Notes under the pieces: generated by a model
What the model was told of the DNA's origin: nothing
What the model saw: the letters and a program-made list of their open reading frames with translations, nothing else
Database searches by the model: none
Part shown: positions 1 through 64,000 of the stretch, piece after piece
How positions within the stretch are numbered: position 1 is the stretch's first letter
Layout of the letters: each line of letters starts with the position of its first letter
NCBI GenBank assembly: GCA_965204605.1
Contig: OZ241999.1
Location: 2,010,473-2,074,472, forward strand
Origin: Dehalococcoidia bacterium
GTDB lineage: Bacteria; Chloroflexota; Dehalococcoidia; Lucifugimonadales; JADFKI01
Direction: 5' to 3'
DNA length: 64,000 nucleotides
Position numbers and translations under genes: made by a program

Positions 1-462
1 AACGGCAATATCAGATCGCTGCTGCGGTGGGAAGCATTGCTCATCATCATAGCGGTAGTCGTCGCAGTTGTTATGATAGCGACGTCCGCTACCAGGCCGC
101 TGACGCCCCTTGAGACGACGCTGTTTCAGCTAGTAACGCTTGGCGCGGGCATAGCGGGATCGTTCCTGCTGGGACGCGCGTCGGCGGCGCAGGCGGCGCG
201 CGACGTGATACGTCCGCATGCGCGCTCGGCGTTGCGTCAGTTGCTGGTGCTGAGCGATAGCCTTATCAGGCTTTCGGGCAGAATTAGAGAGTTCAGGGCG
301 AGCGGCGCCGACCCACGTTTGGATATAATCCAAGCAGTGATAGATGAGCAGATACCGATGGGACGTTCTGCCGTTGAGGGTTGGAACGATTTTGTGCCGG
401 ATGACGTTGACGAAGTCATCCAACGATGGCAGGAGGGATATGACGATGGCGGTTCAAACTAA
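1..462 (+). CDS. hypothetical membrane protein, probably 5'-truncated by the window edge
   Basis: ORF track gives 37..462 (TTG at 37), but the frame stays open back to base 1. Hydrophobic stretches LIIIAVVVAVVMIA and GAGIAGSFLLG. The 3' end overlaps the next gene by 23 nt. Confidence 0.5.
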   Translation, partial: NGNIRSLLRWEALLIIIAVVVAVVMIATSATRPLTPLETTLFQLVTLGAGIAGSFLLGRASAAQAARDVIRPHARSALRQLLVLSDSLIRLSGRIREFRASGADPRLDIIQAVIDEQIPMGRSAVEGWNDFVPDDVDEVIQRWQEGYDDGGSN

Positions 463-898
463 AGTCATTCGTGGAAAGATAGCGCGGGTTGTCAATTCGC
501 GGGATGTCGTTCTGAACGTCGGCGAGGATAAGGGCGTGGAAGTCGGGATGCTCTTTGACATCCTTTATCCTCGCGGGATGGATGTTGAAGATCCGGACAC
601 CGGCGAAGCGTTGGGATCCGTGCATGTCCCAAAGACGCGAGTGCGGGTTGTCAGCGTTTATGACAGGTTGGCGCTGGCGTCCACATATCGCGCAAAGCCC
701 GTGAATGTCAGGGTAGCCGACGCTTCCAACCTATCCGGCTCTGCCGCTATCGCCGCAGCCTTCAGCCCGCCCAAGTGGGAAACGCGCTATGAAACCCTCA
801 GAGCGGGCGGCGCGTTCGAGCGCGATACGGCGGATATGAGCGAAGACGAAAGCTTCGTCAAGACGGGCGATCCGGTTGTCCAAGTGGCCGGGGAGTAG
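440..898 (+). CDS. hypothetical small protein, no family recognised
   Basis: ATG at 440 is preceded by AGGAGGG (431-437). The longer 344 start would lie inside the upstream gene. Ends 42 nt before the MmeI-like gene. Confidence 0.55.
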   Translation: MTMAVQTKVIRGKIARVVNSRDVVLNVGEDKGVEVGMLFDILYPRGMDVEDPDTGEALGSVHVPKTRVRVVSVYDRLALASTYRAKPVNVRVADASNLSGSAAIAAAFSPPKWETRYETLRAGGAFERDTADMSEDESFVKTGDPVVQVAGE

Positions 899-940
899 GC
901 GAATAGCGCAACGGCGGCAAACGGCATGGGAGCGTAACGA

Positions 941-3721
941 ATGACAATCCCCAACCCAGGCGCTATGACGCCGCAGCAGTTCATCGACAAGTGGCGCAAT
1001 ACACGCTTCGGCGAAAAGCAGGCGTCGCAGCTCTGGTTCGCCGATCTGCTCCAACTGGTGGGACATCCCGATCCGGTAGAGTACGGCGACCGCGAAAACT
1101 TCACATTCGAGAAGGCGGTGCCGGGCGGCTTCGCGGACGCCTACAAGCAGGGGCATTTCGGCTGGGAGTTCAAAAGATCGCATAGGCAGCTTCAGGGCGC
1201 GTTCGACCAACTGCTGCGCTATCAGGTCTATCTGCAGACGCCGCCGTTGCTGGTGGTGTCGGCGTTCTCGCTCATACGCATTCAGACGAACTTCCCCGGC
1301 AAAGAGACGGTCGTCCACGATATACCGATAACCGAACTGACCTATCCGGAGCAGTTCAACAAACTCCGCAACATATTCTTCGCGCCCCAAGAGTTCGATC
1401 CGGGGCGCACAGTGGAAGAGGTTACGCAGGAAACCGCCCGCCTGTTCGCCAAAATCGCCAAATATATGGAAGGCGAGGATATTGACGCCGAGCGGATGGC
1501 GCGCTACCTCAATCAGCTGGCGCTCTGCCTCTACGCCGAAAACACCGATCTGCTGCCCGAAAGCGTGTTCACCAGAATCATCAAAAGATACTCCGTCGAC
1601 CCTACGCGCTTCAATCTGAGAGTGCGCAATCTCTTCGCCCAAATGAGCGTGGGCGGGGCGTTTGGAATTGACGACATCCCCTATTTCAACGGCGATCTGT
1701 TCGACGGCGCAGAACCAGTCGAGTTGAATGACAGCGCACTGTTGCAACTTGCCCTCGCCACGGACGAAAACTGGCGCAACATAGAGCCGTCCATATTCGG
1801 CACGCTGTTCGAAAGAGCGCTGGACGCCGCAAAGCGCTCTAGCTACGGCACGCACTACACTAGCGCCGCCGACATTATGCTGGTGATAGAACCGGTGCTG
1901 ATGAAGCCCTTGCGCCGCGAATGGGATGCCGCCAAGTCCAATGCGGGTGCGCTGCTTGCGGACGGCGAAACCGCCGACGCTTTCGCAGTATTAGACGCTT
2001 TCAGAGAGCGCTTGACGAACGTCACCGTGCTGGATCCGGCTTGCGGCAGCGGCAATTTTCTGTACATCGCATTGCGCGCGCTGCTAGACCTTGAGAGAGA
2101 GGTCATAGACTACACGGAGAGACGGCATATAGATTACGCCGAAGGCAAGTACGCCGCGGACTACACGCCGCGCGTGTCCCCAAGCCAAATGTACGGCTTG
2201 GAGATTGACCCCTACGCCGCCGAACTCGCGCGCACCGCGCTTTGGATTGGCTATATCCAATGGCATTACGCCAACGGCGTGGCGTACAACCGCCGCCCCG
2301 TGCTAACGCCCATGGACACCATCCGCCGCGCCGACGCCATACTTGAGTATGACCACGAGAGCAACCCCGTCGAGCCCGAATGGCCCGACGCCGAATTCAT
2401 CGTGGGCAACCCGCCGTTTCTTGGACGAATGCACCTCAGACGGGAAGTCGGCGATAAATACACCGAGGATCTGTTTCGCCTTTACGGAGACCGCCTGCCT
2501 AATCACAGCGATATATGCTGTTACTGGTTTGAGAAGGCGCGCGCCCAAATCGCCGCTGGCAAAACCAAGCGCGCCGGCTTACTCGCCACCCAAGCGATAC
2601 GCTTTCAAACCAACCGCCCCGTGTTGGCGCGCATCAAAGAGAGCGGGGACATCTTTATGGCGGTCTCCGATCAAGACTGGGTGCTTGAAGGCGCTAACGT
2701 CCACATATCCATAGTGGGATTCGACGACGGCAGCGATACGGAACGCACGCTCGACGGCGTTAGCGTTTCAGACATCAACGCCGATTTGACTATTGGCGTT
2801 GACCTGACACAGGCTCAGCGTTTGACTGAGAACGCCGGCATCAGTTTCAAAGGCGATATAAAAATCGGACCCTTTGAAATCAGCAGGGGCGTTGCCGAGC
2901 GAATGCTGACTGCCGCCAACCCTCACGGCAGACCCAACAGCGACGTCGTGAAGCGCTGGCTAAACGGGCGTGACATAAATCAGAGACCGCGCGATATGTG
3001 GATAATCGACTTTGGCGCGGATATGCCCGAAGCCGAAGCCGCGCTGTATGAAGCGCCTTTTGAGCATGTGGCTGCCGAAGTAAAGCCCAATAGAGTGAAT
3101 AACCGAATGAAGCGGCGAGCGCAAAATTGGTGGCTGCACGGTTCCGCTGCGCCCAAAATGCGCCAGGCAATAGAAGGCTTGCGGCGTTACATCGGCACAA
3201 GCATGGTGTCCAAGCATCGCGTCTTTGCATTCATCGACGGCGATGTGCTGCCTGACGGCACCATTGTGGTTATAGCCCGCGATGATGATTACACTTTCGG
3301 TATATTGTCCAGCCATATCCATACAACTTGGGCAATGTCCATCGGGACGCAACTTGAGGCGCGTCCACGTTACACGCCAACTACTTGCTTTGAAACGTTC
3401 CCGTTCCCGCGCCCTACCGACGAACAGCGCGCTGCGATAGCGGCGGCGGCAAAGCGGTTGGACGAACTGCGGCGCAACTGGCTGCATCCAAGCGCAACGG
3501 ATATTCCCGGCGACGACGCCGAAGTCGAGGCCGAGCTCCGCAGGCGCACGCTGACCGCGCTCTACAACGCCAACCCCACTTGGCTGCGGAACGCCCACGC
3601 CGCGCTCGACGCAGCGGTAGCCGCCGCATACGGCTGGGATGCCGATATAGACGAGCAGGAAATCCTGGCCCGCCTCTTGGAGATCAACCTGCGGCGATAT
3701 GAAGAGGAACAAGCGGGATGA
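941..3721 (+). CDS. MmeI-family type IIL/IIG restriction-modification enzyme (fused endonuclease + N6-adenine DNA methyltransferase + target recognition region)
   Basis: 926-aa ORF. N-terminal D-X9-E-X-K motif (GFADAYKQGHFGWEFK) in the MmeI arrangement, SAM motif I VLDPACGSGNFLYIAL, catalytic motif IV FIVGNPPFLG, and a long C-terminal region. Confidence 0.85.
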   Translation: MTIPNPGAMTPQQFIDKWRNTRFGEKQASQLWFADLLQLVGHPDPVEYGDRENFTFEKAVPGGFADAYKQGHFGWEFKRSHRQLQGAFDQLLRYQVYLQTPPLLVVSAFSLIRIQTNFPGKETVVHDIPITELTYPEQFNKLRNIFFAPQEFDPGRTVEEVTQETARLFAKIAKYMEGEDIDAERMARYLNQLALCLYAENTDLLPESVFTRIIKRYSVDPTRFNLRVRNLFAQMSVGGAFGIDDIPYFNGDLFDGAEPVELNDSALLQLALATDENWRNIEPSIFGTLFERALDAAKRSSYGTHYTSAADIMLVIEPVLMKPLRREWDAAKSNAGALLADGETADAFAVLDAFRERLTNVTVLDPACGSGNFLYIALRALLDLEREVIDYTERRHIDYAEGKYAADYTPRVSPSQMYGLEIDPYAAELARTALWIGYIQWHYANGVAYNRRPVLTPMDTIRRADAILEYDHESNPVEPEWPDAEFIVGNPPFLGRMHLRREVGDKYTEDLFRLYGDRLPNHSDICCYWFEKARAQIAAGKTKRAGLLATQAIRFQTNRPVLARIKESGDIFMAVSDQDWVLEGANVHISIVGFDDGSDTERTLDGVSVSDINADLTIGVDLTQAQRLTENAGISFKGDIKIGPFEISRGVAERMLTAANPHGRPNSDVVKRWLNGRDINQRPRDMWIIDFGADMPEAEAALYEAPFEHVAAEVKPNRVNNRMKRRAQNWWLHGSAAPKMRQAIEGLRRYIGTSMVSKHRVFAFIDGDVLPDGTIVVIARDDDYTFGILSSHIHTTWAMSIGTQLEARPRYTPTTCFETFPFPRPTDEQRAAIAAAAKRLDELRRNWLHPSATDIPGDDAEVEAELRRRTLTALYNANPTWLRNAHAALDAAVAAAYGWDADIDEQEILARLLEINLRRYEEEQAG

Positions 3722-3830
3722 CAACGCCGCCGCAAAGTTGCGCGATATAGCGCCCATTGCTATGGTGAACGCATCGGCGGCGGCGCTGACTCCACTCCCA
3801 CTATTGCCATCATCAAGGAAGGAAATCGCA

Positions 3831-4097
3831 ATGAGCATCAATATCAAGGACAAAGACACCTGCCAACTGGCGAGGGAATTGGCGCATATCACCGGCGAAC
3901 CGATGGATGCGGCAATCGCGGCCGCAATCCAAGAGCGCCTTGAACGCGAGCGGCGCAATCGCAACGTGGAAGCTCGCCTGCGGGAGTTGCGCGCTATAAG
4001 CGAGCGCTGCGGCCGACTGCTGCGCGACGCCCCGCCCGGCCCGTCCGCCGTCGATCACGGCGATCTTCTGTATGATGAACACGGGCTGCCGAAGTGA
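3831..4097 (+). CDS. vapB: type II antitoxin, VapB family
   Basis: ATG at 3831 follows AAGGAAGGA. MSINIKDKDTCQLARELAHITGEPMDAAIAAAIQERLERERR and a C-terminal YDEHGLP are typical of VapB partners of PIN toxins. The stop overlaps the vapC start (GTGA). Confidence 0.8.
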   Translation: MSINIKDKDTCQLARELAHITGEPMDAAIAAAIQERLERERRNRNVEARLRELRAISERCGRLLRDAPPGPSAVDHGDLLYDEHGLPK

Positions 4098-4480
4098 TTG
4101 TTGACACATCGGCGCTTGTGGCGATTCTGTTCGATGAGTCGGATGCCGGGTACTATCTGAGGATGGTAACGGAAGCGCCGCGCTGTAGCATGTCGGCAGC
4201 GAGCTACTTAGAGGCGACTATCGTTGTGGAAAGACGCCTCGGCGCCTTAGGCGGCCAAGAACTTGAACTTTTCGTGAATAGAACGCCGATATACCTAGAG
4301 CCGGTAACGCTTGATCAGGCGGAGGCGGCGCGGCGGGCATGGCGGCGGTTCGGCAGGGGCAATCATCCTGCCAGGCTAAACTATGGGGACTGCTTCGCCT
4401 ATGCGCTATCTAAAGTCAGCGGCGAACCTCTGCTATTCAAAGGGATGGATTTCGCGCGCACCGACATAGAGCCTGCATGA
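4094..4480 (+). CDS. vapC: type II toxin, PIN-domain ribonuclease VapC
   Basis: MIVDTSALVAILFDE N-terminus and NYGDCFAYALSKVSGEPLLFKGMDFARTDI C-terminus. GTG start overlaps the vapB stop. Confidence 0.9.
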   Translation: MIVDTSALVAILFDESDAGYYLRMVTEAPRCSMSAASYLEATIVVERRLGALGGQELELFVNRTPIYLEPVTLDQAEAARRAWRRFGRGNHPARLNYGDCFAYALSKVSGEPLLFKGMDFARTDIEPA

Positions 4481-4515
4481 ACGCCAAGCAATCAAGTATA
4501 TGAGGAACAACCGCA

Positions 4516-5175
4516 ATGACCACGCCGTTATCACAAATACCCAAGCCGCAAGCCGCTCACTACGCCGCCGGGCGCAAACTCTTTCTTGTGCCAATCTACC
4601 TGTTCCCGGCCGATCTGCCGGACGACGCCAAGCGCTTGCTTGAGCGCTACTGGTCCGATGTGCGCGATCACATACAGAACTTGGAGCGCGCTTTGGGCGG
4701 CGCGGCGCATGTGTTTCACGAAGCGATATACGCCGGCGGCGACGAAGGCTTGGCGATGATAGAGGCGATGAACCCATTCGGCAGCGGGTTCGCGCAGGCG
4801 CTATGCCGCGGCGGCGCTATGCTGCAGCCCACCGAAGACGGCGCGCTGGTGGCGGAGCATTCGGACTGGCAGCGCTGCCTATCCATCGGGCTGCTGAGCG
4901 AAAAGGTAATGGAATTGGCGATGGCGGGCGTGCAGGAAACGGCGCAAAAACGCTTCGACCACATAGCGACGCGCATATCCGAATGCCTATCCGACGGGGA
5001 AGCGGGCGTGCTGTTCATCAGCGAGGGGCATCGCGTTCAGTTCGCGGCGGACATACAGGTATTCTTCGTAGCGCCGCCCTCGCAGGACGCGCTCAAGCGC
5101 TGGCTTGACAATCAAATGCGCGCCTATGCGTCCGCAGAGCAAAGCGCGAAATCATCGGAATCAGAGGGGGCATAG
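4516..5175 (+). CDS. hypothetical protein
   Basis: 219-aa ORF with reasonable composition. Its stop lies 2 nt before the next ORF. No family recognised. Confidence 0.6.
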   Translation: MTTPLSQIPKPQAAHYAAGRKLFLVPIYLFPADLPDDAKRLLERYWSDVRDHIQNLERALGGAAHVFHEAIYAGGDEGLAMIEAMNPFGSGFAQALCRGGAMLQPTEDGALVAEHSDWQRCLSIGLLSEKVMELAMAGVQETAQKRFDHIATRISECLSDGEAGVLFISEGHRVQFAADIQVFFVAPPSQDALKRWLDNQMRAYASAEQSAKSSESEGA

Positions 5176-5177
5176 CA

Positions 5178-5789
5178 ATGGCGAAACGGCGCAGAAACGG
5201 CAAGAGCGGCAGATGGGAAAAGCGCACCTTCGACCTCTCGCCGCAAAGCAGATGGACGGCAAAGCCCGGCAACAACATCTTTGTGGCGGACAGGGGGACG
5301 GTTCAATTCGAAGTGCCGAAAGACTGGATACTCAAGCCCAACGAAAATTCCATCTGCTTCTACGACGGCGAAGAGCCGGACGACAACATACGGCTTGAGA
5401 TGTCGGTGATAAGCATCCCGAAAATGACCGAGATAGACGGGCGGGTAGTGGAGCTCAGACTGCGCGGGCGTCCGCTGGAAGACATCCTCGAAGAGCGCGT
5501 CATAGCCGGCGATAGGCGGGGGCTCATAAAGCGGTCGGGCGTGCGCCGAATGCGGCGGGACGGCATTGAGGCGGTGTGGGTAGAGGCGGACTTCATGGAT
5601 CCCACTGAGAAGCGCCTGGCGCACTCGCGGATGTGCCTGGCGCGCGGCTTCAATGTGCAGCCGCTAATCACGATGGAGTTTTGGCCCGAAGACAGGCGCC
5701 TGGCGACCCGCGTTTGGGACGACGTGCTAGAGACGCTGAAGCTGGGCGAAGAGATCGAGAACCCGTTCCGCGGCCCGCTCCCAAGCTAA
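5178..5789 (+). CDS. hypothetical protein
   Basis: 203-aa ORF with a basic N-terminus (MAKRRRNGKSGRWEKR). Tightly follows 4516..5175. No family recognised. Confidence 0.6.
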   Translation: MAKRRRNGKSGRWEKRTFDLSPQSRWTAKPGNNIFVADRGTVQFEVPKDWILKPNENSICFYDGEEPDDNIRLEMSVISIPKMTEIDGRVVELRLRGRPLEDILEERVIAGDRRGLIKRSGVRRMRRDGIEAVWVEADFMDPTEKRLAHSRMCLARGFNVQPLITMEFWPEDRRLATRVWDDVLETLKLGEEIENPFRGPLPS

Positions 5790-5862
5790 CGCACGCATAT
5801 CGCACACGACGCACTCACGCCGCCCATATCGCATACCACAGATAGGCTAAGGGGATTACGCA

Positions 5863-6426
5863 ATGACCACGGCAACCACAACGAAGCCGCTGACCTACGA
5901 AGAATACCTGGACACGCCCGAAATCGAGGGGCGTTTCGACATCGTTGACGGAGAGATGATAATGGCAGCTGCGCCCACAAACGAACACCAAGAAACGATT
6001 GGCGAGTTCTACTTCATTCTGCGTCCATTTGTAATTGAGCGCAACCTGGGCAAAGTGCTGTTCGCGCCGTTGGACATCGTAATACGGCGCAACCCGCTGC
6101 GGACGCGCCAGCCGGACTTGTTGCTGCTAAGCAACGAAAGTTACGCGCGCATAGACCGCCACTTGCCGATAGAAGAGGCGCCTGAGTTGACGATAGAAAT
6201 ACTATCGCCGTCCAACACCCGCCGCCGAATCCAAGACGTGCTGGCGGACTACGCCGCAATCGGCGTGAAAGAGTGCTGGCTAGTGTCCCTAGACGCGCGC
6301 ACGATAGAAGTGCTGACGCTGGTGAACGGCGAATGGCAACGCTTGGCGCTGCTGGGCATAGGGGACAGGATGCGCTCCGAAGCGCTTGCGGGGTTGGATG
6401 TAGAGGTGGGACAGTTCTTCATATAA
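5863..6426 (+). CDS. Uma2-family (DUF820) endonuclease, copy 1
   Basis: YEEYLDTPE..RFDIVDGEMIM, QPDLLLLS and PELTIEILSPSN are the Uma2 PD-(D/E)xK signature blocks. AAGGGG RBS lies 8 nt upstream. Confidence 0.85.
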   Translation: MTTATTTKPLTYEEYLDTPEIEGRFDIVDGEMIMAAAPTNEHQETIGEFYFILRPFVIERNLGKVLFAPLDIVIRRNPLRTRQPDLLLLSNESYARIDRHLPIEEAPELTIEILSPSNTRRRIQDVLADYAAIGVKECWLVSLDARTIEVLTLVNGEWQRLALLGIGDRMRSEALAGLDVEVGQFFI

Positions 6427-6469
6427 TCGCCGCGCAATCCCGCGCTTGGCGCATGTAAGGGGTATGAAA

Positions 6470-7036
6470 ATGACAACCACGGCGACGCAGACGCAACTGC
6501 TGACCTACGAAGAATACCTGGACACGCCCGAAATCGAGGGGCGTTTCGACATCGTTGACGGAGAGATGATAATGGCGCCTTCCCCAATACCTGAGCATCA
6601 GATAACCATCAAGCGGTTCTTGTTCACCTTGAACCAGTTTATCGTTGAGCGCAACCTTGGCATACTGCTATTTGCGCCGCTTGACGTCGTGATACGGCGC
6701 AACCCGCTGCGGACGCGGCAGCCGGACTTGCTGCTGCTAAGCAACGAAACTTTCGCCCGCATATACCTCGACCGGCCGATAGAAGAAGCGCCGGAGTTGG
6801 CGATAGAAATACTATCGCCGTCCAACACGCGCCGCCGCGTCCAAGATACGCTTGCGGACTACGCCGCCATCGGCGTGAAAGAGTGCTGGCTGGTGTCCCT
6901 AGCCGCGCGCACGATAGAGGTTCTGACGCTGGTGAACGGGGAATGGCAACGCTTGGCGCTGCTAGGCATCGGGGACAGGATGCGCTCCGAAGCGCTTGCG
7001 GGACTGGATGTAGAGGTGGGGCAGTTCTTCGTATAA
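6470..7036 (+). CDS. Uma2-family (DUF820) endonuclease, copy 2 (tandem paralogue)
   Basis: Same signature blocks as copy 1. ATG at 6470 is placed behind AAGGGG as in copy 1. The ORF track's upstream TTG at 6446 is also possible. Confidence 0.85.
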   Translation: MTTTATQTQLLTYEEYLDTPEIEGRFDIVDGEMIMAPSPIPEHQITIKRFLFTLNQFIVERNLGILLFAPLDVVIRRNPLRTRQPDLLLLSNETFARIYLDRPIEEAPELAIEILSPSNTRRRVQDTLADYAAIGVKECWLVSLAARTIEVLTLVNGEWQRLALLGIGDRMRSEALAGLDVEVGQFFV

Positions 7037-7094
7037 TCGCTAGGCAACCACACCGCGATGACGATGCTTATCAGCAAACTGACAGGAGAATCTT

Positions 7095-8801
7095 ATGTCG
7101 AGCAATCCCGGCGATAGCCCGCTTCGCAGCCGCGCTTGGTTTGATACGCCCGAACTCTACGGCTGGCTTCGGCAGGCGGCGTTCAAGGCGCAAGGCTTCG
7201 GCGAGCCGGCGTATCAAAACAAGCCCGTCATCGGCATATGCAACACTTGGAGCGAACTGACGCACTGCAATGCCCATCTGCGCCAGCTTGCCGATGCGGT
7301 CAAGCGCGGCGTGTGGCAGGCGGGCGGCTTCCCGATGGAATTCCCGGTGATGTCGCTGGGCGAATACAATATGCGCCCAACTACGATGCTGTTCCGCAAC
7401 CTGATGAGCATGGATGTGGAAGAGTCCATCAGCGCTAACCCGCTTGACGGCGTTGTGCTGCTTGGCGGCTGCGACAAGACCACGCCGGCGCTGCTTATGG
7501 GCGCGGCGAGCGCCGACGTTCCCGCCATTCTGGTTACGGGCGGGCCGCAACTCAAGGGCAACTGGCGCGGCGAAGAACTCGGCTCTTGCACCGACTGCCG
7601 CCGCTATCACACCGAACTGCGTGCAGGGCGCATAGACGCAGAGCAGTGGAACGAAATTCAGAACTCCATTCTGCGCAGCCCCGGCCACTGCATGGTGATG
7701 GGCACGGCATCTACGATGGCGTCTATGGGCGAGGCGCTTGGCATTGCGCTGCCCGGCAACGCCGCCATCCCCGCCGTGGACTCGCGCCGCATTCAGCTCG
7801 CCGAGGCCGCGGGCAGGCAGATACTTGCGCTTGTGGAGCGCGATCTGCGCCCATCGACCATTATGACGCGGCGCGCCTTCGAGAACGCCATACGCGCGCT
7901 GCACGCCTTGGGAGGCTCCACCAACGCCATCATCCACCTGACGGCGATTGCCGGACGGCTTGGAATAGAGTTGCCGCTGTCGATGTTCGACGAACTTTCG
8001 CGCAGCACGCCGTTCATCCTGAACCTGAAGCCGTCGGGCGAATTCCTTATGGAAGACTTCTTCTATGCGGGCGGGCTTCCGGCGCTGCTGAACGAACTGC
8101 GCCCGCTGCTGCATACCGACGCTATGACCGTTACCGGGCATGCGTTGGGCGATAATGTGGCGGGCGCTATCAACCATAACCCGAACTTGATACGCAGCCT
8201 TAATGATCCGCTGAACGCTGAGGGCGGGCTTGCGGTAGTCTATGGCTCGCTTGCGCCGAGTGGCGGCGTCATCAAGCCCACCGCCGCATCGCCTGAGCTG
8301 CTGACGCATCGCGGGCGGGCGCTTGTGTTCGAAGACCACGACGATATGGAACGCCGCATAGACGATCCCGACCTCGATGTGAACCCCGATGATGTGCTGG
8401 TGATGCGAACCGCCGGCCCCGTAGGCGGCCCCGGCATGCCGGAATGGGGCTTTCTGCCGCTGCCCCGCAAGCTTCTGCAGCGCGGCGTGCGCGATATGGT
8501 GCGCCTCAGCGACGCACGCATGAGCGGCACGGCATTCGGCACGGTGGTGGTGCATGTAGCGCCCGAATCGGCGGCGGGCAGCCCGCTGGCGGCAGTGCGC
8601 GACGGCGACATAATTGAGCTGAATGTCCCCAACCGCAGGCTTGACTTGCTGGTGGATGAGCGGGAAATTCAGCGCCGTCTTGACGAAACGCCGTCGCAGA
8701 AGCCGCATTTTGAGCGCGGCTACGGCTGGATGCACTCGCGGCACATTATGCAGGCGGACAAGGGCTGCGACTTCGACTTTCTGCGCGCTGAGGGATGCTA
8801 G
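7095..8801 (+). CDS. IlvD/Edd-family dehydratase, sugar-acid dehydratase-like
   Basis: 568 aa. GGCDKTTPA Fe-S ligand block and VRLSDARMSGTAFGTVVVHVAPE, which resembles the xylonate/arabonate dehydratase branch rather than the TDGRFSG of classical IlvD. AGGAG RBS at 7084. Confidence 0.9.
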   Translation: MSSNPGDSPLRSRAWFDTPELYGWLRQAAFKAQGFGEPAYQNKPVIGICNTWSELTHCNAHLRQLADAVKRGVWQAGGFPMEFPVMSLGEYNMRPTTMLFRNLMSMDVEESISANPLDGVVLLGGCDKTTPALLMGAASADVPAILVTGGPQLKGNWRGEELGSCTDCRRYHTELRAGRIDAEQWNEIQNSILRSPGHCMVMGTASTMASMGEALGIALPGNAAIPAVDSRRIQLAEAAGRQILALVERDLRPSTIMTRRAFENAIRALHALGGSTNAIIHLTAIAGRLGIELPLSMFDELSRSTPFILNLKPSGEFLMEDFFYAGGLPALLNELRPLLHTDAMTVTGHALGDNVAGAINHNPNLIRSLNDPLNAEGGLAVVYGSLAPSGGVIKPTAASPELLTHRGRALVFEDHDDMERRIDDPDLDVNPDDVLVMRTAGPVGGPGMPEWGFLPLPRKLLQRGVRDMVRLSDARMSGTAFGTVVVHVAPESAAGSPLAAVRDGDIIELNVPNRRLDLLVDEREIQRRLDETPSQKPHFERGYGWMHSRHIMQADKGCDFDFLRAEGC

Positions 8802-8880
8802 GGAAGTTCTTGCGATTTCCCCTAGCATAGCTCATAGCCCACGCATCGGCGTCCAATCCCTGCAGAGGCCGATGTTCACA

Positions 8881-9741
8881 CTATAGTAGCCGCGCCGCAA
8901 TCTCATCGGCGGGCTGCTTGGTGGCGCGGTGCTTGCCCACGTTCATGCCTTTTGATTTGCGGTCGCTGAATGTGGTCTCGACGGTTCGCAGGTCAAGCTC
9001 TTTTTGGACAGCCGCCATTTCCGATTGGGCGTTCAGCAGCCTGTCTTGCGCCATTTGGATGTAGGCTTCGCTGCGGTCTACGCCGATGTAGCGGTGTCCC
9101 AGCAGTTTGGCGGCGACTGCGGTTGTGCCGCTGCCAACATAGGGGTCAAGCACAACGCCGGGGTCGGCCGCGCCGAGTATGGCGATAATCACGCGCGCGG
9201 GCAGCCACAGCGGGAAGGGCGCAGGGTGCGGGTTCTTGCCCTCAGGGACGCCGCGCCATATGGATGTCAGTTTGGCGTCAACGGACTTCAGCTCTTTGCC
9301 AATCAGATGCGATCCGACGGGTTTGTACAGCCAATAGACGCGCTCGTCAACTTGCCAAAAGCGCCAGCCGCGAATGTTCGCCGCCAATACCCTGTCCCAG
9401 ATGATTTCCTGCTTGACCGTCCAATTCGTGCGGCGCAGCCAGTCCATCGGATGGAACATCTCGCCGCGCTCCCAGCGGATTTTGTGATTGTAGAAGAACG
9501 ATCCGCCCGGCGCGGTGATGCGGTAGATTTCGTTGAGCGCGTCCACCTGATTTTGCTGGTATTCGGCTTCGGGAACGGCGTCTTTGTAAGCGTCATAGAC
9601 GACGTTCTTGACCAGCCAACCCTTGTGCTTTTCCTGCTTGTTGTAGGGCGGCGAAGTTACGCCGACGTCAACGATTTCGGCAGGCAGTTTTCGGAGCTCC
9701 GTCAGCGTATCGCCGAGGATTAGGCGGTTGAAGTCGGTCAT
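8881..9741 (-). CDS. beta-class DNA amino-methyltransferase (N4-C or N6-A), SPPY type
   Basis: Motif IV VGVTSPPY sits N-terminal to motif I DPYVGSGTTAVAAKLLGHRYIGVD. Start overlaps the stop of the upstream gene (ATGA at 9741). Confidence 0.9.
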   Translation of the reverse strand: MTDFNRLILGDTLTELRKLPAEIVDVGVTSPPYNKQEKHKGWLVKNVVYDAYKDAVPEAEYQQNQVDALNEIYRITAPGGSFFYNHKIRWERGEMFHPMDWLRRTNWTVKQEIIWDRVLAANIRGWRFWQVDERVYWLYKPVGSHLIGKELKSVDAKLTSIWRGVPEGKNPHPAPFPLWLPARVIIAILGAADPGVVLDPYVGSGTTAVAAKLLGHRYIGVDRSEAYIQMAQDRLLNAQSEMAAVQKELDLRTVETTFSDRKSKGMNVGKHRATKQPADEIAARLL

Positions 9742-10415
9742 TATTCGGCAGAACTCCGCAGATGCTCATAGACGGGCGCGGTGATGTGCTTCTCTTCATA
9801 CAGATCGTAGAGCCGATCATCCGATACAAAGCGCATCGTTTTTAGAGCGGGCGCGTCTTTGAAATGCCGATAGGTGAACTCCGCGCTTCGCAAGTAAGCG
9901 CCGGCTACATCGCCGTTGGGGAATTTTCGCTCAAGCTGTAGGCGCAGCCTTGATGTGAATTGCGGTTCATTGAAGTTGAACTGAAAGATGTAAATCAGCT
10001 GTCCGTCAACGAATCCCGCGATGAGCATCACCGGATTTTCGCTCATATGCCGATTGAACTTCTTCCATGTATAGTCGGTGAAGTTGCCGCCGCCGTCCAA
10101 CTTGGGCTTGTTCTTGGCGGTGGAGGCGGTTCGCACATTCTTGGACTTGATTTCGCAATACTCGGCTGCGCCGATTGGCACTTCTTGCCTGAAGCCGTTG
10201 TAGCCGAGCTTTTCGGCGGCGGGCGTGAAACCCGCAAGCATCGCAACGACCATTTGGCGCAGGGTGGTCGCATTCAGGTCGTTGTAGTACAGCGCAACCA
10301 AGTCTAACAGCATCGCCACGAGGTTGTATTTGGATTTATTGACCAAAGCGGCGCTGATTTCGGATTCGGTCATTACGGCGTAGTTTCGGATTAGTTGGAG
10401 CAGGTCTTGGTTCAT
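9741..10415 (-). CDS. putative restriction endonuclease subunit A (unrecognised family)
   Basis: 224-aa ORF between two DNA methyltransferase genes, translationally coupled on both sides. E-x-K-like EYCEIKSK. The nuclease function is inferred from context only. Confidence 0.6.
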   Translation of the reverse strand: MNQDLLQLIRNYAVMTESEISAALVNKSKYNLVAMLLDLVALYYNDLNATTLRQMVVAMLAGFTPAAEKLGYNGFRQEVPIGAAEYCEIKSKNVRTASTAKNKPKLDGGGNFTDYTWKKFNRHMSENPVMLIAGFVDGQLIYIFQFNFNEPQFTSRLRLQLERKFPNGDVAGAYLRSAEFTYRHFKDAPALKTMRFVSDDRLYDLYEEKHITAPVYEHLRSSAE

Positions 10416-11089
10416 TATTCGGCAGAACTCCGTAGATGCCTATAGACGGGACCTGCGATATGTTTTTCTTCAAACAGATCGTCAAGCCGCCTATCTGATA
10501 CAAAGCGCATCGTTTTTAGAGCCGGCACGTCTTTGAAATGCCTAAAAGTGAAGTTCGCGCCGCGCAAGTAAATCCCGGATACGTCGCCGTTGGGAAATTT
10601 TCGCTGCAGTTGCTGCCGCAGCCTTGAGGTGAATTGCGGTTCATTGAAGTTGAACTGAAAGATGTAAATCAGTTGTCCGTCAACGAATCCTGCGACGAGC
10701 ATCACCGGATTTTCGCTTATGTGCCGATTGAACTTTTGCCATGAGTAGTCGGTGAAATTGCCAGCGCCATCCAGTTTGGGCTTGTTTGTGGCAGTAGATG
10801 CAGTTCGCACATTCTTGGGTTTGATTTCGCAATACTCTGTTGCGCCCGTTAGTGCCTCTTGCCTGAAACCATTGTATCCGAGCTTTTCAGTAAGAGGCGT
10901 GAAACCTGCAAGCACTGAAACAACCATTTCACGCAACGCGGACGAATTTAGGTCGTTGTAGTACAGCGTAAGCAAGTCTAACAACATCGCGGCGAGGTTG
11001 TCTTTGGATTTATTGACCAAAGTAGCGCTGATTTCAGAGTGCGGCGCTGTGGCGTAGTCTTCGATCACTTGGAGCAGGTCTTGGTTCAT
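10415..11089 (-). CDS. putative restriction endonuclease subunit B (paralogue of 9741..10415)
   Basis: 224 aa, the same length as its neighbour and identical to it at most positions by eye. EYCEIKPK is conserved. The stop overlaps the start of the next gene (ATGA at 10415). Confidence 0.6.
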   Translation of the reverse strand: MNQDLLQVIEDYATAPHSEISATLVNKSKDNLAAMLLDLLTLYYNDLNSSALREMVVSVLAGFTPLTEKLGYNGFRQEALTGATEYCEIKPKNVRTASTATNKPKLDGAGNFTDYSWQKFNRHISENPVMLVAGFVDGQLIYIFQFNFNEPQFTSRLRQQLQRKFPNGDVSGIYLRGANFTFRHFKDVPALKTMRFVSDRRLDDLFEEKHIAGPVYRHLRSSAE

Positions 11090-11183
11090 AAGGCTTGCCT
11101 TGCGTTAGGAAAATTAACCGACGCATTCCTGCGCCGCTTTGTACAGCATATTGTACATTAGGGTGTCAAGGGCGCTTGTAAGC

Positions 11184-12077
11184 CTATTGGTTATCGCTTT
11201 CGTCCAAATATGCAAGCCATTGGCGCGCGAATTGAACATATTCGGGGTTTAGTTCAATTCCGATGTACTCCAAACCCAGTTCTTGCGCCACTACGCATTC
11301 CGAGCCTGATCCGGCGAACGGGACTAGCACGCGGCCGCCCGTTCCGTTTATGCGGGACAAGATTAGGCGACGGGTGAGTTCCTGTGGTTTCTGCGTGGGA
11401 TGCTTCAGGATGTCGCATTGGCGGTGGTTCGCCAATTCTTGGGGCGGGAATATCTGGCCGCCGCAGGTGTAGCAGACAAACCAGCGTTCTACATGACCGG
11501 CGCCGCCCGCAAGAGCGGGGACTTTTATGACATCTCTGGGCAATGCGCCGCCTTCGTGGGCGTTGTACACCGTGCTTTTGCCGCTGCCGTTGTAGCGGCA
11601 GAATGTTTCTTTGCGCGGCTTGCCCGCCACCTTGAGATAGGCGGGCTTGTACGGCTCGCGTATCTGGTCAATTTCCAGCGTTGGGCGCTTTTCGTCTTGA
11701 CGCCACAAGCAGAGTATAGATTCGTGCGACCGCTGCCAAAACTTGGATGACGGCACCGTCTTGTTGGTGTAGTGCCACTGGAGCCAGCGCTGTCCGTCAA
11801 TGGCGTATCGCGCCGATATGCGCGCAAGGATTTCGGGCAAGCCGTAGATGTAGAGCAACCCGCCGGGGTTCAAGCGGTCGAGGCATTCGGCTATCCATTC
11901 CTGCGTCCACTCCACATAATCGTTCAGCGGCATTGCGTCGCGGTTGTTGCCGAAGTCTTTGCCTATGTTGTACGGCGGATCGGCAATCGCTACATCGAAA
12001 GTTTCGCTCGACGGCAACCCGCGAAGCGCCTCCAGCACATCGCCGTTGATAATGCGCGAGGATGTTGTGGCAGTCAT
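11184..12077 (-). CDS. beta-class DNA amino-methyltransferase, DPPY type
   Basis: Motif IV VAIADPPYNIG, then HPTQKPQEL, then motif I LVPFAGSGSECVVAQELGLEYIGIE. A Cys-containing insert (FVCYTCGG) is present. Confidence 0.9.
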   Translation of the reverse strand: MTATTSSRIINGDVLEALRGLPSSETFDVAIADPPYNIGKDFGNNRDAMPLNDYVEWTQEWIAECLDRLNPGGLLYIYGLPEILARISARYAIDGQRWLQWHYTNKTVPSSKFWQRSHESILCLWRQDEKRPTLEIDQIREPYKPAYLKVAGKPRKETFCRYNGSGKSTVYNAHEGGALPRDVIKVPALAGGAGHVERWFVCYTCGGQIFPPQELANHRQCDILKHPTQKPQELTRRLILSRINGTGGRVLVPFAGSGSECVVAQELGLEYIGIELNPEYVQFARQWLAYLDESDNQ

Positions 12078-12128
12078 TCGCCGTATCTCTCAGTCTCTCT
12101 GATTATCGCCGCCGGTGGATTTGCGAAC

Positions 12129-12158
12129 ATTCTATCGGCAGGAGTTGGTTATTGTCAA
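12129..12158 (-). promoter_or_regulatory. sigma70-like promoter for the M-R-R-M operon
   Basis: On the minus strand, TTGACA (12158-12153), an 18-nt spacer, then TAGAAT (12134-12129). Lies about 50 nt upstream of the start at 12077. Confidence 0.45.
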
Positions 12159-12200
12159 GCGGGTTGACGCGCGGAATAGTTCGGCTTTCGGCGAGGGCGG

Positions 12201-12872
12201 TTATCTGGGGATCACCACATGGATTACTCTTTGTTCGGATTGTAGGATAGTGTCATCGAACAATCCTATATCATGAACGGGCAACTTATCGGCATATTTC
12301 CTGAACGCAGTATGATAGAAATTCCTGAGTATGAAATCAACAAACTGAGATGGAGTCAACGGCGCTGTGACTGGAATTCTACAATTCTTGTATTGCCCGA
12401 GCGTCATATGGGACTTAGGATGCTCCAATTCTCGATGAATGCGATCATCAGAATCATAATCGAAGCGTATCGGAAATGAAACGACGTTCTTCGCCACTAT
12501 GTCGGCATAAACTTCGTCATTGAGGTAGGGATCCGGATCGTTCTGAAATGTCTCAAGAAAGGGTGAGGGGAAGAATGCTAATCTATGAAGTCGCAAGGTA
12601 TTACCAGCGAATTGATACATCATCTGAAGCATTGCTCCGTCGGGCAACTTTGCGGTATACGCTCGTGCATTCAGAATATGCCGATAAATCTCTTCGTAAG
12701 TACGATCTTTTAGCGCAAGCGAAACTTCGTTAGCATTCTGAAATGTGACCTCGACCAAACCTCCACTTGCTGATCGTTGAAATGCGAAACCCTGATCTTC
12801 TGCAAGGCCTGCTTCTATCAAAAAACCAACAAGCCCGTTGATCTGATCTTTAATTTGGTTAGGAGTGGGCAT
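12201..12872 (-). CDS. DUF2290-like protein, partner of the upstream helicase
   Basis: 223-aa ORF 5 nt downstream of the helicase gene in an AT-rich segment. The DUF2290 assignment comes from recollection of size and context, not from a search. Confidence 0.55.
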   Translation of the reverse strand: MPTPNQIKDQINGLVGFLIEAGLAEDQGFAFQRSASGGLVEVTFQNANEVSLALKDRTYEEIYRHILNARAYTAKLPDGAMLQMMYQFAGNTLRLHRLAFFPSPFLETFQNDPDPYLNDEVYADIVAKNVVSFPIRFDYDSDDRIHRELEHPKSHMTLGQYKNCRIPVTAPLTPSQFVDFILRNFYHTAFRKYADKLPVHDIGLFDDTILQSEQRVIHVVIPR

Positions 12873-12877
12873 ATTAC

Positions 12878-15046
12878 TTATCCATTGCCTATAAAGGCTC
12901 TGAGCTTGTCAACCGTGTCCGCGTTCAGGTCTTCGATATGCAGATTGCCGGATTCGATATTAACAATAATATCGTCCAAACTCTTCTGGGCAGTTTCCAA
13001 TTGTTCATGCCCTGATGGGCTCATATCGCGATGAACGACGCGCAACTGCTCGCGTTCCTCTTCGGTTGGATAGACAAACTTCAATTCAAAGCCCCGTGTT
13101 TTCAACTCCTCATATTCTTTCATGAGTTTCTCCATACCATCACCTATGCCTAGCACACGGACCCAAGCCTTGCTTCTGGTGATAGCAGTGAATAGTTGGT
13201 TACGCTTGGTCGCCAAATTAAACTGGGATGGCTGAGACGAATGGCAGTCCTGGGCGTTGATGATGTACACCATCCCGGCTTCGTTGCCTTTTGCGCGAAA
13301 AATGCCAGTGAAGGTTACTGAATCTTCATTGAAGAAGACATCAGGATCAGTGTCCACGCCGGCAAGATGTGAATTGATATTCATTTCGAACAAAAGGCGG
13401 CGTGTTAGTCCAACCTTTGCGCGAGTCGTGCTGGGATCGGGATTTATCACAATAATGTCGTTGTGCTGAAGCTCGCTTTTCGACAAGTCTTCTTTGATCG
13501 CTTCTGCTAACCATCGTGCCTGTTCCTTGTCGCTATCAAAGGGAACGAACTTAACCAAGTCATCAGGATCTGAATGTTCTTCCAGAAACTCTGGGCTAGT
13601 TTCCTCGGTTCTGCGGAGTGTTACGGAAGAGCGTTCTTTTAACTCTCCCTCTTTCCGTTCATAGCCGATTTCTTCCCAAAGTTGCGGGTAATCAAACATT
13701 TGTACGAGCCCGTTAGGTTCACCCGCTGATGGTTCTCGATATATTCCGAAGCCAAGCGCGTGGGCCGTTACAAGCACAGGGCGCGAGTTGCGATAGCATT
13801 TCTCCAAGATAATATCGCGTCTTGGCGTAGCGCTATTACTCGGCAAATTAAACGTTACCTTGGGATCTCCGTTTTCTTTAGTTCCGAAAATCTGCTCCGG
13901 GGAAGGCAAAGACTTTCCCGTGAGACTCTGTAATTCGTCATACGCATAGACCAACCTTTTAGGAGTTTTCAGGAACTCGTAACAGAGTCGGAGAAACTCA
14001 GATGGAAGATCTTGCGCCTCATCTACAAGGATTGCGTCGTAGATCGGCTTGTTTTCAGAGATCAGTTCAATGGCGCGCGCGCAAACTCTCTCAAATTCTC
14101 TGCCTGGGAAAGTTCTCCTAGCGGACCGAAAATCTAGGTATTCGATATTATGCGCGCGGCAAAATTCGTGATAGATTCCATCGCGCTCACTTTGTCCCGG
14201 AGCTCCCCATGCGTTCAAGATACGCAAGTTTTCCCAGTCCGGCTCTGCACTTGTTTGTTCAAGAGCAAAGTTAGTGATCAGTCGACGAAAATACCCCTTC
14301 AATGAGCGAGTGCTGAAGGTTACGGCTATACGCCAGTCAGGGTGCTGAGCATGGAGGTAAGCGGCTTTTAGGGCAAGCACGATGGTCTTGCCAGATCCGG
14401 CTAATCCTCTAATGCGTTGAACGCCGTCGACCGTCTCAATAACGGCTTTGCTTTGCAGGTTGTCTAGAGTAGAGATTGAATCCTCCAGACACTTTAGTTT
14501 AGCACCGCGAGAGTCGTCTTTCTTTATCGTACGTCTAGTTCTGCTCTGGCGGAGGGCGGATATACTCTCGATTACCGACAACGCAACTTCATAGGTATAG
14601 GTGCGTTGCTCGCCCGCATTCCATTTGAAATGCCTTATCTCATCTATGAGGGTATCGCCGTTTGCAATTGGATAGTCGTCAATTTCGCAATCAGCCAGAT
14701 TGCGCACGGCTGGCGCAAATGAAATCGTGTGAATCCGAATGAGCAAATCTCTGCGTCGCACTAAACCTGGATTAAGCCGCAACTTCGCCTCAATCTTGTT
14801 AGCGGAATCGTCCTGACGGACGTCGTAACAGTTTGTATCGGTTCCTTCTATTAGGTCGAATATCACGATTCCTTTATCAGGAGACACCAAGAGAGCGTCG
14901 ATCATATGAGGACCTTCGGAAGTACCGATGATTGGGTATCCAATGAATAGTTGACCAGATATATCTATCTGATCTGAAAAGATATTGTACAACTCTGAAC
15001 TAGAAACATGCTTTTGGTTAGTGCCTCGGACAATTTGAACACCCAT
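12878..15046 (-). CDS. superfamily 1 (UvrD-like) DNA helicase with an N-terminal NERD/nuclease-like region
   Basis: Walker A IRGLAGSGKTIVLALKAAY, Walker B ILVDEAQDL, C-terminal FTAITRSKAWVRVLG. AGAGGAGG RBS upstream. Confidence 0.85.
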   Translation of the reverse strand: MGVQIVRGTNQKHVSSSELYNIFSDQIDISGQLFIGYPIIGTSEGPHMIDALLVSPDKGIVIFDLIEGTDTNCYDVRQDDSANKIEAKLRLNPGLVRRRDLLIRIHTISFAPAVRNLADCEIDDYPIANGDTLIDEIRHFKWNAGEQRTYTYEVALSVIESISALRQSRTRRTIKKDDSRGAKLKCLEDSISTLDNLQSKAVIETVDGVQRIRGLAGSGKTIVLALKAAYLHAQHPDWRIAVTFSTRSLKGYFRRLITNFALEQTSAEPDWENLRILNAWGAPGQSERDGIYHEFCRAHNIEYLDFRSARRTFPGREFERVCARAIELISENKPIYDAILVDEAQDLPSEFLRLCYEFLKTPKRLVYAYDELQSLTGKSLPSPEQIFGTKENGDPKVTFNLPSNSATPRRDIILEKCYRNSRPVLVTAHALGFGIYREPSAGEPNGLVQMFDYPQLWEEIGYERKEGELKERSSVTLRRTEETSPEFLEEHSDPDDLVKFVPFDSDKEQARWLAEAIKEDLSKSELQHNDIIVINPDPSTTRAKVGLTRRLLFEMNINSHLAGVDTDPDVFFNEDSVTFTGIFRAKGNEAGMVYIINAQDCHSSQPSQFNLATKRNQLFTAITRSKAWVRVLGIGDGMEKLMKEYEELKTRGFELKFVYPTEEEREQLRVVHRDMSPSGHEQLETAQKSLDDIIVNIESGNLHIEDLNADTVDKLRAFIGNG

Positions 15047-15067
15047 AGTTGTCCTCCTCTTAACAGC

Positions 15068-15096
15068 AATATACTACAGATTAACGGTATGTGCAA
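15068..15096 (-). promoter_or_regulatory. sigma70-like promoter for the helicase/DUF2290 pair
   Basis: On the minus strand, TTGCAC (15096-15091), a 17-nt spacer, then TATATT (15073-15068), followed by AGAGGAGG and the ATG at 15046. Confidence 0.45.
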
Positions 15097-15238
15097 GTTA
15101 AGGTATTCTGAAATTGCAGTGGTTATCAAATTGAAGCCTTCTAGGAAGCCCTGTGTTAGCAGATACGTCACGGGTTATGAACTCAATACCACTCACCATT
15201 GAGAATACCCAAGTTAAAGCGTTTTCATCACCGCCCCA

Positions 15239-15425
15239 TCACCCAACCCACACTTCGCCCGACAGCAGGCGGGGTAGGGTAGCAGCGTATCGCGCATAGC
15301 GGCGAGGGTTCGCGATTCGTGGCAGTTCGCGAATATGCGCCCCGTCAGCTCAGACGCTACATCATCGAAAGCAGACAGCGCATCCTCACTGGATGCCGAT
15401 TTTGGCCGAGGCATCGAATGGCATT
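15239..15425 (-). pseudogene. hsdS: remnant of a type I restriction specificity subunit (hsdS C-terminus)
   Basis: Minus-strand translation reads ..ALSAFDDVASELTGRIFANCHESRTLAAMRDTLLP. After removing one copy of a 5-nt tandem duplication (CTACC CTACC, plus-strand 15273-15282) it continues RLLSGEVWVG-stop, the canonical HsdS C-terminus. No upstream part of the gene remains. Confidence 0.6.
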
Positions 15426-15455
15426 TGGGGGCTGCCCTCGAGGCTTTGCGCCCCC

Positions 15456-16502
15456 TTACGCCCCTTGATGTATCTGCACCTTCACGGAGCCGGTGGTCTT
15501 GTCGTAGGCGGCGGCGAAGCCCTTTTGGATGTCGTCCAACGGGTAGATGTGCGTTACCATCGGCTTGAGGTCGACTCTGCCGGACGCCATTAAGTTGATG
15601 GCTACTTCGTAGTCGTGCCTGCCGTCGATAATGCCGTAGCAGGATGAGAATATGATGGTCTGCTCTTTGAGCATCGGCGGCAGCCAGTCCACGGTGATGG
15701 GCGCGCGGTAGCCGCCGATGACTACGAAGCGCCCCTGTTCGCGGGTGAGTTGGATTGCCTGCTCTATGGGTTCGGGCTTCCAACCGCCGACGGTTTCCAC
15801 GGTGAGGTCTGCGCCCAAGCCCTGCGTGCTGTCGGCTAGGGCGTCGGGCAGCGCCGGGTCGTCGGGGGCGAAGGCGTAGTCTGCGCCCAAGCGCTTTGCC
15901 AGCGCCGCCTGCTGTTCGTGGCGCGCGGTAACGAATATGGCGCCGGCTCCCAAGGCGCGCGCCGCCGCCACCGCCGTCAAGCCGATGTTGCCGGCGCCCA
16001 GCACCACGACGGTTTCGCCGCCGATAAGCCGCCCGCGCCTTACGCCGTGAACCGATACGGCAAACGGCTCCACCAGCGCGCCCTCTTCCCAAGTGAGACT
16101 GTCGGGCAGCGCGTAACAGCCGGCGGCTTTTCGCTTGATGTACTCCGCGAATCCGCCGCCTTCGGGCGCCGCCATATCAAGACACTGCTTATATTGCCCG
16201 GTGCGGCAGTACCAGCATTTGAGGCAGGCGCGCCCGTGTCCGATGGTCTCTATGGCGACGCGGCTTCCCAGCATCGAGGCTTCTACGCCATCGCCGATGG
16301 ATATGACTTCGCCCGCCACTTCGTGGCCGACGGGGGATTCGTCGGCTTCGGTCTGGTCGGCTTTCATCTGCAGGTCTGAGCCGCATATGCCGGTGGCGCG
16401 CACGCGCACAACAGCGTCGCCCTCGCCCGCTTCAGGCTTGGGGTAGTCGGCGAGGGTCATCGCGCCCTTGCCGTCAAAGAATGCCGCTTTCATCGTAGTC
16501 AT
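15456..16502 (-). CDS. zinc-dependent alcohol/polyol dehydrogenase (MDR family)
   Basis: GICGSDL, GHEVAGEV, a structural-zinc Cys cluster (CLKCWYCRTGQYKQC) and VLGAGNIGL. ATG at 16502 follows AGAAGGGAGAG. The ORF track's 16532 start is less likely. Confidence 0.9.
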   Translation of the reverse strand: MTTMKAAFFDGKGAMTLADYPKPEAGEGDAVVRVRATGICGSDLQMKADQTEADESPVGHEVAGEVISIGDGVEASMLGSRVAIETIGHGRACLKCWYCRTGQYKQCLDMAAPEGGGFAEYIKRKAAGCYALPDSLTWEEGALVEPFAVSVHGVRRGRLIGGETVVVLGAGNIGLTAVAAARALGAGAIFVTARHEQQAALAKRLGADYAFAPDDPALPDALADSTQGLGADLTVETVGGWKPEPIEQAIQLTREQGRFVVIGGYRAPITVDWLPPMLKEQTIIFSSCYGIIDGRHDYEVAINLMASGRVDLKPMVTHIYPLDDIQKGFAAAYDKTTGSVKVQIHQGA

Positions 16503-16573
16503 TTCGCGCTCTCCCTTCTGACGCTGACGCATCGGTTGGTCGGTTGATTCGCGGTGTACGATAAGGGCCCGGG

Positions 16574-17317
16574 CTAGTTCGCCGCTAGGAAGGCGCGCGA
16601 GCCGCTGAGTATGAGGTCGTTCAGCGCTACGGCGGTGTGAAGATCGGATGAGAGCTTCCTGCCGGCGGCGTGGATGCGCTCGCCTATCGCGTTTTGGGCT
16701 TCCTGCACAACAGGATGTTCGGGCTTGCCGGGGTATCCCATTGATTGAGCGAGGTCGTTTGTCCCCCAGGCGAAGCAGTCTATGCCGTCCACCGCCAGTA
16801 TGGCGTCAAGGTTGGCGAATGCGGTGGCGGATTCCAGCTGCGCCATAACCAGCATCTCTTTGTTGGTGAGTTCCATAAACTCGCTACGGTCAAGTCCCGG
16901 TTGGTCAATCAGTCCGCCATCATTGTAGAAAGTGCCTCTGCCGCCGCCCCAGCTTCGCTCGCCTTCGGGCGTGAAGCGGCAGGCGTCCACCAGCGCCTTC
17001 GCCTCTTGCGCGGTCTCTACATGCGGGCCCAGCACGCCCATAACGCCGCGGTCAAGGAACAGGTTGATTGCGTTGGGGGACTTGTCGGGGACGCGCGCGA
17101 TGGTGGTCAGTCCGTAGCCGTCGGCAACGCGCACCATTGCGTCGATGGATTCGGGCGAAAACAGCCCGTGTTCGCCGTCAAGGTTCACGAAGTCGAAGCC
17201 GCCCAGCATTCCCACAAGCTCAATGGCTTCGGCGCTTGGGAAGACGAGGCTCAAGCCCAAGCCCTTCTTGCCTTGCCGGTTCTTCTCGAAGATGTTGTTC
17301 TTTCTGATTCGCGCCAT
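16574..17317 (-). CDS. HpcH/HpaI-family 2-keto-3-deoxy-acid aldolase
   Basis: FDFVNLDGEHG, ARVP, and MAQLESATAFANLDAILAVDGIDCFAWGTNDLAQSMG. Confidence 0.85.
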   Translation of the reverse strand: MARIRKNNIFEKNRQGKKGLGLSLVFPSAEAIELVGMLGGFDFVNLDGEHGLFSPESIDAMVRVADGYGLTTIARVPDKSPNAINLFLDRGVMGVLGPHVETAQEAKALVDACRFTPEGERSWGGGRGTFYNDGGLIDQPGLDRSEFMELTNKEMLVMAQLESATAFANLDAILAVDGIDCFAWGTNDLAQSMGYPGKPEHPVVQEAQNAIGERIHAAGRKLSSDLHTAVALNDLILSGSRAFLAAN

Positions 17318-17440
17318 ATCCCCTTCTCCTTATGCGTGTAATGTATGCGGTATGCGGTTGATTGCGGTTTCAGTTCATTCAGTCGGCTTGCGGACGGCGG
17401 GCTTACGGTTCATATGCCTTAGTTGCCCGCCAATTGGCGC

Positions 17441-18130
17441 TTATGCGTCGGCTTGGGCGGGCGGCAGGACGCTCTTTATCCATGCCGCAAGATCGGTTAG
17501 CGTATCTTGGCTGATTTCGTGCGCCATAGGGTATTCGGCGTACTGCGGTTGATAGCCTTCGGAGCGCAGGAACGCCACCGCGTCGCGCGCCGAGTCTATG
17601 GGCAATACCATATCCGTCGTGCCGTGTACAACGAATATGGGCTGCGCGCGCTCATCGGGCAGACGTTGGCGCAGCGCGTCGACATCAGGCGCAACGCCGC
17701 TGAGCACCGCCAAGCCTTTGAAGATGTGCGGATTTGGCAAGCCGCAGCGGTAGGTCATCATCCCGCCCTGCGAAAAGCCGCCAAGGATGATCTGCCCGGT
17801 TTCGGTAGGATACTGCGCGGTTGCGTCATCTACCAGCGCGGCGAGCATATCGGCGGCGCGCTCCATGTCGTCGGCGCTGCGGGCGTCGCGCGGAGGCGTC
17901 CAACCGAAGCCGGTCATGCCGGGGCCGATCTGGAAGGGAATGGGCGCATTCGGGCAGATATAGACATACCCGGCGGCGTCTATGGCAGCCGCAAGCCCCG
18001 CCAAATCGCCCATATGCGCGCCGAAGCCGTGCAGCAGGATTATCATCGGATACTTGCGCGCGGGATCGTAGCCGTCGGGCTCAACGGCGAGGTATTGCAG
18101 CGTGCTGCCCTCATATCGCTTTGTCTGCAT
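17441..18130 (-). CDS. alpha/beta hydrolase, phospholipase/carboxylesterase family
   Basis: ILLHGFGAH, nucleophile elbow GGFSQGG, and a C-terminal H in MAHEIS. Confidence 0.85.
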   Translation of the reverse strand: MQTKRYEGSTLQYLAVEPDGYDPARKYPMIILLHGFGAHMGDLAGLAAAIDAAGYVYICPNAPIPFQIGPGMTGFGWTPPRDARSADDMERAADMLAALVDDATAQYPTETGQIILGGFSQGGMMTYRCGLPNPHIFKGLAVLSGVAPDVDALRQRLPDERAQPIFVVHGTTDMVLPIDSARDAVAFLRSEGYQPQYAEYPMAHEISQDTLTDLAAWIKSVLPPAQADA

Positions 18131-18202
18131 TTGCGGTTCCTAGTTCTTGGTTCGGTTAGACGCTGCGGTGCTTGCGCCGTTCCATATCTGAGTAAGCATC
18201 CG

Positions 18203-19066
18203 CTACATTCCCGTTTCCACTTGTCTGGCGCGCCGCGATAGGGCTTTTAGTAGCCGCCATGTTAGCGGCGCTCCGAATATAATCAAGCAGAAATAGGCGA
18301 GCGTCAATACGCCAGTCAAGCCATCTTGGACTTCCTTTACATAGGCGTCAAGTTCATCGCTTGGGATGTTCTCTGACCTATCCCCTATAAGCCAGTCAAG
18401 TACGAATGGCTCTGAGACGTAGGCGACGCAGAACGCTATCACGATGGCTCTGAATGCTCGACTGCTTTTAAGTAGCTGCCAAGTCGGCGCTGCGGCGAAC
18501 AAAATCAAGCAGAAATAGGCGAGCGTAAATGCCACAATTAGGAACGCCTGGAAGTCCCCCAATATCATAGAGGTAATCGCAACGCTTGGGTCGCTTATGT
18601 CAACGCAAGTAGACGTTTCTGTGTCAGCGGCGCAATTTCTTGCAAGGGCGTCACGCACGGGTGGAACTGAATGCCAAGCGGCAAACGACGCTATCACGGC
18701 GGCGGCGAGTGCCCGCGCCTTCCAGTTCGACATCGCTATCAACATCGCCCATCTGTTTAGCCACCATTGCCTGGCGTTGTCCACGCTCGCGCTCAAGGCG
18801 TTCCAACTCATACGCTTGGTGGCGGCTCTAGAGTCGTTCCATATCACGCCCGCCAATTCTCTCACAAGGGCAGTTGCGCCAACCCGCTTGAAGGCTTGGA
18901 TGTCCGGCTCGGCGGCAATCGCTGCTTTGAGCGTATCGGCACACGTCTGGCAATCGCCTGCGGTTGGCGCATCGGCGGCGGTGCGATAGTCGCCGGCGTC
19001 AAGCGTCGCCGGGTCAAGCCCGCAAATGGTGGACGTTCCTTCTGATGTGGTGATATGCGTTGCCAT
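18203..19066 (-). CDS. hypothetical membrane protein with an internal repeat
   Basis: 287 aa. The TM-containing unit TLAYFCLI(L/I)F..(P)TW(Q/R)LLK occurs twice. Confidence 0.6.
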   Translation of the reverse strand: MATHITTSEGTSTICGLDPATLDAGDYRTAADAPTAGDCQTCADTLKAAIAAEPDIQAFKRVGATALVRELAGVIWNDSRAATKRMSWNALSASVDNARQWWLNRWAMLIAMSNWKARALAAAVIASFAAWHSVPPVRDALARNCAADTETSTCVDISDPSVAITSMILGDFQAFLIVAFTLAYFCLILFAAAPTWQLLKSSRAFRAIVIAFCVAYVSEPFVLDWLIGDRSENIPSDELDAYVKEVQDGLTGVLTLAYFCLIIFGAPLTWRLLKALSRRARQVETGM

Positions 19067-19412
19067 CCGACGCCTTCCTAACGTCCGATTAGTCTAGAAG
19101 TAGCAGCAGCCGCGGTGTGTTTCTCAATCAAATCCCAACTGCGTCGAGTGCTTCTGCTACTGCAGGCGGGCGCACCACAACCACGCCCGTCAAAACCCGG
19201 TTAAAGCCTTCGAACTCTTTTGGGATTAACTTCAAAACGCCGCCTCCGCTTGTTGAGTGATGCGTCAAAGGGTAATACTGAGTGGCGCTAATATCAAGTG
19301 CGTTGACTTGAACCGATGGTGAAACATACACTAGAACTCGGATCGATAGTGCAACCCGGGCCGAATTGCGCGGGAATTGCGGCGATGCGCCTAACAAATC
19401 TTTCAGAGGTAT

Positions 19413-20198
19413 TTGATGAGCAGACTTATTGAAATGCTTGATAAAACGCAATCGGTATCTGAGGCGATCGGCTTTGCGGCTTCGCGGCAGAGTGCGGCGA
19501 ATCCGTCGATTGTGCTGATAGGGCGCGCCACTGCGGCCGAACTTGCGGACAATCCCGCGCTCGCCGAAGCGCCCGCCGACGCCGTGCTGGTAACCTTGGA
19601 CGCATCGGACGCCGCCGCGGTGGCGCGCGTGAGCGATGCGCTCAAGAATGCGCTGTGGGGCGCAAGAGTGGGCAGCGTGAGCGCAGAAGACGCCCGCGCG
19701 CTCAAAGACGCCGGCTGCGACTTCATCGTGTTTGACGCAGAGGACACCGCCGCCGCTGCGCTAAACGACGGCGACATCGGCAAGATACTTGCGTTTGACC
19801 CTGAGACGCCGGACTTCAGCGAGGATGCCGCCAAAGCCGTCCGCACGCTGGATATAGACGGCGCGCTGTTCACGCCGCCCGACGGCTTGCTGCCGCTGAC
19901 GGTGCAAAGGCTTCTGAACATTCAGGCTACCAGAGCGCTGGTGCGACGGCGTTCCGTGCTGACTGCTCCGGCTGATCTTGCCGCGCCGGAGCTGGAGGCG
20001 CTGCGAAACGCCGGCATAGTCGGGCTTGTGGTGAGCCTTGCCGCCGCCGACCTTGCGCGTATGAAAGACGCCATCGCCGGCTTGCCTCGCCGCCGCTCTC
20101 AGCGCGGTGGTGGCAGAGGAACGGCTCAGTCGCCCGCCGCCGGCTTCGCGCGCAATGCGCCGCCCGACGACGATGACGATTTCGACGACTACGAATAG
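19413..20198 (+). CDS. hypothetical protein with an acidic C-terminal tail
   Basis: 261-aa Ala-rich ORF ending PPDDDDDFDDYE. No family recognised. Confidence 0.55.
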   Translation: MMSRLIEMLDKTQSVSEAIGFAASRQSAANPSIVLIGRATAAELADNPALAEAPADAVLVTLDASDAAAVARVSDALKNALWGARVGSVSAEDARALKDAGCDFIVFDAEDTAAAALNDGDIGKILAFDPETPDFSEDAAKAVRTLDIDGALFTPPDGLLPLTVQRLLNIQATRALVRRRSVLTAPADLAAPELEALRNAGIVGLVVSLAAADLARMKDAIAGLPRRRSQRGGGRGTAQSPAAGFARNAPPDDDDDFDDYE

Positions 20199-20283
20199 AC
20201 GGCGCAAGGCAGCCGCATCTTGATTGTAAGATTGCGGGCATATGTCTATGTAAAATGCAGCGCCGCGCCGCTTGGGGTTAAGC

Positions 20284-21015
20284 CTAACGCCCCACCGATA
20301 GGCGATCTATCAGATATTTCGGCAGCGCATAGCGCGTCATCTTTCGTTGCGTCGCCGCAATGTCATACGCAACGCGGCGGTGCGTGATTGTGGCGGCATC
20401 TTTGTCGTAGATGGCGTAGCTTGCGCGTGGATCGCCGTCGCGCGGCTGTCCGACGGAACCGGGGTTGATAATTAGTCGGCCGTCGTCCAACGCTATCGGT
20501 CTGTCCGTGGGGAATTGCAGGAATGCTGCGCCGTCCTGCGTCGGGACGCATACGAAGGGCATATGCGAATGCCCCAACGCGCACCAATAGGTGTCAAAGT
20601 GCGTGAAGCTTGCGATCGCCGCCTGCTCGCTGACCACATATTCCCACACCGGATCGCGCGGGCTGCCGTGAACAAGCGTGAACTCGCCCAATTCAAGCGT
20701 AAGCGGCAAGTTCGCGATGTAGTCCGCATGCTCTTGTGTCAGTTGGGCGGCGTTCCAGCGATTGGCGGCGGCGGCGTAAGGATTGAACCTGTCGAGCGAA
20801 ATTCTGCCGATTACCGCAAGGTCGTGATTGCCGGCGACGGCGTGGTGTTCGTGAGCGCGCAGCAGATCGATGCAGGCGGCGGGATCCGGGCCGTAACCCA
20901 CCAGATCGCCAAGTGACCAGATCTCATCGAAGCCGCCGCGCGCTTGCGCGTCCGCAATGACGGCTTGGAACGCCTCTATGTTGCTGTGCGTGTCCGCTAC
21001 AATCAGCGCTCGCAT
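20284..21015 (-). CDS. metallophosphoesterase family protein
   Basis: ADTHSN, GDLVGYGPDP, GNHD and GHSH blocks. Confidence 0.85.
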   Translation of the reverse strand: MRALIVADTHSNIEAFQAVIADAQARGGFDEIWSLGDLVGYGPDPAACIDLLRAHEHHAVAGNHDLAVIGRISLDRFNPYAAAANRWNAAQLTQEHADYIANLPLTLELGEFTLVHGSPRDPVWEYVVSEQAAIASFTHFDTYWCALGHSHMPFVCVPTQDGAAFLQFPTDRPIALDDGRLIINPGSVGQPRDGDPRASYAIYDKDAATITHRRVAYDIAATQRKMTRYALPKYLIDRLSVGR

Positions 21016-21190
21016 TTCGCCGCCTATACTGCCCGATGCGCCGGGGCTGCGTCCCTTGCGGCGGCGCGCAATCCCTTACCAATGCGCGCGCCGTTCTGCT
21101 ATCCTATTCGGTGAATTCGGCGGCGTTCAGTCTTTCTTTTCTACGGATTAGACGGATTGGAAAGAACGCCCTGCCATATGATACACCGCT

Positions 21191-21763
21191 TTGCGGCGGT
21201 TGTTGCAATTTTCGGACAGCGCTTTGGCTCACGATACTCACAACGGACTGACGGTAACCACGCGCAGCCCGCAGCAGACGCAAGCGGTGGGCAGGGCGCT
21301 GGGCAAGACCGCGCGCGCCGGCGATGTGTATCTGCTGACGGGCGAACTCGGCGCAGGCAAGACCTGCTTGACGCAGGGCATCCTGTGGGGTCTGGGCGGC
21401 GACGAGTACGCGCGCAGCCCAACCTTCGTTCTCATATGCGAGTATCAAGCGCGGCTCACGCTGTATCATATGGACTTGTACCGCCTTGACGGCTTCGACG
21501 AAATTATAGACATGGGGCTTGACGAGTACATATTCGGCGAGGGCGTGTGCGTAGTGGAGTGGGCGGATAAGGCGTTGGACGCATTCCCGGCGGCGCATAT
21601 CGGCGTTAGCATCAAGGACGCGGGCGACGATAGGCGGACGCTGACTCTGACGGCCGGCTCGCCCGAATACGCGCGGAGGCTCGATGCGGTTAGCGCCGCG
21701 CTTGCCGACGATATGCCGTCGGCTGCATCGCAAACCCATACGGATACGGGCGGGGCGCGCTGA
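21191..21763 (+). CDS. tsaE: tRNA t6A37 biosynthesis ATPase TsaE
   Basis: LTGELGAGKTCLTQGI, SPTFVL and HMDLYRL. The exact start is uncertain. Confidence 0.85.
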   Translation: MRRLLQFSDSALAHDTHNGLTVTTRSPQQTQAVGRALGKTARAGDVYLLTGELGAGKTCLTQGILWGLGGDEYARSPTFVLICEYQARLTLYHMDLYRLDGFDEIIDMGLDEYIFGEGVCVVEWADKALDAFPAAHIGVSIKDAGDDRRTLTLTAGSPEYARRLDAVSAALADDMPSAASQTHTDTGGAR

Positions 21764-22461
21764 TGGAACTTGCTATCGACACATCCACCCGATTCGCCTC
21801 GGTCGGATTGTCCCGTCACGGCGAATCGCTGGCGGAGCTGACATGGCGCTCTGAACGCAACCATTCGGTCGAGCTTGTGCCGTCCATCAAGACGCTTTTG
21901 GAGCGCGCGGGCAGCGGCGTTAATCAGATCGAGGCTATCTACATTGCGGCGGGCCCGGGCGGCTTCAGCGCGCTGCGCGTGGGCATGAGCGCGGCTAAGG
22001 CAATGGCGGTTTCGCTTGGCGTTCCGCTTGTAGCCGTGGGTACACTGGACGTCGAAGCGCAGCCGTACTTGGGATTGCAGCGTCCGATATGCGCGCTCAT
22101 CGGCGCGGGCAGAGGGCGCTTGTACATCGGCAACTTCGACGGCGATGCGCCGCCGACTTACAGCGTCATAGAACACGGCGCGCTTGGCGCTGCGGCGTCG
22201 GCGGATGCGCTGTTCTGCGGCGAGGGCGCGGCATCGACGGCGGATCTGATACGCGCCGAATTCGGCGACGATGCGGCGATTGCCCCCATAGCGCCGCCAA
22301 CCCGACGCGCGGGCGTTATGGCGGCGATGGGCTATGAGGCGCTGCAGCGCGGACATATCGCCGACCTGAATTCGCTTGAGCCTATCTATCTCAGAAGTTC
22401 GCAAATCGCCGCCGCCAACAGAACTTGGCAGGCGCAGCGGGATGCAGACAAGGAGCGTTAA
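21763..22461 (+). CDS. tsaB: tRNA t6A37 biosynthesis protein TsaB
   Basis: MELAIDTST..ASVGL and GPGGFSALRVG. Start overlaps the tsaE stop (TGATG). Confidence 0.85.
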   Translation: MELAIDTSTRFASVGLSRHGESLAELTWRSERNHSVELVPSIKTLLERAGSGVNQIEAIYIAAGPGGFSALRVGMSAAKAMAVSLGVPLVAVGTLDVEAQPYLGLQRPICALIGAGRGRLYIGNFDGDAPPTYSVIEHGALGAAASADALFCGEGAASTADLIRAEFGDDAAIAPIAPPTRRAGVMAAMGYEALQRGHIADLNSLEPIYLRSSQIAAANRTWQAQRDADKER

Positions 22462-22920
22462 GTGCAGATGGAAAGAACTTTGGTGTTGATAAAGCCCGAT
22501 GCGGTTCAGAGAGGGCTGGCGGGCGAAATCATAGCCCGCTTGGAGCGGCGCGGGCTGAAGCTCGCCGCGATGAAGATGATGCAGGTTGCGCCTGAACTCG
22601 CCCGCAAGCACTACGGCGCGCATATCGGCAAGCCGTTCTTCGACAGACTGGTGAAGTTCATCACATCGTCGCCGCTGATTGCCATCGCCGTTGAGGGCGA
22701 AAACGCCGTTGAGGTGGTGCGCGCAACGATGGGCGCAACCAATCCGGTGGATGCGGGGCCGGGGACTATACGCGGCGATTTCGCCCTCACTATCGGCGCA
22801 AACCTGATTCACGGATCGGACTCGGCGGAATCGGCCGCAACTGAGATTGCGCTGTTCTTTGCGGACGATGAGGTATTGGACTACGCGCGCGGCATAGACG
22901 ATTGGATTATTGAATCCTGA
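22462..22920 (+). CDS. ndk: nucleoside-diphosphate kinase
   Basis: [16 protein letters not shown] and NLIHGSDS (active-site His). Confidence 0.95.
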
Positions 22921-23269
22921 CCATCTCCGCCGCCTCATCCCAAACGGCTTCGATGTTGTAGAATTCGCGTTCTTCAACGCCGAATATGTGGATGACAAGA
23001 TCGCCGAAATCAAGCAGCATCCAACCCGAATCGGGGGATCCCTCGCGGTGATGCCGGCGGCAGCCCTTCGCCTCTAACGCGTGTTCCATGTCTTCGGCAA
23101 GCGCGCGCATTTGGCGGGCGGACTCCACCGACATTATGACGAAGTAGTCCGCGAAATCGCTCACCTCGCTGATGTCCAACATCAGTATGTCCGACGCCAG
23201 CTTATCGCTTGCCACATCCACCGCATAGCGGGCGTGATCCAGCGGCTGCAATGCTATCTGCTCTAACAT
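22907..23269 (-). CDS. rsfS: ribosome silencing factor RsfS
   Basis: [23 protein letters not shown] and [13 protein letters not shown] at 23269 avoids overlap with mnmA. The ORF track's 23386 start is rejected. Confidence 0.85.
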
Positions 23270-23358
23270 AGCCCCATTATAGATAGGCGCGGGCGCGGCG
23301 GTCAACGCCTTCCCCAAATATCGTTGAAGCACCGTTTCGCATATGATACGCTTTTTGT

Positions 23359-24483
23359 ATGAGCAAGAAGCGCGTTGTAGTGGCAATGAGCGGGGGCGTG
23401 GACTCCTCCGTCGCCGCCCTGCTACTTAAAGAGCGGGGTTATGAGGTCGTGGGCGTTACAATGCGCCTATGGTCGGTGGAGCGCGACGACCTGCCGCCGC
23501 TAAGCAAGCGCTGCTGTTCGGTGGAGGATGTGAACGATGCCCGCCGCGTGTGCGATGCCATCGGCGCGCGCCACTACTTTATGAACTTTGAGCGCGAATT
23601 CCAAAAGCATGTGGTTGACTACTTCATTCGCGAGTACGACCGCGGGCGCACGCCGCATCCATGCCTTGCGTGCAACGACAAGATAAAGTTCGACTTCCTG
23701 CTGCGCCGCGCGATGTTTATGGACGCCGACTATATCGCCACCGGCCACTACGCGCGCATACGCCGCAGCGCCGACCGAGTTCGGCTTTTCAAGGGCGCTG
23801 ACACGGGCAAAGATCAGTCGTATGTGCTGTTCACGCTGCGCCAATCGGAGCTTCAGCGGCTGCTACTGCCGGTGGGCGAATACCCCAAGATCGACATCCG
23901 CCGCCTTGCCGCCGACGCGGATCTGCCGGTTGCGAACAAGCCGGACAGCCAAGAGATATGCTTCATCCCGGACGACGACTATCGCAAGTTCATCGGCGAG
24001 CGCGCCGCGCCCAAGCCGGGCGATTTCGTCGACGCGCAAGGCAATGTGCTTGGCAGTCATCCGGGCATTCAGTTCTTCACCATAGGGCAGCGGCGCGGCT
24101 TGGGACTGCGCGGCAACAGCGGCGCTCCAATGTATGTAATCTCCATTGACGCCGATACAAACCGCATAGCGCTTGGCAGCCACGCCGATCTGATGCAGAC
24201 CGACTTGTGGGCGTCGCGCATAAACTACATCGCAGGGGAAGCGCCCGATGCGCCGATCGAGGTGGGCGCAAAGATCCGATACAAGGCGACGGACGCGCCC
24301 GCCACGCTAACGTCGCGCGGCGATTGGGCGACACTGCGATTCCACGAGCCGCAGCGCGCCATCACGCCCGGGCAGGCGGTTGCGTTCTATCGGGGCGATG
24401 AGATTATCGGCGGCGGCATCATCGAGGCGCAAGCGCCAAAGCCCGTTCAGCCGGTATATGCGAATGAGGCGGCAAGCGTATGA
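23359..24483 (+). CDS. mnmA: tRNA 2-thiouridine(34) synthase MnmA
   Basis: PP-loop VVAMSGGVDSSVAA, CNDKIKF and KDQSYVL. Confidence 0.95.
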   Translation: MSKKRVVVAMSGGVDSSVAALLLKERGYEVVGVTMRLWSVERDDLPPLSKRCCSVEDVNDARRVCDAIGARHYFMNFEREFQKHVVDYFIREYDRGRTPHPCLACNDKIKFDFLLRRAMFMDADYIATGHYARIRRSADRVRLFKGADTGKDQSYVLFTLRQSELQRLLLPVGEYPKIDIRRLAADADLPVANKPDSQEICFIPDDDYRKFIGERAAPKPGDFVDAQGNVLGSHPGIQFFTIGQRRGLGLRGNSGAPMYVISIDADTNRIALGSHADLMQTDLWASRINYIAGEAPDAPIEVGAKIRYKATDAPATLTSRGDWATLRFHEPQRAITPGQAVAFYRGDEIIGGGIIEAQAPKPVQPVYANEAASV

Positions 24484-24581
24484 GCCTCAAAGATGCGCTG
24501 AAAGCGAGCATGGGTGAATGCGCGCATATGCGATACCGCCATCGCCTGCTCGCCCAATACCGGACAATGCGCGCCGCTTGA

Positions 24582-25229
24582 ATGCCGAAACTCACTCAGT
24601 CGAGCAACCCAACCTATGCTGAGGAGGCCGCGCTTTTGGATAGCGGCTATGCGGTCGTCGCCGGCGTGGACGAAGTGGGGCGCGGGCCGCTTGCCGGCCC
24701 GGTGGTGGCGGGCGCCGCTATCCTGCCGCCGCATCCCGTCGGCGAATGGGTCAGCCTCATCAGGGACAGCAAGCAGCTGACGCACCGTCGCCGCCAAATC
24801 GCCTTGGATCATATGCAAGCCGCGTCCGTCACGTTGCGGACGGCCGCCGCCACAGCGCGCGAGGTTGACGCCCTGGGCATCGTTGAGGCGACGCGCGTTG
24901 CGATGGCAAGGGCAATCGCCGCGCTGCCAATCCCGCCCGATTTCCTGCTCATAGACGCGCTGCCGCTGCCGAACGTGCGCCTGCCGCAGTGCGCTATCGT
25001 GAAGGGCGACGCCAAGTGCCTTTCCATTGCGGCGGCGTCCATAGCAGCCAAGATCGCGCGCGACCGAATGATGCAGGACGCCGCCGCCGCATTCCCAGGC
25101 TACGGCTTCGCGCGGCACAAGGGCTATGGAACGCCTCAGCACCTCAGCAGCCTAGAACGGCTTGGCGCTTGCGCTATACACCGCTACACATTCGCGCCTG
25201 TGCGCCATATGGCTTGCGCGCTGCCGTGA
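24582..25229 (+). CDS. rnhB: ribonuclease HII
   Basis: GVDEVGRGPLAGPVVAGA and DSKQL. Confidence 0.9.
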   Translation: MPKLTQSSNPTYAEEAALLDSGYAVVAGVDEVGRGPLAGPVVAGAAILPPHPVGEWVSLIRDSKQLTHRRRQIALDHMQAASVTLRTAAATAREVDALGIVEATRVAMARAIAALPIPPDFLLIDALPLPNVRLPQCAIVKGDAKCLSIAAASIAAKIARDRMMQDAAAAFPGYGFARHKGYGTPQHLSSLERLGACAIHRYTFAPVRHMACALP

Positions 25230-25591
25230 ACCGCCGTCAGCAAACCGGCAGGCTCGGCGAGATTGCGGCGCGGCGGCGTCTGGAAGCGCTGGGCTACGCC
25301 ATTCGCGGCGTCAATGTGCGGGCGGGGCAGGGCGAGATCGACATCGTAGCCGACGAAGGCGGCGATATTGTGTTTGTGGAAGTGCGAACCCGCCGCAGCC
25401 GTCGGCTCGGCACACCGGAAGAGTCCATCACGCCGTCCAAGCGGGAACGCCTGCTGGCGGCGGCGCAGCGCTACCTGCAATCTACGGATGCCGAAAACCG
25501 CAACTGGCGCATAGACATCGTCGCGGTGGAACTTGACCGCAACGATGGCGTAGCGCGTCTCAGCGTACTCAGGAATGCGGTCGAGGCGTAA
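25226..25591 (+). CDS. YraN-family (UPF0102) endonuclease
   Basis: GEIDIVADEGGDIVFVEVRTR. GTG at 25226 overlaps the rnhB stop (GTGA). The longer 24989 ORF runs inside rnhB. Confidence 0.8.
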   Translation: MNRRQQTGRLGEIAARRRLEALGYAIRGVNVRAGQGEIDIVADEGGDIVFVEVRTRRSRRLGTPEESITPSKRERLLAAAQRYLQSTDAENRNWRIDIVAVELDRNDGVARLSVLRNAVEA

Positions 25592-25756
25592 CCCACAATG
25601 CGCTTCGACGGCGCTCTCTAACGCCAACCAGCCGCTTGCGATATGCCCGCAAGTCCGCAAACGCATCCTCATATGCGGCATGCTACAATTCGCGAAACCC
25701 GATTGCGCCCGCGCTTTGCGCCGCATCCGAACTTGAAACGAAATGATGGAGACGCT

Positions 25757-26764
25757 ATGAATCCGGTTATTGCCATACATATGCAATCGCTTGTAGAGCA
25801 TATCCGCCTGCTTGAAGCCGTGCTTACCGCTCCGCTTGGGTTGTACTCGGACATCAAGATGCTTCGCGAATCGCTGCCGTTTGCGGATGCCGCCGACCTG
25901 CCGCGCCACGAACTCCGCGAGCGCCGCATCGCATACGGCAGCCTGAGCGCCGACCCGCGCCGACTTGCGCTCTACGCCGCGGCGTCCCTGACCGCTTCGC
26001 TGGACATACTAGAGGCGGCGCAAGATGACGCCGACGCAGCGCGCTTTCGGGATGGCTGGATAAGCCGCGCGCGGATGGTGCTGATCAGAGCGGAGGCGCA
26101 GGTGGCGGGCGATATTCGCGCCGATATATCCGCCCGCGTGCGCGGGCTGTATGTCATCGTGGATCCCGAATCTACGCAGGGCAGGGATGTGGTGGAAGTT
26201 GCGGCGGCGGCGCTGAGAGGCGGCGCAAGCGTACTGCAGTTGCGCGACAAGACGCGGGACAAGGGCGATACGCTGGCGGCGGCGCGCGAACTGAAGGCGC
26301 TGTGCGACGCCCATAACGCCTTGCTCATCATCAACGACGACGCGGACATTGCGGCGGCTTGCGGCGCGCACGGCTTGCATGTGGGGCAGACGGACTTGCC
26401 GATAGCGGACGCGCGCCGCATCCTCGCGCCCACTCAGCTAATCGGCCGCTCCAACAACGGCGTGGAAGAGGCGCTGGATTCGCAGCGGCAGGGCGCGGAC
26501 TACATCGCCGTGGGCGCGGTGTTCCCCACAACCACGATGGGCAAGAGCGGCAGGACATCCGTAGGCGCTGATATGATAAGCAGAGTGAAAGCGACGGCGT
26601 CGCAGCCGGTAGTGGCGATAGGCGGCATAAACGCCGGCAACATCGCCGCCGTAGCGCGCGCCGGCGCCGACTGCGTATGCGTGGTGAGCGCCGTAACGCA
26701 CGCCCCTGATCCCGAAGCGGCGGCGGCCGAGCTTGCGGCGCTGATGCGTGGGGCGAGCGGGTAG
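25757..26764 (+). CDS. thiE: thiamine-phosphate synthase with an N-terminal extension of about 130 aa
   Basis: The C-terminal 200 aa carry LYVIVDP, LQLRDK, GLHVGQTD, IGRS, GADYIAVGAVFPT and VAIGGI. ATG at 25757 follows GGAG. Start 25643 is also possible. Confidence 0.85.
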   Translation: MNPVIAIHMQSLVEHIRLLEAVLTAPLGLYSDIKMLRESLPFADAADLPRHELRERRIAYGSLSADPRRLALYAAASLTASLDILEAAQDDADAARFRDGWISRARMVLIRAEAQVAGDIRADISARVRGLYVIVDPESTQGRDVVEVAAAALRGGASVLQLRDKTRDKGDTLAAARELKALCDAHNALLIINDDADIAAACGAHGLHVGQTDLPIADARRILAPTQLIGRSNNGVEEALDSQRQGADYIAVGAVFPTTTMGKSGRTSVGADMISRVKATASQPVVAIGGINAGNIAAVARAGADCVCVVSAVTHAPDPEAAAAELAALMRGASG

Positions 26765-26840
26765 CGTGATATGCTACCGTGTGATATACTACTGAGAGCG
26801 TGCCAAGGCAGACGAACTTAGTGTAGCAGAAGGTGATCAA

Positions 26841-28598
26841 ATGGATGTGAACATACGGGACTTGAGCCGTCTATTTGGAAATCAGGTGCAATATGAAATA
26901 CCCCCTTACCAGAGACGGTATGTCTGGGATCAGGATGGGCAGTGGGACGCTCTTTGGGAAGATGTGCGAAGTACAGCAGAGAATGTTCTCGAAGACGGTG
27001 GAGTTAACACTCCACACTTTCTTGGAGCTGTGGTACTTCAGATTAAACCCGCGCCGGCGGGAGGTGTTGCGACATGGCGGGTAGTGGACGGGCAGCAACG
27101 TCTGACTACGATGCAACTCCTGCTTGATGCAGTGCATGAAGTATTCGTAGAGCGTAACCATAAAAACGCCGCGGCAAGATTAGATGTGTTGGTGCTGAAC
27201 AACAAGGCGTTTGTGGATGAAGATGACCCTGACCTCGCTTTCAAGGTGTGGCCAACTACGGGTGACCAGGATGCGTTTCGGCATGCTATGCGCAACGAAT
27301 TGCCCGTTGACGAATACAAAGACTCTTTGATTGTTCAAGCGCACGAATTTTTCAAGCTGCAGACTCGCCAGTGGCTTGACGATCATCCCGATGATGCCGA
27401 TGCGCGAGTACGCGCTTTGTACGCCGCGATCACATCTTTCCTATCCATGGTCGTGATAGACCTTGATGCTGGCGATGATCCGCATGTCATATTCGAGACG
27501 CTGAACGCGCGCGGAACGCCTCTGTTGCAGTCAGACCTAATCAAAAACATGGTACTGTCTGAAGCAAGCGACGATTCCAAAGTCTGGGACTTTGGCGATC
27601 CCTGGTGGACTAATGAGATACAACAGGGCCGGCTTATGCGTCCTCAAATCGACGTCTTCCTGAACTATTGGCTGACGATTCGCACTCGGAGTGAAGTTAG
27701 AATTGCTGACGAATTCTCGGCATTCCGTAGGTACGTCTCCGGAGCAAGAAAGCCGATTAAGGATGTTGCCACTGACATTGGCGATGTTAGAGACGTCTAT
27801 CGCGTCCTTGCAGATGAAAGCAAGAACATTCCGGGATGGGGAAAATTCCGTTATAGACGAGGAGTAATGCGCGCAGGCGTACTTAATCCCGTTTTGCTGT
27901 GGTTGCTTACGGCAGATGTTCCGCAGCAACAGATGGACAAGGCGATTTCCGCTATCGAGAGTTACCTCGTGCGGCGAATGGTTTGCGGCATGAATACCAG
28001 AAGCTATGGACAGGTATTCATGGGGTTGCTAATACGGTTGGATGAAGCTGGCGCTGATCAAGCTGGTGACCTAACCGTGGAACACCTTAAAAGTCGGAAT
28101 GACTGGGGTAGCCTGTGGCCAGACGACCCTCAACTAACAGACGCCTTCGTAAGGCGTCCCTTGTATCGGATTCTGACGCGGGGTCGACTGCGAATCGTTC
28201 TTGAGGGCATAGAGGAAGAGTTGCGGACGAACAAGGTGGAAGACCCAAACGTGCCCCGCAACCTCACAATAGAGCATGTTATGCCGCAGGAGTGGCGCAC
28301 GAATTGGGAACTACCCAACGGTGTGGAAGACCCGGACCAAGCGGCGCGCGATCGCGATCACTTTGTCCACAGGATAGGCAATCTGACGCTGGTGACTAAA
28401 AGGCTCAATTCCACGCTTTCCAATGCGCCGTGGCATGAGAAGCGGAAAACTTTGGACAAGCACAGCGTTCTGTTCCTCAACAAGACGCTGCTTGACGATG
28501 CGCTGGATGTGTGGGATGAGGCGGCGATCCAAGAGCGCGCCAAGCAGCTGTGCGCGGCCGCAGCTAAGGTCTGGCCCCACGCCGACGGCATATCATAA
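26841..28598 (+). CDS. GmrSD-like type IV (modification-dependent) restriction enzyme, DUF262 + DUF1524
   Basis: N-terminal IPPYQRRYVWD and VVDGQQRLTT (DUF262). C-terminal LTIEHVMPQ...HRIGNLTLV..LN His-Me finger (DUF1524). AT-richer than its flanks. Confidence 0.85.
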   Translation: MDVNIRDLSRLFGNQVQYEIPPYQRRYVWDQDGQWDALWEDVRSTAENVLEDGGVNTPHFLGAVVLQIKPAPAGGVATWRVVDGQQRLTTMQLLLDAVHEVFVERNHKNAAARLDVLVLNNKAFVDEDDPDLAFKVWPTTGDQDAFRHAMRNELPVDEYKDSLIVQAHEFFKLQTRQWLDDHPDDADARVRALYAAITSFLSMVVIDLDAGDDPHVIFETLNARGTPLLQSDLIKNMVLSEASDDSKVWDFGDPWWTNEIQQGRLMRPQIDVFLNYWLTIRTRSEVRIADEFSAFRRYVSGARKPIKDVATDIGDVRDVYRVLADESKNIPGWGKFRYRRGVMRAGVLNPVLLWLLTADVPQQQMDKAISAIESYLVRRMVCGMNTRSYGQVFMGLLIRLDEAGADQAGDLTVEHLKSRNDWGSLWPDDPQLTDAFVRRPLYRILTRGRLRIVLEGIEEELRTNKVEDPNVPRNLTIEHVMPQEWRTNWELPNGVEDPDQAARDRDHFVHRIGNLTLVTKRLNSTLSNAPWHEKRKTLDKHSVLFLNKTLLDDALDVWDEAAIQERAKQLCAAAAKVWPHADGIS

Positions 28599-28632
28599 CC
28601 CGTTGCGCTGTAGCATCTTTAATGAACCCCAA

Positions 28633-30264
28633 TCAGCCGTTGCTTGATTGCTCGGCGGACGGATTTGGCGTTAGCCCGGTTGCCGCTTTGCGGATTTCAT
28701 CATAGCGGTTTCGCGCCCACTGGCGGCGGACGCTGAATGCGGCGCCTACGGCGTCTCTTTGGGCTTGCGTCTGTATGCGCCCTTCGGCGAGCGCCTTGTC
28801 AATCGTCTGCGTTGCGTTCAGCCTATCGCCCTTATCGCTGTTGCAGGATACGCAGGCGAGCGCGCGGTTCCAGCAGTCGTCGTTAGAGCCGTCCCCCTTG
28901 TTCGGCTCTACATGGTCAAGCTGAAGAACGCGCCTATCGTCATCCTGTCTGCGCCCGCAGTACCAGCAATCCGTTCCCCACTGATCGACGAATGCGCGCC
29001 ATATCGCATCGCCCGTTTCCAACGGCTTTTGGCGAAACCTGATTTCTGGAAGAGTAGGGCGGCGCGGCGGCAGATGTTCAAGCCCGGTATCGCCGTCGGT
29101 TCGGACGGGAAGTTGATTAGGGCCGCGCACGCTGAGAACGCCTTTGCCTTCGAACCGCGGCGACGCCTCTTCGTATTCGGACTCATCGCCTTCGACGGTC
29201 ATGCCGAGTTCGGGCTTTTTGGCGAATTGGCGGCGAACCACCGTCCACGCTCTTGGAGACATGTCGCAGGCTATCCATCTGCGCCCCGATTCTTCTGCCG
29301 CCACGGGGACGTAGGCGCACCCCGCAAAGCAGTCCATCACGATGTCGCCGGGATTGCTGGACACTTCTATAATGCGGCGGGCGAGCGCTTGCGGTTTCTG
29401 AGTGGGGTAGCCCGTGGTCTCGCGTTGATTGGTCAGCGCGGGAATATCGTCCCACCACGATTCCGGAACCTTGCCTTGCCCGAAAAGAGAACGCACCCGT
29501 TCCTCGCTGCGCCGCCCTGCGGTTTCTACCGATGGCGATATGAAACTGCGCGCGCCCTCAACTCGCCCGCGCCTGGCAAGCGTTTCTTGGTTGTACGGCA
29601 CGCGCACGGCGTCTCTGTTGAACACCGCTTTGTTGGATTTGGCGTAAAACAAGATGGTGTCATGCTTGCGGGGAAACCAGCGCCTTGTGTTGCTGGGTCC
29701 CGTGTATGCCCACGCAATCTCATTGCGAAAGTTGGCGGGGCCAAACACCGCGTCCATTAACTGGCGGAGGTATGCGTTGGCGTCGTGGTCGCAGTGCAGA
29801 TAGACGCTGCCCGTTGATTTTAGGACGCGCCGTATCTCGATTATTCGCTGCGCCATAAACGCGATATACGCCGCCGTGTCCTCGCCGTGCGTGCGGCGGG
29901 TGGACTCTATGAGCCACCATACGGGCGTGTCTTTGATTCGCTCCCACCAATCCTGCTGCAGCACTCGCTCAAAGCGCCACATCTCCCTGAACAGCGCCGT
30001 CTGCCCCGTTTGGTCGGGATACTCTACGCCCAACTCATACGCGCCGGCGACATCATATATGCGCCATTCGTCCATCAACTCGCGCTCTAGTTTGCGCTCA
30101 AGCGCTGACAGCGGCGGCTTTAGGTTTCCCTTAAATGTCTGCTTCTTGCCGAATGGCGGATCAATGACGACGAGGTCTATGCTCTCAGTATCCAGCGCCC
30201 TGAGAAACGGCAGGTTGTCGCTGATAAAGACGGCGCGGTTCAGATTGTCCGTATTTAGAGGCAT
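28633..30264 (-). CDS. DNA amino-methyltransferase fused to a C-terminal HNH endonuclease domain
   Basis: Motif IV VVIDPPFGK, then GYPTQKPQAL, then an atypical motif I MDCFAGCAYVPVAAE. C-terminal CWYCGRR..LQLDHVEP..CVSCNSDKGD (HNH). ATG at 30264 follows GGGAG. The ORF track's 30381 start is less likely. Confidence 0.85.
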   Translation of the reverse strand: MPLNTDNLNRAVFISDNLPFLRALDTESIDLVVIDPPFGKKQTFKGNLKPPLSALERKLERELMDEWRIYDVAGAYELGVEYPDQTGQTALFREMWRFERVLQQDWWERIKDTPVWWLIESTRRTHGEDTAAYIAFMAQRIIEIRRVLKSTGSVYLHCDHDANAYLRQLMDAVFGPANFRNEIAWAYTGPSNTRRWFPRKHDTILFYAKSNKAVFNRDAVRVPYNQETLARRGRVEGARSFISPSVETAGRRSEERVRSLFGQGKVPESWWDDIPALTNQRETTGYPTQKPQALARRIIEVSSNPGDIVMDCFAGCAYVPVAAEESGRRWIACDMSPRAWTVVRRQFAKKPELGMTVEGDESEYEEASPRFEGKGVLSVRGPNQLPVRTDGDTGLEHLPPRRPTLPEIRFRQKPLETGDAIWRAFVDQWGTDCWYCGRRQDDDRRVLQLDHVEPNKGDGSNDDCWNRALACVSCNSDKGDRLNATQTIDKALAEGRIQTQAQRDAVGAAFSVRRQWARNRYDEIRKAATGLTPNPSAEQSSNG

Positions 30265-30456
30265 AGCCGCTCCCTGATGTTCGCCTATCCCAATGTTCGC
30301 AGAACTATTTCTCGGCGTGGCAGTGAAAAGCGAACATATGATACACATACTAACATAATACGAAACTTGCGCTAGATGCAATAGCGCGAAGGGTATTTTG
30401 TGGCGGAGATATTGGTATCATTGCAAATCAAAATCCCGACGGCGTTGGAGCGATAG

Positions 30457-31617
30457 ATGGTTGCCGCCCTCACAATCGATCCCGATATGACTGCGCTGAA
30501 TAAACCCGCGGACGGGCGGTTCACGGTTGCGGAATACTTTGCGGGCATAGGACTGTTTCGGATGGGGCTTGAAGCGGCGGGATGGCGGGTTGCGTATGCC
30601 AACGATTGGAACGCAAAGCGCGCACAGATGTATGAGGGTTTCTTCGGCGAAAGTTATCAGACGCAGGATGTTTTCGACATACGCCCCAGCGATGTCCCCC
30701 CGACTATGCTGGCGACCTGTTCATTCCCATGTACAGACTTGTCGCTCGCCGGCAAAGGCGCCGGCCTCAACGGCAAACATTCGGGCGCTTTCTGGGGCTT
30801 TCACCGCATCCTGAAAGAACAGGGGACACAAGCGCCGCCCATCGTACTGCTTGAGAATGTCGCGGGTTGGCTATACTCCAACGGCGGCGCAGATTTCTAC
30901 GCCACCGCGAAAGCGCTCAACGATTTGGGTTACGCCTGCGATGCGTTCACGCTAAACGCCCGCTCGTTTGTGCCGCAAAGCCGCCCGCGCGTGTTCATGG
31001 TGGGCGTGAAAAGCGGTGATGGGTCGACAGATCCGATGAATTGGTCATCCCGCTCCAAGCGATTGATGCCGCCCAAGCTCAGGGAGTTGACGGATAAGAA
31101 TGATGCTATCCAATGGACTTGCTTAGACATTCCGGAGCCGCCGCCTTACATCGACACGGGCTTATCTGAACGCATCGTAGAGAAAATCCCGCCGAATGAC
31201 GCGCGCTGGTGGGCGGCGGATAAGGTTCGCAAGCATATTAAGATGATGTCGCCGCCGCACTTGGCGATGGCAAAGCGGCTATCCCAAAGTAAAGTGGAAC
31301 GCTTCAGGACATTCTATCGCCGCCGCCGCGCCGAGGGGCAGCGCGCAGAGGTTCGGCGCGACGACATCGCCGGCTGCCTTCGCACGGCGGGCGGCGGCAG
31401 CGGCAAGCAGTTCCTGCTGGCAGCGGGGAATGGCGCTATACGAATGCGAACCCTCACGGCGCGGGAATACGCCCGATTGCAAGGCGTTCCTGACGCTTAT
31501 CCGATTGCGTCGGACAGCGAGCGGCAAGCCTTGGACGCTTTCGGCGACGCAGTATGCGTTCCTGTGGTGTCGTGGATTGCGCGGGAAATTCTGGCGCCGC
31601 TTGCTGCTAATGTGTGA
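30457..31617 (+). CDS. dcm: DNA (cytosine-5)-methyltransferase
   Basis: Motif I EYFAGIGL, motif IV SFPCTDLS, motif VI LLENV, QSRPRVF, RTLTAREYARLQGVPD, and GDAVCVPV. Confidence 0.9.
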   Translation: MVAALTIDPDMTALNKPADGRFTVAEYFAGIGLFRMGLEAAGWRVAYANDWNAKRAQMYEGFFGESYQTQDVFDIRPSDVPPTMLATCSFPCTDLSLAGKGAGLNGKHSGAFWGFHRILKEQGTQAPPIVLLENVAGWLYSNGGADFYATAKALNDLGYACDAFTLNARSFVPQSRPRVFMVGVKSGDGSTDPMNWSSRSKRLMPPKLRELTDKNDAIQWTCLDIPEPPPYIDTGLSERIVEKIPPNDARWWAADKVRKHIKMMSPPHLAMAKRLSQSKVERFRTFYRRRRAEGQRAEVRRDDIAGCLRTAGGGSGKQFLLAAGNGAIRMRTLTAREYARLQGVPDAYPIASDSERQALDAFGDAVCVPVVSWIAREILAPLAANV

Positions 31618-31896
31618 CCCCACGCCGACAGCATATCCTAGCCCCGTTGCGGCGTCGAACCGCTCGCTTGCCCGGCAATATGCGCGCCTGCGCCGCAAGC
31701 GGCGTATAGCGTCGGGAATGGGTTTGCGCTGCCGCCGCTCCTATACTGAGAGTGCCGTTTCCGCCCGATTAACTTGACTGCTATTATCGGCTATGATAGC
31801 GTTTTCGGTGCAATTCTTGCCGAAATGTTGCCCCCAACATAAGCGGGTCTTCCCATAAGTTGGGGAGGCCGCTTTTACTTTAGGGAGGAACCAGCC

Positions 31897-33936
31897 TTGG
31901 AAATCATACTCATAGCCGTGGTCGCGAGCATCGTGGCGCTTGCGTTTGCGCTCATATTGGCGCTGAATGTAACGCGGCAGGACGGGGGCAGCGAAGAGAT
32001 TCAGTTCATCGGGCGCGCCATACAGCAGGGCGCTATGGCGTTTCTCACTAGGGAATACACGCTGCTTGCTGCTTTCGTGGTAGTGGTGGCTATCATCCTG
32101 GCGGTGTTCATCGACTTCGACGTCACCGGCAAAGTGGGCGCAAGCAACGGCTTTCCCTCGACTGCGCTGTCGTACCTCATCGGCGCTATCGGCTCCGGGC
32201 TTGCGGGCTTCATCGGCATGAGCATTGCGGTGCGCGCCAACACCCGCACGGCGGTCAAGGCGATGCAGGGGCTGAACCCCGCGCTTCGCGTCGCCTTCAA
32301 CAGCGGCACGGTGATGGGCATATCGGTCGTGGGCATCGGGCTGCTCGGCATATCCATCCTGTACTTCATATTCCGCGACATAACGGTTGTGGCGGGCTTC
32401 GGATTCGGGGCGTCATCCATCGCGTTGTTCGCAAGGGTGGGCGGCGGCATCTACACCAAGGCGGCGGATGTGGGCGCAGACCTTGTAGGCAAGGTAGAGC
32501 AGGGCATACCGGAGGACGACCCACGCAATCCGGCCACGGTCGCGGACAATGTGGGCGATAACGTGGGAGATGTGGCGGGAATGGGCGCAGACCTGTTCGA
32601 GAGCTACGTGGGCTCTATTATCGCCACGATTGCGCTTGCCGCAGTGGGCGCGGCGGCGCTCGGCGCGGCCAACCCCACCGGCGATTTTGACGCCGCGCTG
32701 TTTCTGCTGCCCATTCTGGTTGCCGCCATCGGCATATTCGCATCCATTCTCGGCACATTTCTGGTGCGCACCGGCGAAAACGCAACGATGGGCAAACTGC
32801 TATGGTCGCTGCGAACCGGCATATTCGCCGCCGGACTGCTGGTTCTCATAGGCGTTGCGATTGCAATCAGCCTGATGGGTTTGGACTTCAGACTCTTCTG
32901 GGTTGTGCTGGTTGGGTTGATAGCCGGGCAGATAATCGGCACATCGTCCGAATACTACACATCCTTCGAGTTCAATCCCACAAAGCGGCTTGCGGATCAG
33001 GCGGAAACGGGGCCCGCAACCGTCATCATCGGCGGCTTGGGGCTTGGAATGCTGAGCACGCTCATCCCCGGCTTGGTGGTTGTCATCGCGATGTGGATCG
33101 CCAACTCTTTGGCGGACACCTACGGCGTTGCGCTTGCGGCGGTCGGGATGCTTTCTACGCTGGGCATTACGCTAGCCACGGACGCCTACGGGCCGGTTGC
33201 GGACAACGCCGGCGGCATAGCGGAGCAGGCGCATCTCGACCCGGCCGTGCGCGAGCGCACCGACGCGCTGGACTCGCTTGGCAACACCACCGCGGCTACC
33301 GGCAAGGGGTTCGCGATAGGCTCGGCGGTGCTGACGGCGCTTGCGCTGATGGCGGCGTACTCGCAGGCGGCGAATGTGCAGGCGTTTGACCTGCTCAATG
33401 TTCAAGTGCTGATGGGGCTTATCATCGGCGCGACGATGCCCTTCCTGTTTGCGGCGCTCACGATGCAGGCGGTCGGCAGGGCGGCAAACGCTATGGTGCA
33501 AGAGGTGCGGCGGCAGTTCCGCGAAATCACCGGACTGCTGGAAGGCACGGCGGAGGCGGACTACGCGCGCGCGGTCGCCATCAGCACAAACGGCGCAATG
33601 CGCGAAATGGTGCTGCCGGGGCTGCTTGCGGTGGCGGTGCCTGTGGTGGTTGGCGCCGTACTCGGCGCGGAGGCGCTTGGCGGCTTGCTCATCGGCGCAA
33701 TCGCAACCGGCTTCCTGCTTGCCATAATGATGGCGAATGCGGGCGGCTCTTGGGACAACGCCAAGAAGTACATCGAGGCGGGCAACCTCGGTGGCAAGGG
33801 ATCTGAGAATCACGCCGCCGCGGTTGTGGGGGACACCGTGGGCGATCCGTTCAAAGACACATCGGGGCCGGCGCTGAATATCCTCATCAAGCTAATGTCG
33901 ATCGTTGCGTTGGTGTTCGCCCCGCTGTTCCTGTAA
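31897..33936 (+). CDS. hppA: membrane-bound proton/sodium-translocating pyrophosphatase
   Basis: [40 protein letters not shown] and [17 protein letters not shown] start behind GGGAGG. Confidence 0.95.
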
Positions 33937-34058
33937 CGGATACGGCGTCCGCGGCGCCCCGAATTCGCGATGACAGAAACCCATACGCTCAATGTGAAGG
34001 CGCGTTTGCTATGCTACAATTAGATAGTAGGGTTGCAATCTACAAGCCCTGCGTCAGC

Positions 34059-34145
34059 GCCGAGGTGGCGGAACGGCAGACGCGGCAGACTTAAAATCTG
34101 CTTCTCTTCTCGAGAGTATGGGTTCAACTCCCTTCCTCGGCACCA
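34059..34145 (+). tRNA. tRNA-Leu (anticodon UAA), type II with a long variable arm, CCA encoded
   Basis: Acceptor GCCGAGG/CCTCGGC, D arm GCG-GAACGGCAGA-CGC, anticodon arm GCAGA-CTTAAAA-TCTGC, 16-nt variable arm, T loop TTCAACT, then ACCA. Confidence 0.9.
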
Positions 34146-34169
34146 TACCGAACACCACATAAAACAGAC

Positions 34170-34198
34170 AAGAGACTCCCGAATTCAGGGAGTCTCTT
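34170..34198. terminator. bidirectional stem-loop terminator between tRNA-Leu and the convergent aminotransferase gene
   Basis: Perfect 11-bp stem AAGAGACTCCC / GGGAGTCTCTT with loop GAATTCA, flanked by A-rich and T-rich runs. Confidence 0.7.
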
Positions 34199-34234
34199 AT
34201 AGTTTGAGTTTTGGGTTTTGGGCAGAATTGGCGG

Positions 34235-35134
34235 TTACGCCATGCTCATAACCTGGTCGACTATGTCCACGCCCACGGTTTCGCTCCACGCTGCTAGAAG
34301 CTGCTGGGTGATTTCGCCGGGCTTGCCGTCCGCTATCGTGCGCCTGTCAACCCTCGTTACCGGCAGGATGCAGGGGCCGGTGCGCGAGAAGAACACCTCG
34401 CTTGCGGTGTACAGGTCGTAGGGCTGCAGATCCTCTTGCGCTATGGGGATGCCGAGCTGGCGCGCCAAGTCCAATACCATATTGCGCGAACCTCCCTGCA
34501 GGATAGCGCTGTCGCCGGGCGTGCGTATCACGCCGTCGGCAACCACGAACACGTTGTTGGATGTGCCTTCCGTGATGTTGCCGTCCAGGTCGGTCAGCAG
34601 AGGCCAAGCGTCCGGGTCGACGTCGGCGGCTTCCAACTCCGCAAGCTCAAAGTTCATTCGACTCTGATGCTTGATTTTGGAGTCCAGCGATTCGGGTGAG
34701 TAGCTTCGGGTGCGCGCTATGACGGCGTGCAGCCCCTCGGTGTATGCGGGCGCAAAGCGTCCAAGATCGATGGGACTGACACGCACGCAGACGCTTGGCG
34801 GCCCCGCGCTGTGCGCCCAAACGCCCTTGCCGCGCGTTACGAACTGGCGTATGTAGAAATCGCCCGCCTCTGCGCGCAAGCTTTCGTTGCGCGCCACCAC
34901 CTCTTCGCTGATTGCGGTCATTTCGTCGGGGGACAGGCCGGCGTCAAGCCGCGCGTACTTGAGTGAGCGGTACAGCCGATCTATGTGATACTTCAGCCGA
35001 AACGATTTGCCGTTGAATGTGCGCGCCACGTCGAACACCACATCGCCCGTGGTGAAGCCGCGGTCGTCGGGATCTATCCGCACCTGACTTATGGGCATCC
35101 ATTCGCCGTTGAAATACGCCGTGTAATCCGCCAT
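34235..35134 (-). CDS. class IV aminotransferase (branched-chain or D-amino-acid aminotransferase family)
   Basis: DRGFTTGDVVFD, H..RLY.S, and the EGTSNNVF block. Confidence 0.85.
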   Translation of the reverse strand: MADYTAYFNGEWMPISQVRIDPDDRGFTTGDVVFDVARTFNGKSFRLKYHIDRLYRSLKYARLDAGLSPDEMTAISEEVVARNESLRAEAGDFYIRQFVTRGKGVWAHSAGPPSVCVRVSPIDLGRFAPAYTEGLHAVIARTRSYSPESLDSKIKHQSRMNFELAELEAADVDPDAWPLLTDLDGNITEGTSNNVFVVADGVIRTPGDSAILQGGSRNMVLDLARQLGIPIAQEDLQPYDLYTASEVFFSRTGPCILPVTRVDRRTIADGKPGEITQQLLAAWSETVGVDIVDQVMSMA

Positions 35135-35332
35135 TGCCGCTTCCTTTCGCTGTTCGCTTGCCTGCGCCGCATCCGCGCAGTCTTTATTTCATAACCCAAT
35201 GCGCCGTCTGCGTGTATCATCGGGCAATAGCGCGATAAGGTCAAGCCCGCACGCCCCGCAATCGTGTAGAATGTCCGCAGCAAATCGGGTTGGGAAATCG
35301 GGCTTGCCGCATGCCGCCGTTGGTGAACGAAT

Positions 35333-36148
35333 ATGAACAGGATGTATGACGAATTCGCGCATATGTGGCCGCTGATAAGCCACCACTCGGAGTATGCCGA
35401 CGAGGCGGCGCACTGGCGCAATGCGCTTACCGCCGAGCTGGGGCAAGGCAGGCATCGCATTTTGGAGCTGGGCGTTGGCGGCGGCAACAATCTGCATCAC
35501 ATCATCTATCCAGACTGCGACGCGCGCCCGTCGGCATCGGCGGCGTGCGATTGCGCTCAGAGCCGCGGTGGGGCGGCACAGCACGACGCTACTGCGGTCG
35601 ACCTGTCCGTCAAGATGCTCGCCAATTCGCGGTTGCTCAACCCCGATGTGGAGCATCACATCGGGGATATGCGCTCGGTTAGGCTGGGCGGCAAGTTCGA
35701 CGCCGTGCTGATTCACGATGCCGTGTGCTATCTGCTCAGCGAAGCCGACATCAGCGCGACGCTTGCAACGGCGCGCGCGCATTTGGTCGATGGCGGCGTA
35801 CTCATAATGGCGCCCGACTGGCTCACCGAAACATATCCGGGTACAAGGCTTGAGTGCGGGATACGGCGGGACGTTACGCCCGAGTTCGCATCGATCGAGT
35901 ACGACCACGACCCTGACCCCAGCGATAACGCGGTGGAATCGGTGTTCATATACATCGTCAAGAACGCCGACGGCAGCGTGCGCGTTGAGGAAGACCGCCA
36001 TATAACGGGCATATTCCCAATCGCAACCTGGCTTGGGCTGATGGAGCGGGCGGGCTTTCGGTCGAAGCGGCTGCCGTATCCGGTGCATGAAGATGGCAGA
36101 AACGGCTATCTGCTTGTGGGCGTTTTGGACGCCGCCGCCGCCGATTAG
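35333..36148 (+). CDS. class I SAM-dependent methyltransferase
   Basis: Motif I ILELGVGGGNN and post-I/II blocks (HIGDMRSV, FDAVLIHDAVCYL). Confidence 0.75.
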   Translation: MNRMYDEFAHMWPLISHHSEYADEAAHWRNALTAELGQGRHRILELGVGGGNNLHHIIYPDCDARPSASAACDCAQSRGGAAQHDATAVDLSVKMLANSRLLNPDVEHHIGDMRSVRLGGKFDAVLIHDAVCYLLSEADISATLATARAHLVDGGVLIMAPDWLTETYPGTRLECGIRRDVTPEFASIEYDHDPDPSDNAVESVFIYIVKNADGSVRVEEDRHITGIFPIATWLGLMERAGFRSKRLPYPVHEDGRNGYLLVGVLDAAAAD

Positions 36149-36891
36149 CGCGCGATGAAGCCGCCGTCTATGACCAATTCAGCGCCGGTGATGAACGACG
36201 CTTCGTCGGACGCCAAGAACAGAACTCCGTAGGCGACTTCGATGGTTTCGCCCGTGCGGCGCAGGGGCGTCAGCCGAACCTGCTCTTGGCGCATAGCGGC
36301 GTCGGGCTTTGAGGTGCGCATAGGCGGCATAAAGCCGGGATGCACGGAGTTGACGCGAATGCCCACCGGCCCGTACTGAACCGCCATTGCCTTGCTGAAT
36401 ATGCGAACCGCGCCTTTGGATGCGTGATAGGCGGGATGGCCGCCTTCACCGCCCACAAAGCCCATTATGGACGATATGTTGACGATGGAGCCGCCCCCGC
36501 TTTGGCGCATTCGCTCTACGGCGTGCTTGGTGCCTAGGAATACGCCGGTGGCGTTCACATCCATAATCCGATTCCAACCGTCGGTGTCCAGGCTGTCGTC
36601 TATCGCCGAGCTGCTGATGCCTGCGTTGTTGACCAGAATGTCCAGTTTGCCGTAGCGCGAAACCGCCTGTTGGATTAGGTTCTGCCAGTCGGATTCGTTG
36701 GTGACGTCTGTTTGGACGAACATTGCGTCGCCGCCCGATTCGCCAATCTGCGCCTCGACCTGCCTGCCGAGTTCTTCGGTTATGTCCGCCACTACCACCT
36801 TTGCGCCCTCGCGCGCGAACAGACACGCCTCTTCCGCGCCCATGCCGCTGCCCGCGCCCGTGATTATCGCCACTTTGCCTTCCAAGCGCAT
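36145..36891 (-). CDS. SDR-family oxidoreductase
   Basis: TGAGSGMG, NNAG and YHASKGA catalytic blocks. Confidence 0.9.
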   Translation of the reverse strand: MRLEGKVAIITGAGSGMGAEEACLFAREGAKVVVADITEELGRQVEAQIGESGGDAMFVQTDVTNESDWQNLIQQAVSRYGKLDILVNNAGISSSAIDDSLDTDGWNRIMDVNATGVFLGTKHAVERMRQSGGGSIVNISSIMGFVGGEGGHPAYHASKGAVRIFSKAMAVQYGPVGIRVNSVHPGFMPPMRTSKPDAAMRQEQVRLTPLRRTGETIEVAYGVLFLASDEASFITGAELVIDGGFIAR

Positions 36892-37129
36892 ATCTCAAAC
36901 TCCTCATGGTAGGTTTAGGGTAAGTTGTTGCGGCGATTATACCCCGTATTGGCGGTCAGTGGGCAATCCGTATGGCGGCGGCTTCCATTAAAGGGTTAGG
37001 GGATAAGCGCGGACGACTCCGCGCGACAGGCGGCGAGCCAGCAGCGAGCGCTTGGCGTCGCGAGGCGAGCACGACGGAATCAGGCGTAGGCTTGCCCCCG
37101 CATTTCCCGATAAACGGCGTTATCACCGT

Positions 37130-37372
37130 TTATTTTGCGCCGGCTGCTTTAAGCGCCCAAATCACAAGAGTATATCCTTGCTTCTTGGCTAGATCGAGGA
37201 GTCTATAGCCAGAACTCCCCCACACTCTTTTGTTGACTTTCGCGCCGGCGGCTATGAGCGATTGGACCGCTTCGTCGTGTCCCGCTTCCGCCGCATAGTG
37301 GATAAGCGACTTGACGCCGGGGCGTTTGCGCGAACTACGCCGGTTGGCGTGCTGCGCCGCGCGAGTCCGGTT
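37130..37372 (-). pseudogene. start-less remnant of an ankyrin-repeat protein gene
   Basis: Minus-strand frame reads ..KSLIHYAAEAGHDEAVQSLIAAGAKVNKRVWGSSGYRLLDLAKKQGYTLVIWALKAAGAK-stop, which matches the ANK consensus. There is an in-frame TGA at 37373-37375 and no usable start codon. The stem-loop ATAAACGG/CCGTTTAT (37110-37133) overlaps the stop codon and extends just downstream of it. Confidence 0.55.
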
Positions 37373-37572
37373 TCAGAGCGCCGCGCATGCCTCGCCGTCC
37401 GTTAGCGCGCGGCGGGGGGCAACCTTGCATTAGGGATTATAGCGCATTTCGGCGGAAGGTTGAGAGGCGCAACGCATCCCCGGCGCATGGCGTAACGCTA
37501 TCGCCACTCGACGGATCCAAGGCGGCGGATGATGGCAATCGCGCTTAGCCTACCGACGGAAGCCCTATCCGC

Positions 37573-38577
37573 CTACGCAAGGCGATACACGCGCGCGGCG
37601 GTGTCGTGGAACAGCGCCGCCTTTTCGCTGGCGGAGAAGTCCGCCACGATGCGCTTGAACGAGTTCCACATCACACTATAGGAATAGGACGCCTTGTCCA
37701 CCGGGAAGTTGCTTTCGAACATGCAGCGGTCGGGGCCGAACTGCTCGATCACATAGAGGTAGTAGGGCGCGGTCGCCTCGGCGAGTTCGGCGGAGTCGGG
37801 CGGCGCGGCGCGCTCGTGCCAGCCGAAGCCGTAGTTGGGCATGCCGCAGCCGCCTACCTTGACCACCACATTCGGGTTGGCGGCAACCTGCGCTATGCTG
37901 CGCTTCCATATCTGCATAACATCGCTGCGCCTGCCCGCATACGGACCTATGCCTAGCGGCGCGCCGATATGGTCTAGGATGATTGCGGTGTCGGGGAAGG
38001 CGCTTGCGAGGTCGGCAAGTTCGGGGAGCTGCGGATGAAACAGCCACGCGTCGAAGCTCAGTCCGTACTTTTGGAGCTGAGCGAAGCCTTCGCGGAACTT
38101 GGCGTTCATCATTGTGCCGCCGCCCTGATTCCGATATGTGGCGATTTCGCTGCTAGAGTCGAAAGCGGTGCCGTGCCGAATGCCGCGAAACCTGCCTTTG
38201 CCTAGCTCAATGTGCGCCTCCAGAACTTCCGCCACCGCATCGCCCAATCGCAGGTCTGCGTAGCCGGCGATGCCGGCGTTGATGTTGGCGGATACATCGG
38301 GCATAGCGGCCGCCTGCTCTGCGACCGCCGCCACGAACTCGGTTTCGCCGAGCGGCTGCAGGCGCTCCGGACCGTCGGCGCGGTACATAGACGAGCACTC
38401 CAAGAAGACGGTGCTCACGATGTTATGCCCCGAATTGATGTCTTGCAGCAAGTCTTCGAGCATATAGTCGTTGCCCGGTCGCTGCCAGAGGTGGTGATGC
38501 GGGTCGCATATGGGAAGATCGGGTTCAATGGGCGCTTCCTGCGTGAGCGCGAGCCAGTCGGAGCGTGGGGTAACCAT
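37573..38577 (-). CDS. amidohydrolase-2 family metal-dependent hydrolase
   Basis: ICDPHHHLW metal-binding start, ILDHIG, and a C-terminal ..FHDTAARVY. AGGAGG RBS. Confidence 0.85.
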   Translation of the reverse strand: MVTPRSDWLALTQEAPIEPDLPICDPHHHLWQRPGNDYMLEDLLQDINSGHNIVSTVFLECSSMYRADGPERLQPLGETEFVAAVAEQAAAMPDVSANINAGIAGYADLRLGDAVAEVLEAHIELGKGRFRGIRHGTAFDSSSEIATYRNQGGGTMMNAKFREGFAQLQKYGLSFDAWLFHPQLPELADLASAFPDTAIILDHIGAPLGIGPYAGRRSDVMQIWKRSIAQVAANPNVVVKVGGCGMPNYGFGWHERAAPPDSAELAEATAPYYLYVIEQFGPDRCMFESNFPVDKASYSYSVMWNSFKRIVADFSASEKAALFHDTAARVYRLA

Positions 38578-38621
38578 AGGTGGGGTCCTCCTAAGTGTGT
38601 GGTGATTTTTGCGTGGTGGTT

Positions 38622-39041
38622 TTAGGGTAAGTCAGAGCGGGCGCGCCAGTGAGAGGCGTCTCTCAGTTCTTGGGCATGCCGCTTCTGTTCGTCCCTGTCA
38701 TCAGCGGCGCTTTGCGGCAAGATGATGTCTGTGTGATATGGATTGATGTTAGGTATGGGAGACGCCTCTACTATACGTCCGTTAAGCGCCGCATTGGAAG
38801 CGCTTACTACCGCCCATCCGTAGAAATTGCGATTTCGCGCGCCGTCTCGCGCGTGAGCGATGGCAGTTACCTCATTCAACAGCGCAATGCTAAGCCTGTC
38901 AACCGAAATATGGGTTTCGCCCTGCCTTGGCAAGAACTCATTGATAGGAAGCAAAGAGCGGCGCGCTCGGTTCGCGCTATTTCTTGAAGATACGCCGCGT
39001 CCCAGTTCTTCATCCGCCGCAATAGTTTCAGGAATCTGCAT
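38622..39041 (-). CDS. hypothetical protein
   Basis: 139-aa ORF 6 nt downstream of 39048..39413. No family recognised. Confidence 0.55.
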   Translation of the reverse strand: MQIPETIAADEELGRGVSSRNSANRARRSLLPINEFLPRQGETHISVDRLSIALLNEVTAIAHARDGARNRNFYGWAVVSASNAALNGRIVEASPIPNINPYHTDIILPQSAADDRDEQKRHAQELRDASHWRARSDLP

Positions 39042-39047
39042 TGACTT

Positions 39048-39413
39048 TTATGTGAGTTCGGTTCCCAGTTCCATAAAAACTTCCCGCAGAAACTTGTCAG
39101 GGAGCGCATCCGCGTCGGGATAGCGCTTGCTGCGATGGCCGCTCGCCAAGTTCGCCAGGCACAGCGCGCCGCCGCCGGATTCGCATAGCAGCGCCACCGA
39201 TTGACCGCGCCCATTTGGGACATCCAACGCTATCTCTGCGTCAGGGGTGGGATACACTTCGATACGCAGACGGGACATATCTTGTATCGCGCGTATCAGA
39301 CGCTCCGCGTTGTCAACGGCGATTTTGGACGGAACGGGGAAGTTTTCTTCAATAGCGTACTCGGCCGCCGCTTCTAAATCCCTTAGTGCGGTGGTGGATA
39401 GGGATACAACCAT
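39048..39413 (-). CDS. hypothetical protein
   Basis: 121-aa acidic ORF, first gene of a two-gene unit divergent from the type IIG gene. Confidence 0.55.
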   Translation of the reverse strand: MVVSLSTTALRDLEAAAEYAIEENFPVPSKIAVDNAERLIRAIQDMSRLRIEVYPTPDAEIALDVPNGRGQSVALLCESGGGALCLANLASGHRSKRYPDADALPDKFLREVFMELGTELT

Positions 39414-39579
39414 TGGGAATTACCTCAATATGATTGAATTGCAGAACGATTGTAGCGCATTATAACACGCCCAACCCCGTCTTTGCGCCCCAGCCCCCTT
39501 GCGTTTAGACCGCCCTTGAAAACATCCCGCCCCCTACTTGCATACAGAACAAACCCCCTATATCATATGAGCGCCAACT

Positions 39580-39609
39580 CCAACAACGCCAATCCCAACA
39601 ACGCCAACT
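39580..39609 (+). repeat. two tandem copies of a 15-nt unit (CCAACAACGCCAAYY)
   Basis: CCAACAACGCCAATC followed by CCAACAACGCCAACT, read directly, about 35 nt upstream of the type IIG start codon. Confidence 0.8.
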
Positions 39610-39643
39610 CGAGAGCGCCAACCCCAACGCCGGAGCCACGCCA

Positions 39644-42600
39644 ATGCCTACCGCCGCCGAAACCGCCCAAACCCTGTTCGCAAATCGCCGCAACCTAGTC
39701 GCGCTTGGCGACTACAGCGAACAAGACACCGTCAGAAATCTCATAGATCCCGCGCTGGATTTTCTGGGATTCCCAGGCGACCGCCAGCGGCGCGAATTCC
39801 AAGCGGGGGACAATCGCCCGGATATTGTGCTGTACGACGTCCCCGCCGCGCTTGCGGGACGGCGACACGCCGTCGCCATCCTGGAAGCAAAGCCGCTCAA
39901 CGCCGACCTGGACGGCAGAGGCAGCGCCCATTCGCGCAGACCCAAGAGCCAGCTGATGCGCTACATTATCGCTCATCCCGCAAGCGGCCCAGGCGCCTAC
40001 GGCATTCTCACCGACGGCAATGTATGGCACACAATCCGTCGCAGCGAATACGACGACAACCAAGCCAATTTTGTACAAGAATGGCGCTTGCTCGACGGCG
40101 ATCAGCGCCAGTGCGCCGAACATCTCGCCGAAATCAAGCGCATGCTCGCCGAGGCGGCGCCCGCCCATGCCGCCCCCGCCAGCGCAAGGCGGCGCGATCC
40201 AACCCAAAAGGCGCGCGAAATCTGCCAAGCGATTGCCGAAAACGCATCCCCCACCGTGATACTGAATATGCTCACTGACAAAACGGGGGCGCGCCAAACC
40301 CAAATCCAAACTGAAATCCGAGACGGAGAGATACGAATTTCCAGTACGGCGCAAACGGAAATCAACCGATGGCGTCAGTACGCATTCGCCCAAACCGCCC
40401 AGATTCGCGCCGAGCAAGCCGACGCCTCCCACGAAGCGCTCTGCGTAGCGGTGATTAGCGCCGAGCCGCCCATGATGGAAAACGACATGTCCATTCACCG
40501 CGAAGACGTCGCGCTCGCCGCCGAAACTTTCGCCAAAGTCGTGCCGCTCAAAATGTCAGTGGCGCTTATTGTCCAACCGGACGAAACCGGCAAATCCGCC
40601 GCCGCCCGCATCGCAGTCCACTACCAAGCGCATACCGGCATGACCACCGAGTTCAACCCGCATATGCCCGCGCCCAAAACCCTGCGAACCATACAGCGCA
40701 TCTACGACCAACTCAACAAGACCGCCGCCGTCAGAGCCGATACGCTGACGGACGCCGTCGCCGCCAAGACCGTCCGCAAAGAGTTCTTTGAGAAGCTCGC
40801 CAACGGCTGGACGCTGCGCCAACAGCGCAAGGCAGCCGGCAGCGCCAACCAGCGCCACGCCTACCGCGAAGCCGTATTGCGCCATCTCATTCGCGTCATT
40901 TTCGTGTGGATTCTCAACGAAGACGGCAAACTGCCGCCCGAAGCCTTCGACGAAGCTTTCGCAAAGCGCGAAGCGCCCGGCGATTACCACAACGCCATTC
41001 TCACATTCCTGTTCCACGAAAGGCTCAACCAGCCGCCCGCGGACCGCATAACGCATCCCAACCCGCGCATCCAAGAGGCGCTCGCGGATACGCGCTTCCT
41101 CAACGGCTCCCTGTTCGCGCGCCACCAACACGACGACATGCTGCATCTCACGGACGCCGACTATTTCGGCGCCGATCCGAATGCGCCCGGCTTGTTCACC
41201 ATTCTCAACGAGTACGATTGGACTTCGTCCGAACACACCCCATACGCCAGCGAACAGACGATTGACCCCGAAGTGCTCAGCAATCTGTTCGAAAACCTTA
41301 TCGCCGCCACCCAAATCGGCGAAGAAACGCCCGACAGAATGCCCGCCGGCACCTATTACACTCCGGCGGACGTGGCGTTCGAGATGGTGAAAGACGCGCT
41401 TGCCGAAGCCACGCTGCCGTATGCGCCACGCCCGTCTTATACGCGCGCCGATCTGCGCCGGCTGTTCGGCAACGACGACGAACTTCCCCCCGATAGCGAC
41501 GCAGAGGAGCGCAATCGGCTTATCGACCGAATCCGCAGCCTTGCCATTTACGACCCCGCGGTGGGTTCGGGCGAGTTCCCCTTCATATGCCACCTGGCAA
41601 TCAAGCGCTCGCTGCGGAAGTTGGGGGTGTCCGACGATGACGCAACCCTAACCCGCGACATCATCGCGCGCCAACTTTTCGCGCAAGACATCAACCCGAT
41701 GGCGGTGCAGGTTACCCGCCTGCGCCTGTTCATCGCCATCATCGCCGCCGAAGACGCCGCCGCCGATCCGGCAGCATACGAACCGCTGCCCAACCTCGAG
41801 GCAAAGATAGTTTGCGCCGATACGCTCGCCACCGTCGCCAGCCCGAACTGGTCCATTTTCGGCGCAGAAACCCTGCAGTCCCGCGCAACCCAAGTCAACA
41901 AAGCGCTAGAGCATGTCGCCGAAATCCGCCAAGAGTGGCAGTCGGCGCACGACGAACAGACCAAAGCCGAACTGCGCCGCCAAGACGCCGACGCCCGCAA
42001 AGCGCTGAGCGCCGCCATCGGACGCGGATACGCCAGCGCCGAAACTACCGCATTCGCCAAGCATCCGCTGCTCGATCCCGACGCCCCGCCCGTCGAGACC
42101 GATCCCAGGCTGCTGTTCTACAATCCCGACCGGCAAGGCTTCGACATCGTCATCGGCAACCCGCCATACGAAAGCGTGAACAAGGACTTGAAGACGGACA
42201 CGGCGCGCAGAGACCGCCGCCAAACCCTAAAGCTGCGCCGCTTCCGCACAATAGCGGGCAGCGATCTGTACAACCTCATCGCAGAAGCGGCGCTAACCCT
42301 CGCCAATCCCAGCGGCGGCGTTGTTACCCTCATCGTCCCCCTATCCATCTGCTTCGGGCAAAACAAGAAAGACCTGCGCCGCCTCTTCGAAGAACGCTCC
42401 AACCGCATCAGTCTGCGCTGCCAAGATAACCGCCCAGACAAGGTGTTTCATAATAGCCCGGTGGAACACGGCGAAAGCCGCGTCAGAGCGACGATAATCA
42501 CGGCGACGATGGGCAAGCAAAATCCGATTATTGAAACTAGCGGCATAAACAGATGGCCCAAATCTGAACGGCACGAATACTTCACTTCACGCCCCAAATC

Positions 42601-43246
42601 GGTAACGCTTACCACACAGCAGAACACCGTCGGGGACGCGCGCATCGATGCCCAATGGGGACGCATACACACAACCGAAATCGCCGATCTGCTCGACGCA
42701 ATGCGCGCTGAAGAGACCAAAATCGTCAATATGAACGGACTCGGACAAGCCGATCTAGCCTTGGGCTTTCCCCCGTCGGCAATGTACTTCATCACAACAG
42801 CGCCCGCCGGCAGTCTCAAGCGCAGAGAGAAACTCTTGCCTATCTCCGGCCAAGAAAACCTAGAGTTAGCCGTAGCCGCCGCCAACACCCACGCCGCCTA
42901 CGCCTGGTGGATGGCATACGGCGACGCATTCGACATCAACCGCCACGAAATCGCCACAATCGCCGTCCCGCGCGCTTGGCTTGACGATGCCGCCACCAAC
43001 CGCCGCGTCCGCCGCTTGGCGCGCGAGCTCATCGCCGCCATCAACCCGCAAAACATCCGCCCACTCACAACCGGCACGCTCAGCAGCGTCCAAGACAGCC
43101 TAAACTTCCACGAATGCGCCCCCGCCGCCATCGCCGAGCTAGACGCGCTATACCTAGACGCCCTAAGCCAGCCCCGCTCCACGCTAACGCAGCTCCACGC
43201 CCTCCGCAGCAACGTCACCTGGCGCTTGGGGGCGGCCGTCCCCTAA
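39644..43246 (+). CDS. Eco57I-like type IIG restriction-modification enzyme (PD-ExK nuclease + gamma-class N6-adenine methyltransferase + TRD)
   Basis: 1200 aa. N-terminal RPDIVLYD...AILEAKP (PD..ExK), YYTPADVAFEMV, motif I IYDPAVGSGEFPF, motif IV IVIGNPPYES, and a C-terminal region of about 400 aa. Confidence 0.85.
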   Translation: MPTAAETAQTLFANRRNLVALGDYSEQDTVRNLIDPALDFLGFPGDRQRREFQAGDNRPDIVLYDVPAALAGRRHAVAILEAKPLNADLDGRGSAHSRRPKSQLMRYIIAHPASGPGAYGILTDGNVWHTIRRSEYDDNQANFVQEWRLLDGDQRQCAEHLAEIKRMLAEAAPAHAAPASARRRDPTQKAREICQAIAENASPTVILNMLTDKTGARQTQIQTEIRDGEIRISSTAQTEINRWRQYAFAQTAQIRAEQADASHEALCVAVISAEPPMMENDMSIHREDVALAAETFAKVVPLKMSVALIVQPDETGKSAAARIAVHYQAHTGMTTEFNPHMPAPKTLRTIQRIYDQLNKTAAVRADTLTDAVAAKTVRKEFFEKLANGWTLRQQRKAAGSANQRHAYREAVLRHLIRVIFVWILNEDGKLPPEAFDEAFAKREAPGDYHNAILTFLFHERLNQPPADRITHPNPRIQEALADTRFLNGSLFARHQHDDMLHLTDADYFGADPNAPGLFTILNEYDWTSSEHTPYASEQTIDPEVLSNLFENLIAATQIGEETPDRMPAGTYYTPADVAFEMVKDALAEATLPYAPRPSYTRADLRRLFGNDDELPPDSDAEERNRLIDRIRSLAIYDPAVGSGEFPFICHLAIKRSLRKLGVSDDDATLTRDIIARQLFAQDINPMAVQVTRLRLFIAIIAAEDAAADPAAYEPLPNLEAKIVCADTLATVASPNWSIFGAETLQSRATQVNKALEHVAEIRQEWQSAHDEQTKAELRRQDADARKALSAAIGRGYASAETTAFAKHPLLDPDAPPVETDPRLLFYNPDRQGFDIVIGNPPYESVNKDLKTDTARRDRRQTLKLRRFRTIAGSDLYNLIAEAALTLANPSGGVVTLIVPLSICFGQNKKDLRRLFEERSNRISLRCQDNRPDKVFHNSPVEHGESRVRATIITATMGKQNPIIETSGINRWPKSERHEYFTSRPKSVTLTTQQNTVGDARIDAQWGRIHTTEIADLLDAMRAEETKIVNMNGLGQADLALGFPPSAMYFITTAPAGSLKRREKLLPISGQENLELAVAAANTHAAYAWWMAYGDAFDINRHEIATIAVPRAWLDDAATNRRVRRLARELIAAINPQNIRPLTTGTLSSVQDSLNFHECAPAAIAELDALYLDALSQPRSTLTQLHALRSNVTWRLGAAVP

Positions 43247-43419
43247 CCCCCCTTTGCGCCCCTGCGCCTTTGCGTTAAAAACCCGTCCCGCGCTATCAGC
43301 CGCCAAGCCGAATGCGTAGGCGCTTGCCATTCCAACCGCAAAAGGCGATACTTGCCCCACCGCAGAACGCAACATATACGCTGCAACGTCGGTTAAGCGT
43401 CGGTTAGAGGAGGGCATGT

Positions 43420-44640
43420 ATGGAAGGCAGACTGAAGGACAAGTATTGCATCGTGGGCGTGGGCGAAACGGAGTACAGCCGCGCATCCGGGCGCAGCACG
43501 CGCGCTCTGGGCGTAGAGGCGATACGCAACGCCATCCTAGACGCCGGACTTACGCCGCAGGATGTGGACGGGATGCTGAGCTACCACGGCGGCGATTCCA
43601 CGCCGTCCACGCATATGATGTACGACCTTGGGATGCGGCTGAACTTCTATATGGACTGCTCCGGCGGCGGCTCCAGCACGGAAGCGCTCGTCGGCCTAGC
43701 CATCGGCGCAATCGAGGGCGGGATGTGCGACACCGTTGCGATATTTCGCGCGATGAACGGCTATTCGCAGGTGCGCATCGGCGGCACCGGCGCGCGCTCG
43801 GCCGCGCCCGTCAGCGGCTCCGACCTGTTCAAGCGCCCCTACGGCATAGCCAGCGCAGTGCAGAACTTCGCCTTCACATTCACGCGCCATATGATGGAGT
43901 ACGGCGTAACCGGCGAACACCTGGCGGCCATCAAGGTTACGCACAGCAAGCACGCCAGCAACAACCCAAAGGCGCTTATGAAGCAGCGCGTAACCGTGGA
44001 CGATGTGCTGAACTCGCGCTGGATCGTGAAGCCCTGCGCCCATCTGCTCGACTGCTGCCTTGAGACGGACAACGCCACCTGCATCATCGTTACATCGGCG
44101 GAGCGCGCCAAAGACCTGAAGCATCCGCCCGCCTACATAATGGCGGTGCAGGGCAGAGGCGTGAAGCCGGGCGGCGACTTCCACTATCAGTACGCCCCCA
44201 TAACGCGCGTGGCGGGACACTATGTAGGGCCGCGTCTGTTCGAGCTGGCGGGCGTAACGCACGACGACATAGACGTCACCGGCTGCTACGACGCCTTCAC
44301 CTACACGACGCTGCTTCAGTTCGAGGACTACGGCTTTTGCAAGAAGGGCGAAGGCAAGGACTATGTAACAAGCGGCATCACCGACCTGGGCGGGCGGCGT
44401 CCCAACAACACCAGCGGCGGCCACCTGTGCGAGGGCTACACGCACGGGATGAATATGGTGATCGAGAATGTGCGCCAGCTTCGCGGCTTGGTGGACGACT
44501 ACTGCCCCGATTGGCGCGAGCGCAAGCACTCGTATGACTACTTGGAGGGCGGCTGCCGCCAAGTCCCCGACGTCAACATCACGATGAATATGGGATGGGC
44601 TATGCCCGGCGTGGGCAGCGCCCTGATAATGAGGAGGTAA
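43420..44640 (+). CDS. thiolase-like protein (SCP-x/lipid-transfer type)
   Basis: IVGVGETEYSR.. N-terminus and a GGHL..G C-terminal block. Followed by its usual DUF35 partner. Confidence 0.8.
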   Translation: MEGRLKDKYCIVGVGETEYSRASGRSTRALGVEAIRNAILDAGLTPQDVDGMLSYHGGDSTPSTHMMYDLGMRLNFYMDCSGGGSSTEALVGLAIGAIEGGMCDTVAIFRAMNGYSQVRIGGTGARSAAPVSGSDLFKRPYGIASAVQNFAFTFTRHMMEYGVTGEHLAAIKVTHSKHASNNPKALMKQRVTVDDVLNSRWIVKPCAHLLDCCLETDNATCIIVTSAERAKDLKHPPAYIMAVQGRGVKPGGDFHYQYAPITRVAGHYVGPRLFELAGVTHDDIDVTGCYDAFTYTTLLQFEDYGFCKKGEGKDYVTSGITDLGGRRPNNTSGGHLCEGYTHGMNMVIENVRQLRGLVDDYCPDWRERKHSYDYLEGGCRQVPDVNITMNMGWAMPGVGSALIMRR

Positions 44641-44644
44641 GCCA

Positions 44645-45154
44645 ATGCCGGTATATCAGTATCGCGGCATGCCGATAGTGATTTCGGATATCGACAGCGA
44701 ATACAAGGGCTACTTCGAGGCGGCGGCCGAGCATCGGCTAGTGGTGAAGAAGTGCGCCGTCCCCGAATGCGGCTTGCTGCGCGGCGAGCCCGGCCCCGGC
44801 TGCCCGTGGTGCGCCTCGCTCGACTGGGAATGGCATGAGGTCAGCGGCAAAGGCGCTATCTATAGCTACCAAATCATCACGCACGCCATCCTGCCCGGCT
44901 TTCGCGACTGGACGCCCTACACGGTGGCGCTTGTGGAGCTTGACGAGCAGAGCGGCGAGCCCAACCCGGAGAACGGGCTTCGCATCACCGCCAACCTGCT
45001 GAACTCCGATATGCAGCCCGAAGACCCCGAAAATGTGGGCATCGGCAAGCGCGTCGAAGTGGTGTTTCTGGACACTGAAGACGGACTATCGCTGCCGCAG
45101 TTCAGGCTATCCGACGAGCCGCCGCGCGGCGAAGTATGGCGCTACCCCGTGTAG
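44645..45154 (+). CDS. DUF35 OB-fold/zinc-ribbon protein
   Basis: Zn ribbon C..PECG...CPWC followed by GKGAIYSYQI. Confidence 0.8.
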   Translation: MPVYQYRGMPIVISDIDSEYKGYFEAAAEHRLVVKKCAVPECGLLRGEPGPGCPWCASLDWEWHEVSGKGAIYSYQIITHAILPGFRDWTPYTVALVELDEQSGEPNPENGLRITANLLNSDMQPEDPENVGIGKRVEVVFLDTEDGLSLPQFRLSDEPPRGEVWRYPV

Positions 45155-45172
45155 CGGCGCTATGATGACGCC

Positions 45173-46513
45173 ATGGACAGCGTAACGCTCAAGAACTACC
45201 GATGCTTTCGCGAGGAGCAGACCGCGCGGCTTGCTCCGCTAACCCTGCTTGTGGGCGAAAACAGCACAGGGAAGACATCCTTCCTCGCGATACTGCGCGC
45301 GCTGTGGGATGGCGCATTTCACCCCGGAATACCTGACTTTCGAGAATATCCCTTTGACCTGGGCGCATTTGAGGACATAGTGCATAATCGTGGTTCTGTG
45401 GATAAGAAATCACCCCAAGCATTTGAGGCAGGATTTCTTCGTAACTTGCCACAACCTGATACTAATCTAGTGTCCTTCCGTGCTACTTTCAAAGAGATCG
45501 ACGGAGCGCCTGTCCCAGCGAACCGGAGGTTTGGAAACAAAGAATTTGGGGTGGAAGCGGGCATAGAAGAAGGTGAGCAAATGCTTACATTCATCACGCC
45601 CCAGAATCAATATCAATGGAACCTCTCAAGTAGTGGATTTGTCGGTAATAATCCGATTCCATTTCCACTTGCTCCCGACATGGTGCAGCTTCTACTTTTG
45701 CGAAAGATTCGTGACGGACAGTCAACTCATGAAAGTAGTGAATCCCTACCCACTGAAGCTGAATATGAATTAGGAAAAATAGACGCCTTAAATCAGGCGC
45801 TATTTTCTGAAGTCTTCTCAACAAGACGTCCGTATGCCGGCGCTCCATTCCGCTCTCACCCACGGCGGACTTATGACCCGATACGCACCTCGCGGGATAC
45901 CGAAGGCGAGGCCATCCCCACTTACTTGGCGAACCTGTACAGGGGCAATTCGGACGGATGGCAGAAACTAAAGAAGTCTCTTGAAGACTTTGGACGAAAG
46001 TCGGGGCTGTTTGACGATATTGCCATAATGTCATTCGGCAAGACATCGGGCGCGCCGTTTCAAATACAGGTTAGGAAGTGGGGCAAGCGCCGCAAAGGCG
46101 CCTATCGCAACCTGATAGATGTGGGTTACGGCGTCAGCCAAGCGCTACCGATTGTCACGGAATTGCTCCGCTCGGACGCGCCGCAAATGTTCTTGCTGCA
46201 GCAGCCCGAAGTGCATCTGCACCCAAGCGCGCAAGCCGCCTTGGGCACCTTATTCTGCGACGTCGCGTCACAGCGAAAGCAGCTCATCGTTGAAACGCAC
46301 AGCGACTACATCATCGACCGCGTGCGTATGGATGTGCGCGATAAGACTACCGCCCTCAAGCCCGATGATGTATCGATTCTGTACTTCGAGCGCGATGATT
46401 TGGATGTGAAAATCCACTCCATCCGCTTGGACGAAATGGGCAATGTGCTAGATGCGCCGCACTCTTACGGGAAGTTCTTCATGGAAGAAACACGGCGTTC
46501 AATAGGGTTGTAA
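45173..46513 (+). CDS. AAA/ABC-like ATPase (AAA_15/21 with a DUF3696-like C-terminus)
   Basis: Walker A LLVGENSTGKTSFL, Walker B/D-loop MFLLQQPEVHLHP, H-loop VETHSDY, and a C-terminal ..YGKFFMEE. AT-richer than its flanks. Confidence 0.8.
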   Translation: MDSVTLKNYRCFREEQTARLAPLTLLVGENSTGKTSFLAILRALWDGAFHPGIPDFREYPFDLGAFEDIVHNRGSVDKKSPQAFEAGFLRNLPQPDTNLVSFRATFKEIDGAPVPANRRFGNKEFGVEAGIEEGEQMLTFITPQNQYQWNLSSSGFVGNNPIPFPLAPDMVQLLLLRKIRDGQSTHESSESLPTEAEYELGKIDALNQALFSEVFSTRRPYAGAPFRSHPRRTYDPIRTSRDTEGEAIPTYLANLYRGNSDGWQKLKKSLEDFGRKSGLFDDIAIMSFGKTSGAPFQIQVRKWGKRRKGAYRNLIDVGYGVSQALPIVTELLRSDAPQMFLLQQPEVHLHPSAQAALGTLFCDVASQRKQLIVETHSDYIIDRVRMDVRDKTTALKPDDVSILYFERDDLDVKIHSIRLDEMGNVLDAPHSYGKFFMEETRRSIGL

Positions 46514-46516
46514 TGT

Positions 46517-47020
46517 ATGTGCGCCATAATGGACAACAATGTCAGACACGAAGTATTCGGCGATTCTGACACTCAGACTCCGGCAGGGAAATACTTTCTT
46601 GAGTGGTTGGAAGGTCAGAATAGAATTCATGGCATTTTAGTCATCGGCGGCGAACTCAAGCGGGAATTAGGCGAATATGACCGATTCCAAACTTGGGCTA
46701 AGACAGCCATTTTGTTTGGCCGAGTTAGAGAAATTAGCGATGGATCGGTGGACAACGAGACAAATGATTTGCGGGCGCAGAATATATGCAAATCCAACGA
46801 TGCGCATATACTTGCGTTGGCAAGAGTAAGCGATACACGGCTTCTATTTACTAACGATCAAGCCCTTCAAGACGATTTCGGAGATAGAAATATCATTAAC
46901 AATCCTCGGGGACAGATATACACTACGGCAGTCCGCCAGGACCTTCAGCAGGTTCACCGCGACCGCCTAGATCCGAGGACAATCAGGCGAATATGCAGAC
47001 ATTGTCGACAGAAGAGCTAG
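46517..47020 (+). CDS. PIN-like domain protein
   Basis: The acidic positions IMDNNV, SNDAHILALA and LLFTNDQAL are spaced as in PIN folds. Starts 3 nt after the ATPase stop. Confidence 0.55.
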   Translation: MCAIMDNNVRHEVFGDSDTQTPAGKYFLEWLEGQNRIHGILVIGGELKRELGEYDRFQTWAKTAILFGRVREISDGSVDNETNDLRAQNICKSNDAHILALARVSDTRLLFTNDQALQDDFGDRNIINNPRGQIYTTAVRQDLQQVHRDRLDPRTIRRICRHCRQKS

Positions 47021-47100
47021 AACACACTTAGGAAACCAAAGACAATGGATGCGTTATTTAGCGCGTTCAACTTATGACCATAGATTTAGGGAGAACTCAA

Positions 47101-47631
47101 ATGCAAGTCTATGACGCAGTGCGCTCCCGCCTCACGGTGCGGGAGTTCAAGCCCGACGCGGTGCCGGATTCGGTCATTCGCAAACTGCTAGAAGCCGGCC
47201 GGCTCGCGCCGAGCTCGCGCAACCTGCAGCCGTGGCATTTCATCGTCATCAAGAACAGAGACACCCTGCGGCGCATAGCCGAAATCGCATCCAGCGGCCG
47301 CTTCATCGCAGACGCGCCTATGGCAATCGCCATCGCGATGGAAAACGCCGACCGCGCCGAACTTGACGCCGGGCGCGCCCTGCAGCAGATGGAACTTGTG
47401 GCGTGGGAAGAGGGCTTGGGCGCCTGCTTCGTTGGGTTGCGCGTGGCAGAGCAGAACCGCGCCGTCAAGCGGCTTCTGGGCATACCCGATAACGCCGTTC
47501 TGGTAACAATCCTGCCCTTCGGATACCGCAAAGACGCCGCAATGGGCGCGCAAGGGATCAGAAACCGCAAGCCGCTCGCCCAGATAGCCCACAGCGAGCG
47601 CTACGGCGCTCCATACAACTCCGTCGATTAG
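47101..47631 (+). CDS. nitroreductase family protein
   Basis: RLTVREF, APSSRNLQPWHFIVI. ATG at 47101 follows AGGGAG. Start 47074 is also possible. Confidence 0.85.
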   Translation: MQVYDAVRSRLTVREFKPDAVPDSVIRKLLEAGRLAPSSRNLQPWHFIVIKNRDTLRRIAEIASSGRFIADAPMAIAIAMENADRAELDAGRALQQMELVAWEEGLGACFVGLRVAEQNRAVKRLLGIPDNAVLVTILPFGYRKDAAMGAQGIRNRKPLAQIAHSERYGAPYNSVD

Positions 47632-47695
47632 CCAACCCGCCGCCGCTCAGCATAGATTGCCTGGATCGAGTGTGCCCCATATCCCCAAGAAATGC

Positions 47696-47724
47696 TTGTC
47701 AACCCTGCAACTTCCCCGTAAAAT
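47696..47724 (+). promoter_or_regulatory. sigma70-like promoter ahead of the ASST-like gene array
   Basis: TTGTCA (47696-47701), a 17-nt spacer, then TAAAAT (47719-47724). Lies 100 nt upstream of the ATG at 47825. Confidence 0.45.
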
Positions 47725-47824
47725 AGTATGTTGTTCTGGCAGGTATTCTCATTCGGATAGGTGCATACTCAGCGGCGCTTGCCATCAAATCAGCGTCGAT
47801 TGATTTAGGAGACAACGGCCTCAA

Positions 47825-49570
47825 ATGAGCGACTTCAATGCTATAGGCGCGACTGCCCGAATTTATCGAAAGTGGGGAACTCTGAAACTCGGCCTCACAG
47901 CCGCCGCCGCCGCAATCGCAGCCGCGCTTTTAGGCGGCGTCCAGCATTCTCAAGCCTACGCCGACAGCCCCACGCCTAGTCCGTCCGTCCACGCATCGCG
48001 CTCGACCGACGCCTCCTCCCAAGCCCTGCGCCGCTACACCCTGCAGCTGCTGCATATCCTGTCCGACGCCGACACCAACAAATGGGAGCGCTACCGGCAG
48101 GCGATGCCGCACTGCGCCGCCGCTCCAGCATACCTTGACGAAATCAATGCGAACAACGATGTCAGCCCGCTCGACGCGACCCTTATTGCGCTGACCGAGG
48201 ATCTATGCGCCGATTTGGATCAGCGCTTGGATGACGCTAGAACCGTCGGACTGCTCGTGAACGAATCCCAAGCTATGCGCGGTTATACTCTTATAGCCGC
48301 ACGCTTCAAAAGCCGTATTCATCTGATTGACCATAGCGGCAGAATAGTGCATGAATGGAGGAAACAACTCAGAGGCTGGGTTCCTCACGCGAAACTTTTG
48401 GATAACGGGAATCTGCTTATTGAGCAAAGAACCGGCATGGACAACAGAATAATAACGGAAATTGACCCGGATGGTAATATCGTGTGGCAATTCCCCTATT
48501 TCGAAAGACTCCACCACGATTTCATCAAAATGCCCAACGGCAATGTACTGATACTTGCGCGCGGCACTAAGACCAGCGAAGAAGCCATAGCCGCGGGCAT
48601 AGACCCGGACATCGTGCCCCCCGGGGGAGTAAACTACGATTATCTGATGGAAGTCCGCCCCACCGGAAGCGAAGGTGGCGAGATTGTGTGGGAATGGTCT
48701 GCCTGGGACTACCTAGCGCAGGACATCGACTCAAGCAAAAATAACTACCGCGTGATTGCTGAGCATCCCGAACTAATCGACGCTAATTTTACGTCAGGAA
48801 AATGGGGAGACGGCTATCCTATATACGCAATGGAACTGACGTACATCAACGGAATAGACTATAACCCTGAGCTAGACCATATAGCGCTCTCCGCGCGTTA
48901 TTACAGCGAATTGTGGATAATAGACCACAGCGCAACCACGGAAGAAGCGCCCACCCGCACAGGCGGCAACGCAGGCAAAGGCGGCGCGCTGCTGTACAGA
49001 TGGGGCAATCCGCGCGCCTACAGACACGGGACAACTGACGACCAACGTCTGTTCCGCCAGCACCACACTCAGTGGATAGCCCCCGGACTCCCGGGCGAGG
49101 GCAACATCCTTGTGTTCAACAACGGATTTGAGTGGGGGGCGGATTCGCCCGGGCACTCCTCCATAGAAGAAATCATTCCTCCGCTGGACGGATACGGCTA
49201 TCGGCGCGAGCCAGGCGAAGCTTATCCTCCTGCGGAACCCGTTTGGACATACACCGCCGAACCCGCCTCGGATTTTTATTCCCGCATCATGTCCGGCGTT
49301 CAACGACTTCCCAACGGCAACACCCTGATTTGCGAAGCGGCGAAGGGAACTGTGTTCCAAGTAACCCCGGATGGGAAAACGGTTTGGAAGTATGTGTATC
49401 CTATAACGAATCAGGACATCCCATTGAAGCAGGGCGATCAACCGACAATACGGCTAGGTAATGACATATTCAACAACGCCGTATATCGCGCCTACTGGTA
49501 CGCGCCCGACCATCCCGGATTGCAGAAATATGACCTGACGCCCGGCGACGCCATCGAACTTTACGAATAG
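47825..49570 (+). CDS. exported arylsulfotransferase (ASST)-like beta-propeller protein, paralogue 1
   Basis: Signal peptide ending SQAYA/DSPTP. HHDFIKMPNGNVL, YDYLMEVRP..GEIVWEW, NGIDYNPELD, SELWIIDHS, FRQHHTQWI, VQRLPNGNTLI, VFQVTPDGKTVWKY. Confidence 0.7.
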   Translation: MSDFNAIGATARIYRKWGTLKLGLTAAAAAIAAALLGGVQHSQAYADSPTPSPSVHASRSTDASSQALRRYTLQLLHILSDADTNKWERYRQAMPHCAAAPAYLDEINANNDVSPLDATLIALTEDLCADLDQRLDDARTVGLLVNESQAMRGYTLIAARFKSRIHLIDHSGRIVHEWRKQLRGWVPHAKLLDNGNLLIEQRTGMDNRIITEIDPDGNIVWQFPYFERLHHDFIKMPNGNVLILARGTKTSEEAIAAGIDPDIVPPGGVNYDYLMEVRPTGSEGGEIVWEWSAWDYLAQDIDSSKNNYRVIAEHPELIDANFTSGKWGDGYPIYAMELTYINGIDYNPELDHIALSARYYSELWIIDHSATTEEAPTRTGGNAGKGGALLYRWGNPRAYRHGTTDDQRLFRQHHTQWIAPGLPGEGNILVFNNGFEWGADSPGHSSIEEIIPPLDGYGYRREPGEAYPPAEPVWTYTAEPASDFYSRIMSGVQRLPNGNTLICEAAKGTVFQVTPDGKTVWKYVYPITNQDIPLKQGDQPTIRLGNDIFNNAVYRAYWYAPDHPGLQKYDLTPGDAIELYE

Positions 49571-49628
49571 GCGGCGGCAAGGTCCGCCTTGCGCCGCCGG
49601 AATAGCCATATATGAGACACCAACCCGA

Positions 49629-51371
49629 ATGAACAACTTTAACGCCATAGCCCCGGTTGCCCTAATTTGTCGGGGGGGGGGGGGGCGAAAACCTCTCATT
49701 GCCGCAATCGCCGCAATCGCAATCGCCGCAGCGCTTTTAGGCGGCGTCCGGCATTCGCAAGTCCATGCCGACAGCCCCACGCCCACGCGCGCGCCCGCAT
49801 ACCAATCTCCCGCCGCCTCCTCCCAAGCGCTGCGCCGCCACACCCTGCAGCTGCTGCATATCCTATCCAACCCCGACGCCAACCAATGGGAACGCTACCG
49901 CCAGGCAATTGCGCATTGCGCCTCCGCGCCAACATACCTTGCCGAAACCGGCGCAGACAGCGATGTCAGCCCGCTCGACGCGACCCTCATTGCGCTGACC
50001 GAGGATCTGTGCGCCGACCTGGATCAGCGCTTGGAAGACGCTAGAACCGTCGGACTGCTCGTGAACGAATCCCAAGCTATGCGCGGCTATACTTTGATAG
50101 CCGGACAGACGAATAACTATGTTCACCTGATTGATCGCCTTGGCAGAACCGTCCATTCATGGCAGTTGGGAAGGCGAATTTCCCACGCAAAGCTTATGGA
50201 CAACGGGAATCTGCTTGTTCAACTAGACGGAGACGAACTCAGCATATCGGAACTCGATCCGGATAGCAGAATCGTGTGGAAGTACATCCACGCCGGCGAC
50301 TTCCATCACGACTTTCTCAAGATGCCCAACGGCAATGTGTTGATGCTGGCGCACGGCGTTAAGACCAGGGAAGAAGCCATAGCGATGGGCGCAAACCCGA
50401 ACATCGTGCCCTCCGAAGGCATGCAATACGACTATCTGATAGAAGTGCGCCCCACCGGAAACGAAGGCGGCGAAATCGTGTGGGAATGGTCAACGCTGGA
50501 CTACCTAGTCCAGGACTTCGACCCAACCAAGCCAAACTACGGCGCTCCCTCCGAACATCCCGAACTAATCGACGCTAATTTCTCGGCAGGAAGATACTGG
50601 GCTAACAATAACATCTTGGCATGGACGTACATCAACGGGATAGACTATAACCCTGAACTAGACCAGATAGCGCTCTCCGCACGTCATTTCAGCGAACTGT
50701 GGATAATAGACCACAGCGCAACCAGAGAAGAAGCGCCCACCCGCACAGGCGGCAACGCAGGCAAAGGCGGCGCGCTGCTGTACAGATGGGGCAACCCGCG
50801 CGCCTATCGACACGGAACGGTCGACGATCAACGGCTGTTTCGACAGCACCACACTCACTGGATAGCGCCCGGACTGCCCGGCGCAGGCAACATCCTTATG
50901 TTCAACAACGGATATGAGATAGGACTAGGCAAGGATCCACCCTTCTATTCGTCAATAGAAGAGATAGTTCCCCCGGTGGACGGATACGGCTATCGGCGCG
51001 ATCCCGGAGACCCCTACCCTCCCGCCGAGCCTGTCTGGAGATACGCCTCCGAACCGCCCACGGACTTTTACTCCCGCTTGTTGTCGAGCGCGCAACGGCT
51101 TCCTAACGGCAACACCCTGATTTGCGAGGGAATGCAGGGCAATGTGTTCCAAATAACCCCGGACGGAAGAACGGTCTGGAGATATGTGTACCCTATGGAT
51201 GGCGATACGCCATTGAAGCAGGGCGAGGAAGCTTCGATATACACTCAGCTGAGACGTGGAGATGCCACGTTCAACAACGCCGTATATCGCGCCTACTGGT
51301 ACGCGCCCGACCATCCCGGATTGCAGAAATATGACCTGACGCCCGGCGACGCCATCGAACTTTACGAATAG
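49629..51371 (+). CDS. ASST-like beta-propeller protein, paralogue 2 (G14 tract in codons 15-19)
   Basis: Same blocks as paralogue 1. The reading frame is intact only with the observed 14 G. Confidence 0.7.
   Translation: MNNFNAIAPVALICRGGGGRKPLIAAIAAIAIAAALLGGVRHSQVHADSPTPTRAPAYQSPAASSQALRRHTLQLLHILSNPDANQWERYRQAIAHCASAPTYLAETGADSDVSPLDATLIALTEDLCADLDQRLEDARTVGLLVNESQAMRGYTLIAGQTNNYVHLIDRLGRTVHSWQLGRRISHAKLMDNGNLLVQLDGDELSISELDPDSRIVWKYIHAGDFHHDFLKMPNGNVLMLAHGVKTREEAIAMGANPNIVPSEGMQYDYLIEVRPTGNEGGEIVWEWSTLDYLVQDFDPTKPNYGAPSEHPELIDANFSAGRYWANNNILAWTYINGIDYNPELDQIALSARHFSELWIIDHSATREEAPTRTGGNAGKGGALLYRWGNPRAYRHGTVDDQRLFRQHHTHWIAPGLPGAGNILMFNNGYEIGLGKDPPFYSSIEEIVPPVDGYGYRRDPGDPYPPAEPVWRYASEPPTDFYSRLLSSAQRLPNGNTLICEGMQGNVFQITPDGRTVWRYVYPMDGDTPLKQGEEASIYTQLRRGDATFNNAVYRAYWYAPDHPGLQKYDLTPGDAIELYE
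49672..49685 (+). repeat. homopolymeric G14 tract inside the 5' coding region of paralogue 2
   Basis: Counted directly: c + 9 g at 49671-49680 plus 5 g at 49681-49685. Translated as RGGGG. Confidence 0.9.
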
Positions 51372-51429
51372 GCGGCGGCAAGGTCCGCCTTGCGCCGCCG
51401 GAATAGCCACATATGAGACACCAACCCAA

Positions 51430-53136
51430 ATGAACAACTTTAACGCCATAGCCCCGGTTGCCCTAATCTGTCGTGTAGGGGGGCGAAAACCGCTCATTGC
51501 CGCAGTCGCCGCAATCGCCATCGCAGCCGCGCTTTTAGGCGGCGTCCGGCATTCGCAAGTCTATGCCGACAGCCCCACGCCCACGCCCGCCCGCGCCTCG
51601 CAACCATCCGACGCCGACGCCCATACCCTGCGGCGCTACACCCTGCAGCTGTTGCATATCCTATCCGACGCCGACTCCAACCGGTGGGAGCGCTACCGCC
51701 AGGCAATTGCGCATTGCGCCTCCCCCCCGGCATATCTTGGTGAAATCGGCGCAGACAGCGACGTCAGCCCGCTCGACCACGCCGTTGCTGCGATGACCGA
51801 GGATCTGTGCGCCGACCTGGATCAGCGCTTGGAAGACGCTAGAACCGTCGGACTGCTCATGAACGAACCCGAAGCTATGCGCGGCTATACTTTGATAACC
51901 GGATTTAGCGATAACTACGTTTACCTGGTTGACCACCTTGGCAGAATCGCCCATTCATGGCAGTTGGGAAGGCGAATTGCCCACGCAAAGCTTATGGATA
52001 ACGGGAATCTGCTTGTTCAACTAGGCAGAGGCGAGGAACTCAGCATACTCGATCCGGATAGCGGCATCGTGTGGAAGTACACCCATACCGGCAACTTCCA
52101 TCACGACTTTCTTAAGATGCCCAACGGCAATTTGTTGATGATAGTGCGAGGCTTTAAGTCCAGAGAAGAGGCCATACAGACAGGCGTAAATCCGGACGTC
52201 GTCCCATTAGAAGGAATGGAATACGACTACCTGATAGAAGTGCGCCCCACGGGAAGCGATGACGGCGAAATTGTGTGGGAATGGTCTGCGTGGGACTACA
52301 TAGTGCAGGACTTCGACGCATCCAAAGAGAACTACGGAGATCCATCCGATCATCCCGAACTAATTGACGTTAATTTTTTGGTGAAATCGAGTCGAGGCCG
52401 CGGCCGCAATACTTTGAATTGGCTCCATACCAATGCAATAGACTACAATCCTTCGCTAAACCAGATAATCCTTTCACCGCGGAATAACGACGAATTGTGG
52501 ATAATAGACCGTAGCGTCTCCACAGAAATTGCCCCCACGCGCAAAGGCGGAAACGCAGGCAAAGGCGGCGCGCTGCTGTACAGATGGGGCAATCCGCGCG
52601 CCTACAGGCACGGGACAACTGACGACCAACGTCTGTTCCGCCAGCACCATACTCAGTGGATAGCCCCCGGACTCCCGGGCGAGGGCAACATCCTTGTGTT
52701 CAACAACAAAAATGAGTTCGCGGCAGATCAGCGTAAGAACTACTCCTCCATAGAAGAGATCGTTCCCCCAACGGATGGATCCGAGTATAAGCGCGAACCG
52801 GACGCAGCCTATCCCCCTGTGGAGCCTGTCTGGACATACACCGCCGAACCTCCCTCGGATTTTTATTCCAGCGTCATGGGATGCGTGCAGCGGCTTCCCA
52901 ACGGGAACACCCTGATTTGCGATTCAACTTCAGGCGCCGTGTTTCAAGTAACTCCCGATGGAACGACCGTCTGGAAGTACGTTTATCCCATACGCGGCGA
53001 TATTCCATTGAAACAAGGTGAGGAAGTTGACGCAGACAATAGCTTCGTATATCGCGCCTACTGGTATGCGCCCGACTATCCCGGCCTGCAGAAATACGAC
53101 CTGACGCCCGGCGATACTATTGAGCTTTACGAATAG
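51430..53136 (+). CDS. ASST-like beta-propeller protein, paralogue 3
   Basis: Same blocks. The 5' end and upstream spacer are nearly identical to paralogue 2. Confidence 0.7.
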   Translation: MNNFNAIAPVALICRVGGRKPLIAAVAAIAIAAALLGGVRHSQVYADSPTPTPARASQPSDADAHTLRRYTLQLLHILSDADSNRWERYRQAIAHCASPPAYLGEIGADSDVSPLDHAVAAMTEDLCADLDQRLEDARTVGLLMNEPEAMRGYTLITGFSDNYVYLVDHLGRIAHSWQLGRRIAHAKLMDNGNLLVQLGRGEELSILDPDSGIVWKYTHTGNFHHDFLKMPNGNLLMIVRGFKSREEAIQTGVNPDVVPLEGMEYDYLIEVRPTGSDDGEIVWEWSAWDYIVQDFDASKENYGDPSDHPELIDVNFLVKSSRGRGRNTLNWLHTNAIDYNPSLNQIILSPRNNDELWIIDRSVSTEIAPTRKGGNAGKGGALLYRWGNPRAYRHGTTDDQRLFRQHHTQWIAPGLPGEGNILVFNNKNEFAADQRKNYSSIEEIVPPTDGSEYKREPDAAYPPVEPVWTYTAEPPSDFYSSVMGCVQRLPNGNTLICDSTSGAVFQVTPDGTTVWKYVYPIRGDIPLKQGEEVDADNSFVYRAYWYAPDYPGLQKYDLTPGDTIELYE

Positions 53137-53215
53137 ACGGCGGCAATTGATTGGACGCAGCGAATAGCCGTTTGTTATAATACGGCGAATATAAGCAGTA
53201 GAAACAGTAGCCGAA

Positions 53216-54754
53216 ATGAGCAAATTCAGCGCCGTATCGCGCTTTACTCCGCCGCTTCAATTTGTCAGGGGTTGGAGGGTGAAAACCGCCCTCGCCGCCG
53301 CCGCCGCAATCGCCATCGCCGCAATCGCAATCGCAGCCGCGCTTCTCCCGCTGAACGATGCGCCGTGCGACGGCTTGGACATAAATCCCCATAATTACTA
53401 TCCGCCCGCCGACGACGCTAGAACCGTCGGACTGCTCCTTAACGAACCGAAGTCTATCTGCGGATACGTCTTGATACCCGGACGTTTCAACAACTACGTT
53501 CACCTCATTGACCATCTTGGCAGAATCGTCAATGAATGGCAGTTCGAAAATAAAGTCTATCTCGCAGAGCTTTTGGATAACGGGAATCTGCTCGTTATAA
53601 TTCTAGAAGACGACGATAGCGACGGCCGCAACATAGCCGAAGTCGATCCGAACGGCAATATCGTGTGGCAATACACCCACATCGACGAACTCCATCGCGA
53701 TTTCATCAAGATGCCCAACGGCAATGTACTGATGTTGGCGCAGGGCGTTAAGACTAGGGAAGAAGCCATAGCGGCAGGCGCTAACCCGGATTTCATCCCA
53801 GAGCAAGGAATGCTATACGACTATCTGATAGAGATGCGTCCCGCCGGAAGCGAAGGCGGCGAGGTTGTGTGGGAATGGTCGTCGTGGGATTACATAACGC
53901 AGAACGTCGACGCAGCCAAATCAAATTACGGCGATCCTTCCGATCATCCCGAACTAATCGACGCCAACTTCTATACCGGAGCGACGCCGCCCGGCCCGCG
54001 TTCCCTACGGGACTGGCTGCATACTAACGCAATAGACTACAACCCTGAGCTAGACCTGATAGCGCTTTCCCCGCGCCAATTTAGCGAATTGTGGATTATA
54101 GATTACAGCCCCGCCACCGAAGAGGCGGCAGCGCGCAGTAGCCCCAACCCGCGCAAGGACGGCGCGCTGCTATACAGATATGGCAACCCGCGCGCCTACG
54201 GGCATGGGACGAACGCCGACCGCCAGCTGTTTCGGCAGCACCATATCCAATGGATAGCGCCCGAACTGCCCGGCGCAGGCGACATTCTTATCTTCAACAA
54301 CGGACACGCCTCGGATGAATACCCGCGTCAGTACTCATCCATAGATCAAATCGTTCTCCCAATGGACGGATACGAATATCGACACGAACCGAAAGCAGAG
54401 TACCCTCCACCCAAGCTTGTCTGGACTTACACTGCCGAAACCCCCGCCGATTTTTACTCCGGCATCATGGGCGGCGTGCAGCGGCTACCCAACGGCAACA
54501 CGCTCATTAGCGAATCAACGTCAGGAACCCTGTTTCAGATAACGCCCGATGGCAAGACGGTCTGGAAGTATGTGTACCCGATGGATGGCGATACTCCATT
54601 GAAACAGGGCGCGGAAGCCACGCTGCTAACGACTTTAAGCAACGACCGCCTGCTAAACAACGCCGTATATCGCGCCTACTGGTACGCGCCCGACCATCCC
54701 GGCCTGCAAAAGTACGACCTGACGCCCGGCGACGCCATTGAGCTTTACGAATAG
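53216..54754 (+). CDS. ASST-like beta-propeller protein, paralogue 4 (lacks the N-terminal helical domain)
   Basis: The signal anchor is followed directly by ..DDARTVGLLLNEP. Propeller blocks are conserved. Confidence 0.7.
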   Translation: MSKFSAVSRFTPPLQFVRGWRVKTALAAAAAIAIAAIAIAAALLPLNDAPCDGLDINPHNYYPPADDARTVGLLLNEPKSICGYVLIPGRFNNYVHLIDHLGRIVNEWQFENKVYLAELLDNGNLLVIILEDDDSDGRNIAEVDPNGNIVWQYTHIDELHRDFIKMPNGNVLMLAQGVKTREEAIAAGANPDFIPEQGMLYDYLIEMRPAGSEGGEVVWEWSSWDYITQNVDAAKSNYGDPSDHPELIDANFYTGATPPGPRSLRDWLHTNAIDYNPELDLIALSPRQFSELWIIDYSPATEEAAARSSPNPRKDGALLYRYGNPRAYGHGTNADRQLFRQHHIQWIAPELPGAGDILIFNNGHASDEYPRQYSSIDQIVLPMDGYEYRHEPKAEYPPPKLVWTYTAETPADFYSGIMGGVQRLPNGNTLISESTSGTLFQITPDGKTVWKYVYPMDGDTPLKQGAEATLLTTLSNDRLLNNAVYRAYWYAPDHPGLQKYDLTPGDAIELYE

Positions 54755-54856
54755 GCCGCGGCAAAATTGTCTTTGCGCCCGCAGAGCAGCCACCTAGGAG
54801 ACAGCGACCCAAATTGACTAACATCAACGCCACAGCCCTAGCCAGCCTAATTTGTC

Positions 54857-54874
54857 GGGGGGGGGGGGGGGGGG
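54857..54874 (+). repeat. homopolymeric G18 tract 1 nt upstream of the ATG of paralogue 5
   Basis: Counted directly as 4 + 10 + 4 g. Occupies the same TGTCG-(G)n position as in paralogue 2. Confidence 0.9.
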
Positions 54875-54875
54875 A

Positions 54876-56525
54876 ATGAAAACCGCCCTCACAGCCGCCG
54901 CCGCATTCGCAATCGCCGCCGCGCTTTTAGCCGCCGCCCCGCATTCGCAAGCCTATGCCGACAGCCCAACGTCGTCAAATGCCCGCGTCTCGCAACCGCC
55001 CGCCGACGCCTCCCAAGCCTTGCGCCGCTACACCCAGCAGTTGCTGCGCATCCTATCCAACCCCGACGCCAACCGGTGGGAACGCTACCGCCAGGCTATG
55101 CCGCATTGCGCCGACGCCCCTGCGCGCCTTGCCGAAATCAACGCAGCCAGCGACGTCAGCGCTCTCGACGCGACCCTTGCGGCGCTGACCGAGGATCTGT
55201 GCAGCGACCTGGATCAACGCCTGGACGAAGCTAGAACCGTCGGGTTGCTCATAAACGAACCCGAGGCTATGCGCGGATATACTTTGATACCTGGAAGATC
55301 CAGTAACTATGTTCGCCTGATTGACCATCTCGGCAGAGTCGCGCATTCATGGCAGTTAGAAAATGGGATTACCCACGCAAGGCTTTTGGATAACGGGCAT
55401 CTGCTTGTTCCTCTGGACAACGACAATGGACGGAGCATAGCGGAAGTCGATCAGGACAGCAATATCGTGTACCAATACTCACCCCCAGGATACTTCCATC
55501 ACGACTTCCTCAAGATGCCTAACGGCAATCTGCTGCTGCTGCTGCGAGGCTCCAAGACTAGAGAAGAAGCCGTAGCTGCGGGCGCAAACCCGGACGGCGT
55601 CCCTTCCGGGGGGATGCGGTACGACTATCTGATAGAAGTGCGCCCAGCAGGAACGGACGGCGGCGAGATTGTGTGGGAATGGTCGTCGTGGGACTACAGA
55701 GTGCAGGACTTCGACGCAAGCAAAGACAACTACGGAGTGATTGCCGAACATCCCGAACTAATCGACCTTAACTTTTTGGTTGAATCGCCGCCTATCAACC
55801 CCCGGGCCAACGCCTGGATTTGGCTGCATATCAACGGGATAGATTACAATCCTGATCTAGATCAGATAGCGCTTTCCCTCAGAAATCATAGCGAATTGTG
55901 GATTATAGACCACAACGCAGACGCTCAAGAGGCGCAAGCAAAGGCGGCTCCGCTGTACAGATGGGGCAACCCGCGCGCCTACGGACACGGAACAATTGCC
56001 GATCGACGGCTGTTCCTACAGCACCATACTCAGTGGATAGCCCCCGGACTGCCGGGCGCCGGCAATATCCTCGTGTTCAACAACGGATGGGCGCATGAGG
56101 AAGATCAGATTAGGAACTATTCGTCCATAGAAGAAATCGTTCCGCCGACGGACGGATACGGCTATCGGCGCGAGCCGGGAGTGCCATATCTTGAGACCGA
56201 TCCCGTATGGACATACACCGCCGAACCTCCCTCGGATTTTTATTCCCGCGTCATGGGATGCGTGCAACGGCTGCCCAACGGCAACACGCTGATTTGCGAT
56301 TCAACTTCGGGAACTGTATTGCAGGTAACTCCGGATGGAAAGACCGTCTGGAAGTACGTCTATCCCGTAGTTGCCGGTATGCCATTGAAGCAAGGCGAGG
56401 AAGTTGACGCGCGCCCTAACGCACGCAATAACGCCGTATATCGCGCCTACTGGTACGCGCCCGACCATCCCGGCCTGCAGAAATACGACCTGACGCCCGG
56501 CGATACCATTGAGCTTTACGAATAG
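54876..56525 (+). CDS. ASST-like beta-propeller protein, paralogue 5 (G18 tract immediately upstream of ATG)
   Basis: MKTALTAAAAFAIAAALLAAAPHSQAYA signal peptide. The ORF track's start at TTG 54852 reads through the G tract. The ancestral upstream start region (54814) is out of frame. Confidence 0.7.
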   Translation: MKTALTAAAAFAIAAALLAAAPHSQAYADSPTSSNARVSQPPADASQALRRYTQQLLRILSNPDANRWERYRQAMPHCADAPARLAEINAASDVSALDATLAALTEDLCSDLDQRLDEARTVGLLINEPEAMRGYTLIPGRSSNYVRLIDHLGRVAHSWQLENGITHARLLDNGHLLVPLDNDNGRSIAEVDQDSNIVYQYSPPGYFHHDFLKMPNGNLLLLLRGSKTREEAVAAGANPDGVPSGGMRYDYLIEVRPAGTDGGEIVWEWSSWDYRVQDFDASKDNYGVIAEHPELIDLNFLVESPPINPRANAWIWLHINGIDYNPDLDQIALSLRNHSELWIIDHNADAQEAQAKAAPLYRWGNPRAYGHGTIADRRLFLQHHTQWIAPGLPGAGNILVFNNGWAHEEDQIRNYSSIEEIVPPTDGYGYRREPGVPYLETDPVWTYTAEPPSDFYSRVMGCVQRLPNGNTLICDSTSGTVLQVTPDGKTVWKYVYPVVAGMPLKQGEEVDARPNARNNAVYRAYWYAPDHPGLQKYDLTPGDTIELYE

Positions 56526-56587
56526 ACGCGACGGCAAGGTCCGCCCTTGCGCCGCCATACCAACCATATTAGGAGACAGCAACCCAA

Positions 56588-58315
56588 ATGACTAGCATCA
56601 ACGCCACAGCCCTAGCCAGCCTAATTTGTCGAAGGGGAATGAAAACCGCCCTCACAGCCGCCGCCGTCGCAATCGCCGCGCTTGTAGGCGGCGGCCTGCA
56701 TTCGCAAGCCTATGCCGACAGTCCAACGTCGTCAAACGCCCGCGCCTCGCAACCGCCTGCCGACGCCTCCCAATCCCTGCGCCGCTACACCCAGCAGTTG
56801 CTGCGCATCCTATCCAACCCCGACGCCAACCGGTGGGAACGCTACCGCCAGGCTATGCCGCATTGCGCCGACGCTCCAACATATCTTGAAGCGATCGGCT
56901 CAGGCAGCGGCGTCGACACGCTCGACAACGCCCTTATCGCGCTGACCGAGGATCTGTGCGCCGACCTGGATCAACGCTTGGACGACGCTAGAACCGTCGG
57001 ACTGCTCATAAACGAACCCGAGGCTATGCGCGGATATACTTTGATACCTGGAACAGTCAACAACTATGTTCACCTGATTGACCATCTCGGCAGAGTTGCG
57101 CATTCATGGCAGTTAGAAAATGGGATTTCCCACGCAAGGCTCTTGGATAACGGGCATCTGCTTGTTCAACTAGCCGGCGACAATGGACGGAGCATAGCGG
57201 AAGTCGATCAGGACAGCAACATCGTGTATCAATACTCACCCCCAGGATTCTTCCACCACGACTTCCTCAATATGCCTAACGGCAATCTGATGATGTTGAT
57301 ACGCGGTTCCAAGACTAGAGAAGAAGCCGTAGCTGCGGGCGCAAACCCGGACGGCGTCCCTTCCGGGGGGATGCGGTACGACTATCTGATAGAAGTGCGC
57401 CCAACAGGAACGGACGGCGGCGAGATTGTGTGGGAATGGTCGTCGTGGGACTACAGAGTGCAGGACTTCGACGCAGGCAAAGACAACTACGGAGTGATTG
57501 CCGAACATCCCGAACTAATCGACCTTAACTTTTTGGTTGAATCGCCGCCTATCAACCGCCGGACCGATGCCTGGATGTGGCTGCACGCCAACGCAATAGA
57601 CTACAATTCCGCCCTCGATCAGATTATGCTGTCCCCCAGAAACCTTGACGAATTATGGATAATAGACCGCAGCGCAACCACCGAAGAGGCGCCCACGCGC
57701 AGCGGCGGCAATGCCGGCAAGGGCGGCGCCCTGCTGTACAGATGGGGCAACCCACGCGCCTACGGACACGGAACAATTGCCGATCGACGGCTGTTCCTGC
57801 CGCATCATCCCCAGTGGATAGCCCCCGGACTGCCGGGCGCCGGCAACATCCTCGTGTTCAACAACGGATGGGCCCATGAGGAAGATCAGATTAGGAACTA
57901 TTCGTCCATAGAAGAAATCGTTCCGCCGACGGACGGATACGGCTATCGGCGCGAGCCGGGAGCGGCGTATCCTCCTGCCGAGCCCGCTTGGACATACGTC
58001 GCCGAACCTCCCTCGGATTTTTATTCCCGCATCATGGGATGCGTGCAGCGGCTTCCCAATGGGAACACGCTAATTTGCGAGTCAACATCAGGCAATCTGT
58101 TTCAAGTAACCCCGGATGGAAAGACCGTCTGGAAGTATGTGTACCCGATGGATCGCGATACTCCATTGAAACAGGGCGAAGAAGCGTCGCCGCGGGAAAA
58201 CGTACAAGGCTTATTCAGCAACGCCGTATATCGCGCCTACTGGTACGCGCCCGACCATCCCGGCCTGCAGAAATACGACCTGACGCCCGGCGATACCATT
58301 GAGCTTTACGAATAG
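56588..58315 (+). CDS. ASST-like beta-propeller protein, paralogue 6
   Basis: Same blocks. The N-terminal extension MTSINATALASLICRRG is in frame with MKTAL. Confidence 0.7.
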   Translation: MTSINATALASLICRRGMKTALTAAAVAIAALVGGGLHSQAYADSPTSSNARASQPPADASQSLRRYTQQLLRILSNPDANRWERYRQAMPHCADAPTYLEAIGSGSGVDTLDNALIALTEDLCADLDQRLDDARTVGLLINEPEAMRGYTLIPGTVNNYVHLIDHLGRVAHSWQLENGISHARLLDNGHLLVQLAGDNGRSIAEVDQDSNIVYQYSPPGFFHHDFLNMPNGNLMMLIRGSKTREEAVAAGANPDGVPSGGMRYDYLIEVRPTGTDGGEIVWEWSSWDYRVQDFDAGKDNYGVIAEHPELIDLNFLVESPPINRRTDAWMWLHANAIDYNSALDQIMLSPRNLDELWIIDRSATTEEAPTRSGGNAGKGGALLYRWGNPRAYGHGTIADRRLFLPHHPQWIAPGLPGAGNILVFNNGWAHEEDQIRNYSSIEEIVPPTDGYGYRREPGAAYPPAEPAWTYVAEPPSDFYSRIMGCVQRLPNGNTLICESTSGNLFQVTPDGKTVWKYVYPMDRDTPLKQGEEASPRENVQGLFSNAVYRAYWYAPDHPGLQKYDLTPGDTIELYE

Positions 58316-58506
58316 GCGGCGGCCGTCTATCGCACGCCCATATGCGGGTGTATAATAGCCTTTGGGGGCGCGCGGCGGCAAATGCTCTGACGCGGCAAAG
58401 CGTCATCGGCTATAATACGGCAGGCGCAGGCGATAGGCGGCGTCCGTTTGGGATGCTCGCCGCCTGCGCCAAGATACGCAGAGGTTGCGCGTGAAAGGCG
58501 GCCGAT

Positions 58507-58974
58507 TTGAGGGAATTCGCGCAGAATTGGGGCTGGGCCGAGCTGCTGAAAATCGGCTTGGTGCTCGCTAGGGGCGTGCTGGGGCTGTTCGTGTCCAGCG
58601 CGCTGGGCGGCGGGCTGTATGTGCTGACCCTGCCCGTAGTTCTGTCCGTCTGGGGATACGGCAGCAACCTAAGCCTAACGCTGCTGCTGCTAATTGCGAT
58701 GAGCCTGGGCGCGGGCGTGGGAAGCTACATCACCTGGTTCGAGCGCGACTTGAAGCTTGGCGCGCACGCCCTGCTGTTCGCGGTGGCGCTGGGATGCGCG
58801 CTTGTGGGCGCATATCTGGGCTTGCTGCGTGGCTTGGAAGTGGGGCTGCTGCATCCCATCTGGCGGCCCGGCATCCCCGAAACGAGCGTTACCGCGATGG
58901 GCGCAGTCATCAGCGCCAACATCCCGCTGCTCGCGCTCGCGCTGTACAAGGCAATCAAAAACCCGCGCTTGTGA
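58507..58974 (+). CDS. hypothetical integral membrane protein
   Basis: 155 aa, about four hydrophobic helices, TTG start. Confidence 0.5.
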   Translation: MREFAQNWGWAELLKIGLVLARGVLGLFVSSALGGGLYVLTLPVVLSVWGYGSNLSLTLLLLIAMSLGAGVGSYITWFERDLKLGAHALLFAVALGCALVGAYLGLLRGLEVGLLHPIWRPGIPETSVTAMGAVISANIPLLALALYKAIKNPRL

Positions 58975-59162
58975 AACCGCAAGCAGCATCTACTACACTG
59001 CGCCAATCCCATCCGCGCAACACTACGCCCGCAACCCGCTCAACGCTGCCGCAGCCGTCCCCGAAACCGCGAAACCGAAAGGGGGACACGCCTACTATGC
59101 GGCGTATCCCCCTTTTCGTTGCCGGCATCCGTTTGCAGTGCGCCCGAGTGCCGTCGGTTCGC

Positions 59163-60419
59163 CTAGTCGGCTACCGCCTGCGCCGCTGCCTGCGCGAATG
59201 GCTTGCCGCTTGCGGGGTCGACCTCAAACGGGCTGGAGAGCTCAAGCTCTTTGCCCATTTCGCGCACGGCGGGTATGACATACTCGCCCATAAGCCGCAG
59301 GCTTCGCATCTGGTCGTCGTGCGTCATTGCGCCGTCGCCGTCCCAGAATATCACGCTTCCGGGGCGCAGCGTCTCCAGCACATGCCGAATTTTGGGCAAC
59401 ACGGTGTCAGGCGTGCCGCTCACTATCGTGTAGTTCTCTTGCTGCTCTTCGAACGGGCGGGCGCTAATCATCCCGCCGCGGTTGGCGGTCGCCACATCGC
59501 GCGTAGGCAGCACGCGCCGCCGCGACGTCAGCCCGGGCAGGCTCACCAGCGCGCTGTTGGTGGTGCCTTCGTTGCCCGCTAGGAACGGATTGCTGGGCCC
59601 CTGCACATACTTGCGCGCCGTTTGTTCGGCGAGCTCCTCCGTTTCGTCCACATGCACCTTCCAGAGGTAGCCGATGTTCTGCGAGCCGGACTCGTAGCCC
59701 TCTTCGGCGGCGGTGTCGTGGTAGAGCTGGAACGCTTGGCGCGTGGGCTCCATTTCGGTCGCCAGCATAATGTAGGGGATGCGGTTGCGCGCCGCCCACA
59801 TCAGCGAATCTCGGCTGACCACGCCGGGCAGCCATATCGGGGGATGCGGCTTCTGATACGGGCGCGCCCACGGGTTCACATAGCGATACTGGTAGTGCTT
59901 GCCTTCCCAGCGGAATGGGCCGGGCGTCGTCCACGCCTTGACGATGAAGTCGTGCGCCTCTTGGAAGCGCTCCCAGTTGTAGGGTGGCGGGGCGTTGTGC
60001 GCTACGCTCTCTCTGCCGGTGCCACGCACCCAGCCGGACACCAGCCGCCCGCGCGAAATCATATCTATGATGGAGAGCTGCTCCACCAGCCAAAGCGGAT
60101 CGTCCCAGATGGGTATGATGTTGCCCAGCAGCACAATCTTGGCGCGCTTGGTCATACGCGCTAGAATCGCCGCCTCGATGTTCATAGCGCCGCCCATGCA
60201 GAAGGGCGTGCTATGGTGTTCGTTCAGCATCAATCCGTCGAAGCCCATCTCTTCGGCATAGAGCTTCTCATCCAGATAGCGGTTGTACAGGTCGGAACCT
60301 AGCTCAGCATCGTAGATTTCGTTGCTGAGCGTGAGGTCTTTGATTGATTTGCCGGTCGCGCCGAAGTAGCCCGATTCGGGATCTTGGTACGGCCGCTCTG
60401 TGAAATGCGCGATAAACAT
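59163..60419 (-). CDS. LLM-class (luciferase-like) flavin-dependent oxidoreductase
   Basis: GFDGLMLNEHH and the following TIM-barrel blocks. 418 aa. Confidence 0.85.
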   Translation of the reverse strand: MFIAHFTERPYQDPESGYFGATGKSIKDLTLSNEIYDAELGSDLYNRYLDEKLYAEEMGFDGLMLNEHHSTPFCMGGAMNIEAAILARMTKRAKIVLLGNIIPIWDDPLWLVEQLSIIDMISRGRLVSGWVRGTGRESVAHNAPPPYNWERFQEAHDFIVKAWTTPGPFRWEGKHYQYRYVNPWARPYQKPHPPIWLPGVVSRDSLMWAARNRIPYIMLATEMEPTRQAFQLYHDTAAEEGYESGSQNIGYLWKVHVDETEELAEQTARKYVQGPSNPFLAGNEGTTNSALVSLPGLTSRRRVLPTRDVATANRGGMISARPFEEQQENYTIVSGTPDTVLPKIRHVLETLRPGSVIFWDGDGAMTHDDQMRSLRLMGEYVIPAVREMGKELELSSPFEVDPASGKPFAQAAAQAVAD

Positions 60420-60599
60420 AGGCGCTGTCTCCTCTCATATATCTAGTTCGGGTGTAGGCGCTAATTCGTTGTGAATGCCGCGAATGCCATAGGATTGCGC
60501 CGCCGTTCTCTGTTTGCGTTGTGCCGAATTCGCCCGCCGACGGGCATGCGATTTGCGGGATGGGTTCGCGTTGCGCGCTTAGCGCGGGGCATCGTACGC

Positions 60600-61400
60600 T
60601 TACTCGGCGAAGAAGTCCTGTATCAGCGCCAAGAATTCGTCCGTCTTTTCGATGTCCGGGCGGTGTCCGCAGTCGTCGATGATTTCAAGGCGCGAGCCGC
60701 TGATGGACTTGTGATAGACATCGCCCGCGCTCACCGGCACGATGGGGTCTTGCGCGCCGCAAACGATTAGCGTGGGCAGGTTCTGCGCTCTGCCTAGAAG
60801 CTGCGGCAGGGCGGGGTAGTACATATACGGCTTCCAGCTCAGACGGCACGCCTCTTCGCGCGCCACCGCCCACGCTTCCACCAGATCGGCATCGGGCTGC
60901 GGCGGGCGCACCACGGGGAATTCCGGCGCTGACGCCGAGTTTAGGCATACGGCGTCCAGATACTCTTCGGCGGTTACCAGAAAGATGTCGAAGATTTCGC
61001 CGACGGGTGGCTTGACGCCTGCCGCGCCTACCAGCGCCATCTTATTGAACTGCTGCGGACACATCGTCGCCATCTCTGCCGCAAGCCAGCCGCCCAGCGA
61101 CGACCCGACCACGTTCACGCCTTGCAAGCCCAGTTCGTCCAGCGCGCGCAGATACCATCCCGCTAAGTCGCGCATATTCATTATCCAGTCCAGGCGCGGC
61201 GACTTGCCAAAGCCGGGGTGCGAGGGTATGTACACGGCGTTGTTCTGCGCCAGCGCGTCATGCCAGCGCAGGGTGGCGTGATGCCCAATCTCATCGTGCA
61301 ATACCAGCAACGGAGCGCCGCTGCCGCCTTTTGTCAGCTGCAGGCGGCTTCCCGCAACCTCAACTATCTCTTCCGTCCACAATTGCGATGCGGTAGTCAT
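60600..61400 (-). CDS. alpha/beta hydrolase (meta-cleavage-product hydrolase-like)
   Basis: LLVLHD oxyanion region, nucleophile elbow GSSLGGW, and a C-terminal DCGH. Confidence 0.85.
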   Translation of the reverse strand: MTTASQLWTEEIVEVAGSRLQLTKGGSGAPLLVLHDEIGHHATLRWHDALAQNNAVYIPSHPGFGKSPRLDWIMNMRDLAGWYLRALDELGLQGVNVVGSSLGGWLAAEMATMCPQQFNKMALVGAAGVKPPVGEIFDIFLVTAEEYLDAVCLNSASAPEFPVVRPPQPDADLVEAWAVAREEACRLSWKPYMYYPALPQLLGRAQNLPTLIVCGAQDPIVPVSAGDVYHKSISGSRLEIIDDCGHRPDIEKTDEFLALIQDFFAE

Positions 61401-61720
61401 TCATATCTCCCATAGGGGGTAGTAGCGTTGCAGCCTAGCCCAAGTTGTTAAGCCGCCCTGATTTTCGGATGATAAGCGCCGCTTGTCAAGTTGCGGGGGA
61501 AATCAGGCGTTTCCAACACAAACATTGCCAACGCAGCGGGATATGTTAGCGCATTCTGCGTCGCCGATGTGTTGGCGTCAATAGGCAAAACCATATCGGC
61601 CGCATGCTAAGCGTGTTCGATTCGAAACCGCCGCCGCCGTTGATATGCGGGCGTTGATATGACATACTCAAATGCGGTTAGGTTGAATGCGGATCATATG
61701 CAGGGCAGAGGCGGTGAACT

Positions 61721-61978
61721 ATGGCTACTATACGGATAGATGTTTCGGATGAGACTTTGGCGGCGATAGAGCGGGAGCGGGCGGCGCGCGGCGAGACGCA
61801 GAGCGAGTTCGTTGCGCGTGCGCTGAACGGCTTCTTGGAACGCCAAAGCGCTGAGAAAACCAACCGGCTGAATCCGGACACGGACGAAGATGAGATGGCG
61901 GCCATTATGGCCGCTCAGATACGCGCTTTTCCCAAAAGTTATTGGGACGACGACTATGCGCAGGCGTCCCAATCGTGA
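61721..61978 (+). CDS. ribbon-helix-helix antitoxin
   Basis: MATIRIDVSDETLAAIERERAARGETQSEFVARAL is an RHH fold signature. Overlaps the toxin start. Confidence 0.75.
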   Translation: MATIRIDVSDETLAAIERERAARGETQSEFVARALNGFLERQSAEKTNRLNPDTDEDEMAAIMAAQIRAFPKSYWDDDYAQASQS

Positions 61979-62292
61979 GAAGGGGACAGATCTGGTGGGC
62001 TGACCTGCCGCTGCCAATAGGCTATAGACCCGTGCTTCTGCTTATGAGGAATGAGGCGTACTCGCATCGAAATCAGGTTATTGTATCTCTGATTACTACG
62101 AACGTACGCGGATTGCGAACTGAGGCGCATCTTGGCGCTGACGAAGGGTTGATGTTTGAGTCGGTTGTCAACCTGGATGTCATAATGACCATCAGCAATG
62201 AACTTCTTTACAAGTACATCGGCGAGATTAGCCCGTCCAAGATTATCGAAGTGGACGACGCGTTACGCTTTGCGTTGGGGTTGGACAACTGA
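61975..62292 (+). CDS. mazF: MazF/PemK-family toxin endoribonuclease
   Basis: RRGQIWWADL...RPVLLL...VSLITTN. GTG at 61975 overlaps the antitoxin stop (GTGA). Confidence 0.8.
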   Translation: MRRGQIWWADLPLPIGYRPVLLLMRNEAYSHRNQVIVSLITTNVRGLRTEAHLGADEGLMFESVVNLDVIMTISNELLYKYIGEISPSKIIEVDDALRFALGLDN

Positions 62293-62371
62293 TTTGGACG
62301 CTGCGTTCATGCAATCAACTGCTAACTAATAACAACAACTAGCAACCGATACACCGATACAAGGAGCGATA

Positions 62372-62884
62372 GTGATACGCAGTTTGGGAGATGCCAGCCC
62401 GAAGGTGCATCCGACGGCGTTTGTGAGCGAGTTCGCCTATGTGATAGGCGATGTGGAGATCGGCGAAGGCTCAAGCGTCTGGCCGGGCGCGGTGGTGCGC
62501 GGCGATATGGGCAAGATCGCCATCGGCAAGCACACCAACATTCAGGACAATTCGGCGGTTCACGGCGACGCGGATGTGGTCATCGGCGACTATGTAACTA
62601 TAGGCCACAAGGTTCTGTGCCACGCCAAGCGGGTGGGCGACGGCGCCGTTATCGGCAACGGCTCCACGCTCAACGACGGCGTAGAGATAGGCGAATACAG
62701 CCTGGTAGCGTCGGGCGCTATGCTGGTGGACAATGTCAAAATCCCGCCGCGCTCGCTGGTGGTGGGATCGCCGGGCAAGCGGCTGCGCGAGGTGGGCGCG
62801 CGCCATCTGGCGAAGATGAAGTGGTCGTGCGAAGTGTATATGGAAAAGACGAAGCGCTATAAGAGCCAGGGCAACTTGGAGTAG
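62372..62884 (+). CDS. gamma-carbonic-anhydrase-like left-handed beta-helix protein
   Basis: Hexapeptide repeats, VWPGAVVRGD, NIQDNSAVH. Confidence 0.85.
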   Translation: MIRSLGDASPKVHPTAFVSEFAYVIGDVEIGEGSSVWPGAVVRGDMGKIAIGKHTNIQDNSAVHGDADVVIGDYVTIGHKVLCHAKRVGDGAVIGNGSTLNDGVEIGEYSLVASGAMLVDNVKIPPRSLVVGSPGKRLREVGARHLAKMKWSCEVYMEKTKRYKSQGNLE

Positions 62885-62996
62885 CGCTAAGTTTTCGGCG
62901 GCGCATTGTCAGCGCTTTCGGTTAGGCGGCGCTTCAGCGGGTTAGCCAAGCGGATGCGCGCGCGTTGCCGGCGGACTAGCCGAACCGTCGGCGGGC

Positions 62997-64000
62997 TTAC
63001 ATGCTTTCGGGGGCGTCCATAATCATCAGGGTTAGGCAGCGCGCCAGCGTGATTTTGGCGGCTTCGGCAAGCTTGAGGCGCGCCTTGCTGAGCTCGGCTT
63101 CCTCTTCTACGCCGGACACCACGCGGCAATTCTGGTAGAACAGATGGAACGCCGTCGCCGTTTCGTAGGCGTAGTGCGGCAGGTGGTGCGCCTCGAAGTT
63201 GCGCGCCATCATGTCTATCATCTCCGGCAGCGTCAGCATCTTGCGTATGAGCGCGAGTTCAGCGGGATGCGTGAGCAGCGATAGATCGCCGTCGGCGTGG
63301 TCTATGCCGCGCTCCGCCGCAAGCCGCAGGATGCCCGCGATGCGCGCGTGGGCGTACTGGATGTAATAGACGGGGTTTTCCTGCGACTGCCGCTTGGCGA
63401 GCTCAAGGTCGAAGTCCATTTGGCTATCGGCGGCGCGCGACAGGAAGAAGTAGCGGCATGCGTCTGCGCCCACCTCATCCACCACCTCGCGCAGCGTGAT
63501 GATGTCGCCGGAGCGCTTGGATATTCGCACGGTTTCGCCGCCGCGCTTGAGCGTAACCAACTGATTGATGATGAGCTTGAGCTTGTCCGGCGGCATGCCC
63601 AGCGCCGCCACAAGCGCCTTCATAAACAAGGCGTGTCCTTGATGATCCGCCCCCCAAATGTTGACCACCTTGTCGAAGCCGCGCTCGAAGAACTTGTTGT
63701 AGTGGTACGCCACGTCTGAGGCGAAATAGGTGGGGACGCCGTTGCCGCGAACCATCACCTTGTCTTTTTCGTCGCCCAGCGCGGTGGACGCGAACCAAAC
63801 CGCGCCTTCGCGTTCCGTGATGTAGCCGCGCTCGCGCAGAAGCGCCATCGCGCGCTCGAACTGCCCGTCGGCGAACAGCGTAACTTCGTTGAACCACTCG
63901 TCGTAGTCGATCCTGAGGGCTTGCAGGTCTTGGCGTATGCGCGCCATGAACTTTGCGATGCCGATTGCGCCCAGCGATTGGAGCGCGTCCGGTTCAGGCA
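62997..64000 (-). CDS. argS: arginine--tRNA ligase, 5'-truncated by the window edge
   Basis: WGADHQGH, DFDLELAKRQSQENPVYYIQYAHARI, and a C-terminal ..MIMDAPESM. The frame stays open beyond the ATG at 63947 to the window end. Confidence 0.9.
   Translation of the reverse strand, partial: PEPDALQSLGAIGIAKFMARIRQDLQALRIDYDEWFNEVTLFADGQFERAMALLRERGYITEREGAVWFASTALGDEKDKVMVRGNGVPTYFASDVAYHYNKFFERGFDKVVNIWGADHQGHALFMKALVAALGMPPDKLKLIINQLVTLKRGGETVRISKRSGDIITLREVVDEVGADACRYFFLSRAADSQMDFDLELAKRQSQENPVYYIQYAHARIAGILRLAAERGIDHADGDLSLLTHPAELALIRKMLTLPEMIDMMARNFEAHHLPHYAYETATAFHLFYQNCRVVSGVEEEAELSKARLKLAEAAKITLARCLTLMIMDAPESM

Follow-up and report, generated by a model that had tools for sequence, protein, structure and literature searches.

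A tandem pair of putative PvuII-like restriction endonucleases beside a probable orphan methylase in a Dehalococcoidia bacterium

Introduction

The PvuII restriction-modification (R-M) system consists of R.PvuII, a homodimeric PD-(D/E)xK endonuclease, and M.PvuII, a beta-class N4-cytosine methylase. BbvCI and Bpu10I are heterodimeric type IIT enzymes: a single asymmetric site is served by two methylases, both of the C5 class, and the nuclease subunits, which depend on each other, are far more diverged than the pair described below. Two further points of reference are methylases. N4CMT of the rotifer Adineta vaga (PDB 8S9M) derives from bacteria, and its N4-cytosine methylase activity is proven biochemically (PMC10406627). 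Moreover, REBASE labels a number of methylases TCGA; on putative genes this label is a REBASE prediction, taken here second-hand from PMC8885841, Supplementary Data 1.

In this study we analyse a stretch of 64,000 nucleotides, termed the window, from a Dehalococcoidia bacterium (assembly GCA_965204605.1, contig OZ241999.1, positions 2,010,473 to 2,074,472). The window carries a methylase gene (M1), two related genes for candidate nucleases (XA and XB, collectively X) and a second methylase gene (M2). Tandem related nuclease genes and two methylase genes per cluster are also found in BbvCI and Bpu10I, and a sequence-only reading had accordingly proposed two nuclease subunits and two strand-specific methylases of that kind. 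Gene order, homology, synteny, fold, selection and substitutions were computed here. We consider it likely that the locus instead comprises two adjacent, ordinary type II R-M systems, one without its nuclease and the other with a PvuII-like nuclease present as a diverged tandem pair. The first module would be XA-XB-M2 and the second the former pair M1-R1, the two being independent and lying side by side. The locus thus holds a caution for architecture-based prediction: adjacent R-M modules, one of them minus its nuclease, can mimic a four-gene “M-R-R-M operon”.

Organization of the locus

The features of the locus, in the direction of transcription, are:

Sigma-70-like promoter candidate: 12129-12158, minus strand; upstream of M1, TTGACA-18-TAGAAT
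M1: 11184-12077, minus strand; 297 aa, IADPPYN; beta-class amino-methyltransferase, putative orphaned methylase of a separate M1-R1 system
Conserved leader: 11090-11183, minus strand; 94-nt gap upstream of the first X gene, predicted site of the R1 deletion
XA: 10415-11089, minus strand; 224 aa; PvuII-like PD-(D/E)xK putative type II restriction endonuclease
XB: 9741-10415, minus strand; 224 aa; tandem paralogue of XA, derived copy, predicted to be translationally coupled to M2
M2: 8881-9741, minus strand; 286 aa, TSPPYN; beta-class SPPY methyltransferase, putative cognate methylase of X

The open reading frame listing of the window places the four minus-strand genes and the 94-nt gap exactly where they had been reported. 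The presence of two distinct beta-class methylases is likewise borne out, as M1 and M2 both contain the Pfam domain PF01555 (N6_N4_Mtase; E-values 2e-33 and 4e-27, respectively) and share just 24% identity. The genes were further thought to be chained by ATGA stop/start overlaps. The string ATGA is present, but the stop codon is TAA rather than TGA: the junction reads GAA-TAA-TG, and both the XA-XB and the XB-M2 junction are TAATG, where the TAA stop and the next ATG have one base in common. The description of XA and XB as near-identical was overstated, given 80% protein identity, 83% DNA identity and a dS of ~0.54.

The promoter candidate agrees with 11 of 12 consensus positions, and is a match to the consensus only. 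The leader between M1 and XA contains a promoter-like box, TTGAC(A/G), a TGTACA repeat and a terminator-like hairpin followed by a T-run (11119-11136). It aligns with the sequence upstream of X in six other loci (L002, L084, L085, L086, L087 and L005). XA, XB and M2 would thus be translationally coupled via TAATG, behind a conserved leader.

Fold and catalytic residues of the X proteins

XA and XB match nothing in Pfam (E <= 0.1), NCBIfam or PADLOC, and phmmer and profile searches of the PDB were likewise empty. The sequence-only reading could not assign the 224-aa proteins to any nuclease family; the fold of their models places them with the PD-(D/E)xK nucleases. The AF2 model of XA (pLDDT 84.8) has PvuII, ThaI and DpnI as its best fold matches. 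The AF2 model of XB, based on a 68-sequence alignment, reached a pLDDT of 91.1 and a pTM of 0.85. A Foldseek search of the PDB with the XB model returned PvuII first (E 4.6e-4, probability 1.00, TMt 0.59), followed by the SPARDA nuclease domain, DpnI, ThaI, RecU, Hjc, SwaI and BglI; the first X model and the later one gave an equal ranking. The fold search for a PD-(D/E)xK core hence found one, with PvuII on top and other PD-(D/E)xK nucleases behind it. With few exceptions the proteins matched are restriction endonucleases or resolvases, and the matches are moderate (TM 0.44-0.59).

The motif EYCEIK, previously singled out as a possible E-x-K, occurs in both copies, where E88 is invariant and K90 is shared by 240 of 241 family members. 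Strictly invariant residues of the family are K69, E88 and N93, all of which are kept in XA and XB; D46, K90, D114 and R176 are also present in both proteins. Besides E88, the candidates for acidic ligands are E54 and D46. At the place of the canonical PD-motif aspartate the X family has no conserved Asp; N73 is found there and pairs with PvuII D58 by secondary-structure order. Residues D46, S49, E54, E88, K90 and P91 are predicted, from their conservation only, to cluster in space.

PvuII and X have an equal secondary-structure order, N-terminal helices precede the catalytic sheet in both, and the X motif EYCEIKxKN is similar to EYELKSIN of PvuII. On the other hand, X exceeds PvuII by ~65 aa and has four helices in its N-terminal region, no PD aspartate could be located in it, and sequence homology is not detectable: in addition to the lack of a Pfam match, hhalign of the X family profile against the PvuII sequence (checked only at the known D34, D58, E68, K70 and Y94 positions) gave a probability of 0.2%.

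Taken together, the PvuII-like fold of the models, the invariant E-x-K, the coupling to a methylase gene and the frequent decay beside an intact M2 (see below) indicate that the X proteins are very probably the nucleases of an R-M system. X would be a PvuII-like PD-(D/E)xK endonuclease and, by analogy with PvuII, is probably dimeric when it acts at its site, a short palindrome; M2 would protect the host copies of this site. Cleavage activity, specificity and dimerisation are what we infer for X, as are the methylated base for M2 and the particular role of XB.

Divergence and retention of XA and XB

The two copies differ by a dN of 0.115 and a dS of 0.54 (omega 0.21). The tandem arrangement is also present, with differing sequences, in several independent assemblies (L002, L004, L084 and L086, the L004 record being titled “chromosome: 1”), which rules out an assembly artefact. 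A recent in-situ duplication is ruled out by the dS value and by the several members in each of the XA and XB clades. Both genes are under purifying selection, with omega values against orthologues of 0.11-0.17 for XA and 0.10-0.30 for XB. They are jointly intact in at least four diverged cassette versions, and represent a small, testable case of the duplication of a restriction enzyme gene.

The XB clade is characterized by the substitutions T41A, S49A, E54Q and P91S, at four positions where the family residue (T, S, E or P, respectively) is present in 234-237 of the 241 members (97-98%). XA retains the family consensus T41, S49, E54, E88, K90 and P91, and S49, E54 and P91 are kept even in a cyanophage homologue of 29% identity. 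Judged by these residues, XA is likely the working nuclease. XB is still under purifying selection and thus has a function, though probably not exactly that of XA.

It is possible, if rather doubtful, that XA and XB are redundant isoschizomers, both active as homodimers of the same specificity, and that the tandem copy is neutral or a matter of dosage. Such redundancy would agree with the presence in both copies of the invariant residues and of D46, K90, D114 and R176, and with segments, matched by secondary-structure order to the PvuII recognition strand (GNFTDY), that are almost identical in the two proteins. Moreover, E54Q arose independently in the family member P0007, and the change may therefore be tolerated. 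Yet, a dS of 0.54 combined with an omega of 0.2 on both copies means that the pair has been kept for a long time, which one would not expect if a toxic gene were purely redundant, and four coordinated changes in XB at near-universal positions argue for an altered function.

An obligate or preferred XA-XB heterodimer, which would cut one strand, or cut slowly, at a palindrome if XB is impaired by E54Q, is unlikely. This arrangement would fit the purifying selection on two copies that stay intact across the cassette versions, the alteration of XB at residues conserved throughout the family and in the phage homologue, and the concentration of XA/XB differences in the N-terminal helices, which in PvuII form the dimer interface. 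However, an XB-type gene occurs alone with M2 in L005, L085 and L087, where it is also under purifying selection, and XB hence does not need XA. L084 carries two XB-type copies (X-X-M2, no M1), nearly every other genome has just one X gene, and M2 is the sole methylase of the X module. We give little credence to XB being a catalytically altered paralogue, changed by E54Q and P91S beside the E-x-K, that pairs with XA to form a mixed dimer, which nicks or cuts slowly at a palindrome. If true, a mixed XA/XB dimer would amount to natural tuning or strand bias of a PvuII-like enzyme and would provide a ready-made scaffold for nicking enzymes.

Distribution of the X family

The X proteins are part of a widespread family with more than 900 unannotated members (clusters) of ~220 aa, which the source names found in NCBI, UniRef and JGI give as hypothetical; the family can now be assigned a fold and, with probability, a function. 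What is conserved as a unit is a single X gene overlapping an M2-type methylase gene. It is found in ~80 genome loci from many phyla, and its hosts include Poribacteria, Dehalococcoidia, Helicobacter, Campylobacter, Aquificae, Elusimicrobia and Bacteroidota. In ~75 of the 80 loci the M2-type gene adjoins X, co-oriented and overlapping, as it does in the window; X is single-copy in ~75 of the 80 as well. A plasmid search for X was empty. The only X matches in a phage search were cyanophage hypothetical proteins of 28% identity, which are encoded in T4-like cyanophages.

Toxic R genes usually decay in such a way that the nuclease is lost and the methylase remains intact. This pattern is reflected in seven loci, where X is split or truncated beside an intact M2 (L033, L062, L064, L068, L069, L073 and L076); a single locus shows the reverse (L063).

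It is very unlikely that X is some other DNA-binding or repair protein, which merely travels with a methylase. The lack of a sequence family and of the canonical catalytic Asp might be read in this way, as might the cyanophage homologues, which adjoin a helicase gene and have no methylase gene beside them. Against this stand the nature of the fold matches, the invariant E-x-K, the overlap with a methylase gene in ~75 loci and the selective decay of X next to an intact M2.

M2 as the methylase partner of X

M2 shows the order of motifs of the beta class, with SPPY in the N-terminal part and the FxGxG-type motif (YVGSGTT) in the C-terminal part, i.e., it is circularly permuted. Over the catalytic domain M2 is 37% identical to Adineta vaga N4CMT (E 1.9e-40), and the two share the SPPY and HPAPFP motifs. 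Unlike M2, the Adineta enzyme is eukaryotic, fused to a chromodomain, relaxed in its specificity and without a nuclease partner. Based on these sequence similarities, M2 is probably an N4-cytosine methylase. It is the methylase cognate to X; the X family is now tied to the methylase lineage from which the rotifer N4-cytosine methylase arose.

Along its full length, including the target recognition domain (TRD), M2 is 54-58% identical to five putative REBASE methylases labelled TCGA, with the additional label “N4N6”, their specificity and modified base both being predictions: M.HciORF741P, M.Hwi430ORFCP, M.Tru12173ORF8030P, M.TbaTF1ORF1101P and M.PmaEXORF210P. The M2 homologue of Helicobacter cinaedi (L049) is M.HciORF741P itself (100%), and that of Thermocrinis (L056) is 97% identical to a REBASE TCGA entry. 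An X homologue lies directly upstream in both loci, which are thus the same kind of system; unlike the window, they have just one X gene and M1 is not among their neighbours, and all are putative. A literature search found no characterised m4C beta-class methylase for TCGA that would account for the REBASE label. Among palindromic tetramers, TCGA ranks third in avoidance in the Poribacteria, Helicobacter/Campylobacter and Aquificae loci, a suggestive result; the window (O/E 0.94) and the Dehalococcoidia loci (O/E 0.81) show no avoidance.

The X-M2 and PvuII systems both combine a small nuclease with a beta-class amino-methylase of the SPP(Y/F) type. In contrast to PvuII, the X-M2 system lacks a controller (C) protein and its nuclease gene is duplicated; M2 and M.PvuII are only distantly related (E 3.5e-5).

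M1-R1 as a separate system

M1 contains the motifs DPPY and HPTQKP and a Cys-rich insertion. Its full-length identity to the m6A enzymes M.AccIII, M.CagVI and M.NspKEnV is 34-38%, and its best match in the PDB is M.BceJIV. M1 is therefore probably an m6A methylase, as predicted from its sequence.

Orthologues of M1 (58-97% identity) are always followed by an overlapping open reading frame of 182-205 aa, termed R1, as in L005, L087, L001, L006, L007, L026 and L029. M1-R1 pairs also occur where X-M2 is absent (L090, L091 and L093; M1 orthologues 58-71% identical). R1 has no Pfam match and no meaningful match in the PDB, and is a small putative nuclease that represents a second unannotated family. 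A tblastn search of the window revealed no trace of R1. The flanks of the window and of L005 are ~95% identical, and the position taken by the leader and XA in the window is occupied by R1 and a spacer in L005. A 51-codon remnant of R1 persists in L086, and L085 carries a frameshifted R1. By this synteny, R1 appears to have been deleted from the window, a deletion that would have left M1 surviving as an orphan methylase.

In a single four-gene type IIT system, the two strands of an asymmetric site would be shared out between M1 and M2 for methylation and between XA and XB for cleavage. Such a system has the M-R-R-M order on one strand and the two different methylases in its favour, but is most improbable, since M1 belongs to a separate system with its own R1 in many genomes, X is usually single-copy, XB exists without XA, X-X-M2 (L084) and X-M2 (most loci) occur without M1, and M1 is parted from XA by the conserved leader with its promoter-like box and terminator-like hairpin. 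The one lead as to the recognition sequence is the predicted label on the relatives of M2 (54-58% identity), TCGA, which is a palindrome.

The separate systems M1-R1 and X-M2 lie next to each other in two phyla, the gene order being either X-M2-M1-R1 or M1-R1-X-M2, and thus there may be some functional link between the modules.

Gene organization and transcription of the cassette

The ORF list and the sequence confirm four co-oriented minus-strand genes, which comprise two DNA methylases (M1, M2) flanking two paralogous genes of a family termed X (XA, XB):

11184-12077, minus strand: M1, 297 aa, ADPPYN motif
94-nt gap between M1 and XA
10415-11089, minus strand: XA, 224 aa
9741-10415, minus strand: XB, 224 aa
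8881-9741, minus strand: M2, 286 aa, TSPPYN motif

The methylases are indeed different: both match PF01555 in a Pfam search, but they share only 24% identity. The X proteins, described in the sequence-only reading as near-identical, are less alike than that (80% protein and 83% DNA identity). The stop/start overlaps chaining the last three genes do reflect translational coupling, yet they are not of the ATGA type, since the stop is TAA: at the junction GAA TAA TG it has one base in common with the following ATG. All relatives conserve the 94-nt leader in front of their first X gene, be this gene XA-type or XB-type; the leader has a TTGAC(A/G) box and a hairpin with a T-run behind it. Because of these elements ahead of X, and because M1 is served by a strong promoter-like site of its own (TTGACA-18-TAGAAT), the four genes probably form two transcription units.

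The GC content, about 0.62 in the flanking DNA, drops to 0.46-0.57 over 9-15 kb of the window. This stretch looks like a defence island, because a DUF2290 gene (12201-12872, minus strand) and a gene for a 722-aa UvrD-like helicase (12878-15046, minus strand) match the PADLOC models PDLC02999 (E 4e-92) and PDLC03002 (1033 bits), respectively. The pair, a candidate two-gene defence system, lies directly upstream of M1, where the window reaches its lowest GC content (0.46-0.48).

The X family and its predicted nuclease fold

Sequence searches of XA and XB against Pfam, NCBIfam, PADLOC and PDB gave no match. The X family is compact and well conserved, yielding 222 clusters with XA as query and 932 with the Helicobacter cinaedi member, and all source names shown read “hypothetical protein”.

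AlphaFold2 models of X reached a pLDDT of 84.8 with a 49-sequence alignment; for XB, modelled from a wider alignment of 68 sequences, the pLDDT was 91.1 and the pTM 0.85. In the proposed fold search for a PD-(D/E)xK core (Foldseek against PDB), PvuII ranked top for both models (second model: E 4.6e-4, probability 1.00, TM 0.59 on PvuII length), followed almost exclusively by PD-(D/E)xK nucleases, namely the SPARDA nuclease domain, DpnI, ThaI, RecU, Hjc, SwaI and BglI. The models therefore support the suspected nuclease function of X, which shows no sequence membership of the PvuII family.

Among 241 X members, K69, E88 and N93 are invariant, and N45, D46, N48, R53, K90, D114 and R176 each occur in at least 239. 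The E-x-K suspected in EYCEIK (E88, K90) has therefore held. The canonical PD aspartate was not found in X; judged by strand order, its counterpart is N73 (N in 233 members, D in 8). Past residue 50, the helix/strand order predicted for X parallels that of PvuII, and EYCEIKxKN of X resembles EYELKSIN around PvuII E68/K70. Both comparisons draw on the PvuII sequence and the predicted secondary structure and are not a residue-level structural alignment.

In 48 records of T4-like cyanophages a 198-aa hypothetical protein shares 28-29% identity with X residues 38-221, e.g., at 2887-3483 of the locus from Synechococcus phage ACG-2014d (L094, KJ019124.1). This homologue retains NDxNSSTLRE, ExKPKN and GxFxDY and lies directly behind a helicase gene; the annotation shows no methylase next to it.

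The X-M2 unit and its predicted site

Scanning a single genome from each species yielded 80 X loci, and the ORFs called in them were queried with the four proteins of the window. Their invariant unit is one X gene, the stop of which overlaps, or lies directly against, the gene of an M2-type methylase. The unit is found in Poribacteria, Dehalococcoidia, Helicobacter (cinaedi, labetoulli), Campylobacter gastrosuis, Aquificae, Elusimicrobia, Bacteroidota and several proteobacterial MAGs. X is split or truncated beside a full-length M2 at seven of the 80 loci, and the opposite, a damaged M2 beside a whole X, occurs at one; this asymmetry is as expected for a toxic restriction gene. In working terms, X-M2 is probably a PvuII-like type IIP system, i.e., a small dimeric PD-(D/E)xK nuclease with an SPPY beta-class N4C methylase, accompanied here by an orphaned m6A methylase.

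M2 matches 8S9M, the crystal structure of N4CMT, an N4-cytosine methylase from a bdelloid rotifer (E 1.9e-40; PMC10406627). According to Rodriguez et al. (PMC8885841), the nearest bacterial relatives of N4CMT are methylases for TCGA and CCSGG. M2 is 54-58% identical over its full length to five putative REBASE enzymes labelled “N4N6_TCGA” in Supplementary Data 1 of that study, and 33% identical to M.NciI (CCSGG). The methylases adjoining the X homologues of H. cinaedi and Thermocrinis are 100% and 97% identical to M.HciORF741P and M.Tru12173ORF8030P, respectively, and therefore the methylase side of the module is already in REBASE, where its site is predicted to be a palindrome.

Avoidance of palindromic tetramers, assessed by Markov-corrected observed/expected (O/E) counts, served as an independent test of this site. 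TCGA ranks third among the most avoided in three pooled locus sets: Poribacteria (O/E 0.52), Helicobacter/Campylobacter (0.10) and Aquificae (0.38). By the same counts neither the window (0.94) nor the Dehalococcoidia loci (0.81) show avoidance of TCGA, and the TCGA specificity therefore stays a prediction. Strongly avoided in the 64-kb window (second-order Markov) are GGCC (O/E 0.24), CATG (0.42), ACGT (0.50) and GATC (0.55), which hints at further restriction systems acting on this genome.

M1 belongs to a separate M1-R1 module

M1 is part of a system other than X-M2. In the closely related cassettes of L005 and L087 an intact 182-aa ORF, termed R1, overlaps the end of M1 ahead of X. R1 carries the motif HDDKAD...LQIKSG (HDDxAD...LQIKSG across the family) and occurs at:

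L005: 5154-5702
L087: 589-1137
L001: 8605-9222
L090, L091 and L093: 4001-4591

The R1 family comprises 261 clusters of 182-205 aa, and the R1 gene always overlaps that of an M1-type methylase. With no match in Pfam or PDB, R1 represents a second unannotated family, one of putative restriction nucleases. In the unrelated genomes of L090, L091 and L093, R1 is preceded by an overlapping M1 orthologue (58-71% identity, full length), with no X-M2 nearby. Conversely, L084 harbours X-X-M2 without M1; about 1.6 kb away (1460-3354), an EcoRI-family nuclease (PF02963) and a D12-class methylase constitute another restriction-modification system of the same island.

R1 is frameshifted in L085 and reduced to 51 codons in L086. 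DNA comparison of the window with L005 gives about 95% identity, both across M2 and XB at one end and across M1 at the other; in between, the window has the 94-nt leader and XA, and L005 has R1 and a spacer. No trace of R1 was detected in the window by tblastn.

In Poribacteria, where R1 has 205 aa (53-57% identity), the gene order is X-M2-M1-R1 (L001, L006, L026, L029) or M1-R1-X-M2 (L007). The latter order, shared by the Dehalococcoidia loci L005 and L087, is a circular permutation of the former, which suggests that the two modules travel jointly among sponge-associated bacteria.

Along its full length, M1 shares 34-38% identity with the m6A enzymes M.AccIII, M.CagVI and M.NspKEnV (TCCGGA), a similarity that places it among the N6-adenine beta-class enzymes but is no guide to its site. 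In the region of M1 residues about 190-225 (window 11400-11520), just before HPTQKP, M1 and its orthologues share a Cys-containing insertion of about 27 aa, VCYTCGG...HRQC, that is absent from these three enzymes and may form a small zinc-binding element.

Divergence of the XA/XB pair

The sequence-only reading had likened the cassette to the heterodimeric type IIT systems BbvCI and Bpu10I. At its most testable point this comparison fails, because the two methylases are not of one system; the likeness is further weakened by the X family being single-copy and by XB occurring without XA. What is new here is an unannotated system of a known kind with one modestly unusual trait: long-retained, diverged tandem restriction genes.

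In a tree, XA-type and XB-type genes form two sister clades. The former occur solely as the first of a tandem pair (window, L002, L004, L086); the latter are the second of a pair, both members of the L084 pair (mutually 91% identical) or a lone X gene (L005, L085, L087). XA is missing from the intact-R1 loci L005 and L087, and the XA-bearing loci with M1 upstream lack R1 (window) or retain the remnant (L086); the loci compared here are few and related. XA and XB differ by a dN of 0.115 and a dS of 0.54 (omega 0.21). Omega is 0.10-0.30 within either clade, and both genes have therefore long been kept functional.

XA keeps the family consensus throughout. XB-type proteins carry T41A, S49A, E54Q and P91S, at positions where T, E and P each occur in 234 and S in 237 of the 241 members; S49, E54 and P91 are conserved even in the 29%-identical cyanophage homologue. 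E54Q arose independently in one further member (P0007). Many PD-(D/E)xK enzymes have an acidic metal-site residue, such as E45 of EcoRV, in the helix that leads into the catalytic sheet, and E54, similarly placed in X, is a candidate equivalent. The GNFTDY strand, which corresponds to the PvuII recognition strand, is identical in XA and XB. XA would be the standard nuclease and XB a derived paralogue of the same DNA specificity with an altered active site; XB may cleave more slowly or not at all, may act together with XA or may just tolerate these substitutions.

Two paralogous genes of the Uma2 family lie in tandem immediately downstream of the cassette (5863-6426 and 6446-7036, plus strand). 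Each matches PF05685, “putative restriction endonuclease”, with E about 1e-29, and repeated blastn matches indicate several further copies in a row in the related locus L005.

What the first reader, a model, noticed from the sequence alone, without database searches (positions are those of the whole stretch)
49672..49685. G14 tract inside the start of paralogue 2: candidate ON/OFF phase-variation switch
Fourteen consecutive G encode RGGGG between the cytoplasmic N-terminus and the signal-anchor helix. The homologous position is short or interrupted in the other copies: G6 in copy 3 (CGTGTAGGGGGG), GAAGGGG in copy 6, and AAAGTGGGG in copy 1. The long run is therefore a derived expansion. There is no in-frame ATG immediately after the tract, so a +1 or -1 slippage would truncate the protein. 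Homopolymer contingency loci are classic in Neisseria, Haemophilus and Campylobacter. They would be unusual in a high-GC environmental-type genome and in a gene family of this kind.
Basis: partly seen in the sequence, partly recalled or inferred. Interest (0 to 1): 0.65.

Follow-up and report, generated by a model that had tools for sequence, protein, structure and literature searches.

The report
Poly-G switch in symbiont enzyme genes
The run of 14 G's is real and lies in the signal-peptide coding part of a secreted arylsulfotransferase-like gene of a sponge-associated Dehalococcoidia bacterium; it is one of many slippage-prone G/C runs that put members of this gene family in or out of frame between strains, a pathogen-style contingency switch that I found no report of in this phylum.

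Summary
The G14 tract at 49672-49685 is confirmed. It is not a chance feature and not an assembly artefact. It encodes RGGGG between the N-terminal extension and the hydrophobic signal helix of copy 2 in a six-gene tandem array of arylsulfotransferase-like (PF05935) genes.

Across the window and ten related Dehalococcoidia loci (277 kb), 28 of 29 homopolymers of 8 nt or more lie in these genes. They sit at three fixed positions: a 5' poly-G and two internal poly-C sites.

Tract length differs between orthologues:
- Copy 2 is G14 here but GTGTAG6 in a 97%-identical strain.
- Copy 5 is G18, G19, G11 or G10.
- Another gene is G12 (in frame) in one strain and G10 (out of frame) in another.

Contigs from the same sample hold both G18 and G19 for copy 5. 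A second run holds G14 and G13 for copy 2. For copy 2, ±1 G gives 36- or 138-aa products and there is no alternative start.

Best reading: slipped-strand ON/OFF contingency loci. No raw reads were available, so reversible switching is unproven. The "derived expansion" claim is not supported.

The parts
49672..49685 (+). G14 homopolymer, the candidate slippage switch of copy 2; encodes (R)GGGG
   Evidence: exact G14 contig in run X1
49629..51371 (+). Copy 2 ORF, 580 aa, arylsulfotransferase-like beta-propeller pre-protein; in frame (ON) at G14
   Evidence: (PF05935, 67 bits against a cutoff of 24)
49629..49671 (+). N-terminal extension MNNFNAIAPVALIC; it ends in the nucleotide motif CCCTAATTTGTC, which precedes the tract in most paralogues
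49686..49769 (+). RK + hydrophobic helix LIAAIAAIAIAAALLGGV + RHSQVHA (AxA-like site): signal peptide or anchor core. It has no start codon, so there is no rescue after a frameshift
   Evidence: assignment by inspection
54857..54874 (+). G18 homopolymer at the same position in copy 5
   Evidence: G18 and G19 contigs in run X1
54814..54879 (+). At G18: a 21-codon leader ORF from the conserved upstream TTG. Its TGA stop overlaps the ATG of the main ORF (AATGA)
54876..56525 (+). Copy 5 main ORF from the ATG right after the tract (549 aa, starts MKTALTAAAAF...)
   Evidence: P0125
47825..58315 (+). Tandem array of six arylsulfotransferase-like paralogues (copies 1-6)
51473..51483 (+). Copy 3 equivalent GTGTAGGGGGG (interrupted tract, in frame)
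   Evidence: a copy-3-like array member in L017 has G12CA here
56631..56637 (+). Copy 6 equivalent GAAGGGG, followed by ATG
51722..51728 (+). C7 in copy 3 at the second hot spot of the family (about aa 100); C10 and C11 in relatives

Best explanation
The G14 tract is a hypermutable homopolymer inside the signal-peptide coding region of a secreted or membrane-anchored arylsulfotransferase-like enzyme gene. Slipped-strand mispairing during replication changes its length. At G11, G14 or G17 the full 579-581 aa pre-protein is made. At ±1 G translation stops after 36 or 138 codons. Copy 2 has no start codon behind the tract, so the gene is then off. The tract belongs to a family-wide system in sponge-associated Dehalococcoidia. 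Many paralogues carry a poly-G at this same site and poly-C tracts at two internal sites. Each copy can therefore be switched on its own, and a population holds cells with different sets of active enzymes. This is analogous to the multi-copy Opa genes of Neisseria, whose repeats also lie in the leader-peptide coding sequence. Shown: the tract, its position, the predicted frames, length and frame differences between strains, and co-existing lengths in contigs of one sample. Inferred: the slippage mechanism, reversibility, rate and selective benefit.
For: (1) The tract is real and non-random. (2) In 277 kb (window plus 10 related loci), 28 of 29 homopolymers of at least 8 nt lie in ASST-like genes, which make up 34% of the DNA (binomial p = 2e-12). 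They sit at three fixed positions: about aa 13-18 poly-G (16 tracts, G10-G19), about aa 100 poly-C (2 tracts) and about aa 364-387 poly-C (10 tracts). (3) Orthologues differ in length and frame. Copy 2 is G14 here, and GTGTAG6 in L011 (97.3% nt identity) and in P0001. Copy 5 is G18 (window), G19 (L018), G11 (L011) and G10 (L017). The gene P0032/P0146 is G12 in frame in L016 and G10 out of frame in L014. In-frame variants within one 90% cluster read RGGGV, RGGGGK and RGGGGGK. (4) At the internal poly-C site, C9 is in frame in 5 genes and C8, C10 or C13 are frameshifted in 5 genes. (5) Within one sample, run X1 holds G18 (depth 34.3) and G19 (19.8) for copy 5, with no G17 contig among the pieces shown. 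Run X2 holds G14 (28.1) and G13 (9.5) for copy 2. (6) Predicted products: copy 2 gives 580 aa at G14, 36 aa at G13 and 138 aa at G15. (7) The upstream ATG appears to be the real start. Thirteen of 16 long tracts are in frame with it (about 1e-4 against an expected one third). Some copies have deleted the whole segment but kept the ATG in frame (MSKFNA|LTAAV). (8) No known RNA family and no stable RNA fold occur at the site.
Against: No raw reads were available. Assembler contigs drop rare variants, and library or sequencing slippage at G14-G18 cannot be separated from variation in the cells. Run X1 (the same strain, depth 72) shows only G14 at this particular tract. A G14 tract in a paralogue of another host's symbiont has the same length in the MAG and in three runs, so consensus lengths can be stable. 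Most long tracts (13 of 16) are in frame. That also fits plain purifying selection on a tolerated Gly run. The family is very large and redundant, so frameshifted copies could simply be decaying. There are no expression or protein data, and mismatch-repair status is unknown.
Confidence: 0.68

Rival explanations
1. Neutral mutational hot spot. The G run is a by-product of a Gly-rich linker in a fast-duplicating, redundant gene family. Length changes and frameshifts are real, but they reflect drift and pseudogenisation, not a selected reversible switch.
For: Array copy number varies from 2 to 6 or more between related strains. Several copies are split or have lost domains. Many copies carry interrupted G-rich remnants. 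Half of the internal poly-C tracts are frameshifted.
Against: Tracts recur at the same three positions in paralogues only 62-75% identical. They are almost absent from the other 66% of the DNA. Thirteen of 16 5' tracts stay in frame. Uninterrupted tracts of 12-19 G would be expected to decay quickly without selection (established knowledge of simple-sequence repeats).
Confidence: 0.2
2. The tract mainly tunes translation initiation. It acts as a Shine-Dalgarno-like G run, or sets up leader-ORF coupling, for an ATG/GTG start directly behind it, so slippage changes the N-terminal form or the level rather than switching ON/OFF.
For: In most paralogues the codon after the tract is ATG, GTG or CTG followed by AAA (M/V/L-K-T-A-L). 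Some array members start exactly there (MLKSSL...). Gene callers start 43 of about 91 close homologues there. In copy 5 at G18 the leader ORF's TGA overlaps the ATG (AATGA). All three out-of-frame 5' tracts have ATG or GTG behind them.
Against: This does not apply to copy 2, the subject of the finding. CGA AAA follows the tract and there is no start codon in the signal-peptide region. The G run ends 0-2 nt before the start. SD motifs found upstream of other ORFs in this window (about a third of those checked) begin 10-16 nt upstream of the ATG.
Confidence: 0.08
3. Transcriptional or ribosomal slippage on the long G run produces mixed reading frames at the RNA level. The DNA length would then matter little and out-of-frame copies would still be expressed.
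For: Long homopolymers are known slippage sites for RNA polymerase (general knowledge). Run X2 shows many low-depth variant contigs at the G18 tract beside high-depth flanks, but whether this run is RNA or DNA is unknown.
Against: No RNA data could be identified. The strong in-frame bias of DNA tract lengths (13 of 16) argues that the DNA frame matters.
Confidence: 0.03
4. Assembly or poly-G sequencing artefact.
For: Two-colour Illumina chemistry makes spurious poly-G, and long-read consensus miscounts homopolymers (general knowledge).
Against: An exact G14 with matching flanks on both sides is seen in an independent run at depth 72. Homologous tracts occur in eight independent assemblies built by different methods, and in contigs of runs from other hosts. 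The tract keeps the ORF in frame.
Confidence: 0.01

Closest known systems
Neisseria gonorrhoeae opa genes (CTCTT repeats in the leader-peptide coding sequence; about 11 copies per genome; PMC3745409)
   Same: A multi-copy family of exported proteins. The repeat lies in the signal/leader-peptide coding region of each copy. Each copy goes in or out of frame on its own, giving combinatorial expression.
   Different: The unit is a pentamer, not a homopolymer. The products are outer-membrane adhesins of a pathogen, not enzymes of a Chloroflexota symbiont. Switching rate (about 1e-3) and phenotype are measured there and not here.
Intragenic poly-G/C contingency loci of Neisseria, Haemophilus and Campylobacter (e.g. 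hmbR/hpuAB, PMC3786947; Campylobacter G/C tracts, PMC8355987)
   Same: G/C homopolymers of 8 nt or more inside ORFs, ±1 slippage, ON/OFF by frameshift, and length polymorphism between isolates.
   Different: Those are small, low- to mid-GC pathogen genomes with many different tract-bearing genes. Here the tracts sampled are nearly all in one enzyme family, at three fixed sites, and are longer (up to G19).
Gardnerella nanH3 sialidase poly-C tract (bioRxiv 10.1101/2020.09.16.300947) and Listeria inlA 5' poly-A tract (PMC2831843)
   Same: A homopolymer in the gene of an exported protein. For inlA it is at the 5' end and the frameshift leaves an 8-aa peptide. Length varies within cell populations (nanH3) or between strains (inlA). 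The outcome is the full-length protein or a short truncated peptide.
   Different: Those are single genes in cultured, host-associated Actinobacteria or Firmicutes, and the variation was verified by cloning or reporters.
Homopolymer phase variation in high-GC bacteria (Bordetella pertussis PMC1891110; Mycobacterium tuberculosis PMC10334774)
   Same: It shows that G/C-tract slippage operates in genomes of about 65% GC.
   Different: The tracts are usually shorter (7-15 nt) and scattered over unrelated genes, not a paralogous array.
E. coli arylsulfate sulfotransferase AssT (PDB 3ELQ)
   Same: Pfam PF05935 is matched above the curated cutoff. A family profile hits AssT (E = 7e-4). AssT His436 and Arg374 align with residues invariant in the family (His407 and Arg352 of copy 2).
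   Different: The relationship is very distant (no single-sequence hit). There is an extra N-terminal helical domain and a Pro/Thr-rich linker. AssT His356 is not conserved in copy 2. Activity is untested.

Membership tests
Simple-sequence-repeat contingency (phase-variable) locus | A long uninterrupted repeat (homopolymer of about 8-9 nt or more) within an ORF or promoter | tested here: met
   G14 lies within codons 15-19 of ORF 49629-51371
Simple-sequence-repeat contingency (phase-variable) locus | A change in repeat number alters the reading frame or expression | tested here: met
   In silico: G14 gives 580 aa, G13 gives 36 aa, G15 gives 138 aa, with no downstream start codon
Simple-sequence-repeat contingency (phase-variable) locus | Repeat length is polymorphic between closely related strains, with both ON and OFF alleles | tested here: met
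   Copy 2 is G14 here and GTGTAG6 elsewhere. Copy 5 is G18, G19, G11 or G10. P0032/P0146 is G12 ON and G10 OFF. The internal poly-C is C9 ON and C8, C10 or C13 OFF
Simple-sequence-repeat contingency (phase-variable) locus | Length heterogeneity within one population above technical error | tested here: inconclusive
   G18 and G19 contigs (34.3 and 19.8) occur in X1, and G14 and G13 (28.1 and 9.5) in X2. These are assembler contigs only, there is no error control, and X1 shows only G14 at copy 2
Simple-sequence-repeat contingency (phase-variable) locus | High-frequency, reversible switching in clonal descent, with a phenotype | not testable with these tools
   The symbiont is uncultured and no raw reads or expression data were available
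Arylsulfate sulfotransferase (ASST, PF05935) | Match to the family profile above the curated threshold | tested here: met
   57-73 bits against a cutoff of 24.2 for four paralogues tested
Arylsulfate sulfotransferase (ASST, PF05935) | Catalytic histidine (AssT His436) and Arg374 conserved | tested here: met
   In the profile alignment to 3ELQ, His436 aligns with invariant His407 and Arg374 with invariant Arg352. His356 is not conserved in copy 2
Arylsulfate sulfotransferase (ASST, PF05935) | PAPS-independent aryl sulfate transfer activity | not testable with these tools
   An enzyme assay is needed

The most novel reading that the evidence does not exclude
Sponge-associated Dehalococcoidia run a combinatorial contingency system on a massively expanded family of exported arylsulfotransferase-like enzymes. 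Each paralogue carries up to three independent G/C homopolymer switches. The 5' one may be three-state in copies with ATG/GTG behind the tract: fused long form, leader-coupled short form, and off. This would be the first phase-variation system described in Chloroflexota and in a marine mutualist. It would vary the set of enzymes that act on host or sponge phenolic and sulfated metabolites, or the surface proteins seen by host cells or phages.
Probability: 0.35. Interest if true: 0.72.

Novelty: new member of a known kind. Interest (0 to 1): 0.55.

Why it matters
Homopolymer contingency loci are textbook features of small-genome pathogens. My literature searches found none described for Chloroflexota or for sponge symbionts. 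If confirmed, this would show that an abundant, uncultured marine symbiont diversifies its secreted enzyme set by stochastic switching. It would also point to this arylsulfotransferase-like family as important at the host-symbiont interface; the database search returned more than 7,000 relatives at E <= 1e-20. There is a practical warning for MAG annotation too: gene callers start 43 of about 91 close homologues behind the tract or split genes at the tracts, so the ON/OFF state is being mis-annotated as different genes.

Tried and rejected
(1) A pattern scan of JGI metagenome contigs for CTAATTTGTC+G8 returned only unrelated low-GC matches. (2) An exact-protein look-up of copy 2 found nothing, although the identical protein P0122 is in the cluster table. 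(3) No run is kept as raw reads, so true read-level length counts were impossible, and whether run X2 is RNA or DNA could not be settled. (4) A single-sequence PDB search gave only designed propellers; a profile was needed to reach AssT. (5) A known RNA element or a stable RNA structure at the 5' end was rejected: there is no Rfam hit, and the fold z-score is +1.26. (6) A Tat signal was considered. Some distant members have RRxSLK-like motifs (P0010), but copy 2 has only R-G4-R-K, so this was not pursued. (7) I considered the idea that the conserved upstream segment is an untranslated leader and the true start lies behind the tract. For copy 2 this was rejected because there is no start codon, because of the in-frame bias, and because deletion variants keep the upstream ATG. 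It remains a partial possibility for copies 5 and 6. (8) A G-quadruplex was not pursued; a single G14 is too short for a standard three-tetrad fold.

Full report
OBSERVATION. Positions 49672-49685 are fourteen G's on the + strand. They lie in ORF 49629-51371 (580 aa) and read C-R-G-G-G-G-R-K. The 64-kb window (58.5% GC) contains only two homopolymers longer than 7 nt. The other is G18 at 54857-54874, preceded by the same CTAATTTGTC motif, at the homologous position of the fifth paralogue. No G14 occurred in 100 dinucleotide-preserving shuffles.

GENE AND ORGANISM. Six tandem paralogues (47825-58315, all on the + strand) match Pfam PF05935, arylsulfotransferase, well above the curated cutoff in the four tested. 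A profile of 18 family members reaches E. coli AssT (3ELQ, E = 7e-4). In that alignment the AssT catalytic His436 and Arg374 fall on residues that are invariant in the family. A single-sequence search did not reach AssT.

The N-terminus of copy 2 is MNNFNAIAPVALIC-RGGGG-RK-LIAAIAAIAIAAALLGGV-RHSQVHA|DSP. That is a long n-region, the Gly run, a hydrophobic helix and an AxA-like site, followed by a Pro/Thr-rich linker. I assigned these parts by inspection.

The closest named genomes are closed 'MAG: Dehalococcoidia bacterium' assemblies of 3.2 Mb. The runs that hold the sequence are sponge and marine metagenomes. The window's own proteins map to a 3,279,149-bp contig.

THE TRACT IS REAL. Run X1 matches the window with zero differences at uniform depth of about 70-85 over 18 kb, so it is DNA of the same strain. 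It contains an exact G14 contig at depth 72.3. Run X5, from another study, also reaches 14 G.

THE PATTERN IS FAMILY-WIDE. I fetched ten related loci. L001 and L002 are the Dehalococcoidia hits from the genome collection; a third hit, L003 from a Latescibacteria MAG, was not used. L011-L018 came from exact-protein look-ups, and several are syntenic with the window. In the combined 277 kb, 28 of 29 homopolymers of at least 8 nt lie in ASST-like genes, which make up 34% of the DNA (p = 2e-12). They fall at three positions:
- Poly-G at about aa 13-18: 16 tracts, G10-G19.
- Poly-C at about aa 100: C10 and C11. Window copy 3 has C7 here, at 51722-51728.
- Poly-C at about aa 364-387, inside a roughly 20-aa insertion: 10 tracts.

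At the third site C9 is in frame in five genes, and C8, C10 or C13 are frameshifted in five. Several of the frameshifted genes (in L012 and L016) are called as split genes.

ORTHOLOGUE COMPARISONS. L011 is 97.3% identical to the window over 18 kb. Its copy 2 has GTGTAGGGGGG instead of G14, and its copy 5 has G11 in frame instead of G18. Two further strains have copy 5 as T+G10 (in frame) and as G19+TG (out of frame). In L017 the copy-3-like second member of the array has G12CA where the window, L011 and L018 have GTGTAG6. The gene P0032/P0146 is G12 in frame in L016 and G10 out of frame in L014, with near-identical flanks. Within clusters at 90% identity the N-termini read RGGGV, RGGGGK, RGGGGGK, RVGGR, RGGGAR and so on. 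Of the 16 long 5' tracts, 13 are in frame with the conserved upstream ATG/TTG and 3 are not.

WHICH START CODON IS USED. The codon behind the tract is usually ATG, GTG or CTG followed by AAA. Gene callers often start there (43 of about 91 close homologues), and some array members really do start there (MLKSSL...). Three observations argue that the upstream ATG is used:
- The in-frame bias, about 1e-4 against an expected one third, although the tracts are not fully independent.
- Copies that deleted the whole segment but kept the ATG fused in frame (MSKFNA|LTAAV).
- Copies such as 2 and 3 that have no start codon behind the tract.

The 'PNLSGGGG' N-termini (P0013, P0038, L001) are the same nucleotides, CCTAATTTGTCGGG, read in another frame after an upstream indel of about 5 nt. 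The reading frame is back in register downstream of the tract.

PREDICTED CONSEQUENCES. For copy 2, G14 gives 580 aa, G13 gives 36 aa and G15 gives 138 aa. G11 and G17 are in frame, differing only by a Gly residue. For copy 5, G18 as assembled gives a 21-codon leader whose TGA overlaps the ATG of the main ORF (AATGA). G19 and G16 give the fused long form. G17 and G20 read through out of frame for about 140 codons. Copy 2 is therefore a clean ON/OFF case. Copy 5 may have three states; that is inference.

VARIATION WITHIN A SAMPLE. Only Logan contigs were available. In X1 the copy-5 tract is covered by a G18 contig (depth 34.3) and a G19 contig (19.8), against flanks at about 69. Among the pieces listed there is no G17 form, and the contig boundaries hint at a G20-or-longer branch. 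Technical slippage usually favours contraction, so this is mildly in favour of real alleles. In X2 copy 2 has G14 (28.1) and G13 (9.5), and a contig from a second strain at depth 305 ends inside at least 13 G. In X1 copy 2 shows only G14. In another host's runs a G14 paralogue has the same length in three runs and in the MAG. So heterogeneity is suggested but not proven.

ALTERNATIVES. An artefact is excluded. No Rfam family or stable fold lies at the site. A role in translation initiation or leader coupling is plausible for copies with ATG/GTG behind the tract, but not for copy 2. SD motifs found upstream of other ORFs in this window (about a third of those checked) begin 10-16 nt upstream of the ATG, whereas the tract ends 0-2 nt from the start. 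Neutral decay in a redundant family remains the main rival. Against it stand the positional recurrence in diverged paralogues, the near-restriction to this family and the in-frame bias.

COMPARISON WITH KNOWN SYSTEMS. The mechanism is the classical slipped-strand contingency locus. The closest analogue in layout is the gonococcal opa family, which has repeats in the leader-peptide coding sequence of about 11 copies (PMC3745409). Single-gene analogues are Gardnerella nanH3 and Listeria inlA. High-GC examples exist in Bordetella and M. tuberculosis. Searches found no report for Chloroflexota, for sponge symbionts or for this enzyme family. I therefore rate it a new member of a known kind, in an unexpected lineage and gene family.

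VERDICT. Confidence in the slippage-switch reading is 0.68. Interest is 0.55.

Noticed in passing
window 54857-54874: A second and longer tract, G18, sits at the same position in copy 5. As assembled it is out of frame with the conserved upstream TTG start. The stop of the 21-codon leader overlaps the ATG of the main ORF (AATGA). Run X1 holds both G18 and G19 contigs.
   Followed up: yes
L001, L002, L012, L016, L017, L018 (e.g. L012 14717-14729): Many relatives carry a poly-C tract inside a roughly 20-aa insertion (…NANPGNGNTPP…) at about aa 364-387. C9 is in frame; C8, C10 and C13 are frameshifted. Several of the frameshifted genes (in L012 and L016) are called as split genes. None of the six window copies has this insertion tract.
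   Followed up: yes
window 51722-51728; L013 8478-8487; L018 6841-6851: A third hot spot lies at about aa 100 (HCASPP…). It is C7 in window copy 3, and C10 and C11 in relatives.
   Followed up: partly
window 49489-49763 against 51290-51565; L011 10001 and 11799: The 5' ends of copies 2 and 3 are nearly identical and appear to be exchanged. In L011 the two 5' regions are identical over the stretch compared. Contigs of X3 and X4 combine copy-2-type and copy-3-type SNPs on either side of the tract. This suggests gene conversion, possibly with breakpoints near the tract.
   Followed up: partly
window 47825-58315 against L011, L014-L018: The same syntenic slot (thiolase-like, OB-fold, AAA_15 and nitroreductase genes on one side, a luciferase-like gene on the other) holds 2 to 6 ASST-like copies in different strains. 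Run X2 has a contig joining 49720 to 54854, which may be a recombinant or deletion form between copies 2 and 5.
   Followed up: partly
L015 427-437: This is the only tract outside an ASST-like gene. On the minus strand it is a C11 in the 5' end of another ORF that looks like a signal peptide (MRFTPPP…YISSSTAFYFLTALVAAVLLFALL). It is out of frame at C11 and in frame at C10. Homopolymer switches may therefore extend to other exported proteins.
   Followed up: partly
P0013, P0038, P0074, L001 (minus strand, near 3770 and 7508): N-termini reading MSKFHNPGCPNLSGG… are the same nucleotides, CCTAATTTGTCGGG, as …ALICRGG… read in another frame after an upstream indel of about 5 nt. The reading frame is back in register downstream of the tract.
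   Followed up: partly
window 53216-54754: Copy 4 (512 aa) lacks the roughly 90-aa N-terminal helical domain that the other copies have between the signal peptide and the propeller.
   Followed up: no
window 39644-43246 and 45173-47020: A 1200-aa MmeI/Eco57I-type restriction-modification gene, and an AAA_15 ATPase gene with a small downstream ORF, lie just upstream of the array (Pfam labels taken from the syntenic locus L011). The region around 43250-43284 shows structural variants in runs X2 and X10.
   Followed up: no
window 8881-11089 (minus strand): ORFs 8881-9741 and 9741-10415 share nearly identical 30-nt upstream sequences, and two equal-sized (224 aa) ORFs, 9741-10415 and 10415-11089, abut end to end. 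This may be another small tandem duplication.
   Followed up: no
window 34059-34142: One tRNA gene, the only Rfam match in the window.
   Followed up: no

Follow-up and report, generated by a model that had tools for sequence, protein, structure and literature searches.

Poly-G and poly-C contingency loci have been described in Campylobacter jejuni and Neisseria meningitidis, for example hmbR and hpuAB, in which a poly-G tract lies within the open reading frame (PMC3786947, PMC8355987, PMC5084427). The locus analysed here resembles those of Campylobacter and Neisseria in several respects: a run of at least 8 G occurs close to the 5′ end of genes whose products are exported or sit at the surface, the reading frame is altered by one-base changes in the run, many such loci are present per genome, and alleles vary between strains and, suggestively, within populations. 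It differs from them in its host, an uncultured sponge-associated member of the Dehalococcoidia (Chloroflexota); in its product, an ASST-like enzyme rather than an adhesin, receptor or glycosyltransferase; in the placement of the tract, which precedes the signal peptide and has an in-frame start abutting it; and in length, at 18 G compared with the usual 8–13. Mechanistically, it would be a classic poly-G contingency locus, with the sequence-level features of that class and population-level features that are only suggestive.

Homopolymeric-tract phase variation has also been described in the high-GC Mycobacterium tuberculosis complex and Bordetella pertussis (PMC10334774, PMC1891110, PMC2831843). 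As in those organisms, where coding runs of G or C in GC-rich genomes are frameshift switches or hotspots of microevolution, detection here came from the comparison of genomes and reads. Their tracts are mostly 7–10 nt long and lie in unrelated genes, whereas here a single homologous site recurs throughout an entire family of paralogues. Stop and start codons that overlap (ATGA or GTGA), as at the junctions of the E. coli trp operon, are typical of translational coupling. The leader TGA at the present locus likewise overlaps the main ATG or GTG, an arrangement that is fixed in tract-free paralogues (ATGCTGA type); unlike at the trp junctions, the overlap depends on tract length, and any coupling is putative. 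Most documented cases of phase variation by slippage come from cultured pathogens and commensals; our literature searches turned up none in Chloroflexota or sponge symbionts, and no account of sponge-symbiont ASSTs emerged from searches of full texts.

The window, the whole 64-kb stretch of DNA that was analysed, holds six tandem ASST-like paralogues, numbered here as copies 1 to 6 in array order:

47825–58315, plus strand: array of six tandem ASST-like paralogues (open reading frames, Pfam PF05935).
47825–49570, plus strand: array gene 1 (open reading frame list).
49629–51371, plus strand: array gene 2 (open reading frame list).
51430–53136, plus strand: array gene 3 (open reading frame list).
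53216–54754, plus strand: array gene 4 (open reading frame list).
54876–56525, plus strand: array gene 5 (open reading frame list).
56588–58315, plus strand: array gene 6 (open reading frame list).

The six products, of 512–581 aa, are predicted to be secreted arylsulfotransferase-like β-propeller proteins. Like the PAPS-independent ASSTs (PF05935; E. coli AssT and Streptomyces Cpz4, PDB 9kf6), they match the Pfam family above threshold, with E values of 7e-18 to 2.5e-20 across the array and, for copy 5, 7.4e-18 and 65 bits against a cut-off of 24.2. Each carries a hydrophobic N-terminal segment ending ...HSQAYA/DSPT, and the first 28 residues of copy 5 (54876–54959, MKTALTAAAAFAIAAALLAAAPHSQAYA) have the appearance of a classical Sec signal peptide, an N-terminal export signal that would fit a periplasmic or extracytoplasmic enzyme, as in the known ASSTs. 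An AlphaFold model built from a shallow alignment (pLDDT 58) has a β-propeller core, suggestive of the fold of that family, and an extra helical domain of about 100 residues after the signal peptide, unlike Cpz4 and AssT. The top Foldseek match of this low-confidence model in the PDB is the ASST-type sulfotransferase Cpz4 (9kf6; E = 4e-9, TM 0.40/0.49, 14% identity), a structural match that is consistent with the Pfam assignment and weak alone. A phmmer search of the protein against PDB sequences, an NCBIfam search with the protein and an exact-product look-up for copy 6 each returned no match.

The same array, in the same gene context, is present in assemblies L081, L084, L095, L096 and L097. 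The family as a whole is large (2,806 matches, with many paralogues per contig), and contig OZ251547.1 has at least 11 loci. Relatives in GTDB genomes all belong to Dehalococcoidia MAGs of about 3.2–3.5 Mb, and the sequencing runs that contain the sequence are sponge metagenomes or host-labelled runs; none was identifiable as RNA.

Between copies 4 and 5 lie a leader reading frame and the G tract that ends it:

54814–54879, plus strand: copy-5 leader reading frame, with a TTG start, 21 codons (LTNINATALASLICRGGGGGE) and a TGA stop.
54857–54874, plus strand: homopolymer of 18 G, apparently hypermutable (sequence, orthologue alleles, unitigs, paralogue motifs).
54877–54879, plus strand: leader TGA stop, overlapping the ATG as ATGA (direct sequence reading).
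54876–56525, plus strand: copy-5 main open reading frame, 549 aa, from the internal ATG (open reading frame list; start in public annotation P0123).

The original prediction described an uninterrupted run of 18 G in a frame that opens with TTG and closes within the start codon of the gene, and the sequence bears this out in each particular. The run is unbroken from 54857 to 54874; the upstream start is the TTG at 54814–54816 (context CCCAAATTGACT), from which translation gives LTNINATALASLICRGGGGGE followed by a stop; and that stop, the TGA at 54877–54879, falls inside the ATG at 54876–54878. Copy 6, as had also been claimed, can be read in one frame through ATGACTAGC...CTAATTTGTC-GAAGGGG-AATGAAAACC, and copy 5 has G18 followed by AATGAAAACC, which carries the ATG at 54876. 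Because 7 bases stand between GTC and AATG in copy 6, in-frame tract lengths are those equal to 1 modulo 3, so the frame is indeed restored at G16 or G19. At G18 a further TTG, at 54852 within AATTTGTC, is in frame with the main gene (open reading frame 54852–56525); the public annotation of this genome begins the copy-5 protein at 54876 (P0123). The homologous leader ATG is in frame in copies 1–4 and 6. Translation of the copy-5 leader probably persists, as an upstream open reading frame of 21 codons, since TTG is usable as a start codon and is kept in 5/5 copy-5 orthologues.

The tract is exceptional in its surroundings. G10 matches the window 14 times, compared with 0.19 expected from shuffles of the window, and all 14 matches fall in the G18 run and in a second run of 14 G in copy 2; the 64-kb window has no other homopolymer of 8 or more. 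Both runs exceed the length of about 8 G or C, in or just upstream of an open reading frame, taken as the threshold for such tracts, and both occupy one column of the paralogue alignment.

We consider it probable that G18 is a slippage-prone repeat that toggles copy 5 between three forms through one-base changes. Gain or loss of one G during replication would shift the gene among three configurations. With 16 or 19 G (state A), the TTG leader would be fused to the gene, adding about 20 residues before the signal peptide. With 18 G, as in the window (state B), the leader would be a separate 21-codon upstream open reading frame whose TGA overlaps the ATG (ATGA at 54876–54879), and the short pre-protein (MKTAL...) would be made by reinitiation, or by direct ribosome binding to the G run as a Shine–Dalgarno sequence. 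With 17 or 20 G (state C), ribosomes from the leader would cross the ATG in the third frame for more than 100 codons, which should lower initiation at the ATG. One out-of-frame state is probably still productive, as the in-frame start abuts the tract. Three parts of this model are inferred: frequent and reversible slippage, translation of the leader, and differences in protein output or N-terminus between the states. Since many paralogues vary at this site, the ASST variants expressed in a symbiont population would be a shifting mix. Several lines of evidence bear on this proposal.

First, orthologous tracts differ in length. In syntenic arrays retrieved from five other assemblies, copy-5 orthologues show four alleles (G18+AATG, G19+TG, G11 and TG10) in three frame states, and the three outcomes derived in silico are all present among them. 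The G18+AATG allele occurs in the window and, independently, in L097, from another ENA sample. L095 carries G19+TGAAAACC, giving a leader of 142 codons that passes out of frame across a GTG start, an allele that would belong to state C. In L081 (G11) and L096 (TG10), the internal (A)ATGAAAAC is absent and the gene is in frame with the TTG leader. A single sample is the source of both L095 and L096. Copy 2 has the following tract:

49672–49685, plus strand: copy-2 tract of 14 G, in frame (...LICRGGGGRKPL...; sequence).

Its orthologue alleles, G14, G12CA and GTGTAG6 (GTGTAGGGGGG), are always in frame. Copy 2 has no internal start codon and is therefore dependent on the leader ATG at 49629; copies 1–3 all lack an internal start, so the leader is indispensable there.

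Second, two tract lengths are present in one sequencing run. This within-sample census was made on Logan unitigs in place of raw reads. Run X2 contains one unitig of exactly G18, at a depth of 34.3, and one of exactly G19, at a depth of 19.8; their flanks are the same, with that of the G19 unitig shared over only 11–12 nt. Left- and right-anchored unitigs both pass exactly 18 G and then branch, other k-mers point either to longer runs or to a co-resident G19+TG allele, and no G17 branch or allele below 18 G was found among the unitigs of this run. The G14 tract of copy 2 appears in the same run as a single unbranched 124-nt unitig (depth 72.3), with platform error at G14 below about 3%, and its monomorphism argues against generally high homopolymer error there. 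The coexistence of G18 and G19 in run X2 is suggestive of within-sample length heterogeneity; the source of the G19 unitig could be a co-resident strain, or could in part be homopolymer error. Among the other runs, X3 (same sample) is interrupted at the tract and yields poly-C chimeras, X1 has a depth of only 2, and X5–X9 hold related paralogues, not copy 5. The 10 loci found when JGI metagenomes were scanned for CTAATTTGTCG7 were all unrelated, none being an ASST leader.

Third, G-rich runs recur at this junction throughout the family. When the six 5′ regions of the array are aligned, the tract column is G-rich in 6/6 copies, reading as follows from copy 1 to copy 6:

Copy 1, plus strand: GAAAGTGGGG.
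Copy 2, plus strand: G14.
Copy 3, plus strand: GTGTAGGGGGG.
Copy 4, plus strand: AGGGGTTGGAGGG.
Copy 5, plus strand: G18.
Copy 6, plus strand: GAAGGGG.

Runs of G8–G18 are found at the junction in about 20 paralogues from at least 6 related assemblies, with 9 occurrences among 34 alignable close paralogues from eight loci; L002, L081–L084 and L096 have junction runs of G8–G14. In a distant group, which is part of this total and comprises two other Dehalococcoidia MAGs with protein identities of 45–54%, about 11 paralogues have CATATTTGTTCT-G8/G9-CA(A/G)AA at the corresponding position. Database proteins vary at their N-termini in how many G residues follow ...LICR, and about half of the public homologue entries either start at MKTAL/MLK, just past the tract, or are truncated. 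That the runs reflect hypermutability rather than chance, as the original prediction had it, is upheld, within the reach of sequence data, by these recurring junction runs, by the differing orthologue tracts and by the occurrence of G18 and G19 in one run.

Fourth, the leader is usually joined to the gene that follows it. It is in frame with the signal peptide in 25/34 close paralogues, a count inflated by shared ancestry; against an expectation of 1/3 this gives a binomial p of 2e-6, uncorrected for kinship among genes that are not independent. Because the leader is continuous in most paralogues and in the copy-5 orthologues of L081 and L096, the G18 state of the window is derived and uncoupled, in agreement with the earlier suggestion that an ancestral N-terminal extension had been disconnected. 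Where the leader has come apart, the overlap of stop and start recurs. All of the close paralogues with the same relative leader frame as copy 5 in the window (5/5) terminate at an NTGA overlap, which is GTGA or CTGA in L082_2001, L084_6441, L084_10142 and L084_15561; NTGAAAACC holds a TGA in the +1 frame. In 8 tract-free paralogues the leader is fixed as a separate open reading frame of 16–21 codons, with its stop at the main start or 4 nt before it.

A broader reading, which we put forward only tentatively, is a family-wide three-state switch in which the repeat would be both the 3′ end of the leader open reading frame and the Shine–Dalgarno sequence of the internal start. Slippage would yield long, coupled short or occluded forms independently across dozens of ASST paralogues per genome, and the TAA and TTG of CTAATTTGTC would make every length interpretable. 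If true, the secreted sulfotransferases of a sponge-symbiont population would form a combinatorial repertoire.

Two further elements of the leader region are conserved among homologues:

54795–54802, plus strand: upstream element TAGGAGAC, a conserved block in an alignment of 36 upstream regions.
54847–54856, plus strand: conserved island CTAATTTGTC, directly 5′ of the tract (homologue comparison).

The upstream element is Shine–Dalgarno-like (GGAG) and lies 12–13 nt before the leader start, farther than usual. The island contains TAA in one frame and TTG (54852–54854) in another, and is read as LIC, NLS or QFV in different subfamilies, that is, in all three frames; the distant group retains ATTTGTTCT before G9, with ATTTGT kept. 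No excess of variation at third positions was found in the leader (n = 12). Because the island is read in three frames and the leader lacks this third-position excess, part of the conservation of the leader region probably lies at the level of DNA or RNA.

One alternative is that the gene truly starts at the ATG (54876) and that the tract serves it solely in ribosome binding or as a 5′ element, being an expanded GGAGG-type Shine–Dalgarno sequence; any change in its length would then tune the strength of initiation and not the frame, with the leader untranslated or irrelevant. A role of the tract in ribosome binding, which was part of the original prediction, finds backing across the family. 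GGAG, GAGG or GGGG occurs 3–10 nt upstream in 17/25 paralogues with an internal NTG-AAA(-ACC) start, and in homopolymer-free paralogues the site resembles a GGAGG ribosome-binding site 3–10 nt before the internal ATG or GTG. The GGGG of copy 6 stands just 1 nt away from its ATG; G18 carries the G run across the optimal Shine–Dalgarno distance and may serve as a sliding Shine–Dalgarno-like sequence for the ATG at 54876. The apparent lack of a codon-position signature in the leader, the annotated start at the ATG and the textbook signal peptide that begins MKTAL... likewise suit a tract that acts in initiation. We nevertheless judge it unlikely that this is all the tract does. Copies 1–3 and several homologues (CGAAAACC, CTGAAACTC) have no internal start and must use the leader ATG, and copy 5 of L081 and L096 has lost its internal ATG by deletion, which leaves the TTG leader alone. 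The in-frame leader of 25/34 paralogues also speaks against it, as do the frame-shifted subfamilies (FHNP..NLSGGG and ..QFVGGG), which are back in frame through compensating G-rich lengths, and the leader residues F, A and L, which the close and distant groups share despite synonymous differences in their codons.

The recurrence of the runs could also be a neutral by-product, a slippage-prone Gly/Arg linker that drifts in length, its out-of-frame states being early steps by which the leader, or a redundant paralogue, becomes a pseudogene. In favour of this, the family has many redundant members, with at least 6 tandem copies here and the 11 or more loci of OZ251547.1, and leaders are broken or startless in L003_2009, L015, L021 and L084_13772. 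In the distant group, only some 40% of the genes that bear a tract are in frame, a share that fits phase variation and equally fits decay. Yet we hold neutral drift to be improbable: about 9 paralogues, from two genomes, retain an uninterrupted G9 despite mature proteins that are about 50% identical, long tracts have arisen independently from different interrupted sequences (GTGTAGGGGGG and GAAGGGG), the main open reading frames past out-of-frame tracts are intact over 550 codons, and comparable runs are absent elsewhere in the 64 kb.

A structured cis-regulatory RNA in the leader was considered and rejected, and a promoter within the leader was considered and found no support. RNAalifold on 20 leaders returned 0 pairs, and the leader region folds less than its shuffles (z of +2.0 to +2.7), as expected for an initiation region; a search of the region against Rfam families gave no match. 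For the promoter (−10 TAATTT, with transcription starting in the G run and reiterative), a consensus scan found no site there. Sigma-70-like candidate promoters precede only copy 1 (47696–47724) and copy 4 (53152–53181), their total not being above chance and the best hexamers found by eye scoring 7/12. Copy 5 appears to have no sigma-70-like promoter of its own, and may be read through from copy 4.

Eighteen G exceed the homopolymer lengths on which polymerases are known to slip and suffice for an intramolecular G-quadruplex. The run could accordingly act at the level of RNA or DNA structure, with polymerase or ribosome slippage on G18 expressing all frames, or with a G-quadruplex or R-loop throttling copies 5 and 6, as its length and the possible read-through from copy 4 would permit. 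We regard this as very improbable, because it leaves the allele differences between strains and the usual conservation of frame unexplained, and a local fold that pairs the tract with CCGCCC downstream does not significantly outscore shuffles (z = −1.4). Finally, we give practically no weight to the run, or its exact length, having arisen as an error of sequencing or assembly. Every platform makes errors in long homopolymers, X3 does not traverse the tract and shows poly-C chimeras, and X1 has a depth of 2, but G18 is reproduced in the independent assembly L097 from another ENA sample, is the major exact unitig in run X2, and has counterparts among long runs at the same site in at least 6 independent assemblies.

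If the three-state switch at the copy-5 tract is real, a large family of secreted enzymes would be varied at random from one cell to the next in obligate or long-term sponge symbionts, which would bear on how populations of these symbionts cope with host chemistry (sulfated and phenolic metabolites), host recognition or phages. For annotation, calls of the start or of truncation in homologues depend only on the tract length that an assembly happens to capture. The tract is also a simple marker with which to track sub-populations in metagenomes. Peptides that a translated leader would yield are MNNFNAIAPVALICR..., TNINATALASLICR... and NNFNAIAPVALICR.

Long tracts, the G runs at the junction between leader and signal peptide, are associated with leaders that start with TTG, as in copy 5 (window 54814) and in L081, L082, L083, L095, L096 and L097 from other assemblies. 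Runs of G8 or more occur in 5/7 TTG leaders versus 4/27 leaders starting with ATG or GTG (Fisher p = 0.007), with the TTG leaders representing only about two independent lineages. Directly 5′ of the copy 5 tract, the 10-mer CTAATTTGTC (window 54847-54856 and homologous sites) is kept as DNA across subfamilies in three different reading frames.

A further set of paralogues lacks the G tract, and their leader is fixed as a small open reading frame of its own, as in MSEFNAINLADRIIAKASEIC followed by a stop codon; this frame ends either at a TGA within ATGCTGAAA or at a TAG 4 nt before ATGCTGAAA. The set consists of L084_6441, L084_10142, L084_15561, L001_672, L083_5671, L095 (pos 766) and L096 (pos 837). 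Within the array of arylsulfotransferase-like (ASST) genes, copies 2 and 3 carry the element ATATGAGACACCAACCCGAATGA upstream:
49610-49632, upstream element of copy 2
51411-51433, upstream element of copy 3
The element forms a 6-codon mini-ORF (MRHQPE and stop), the TGA of which overlaps the leader ATG. The entire tract region is deleted in L082_7419 and L082_9238, where the gene begins at this same ATG (MRQKQFNAITAAV...).

Homopolymers were also found at other sites:
L005, pos 1575, G9 in an unrelated upstream gene
L010, pos 1562, G10, the orthologous tract
L002, pos 4091, C9 within an ASST reading frame
L003, pos 2964, C8 within an ASST reading frame
The G tracts, from two other Dehalococcoidia MAGs, differ by one G, which makes this tract another candidate slippage site. 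The C8/C9 run falls within the stretch coding for …GNENT-PPP-VQM…, just before the conserved GKGGALLYRWGNP, and may give some paralogues an additional slippage tract, inside the gene. Separately, three JGI metagenome contigs (L085, pos 8585; L087; L094) hold a variable G tract, ...TTAATTTTCCTAATTTGTC-G11/G12/G13-ACTTTATCTGTC; this is an unrelated, AT-rich element in which the 10-mer occurs by chance.

After each ASST gene comes a GC-rich hairpin, GGCGGCGGCAAGG-TCCG-CCTTGCGCCGCC, which lacks a T run and may serve for termination or processing between the paralogues:
49572-49600, hairpin
51373-51401, hairpin
56530-56557, hairpin
Copy 4 (window 53216-54754) has a promoter-like TATAAT site of its own at 53152-53181 and lacks the helical domain of ~100 residues which the other copies have after their signal peptide, a short type that is also kept in other strains.

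Just upstream of the array lie two further features:
39644-43246, MmeI/Eco57I-like fused restriction-modification enzyme (1200 aa)
45173-47020, AAA_15/AAA_21/DUF3696 ATPase, then a 167-aa ORF
Together these look like a small defence island, and the synteny of the ATPase and 167-aa ORF pair is kept in L081 and L084.
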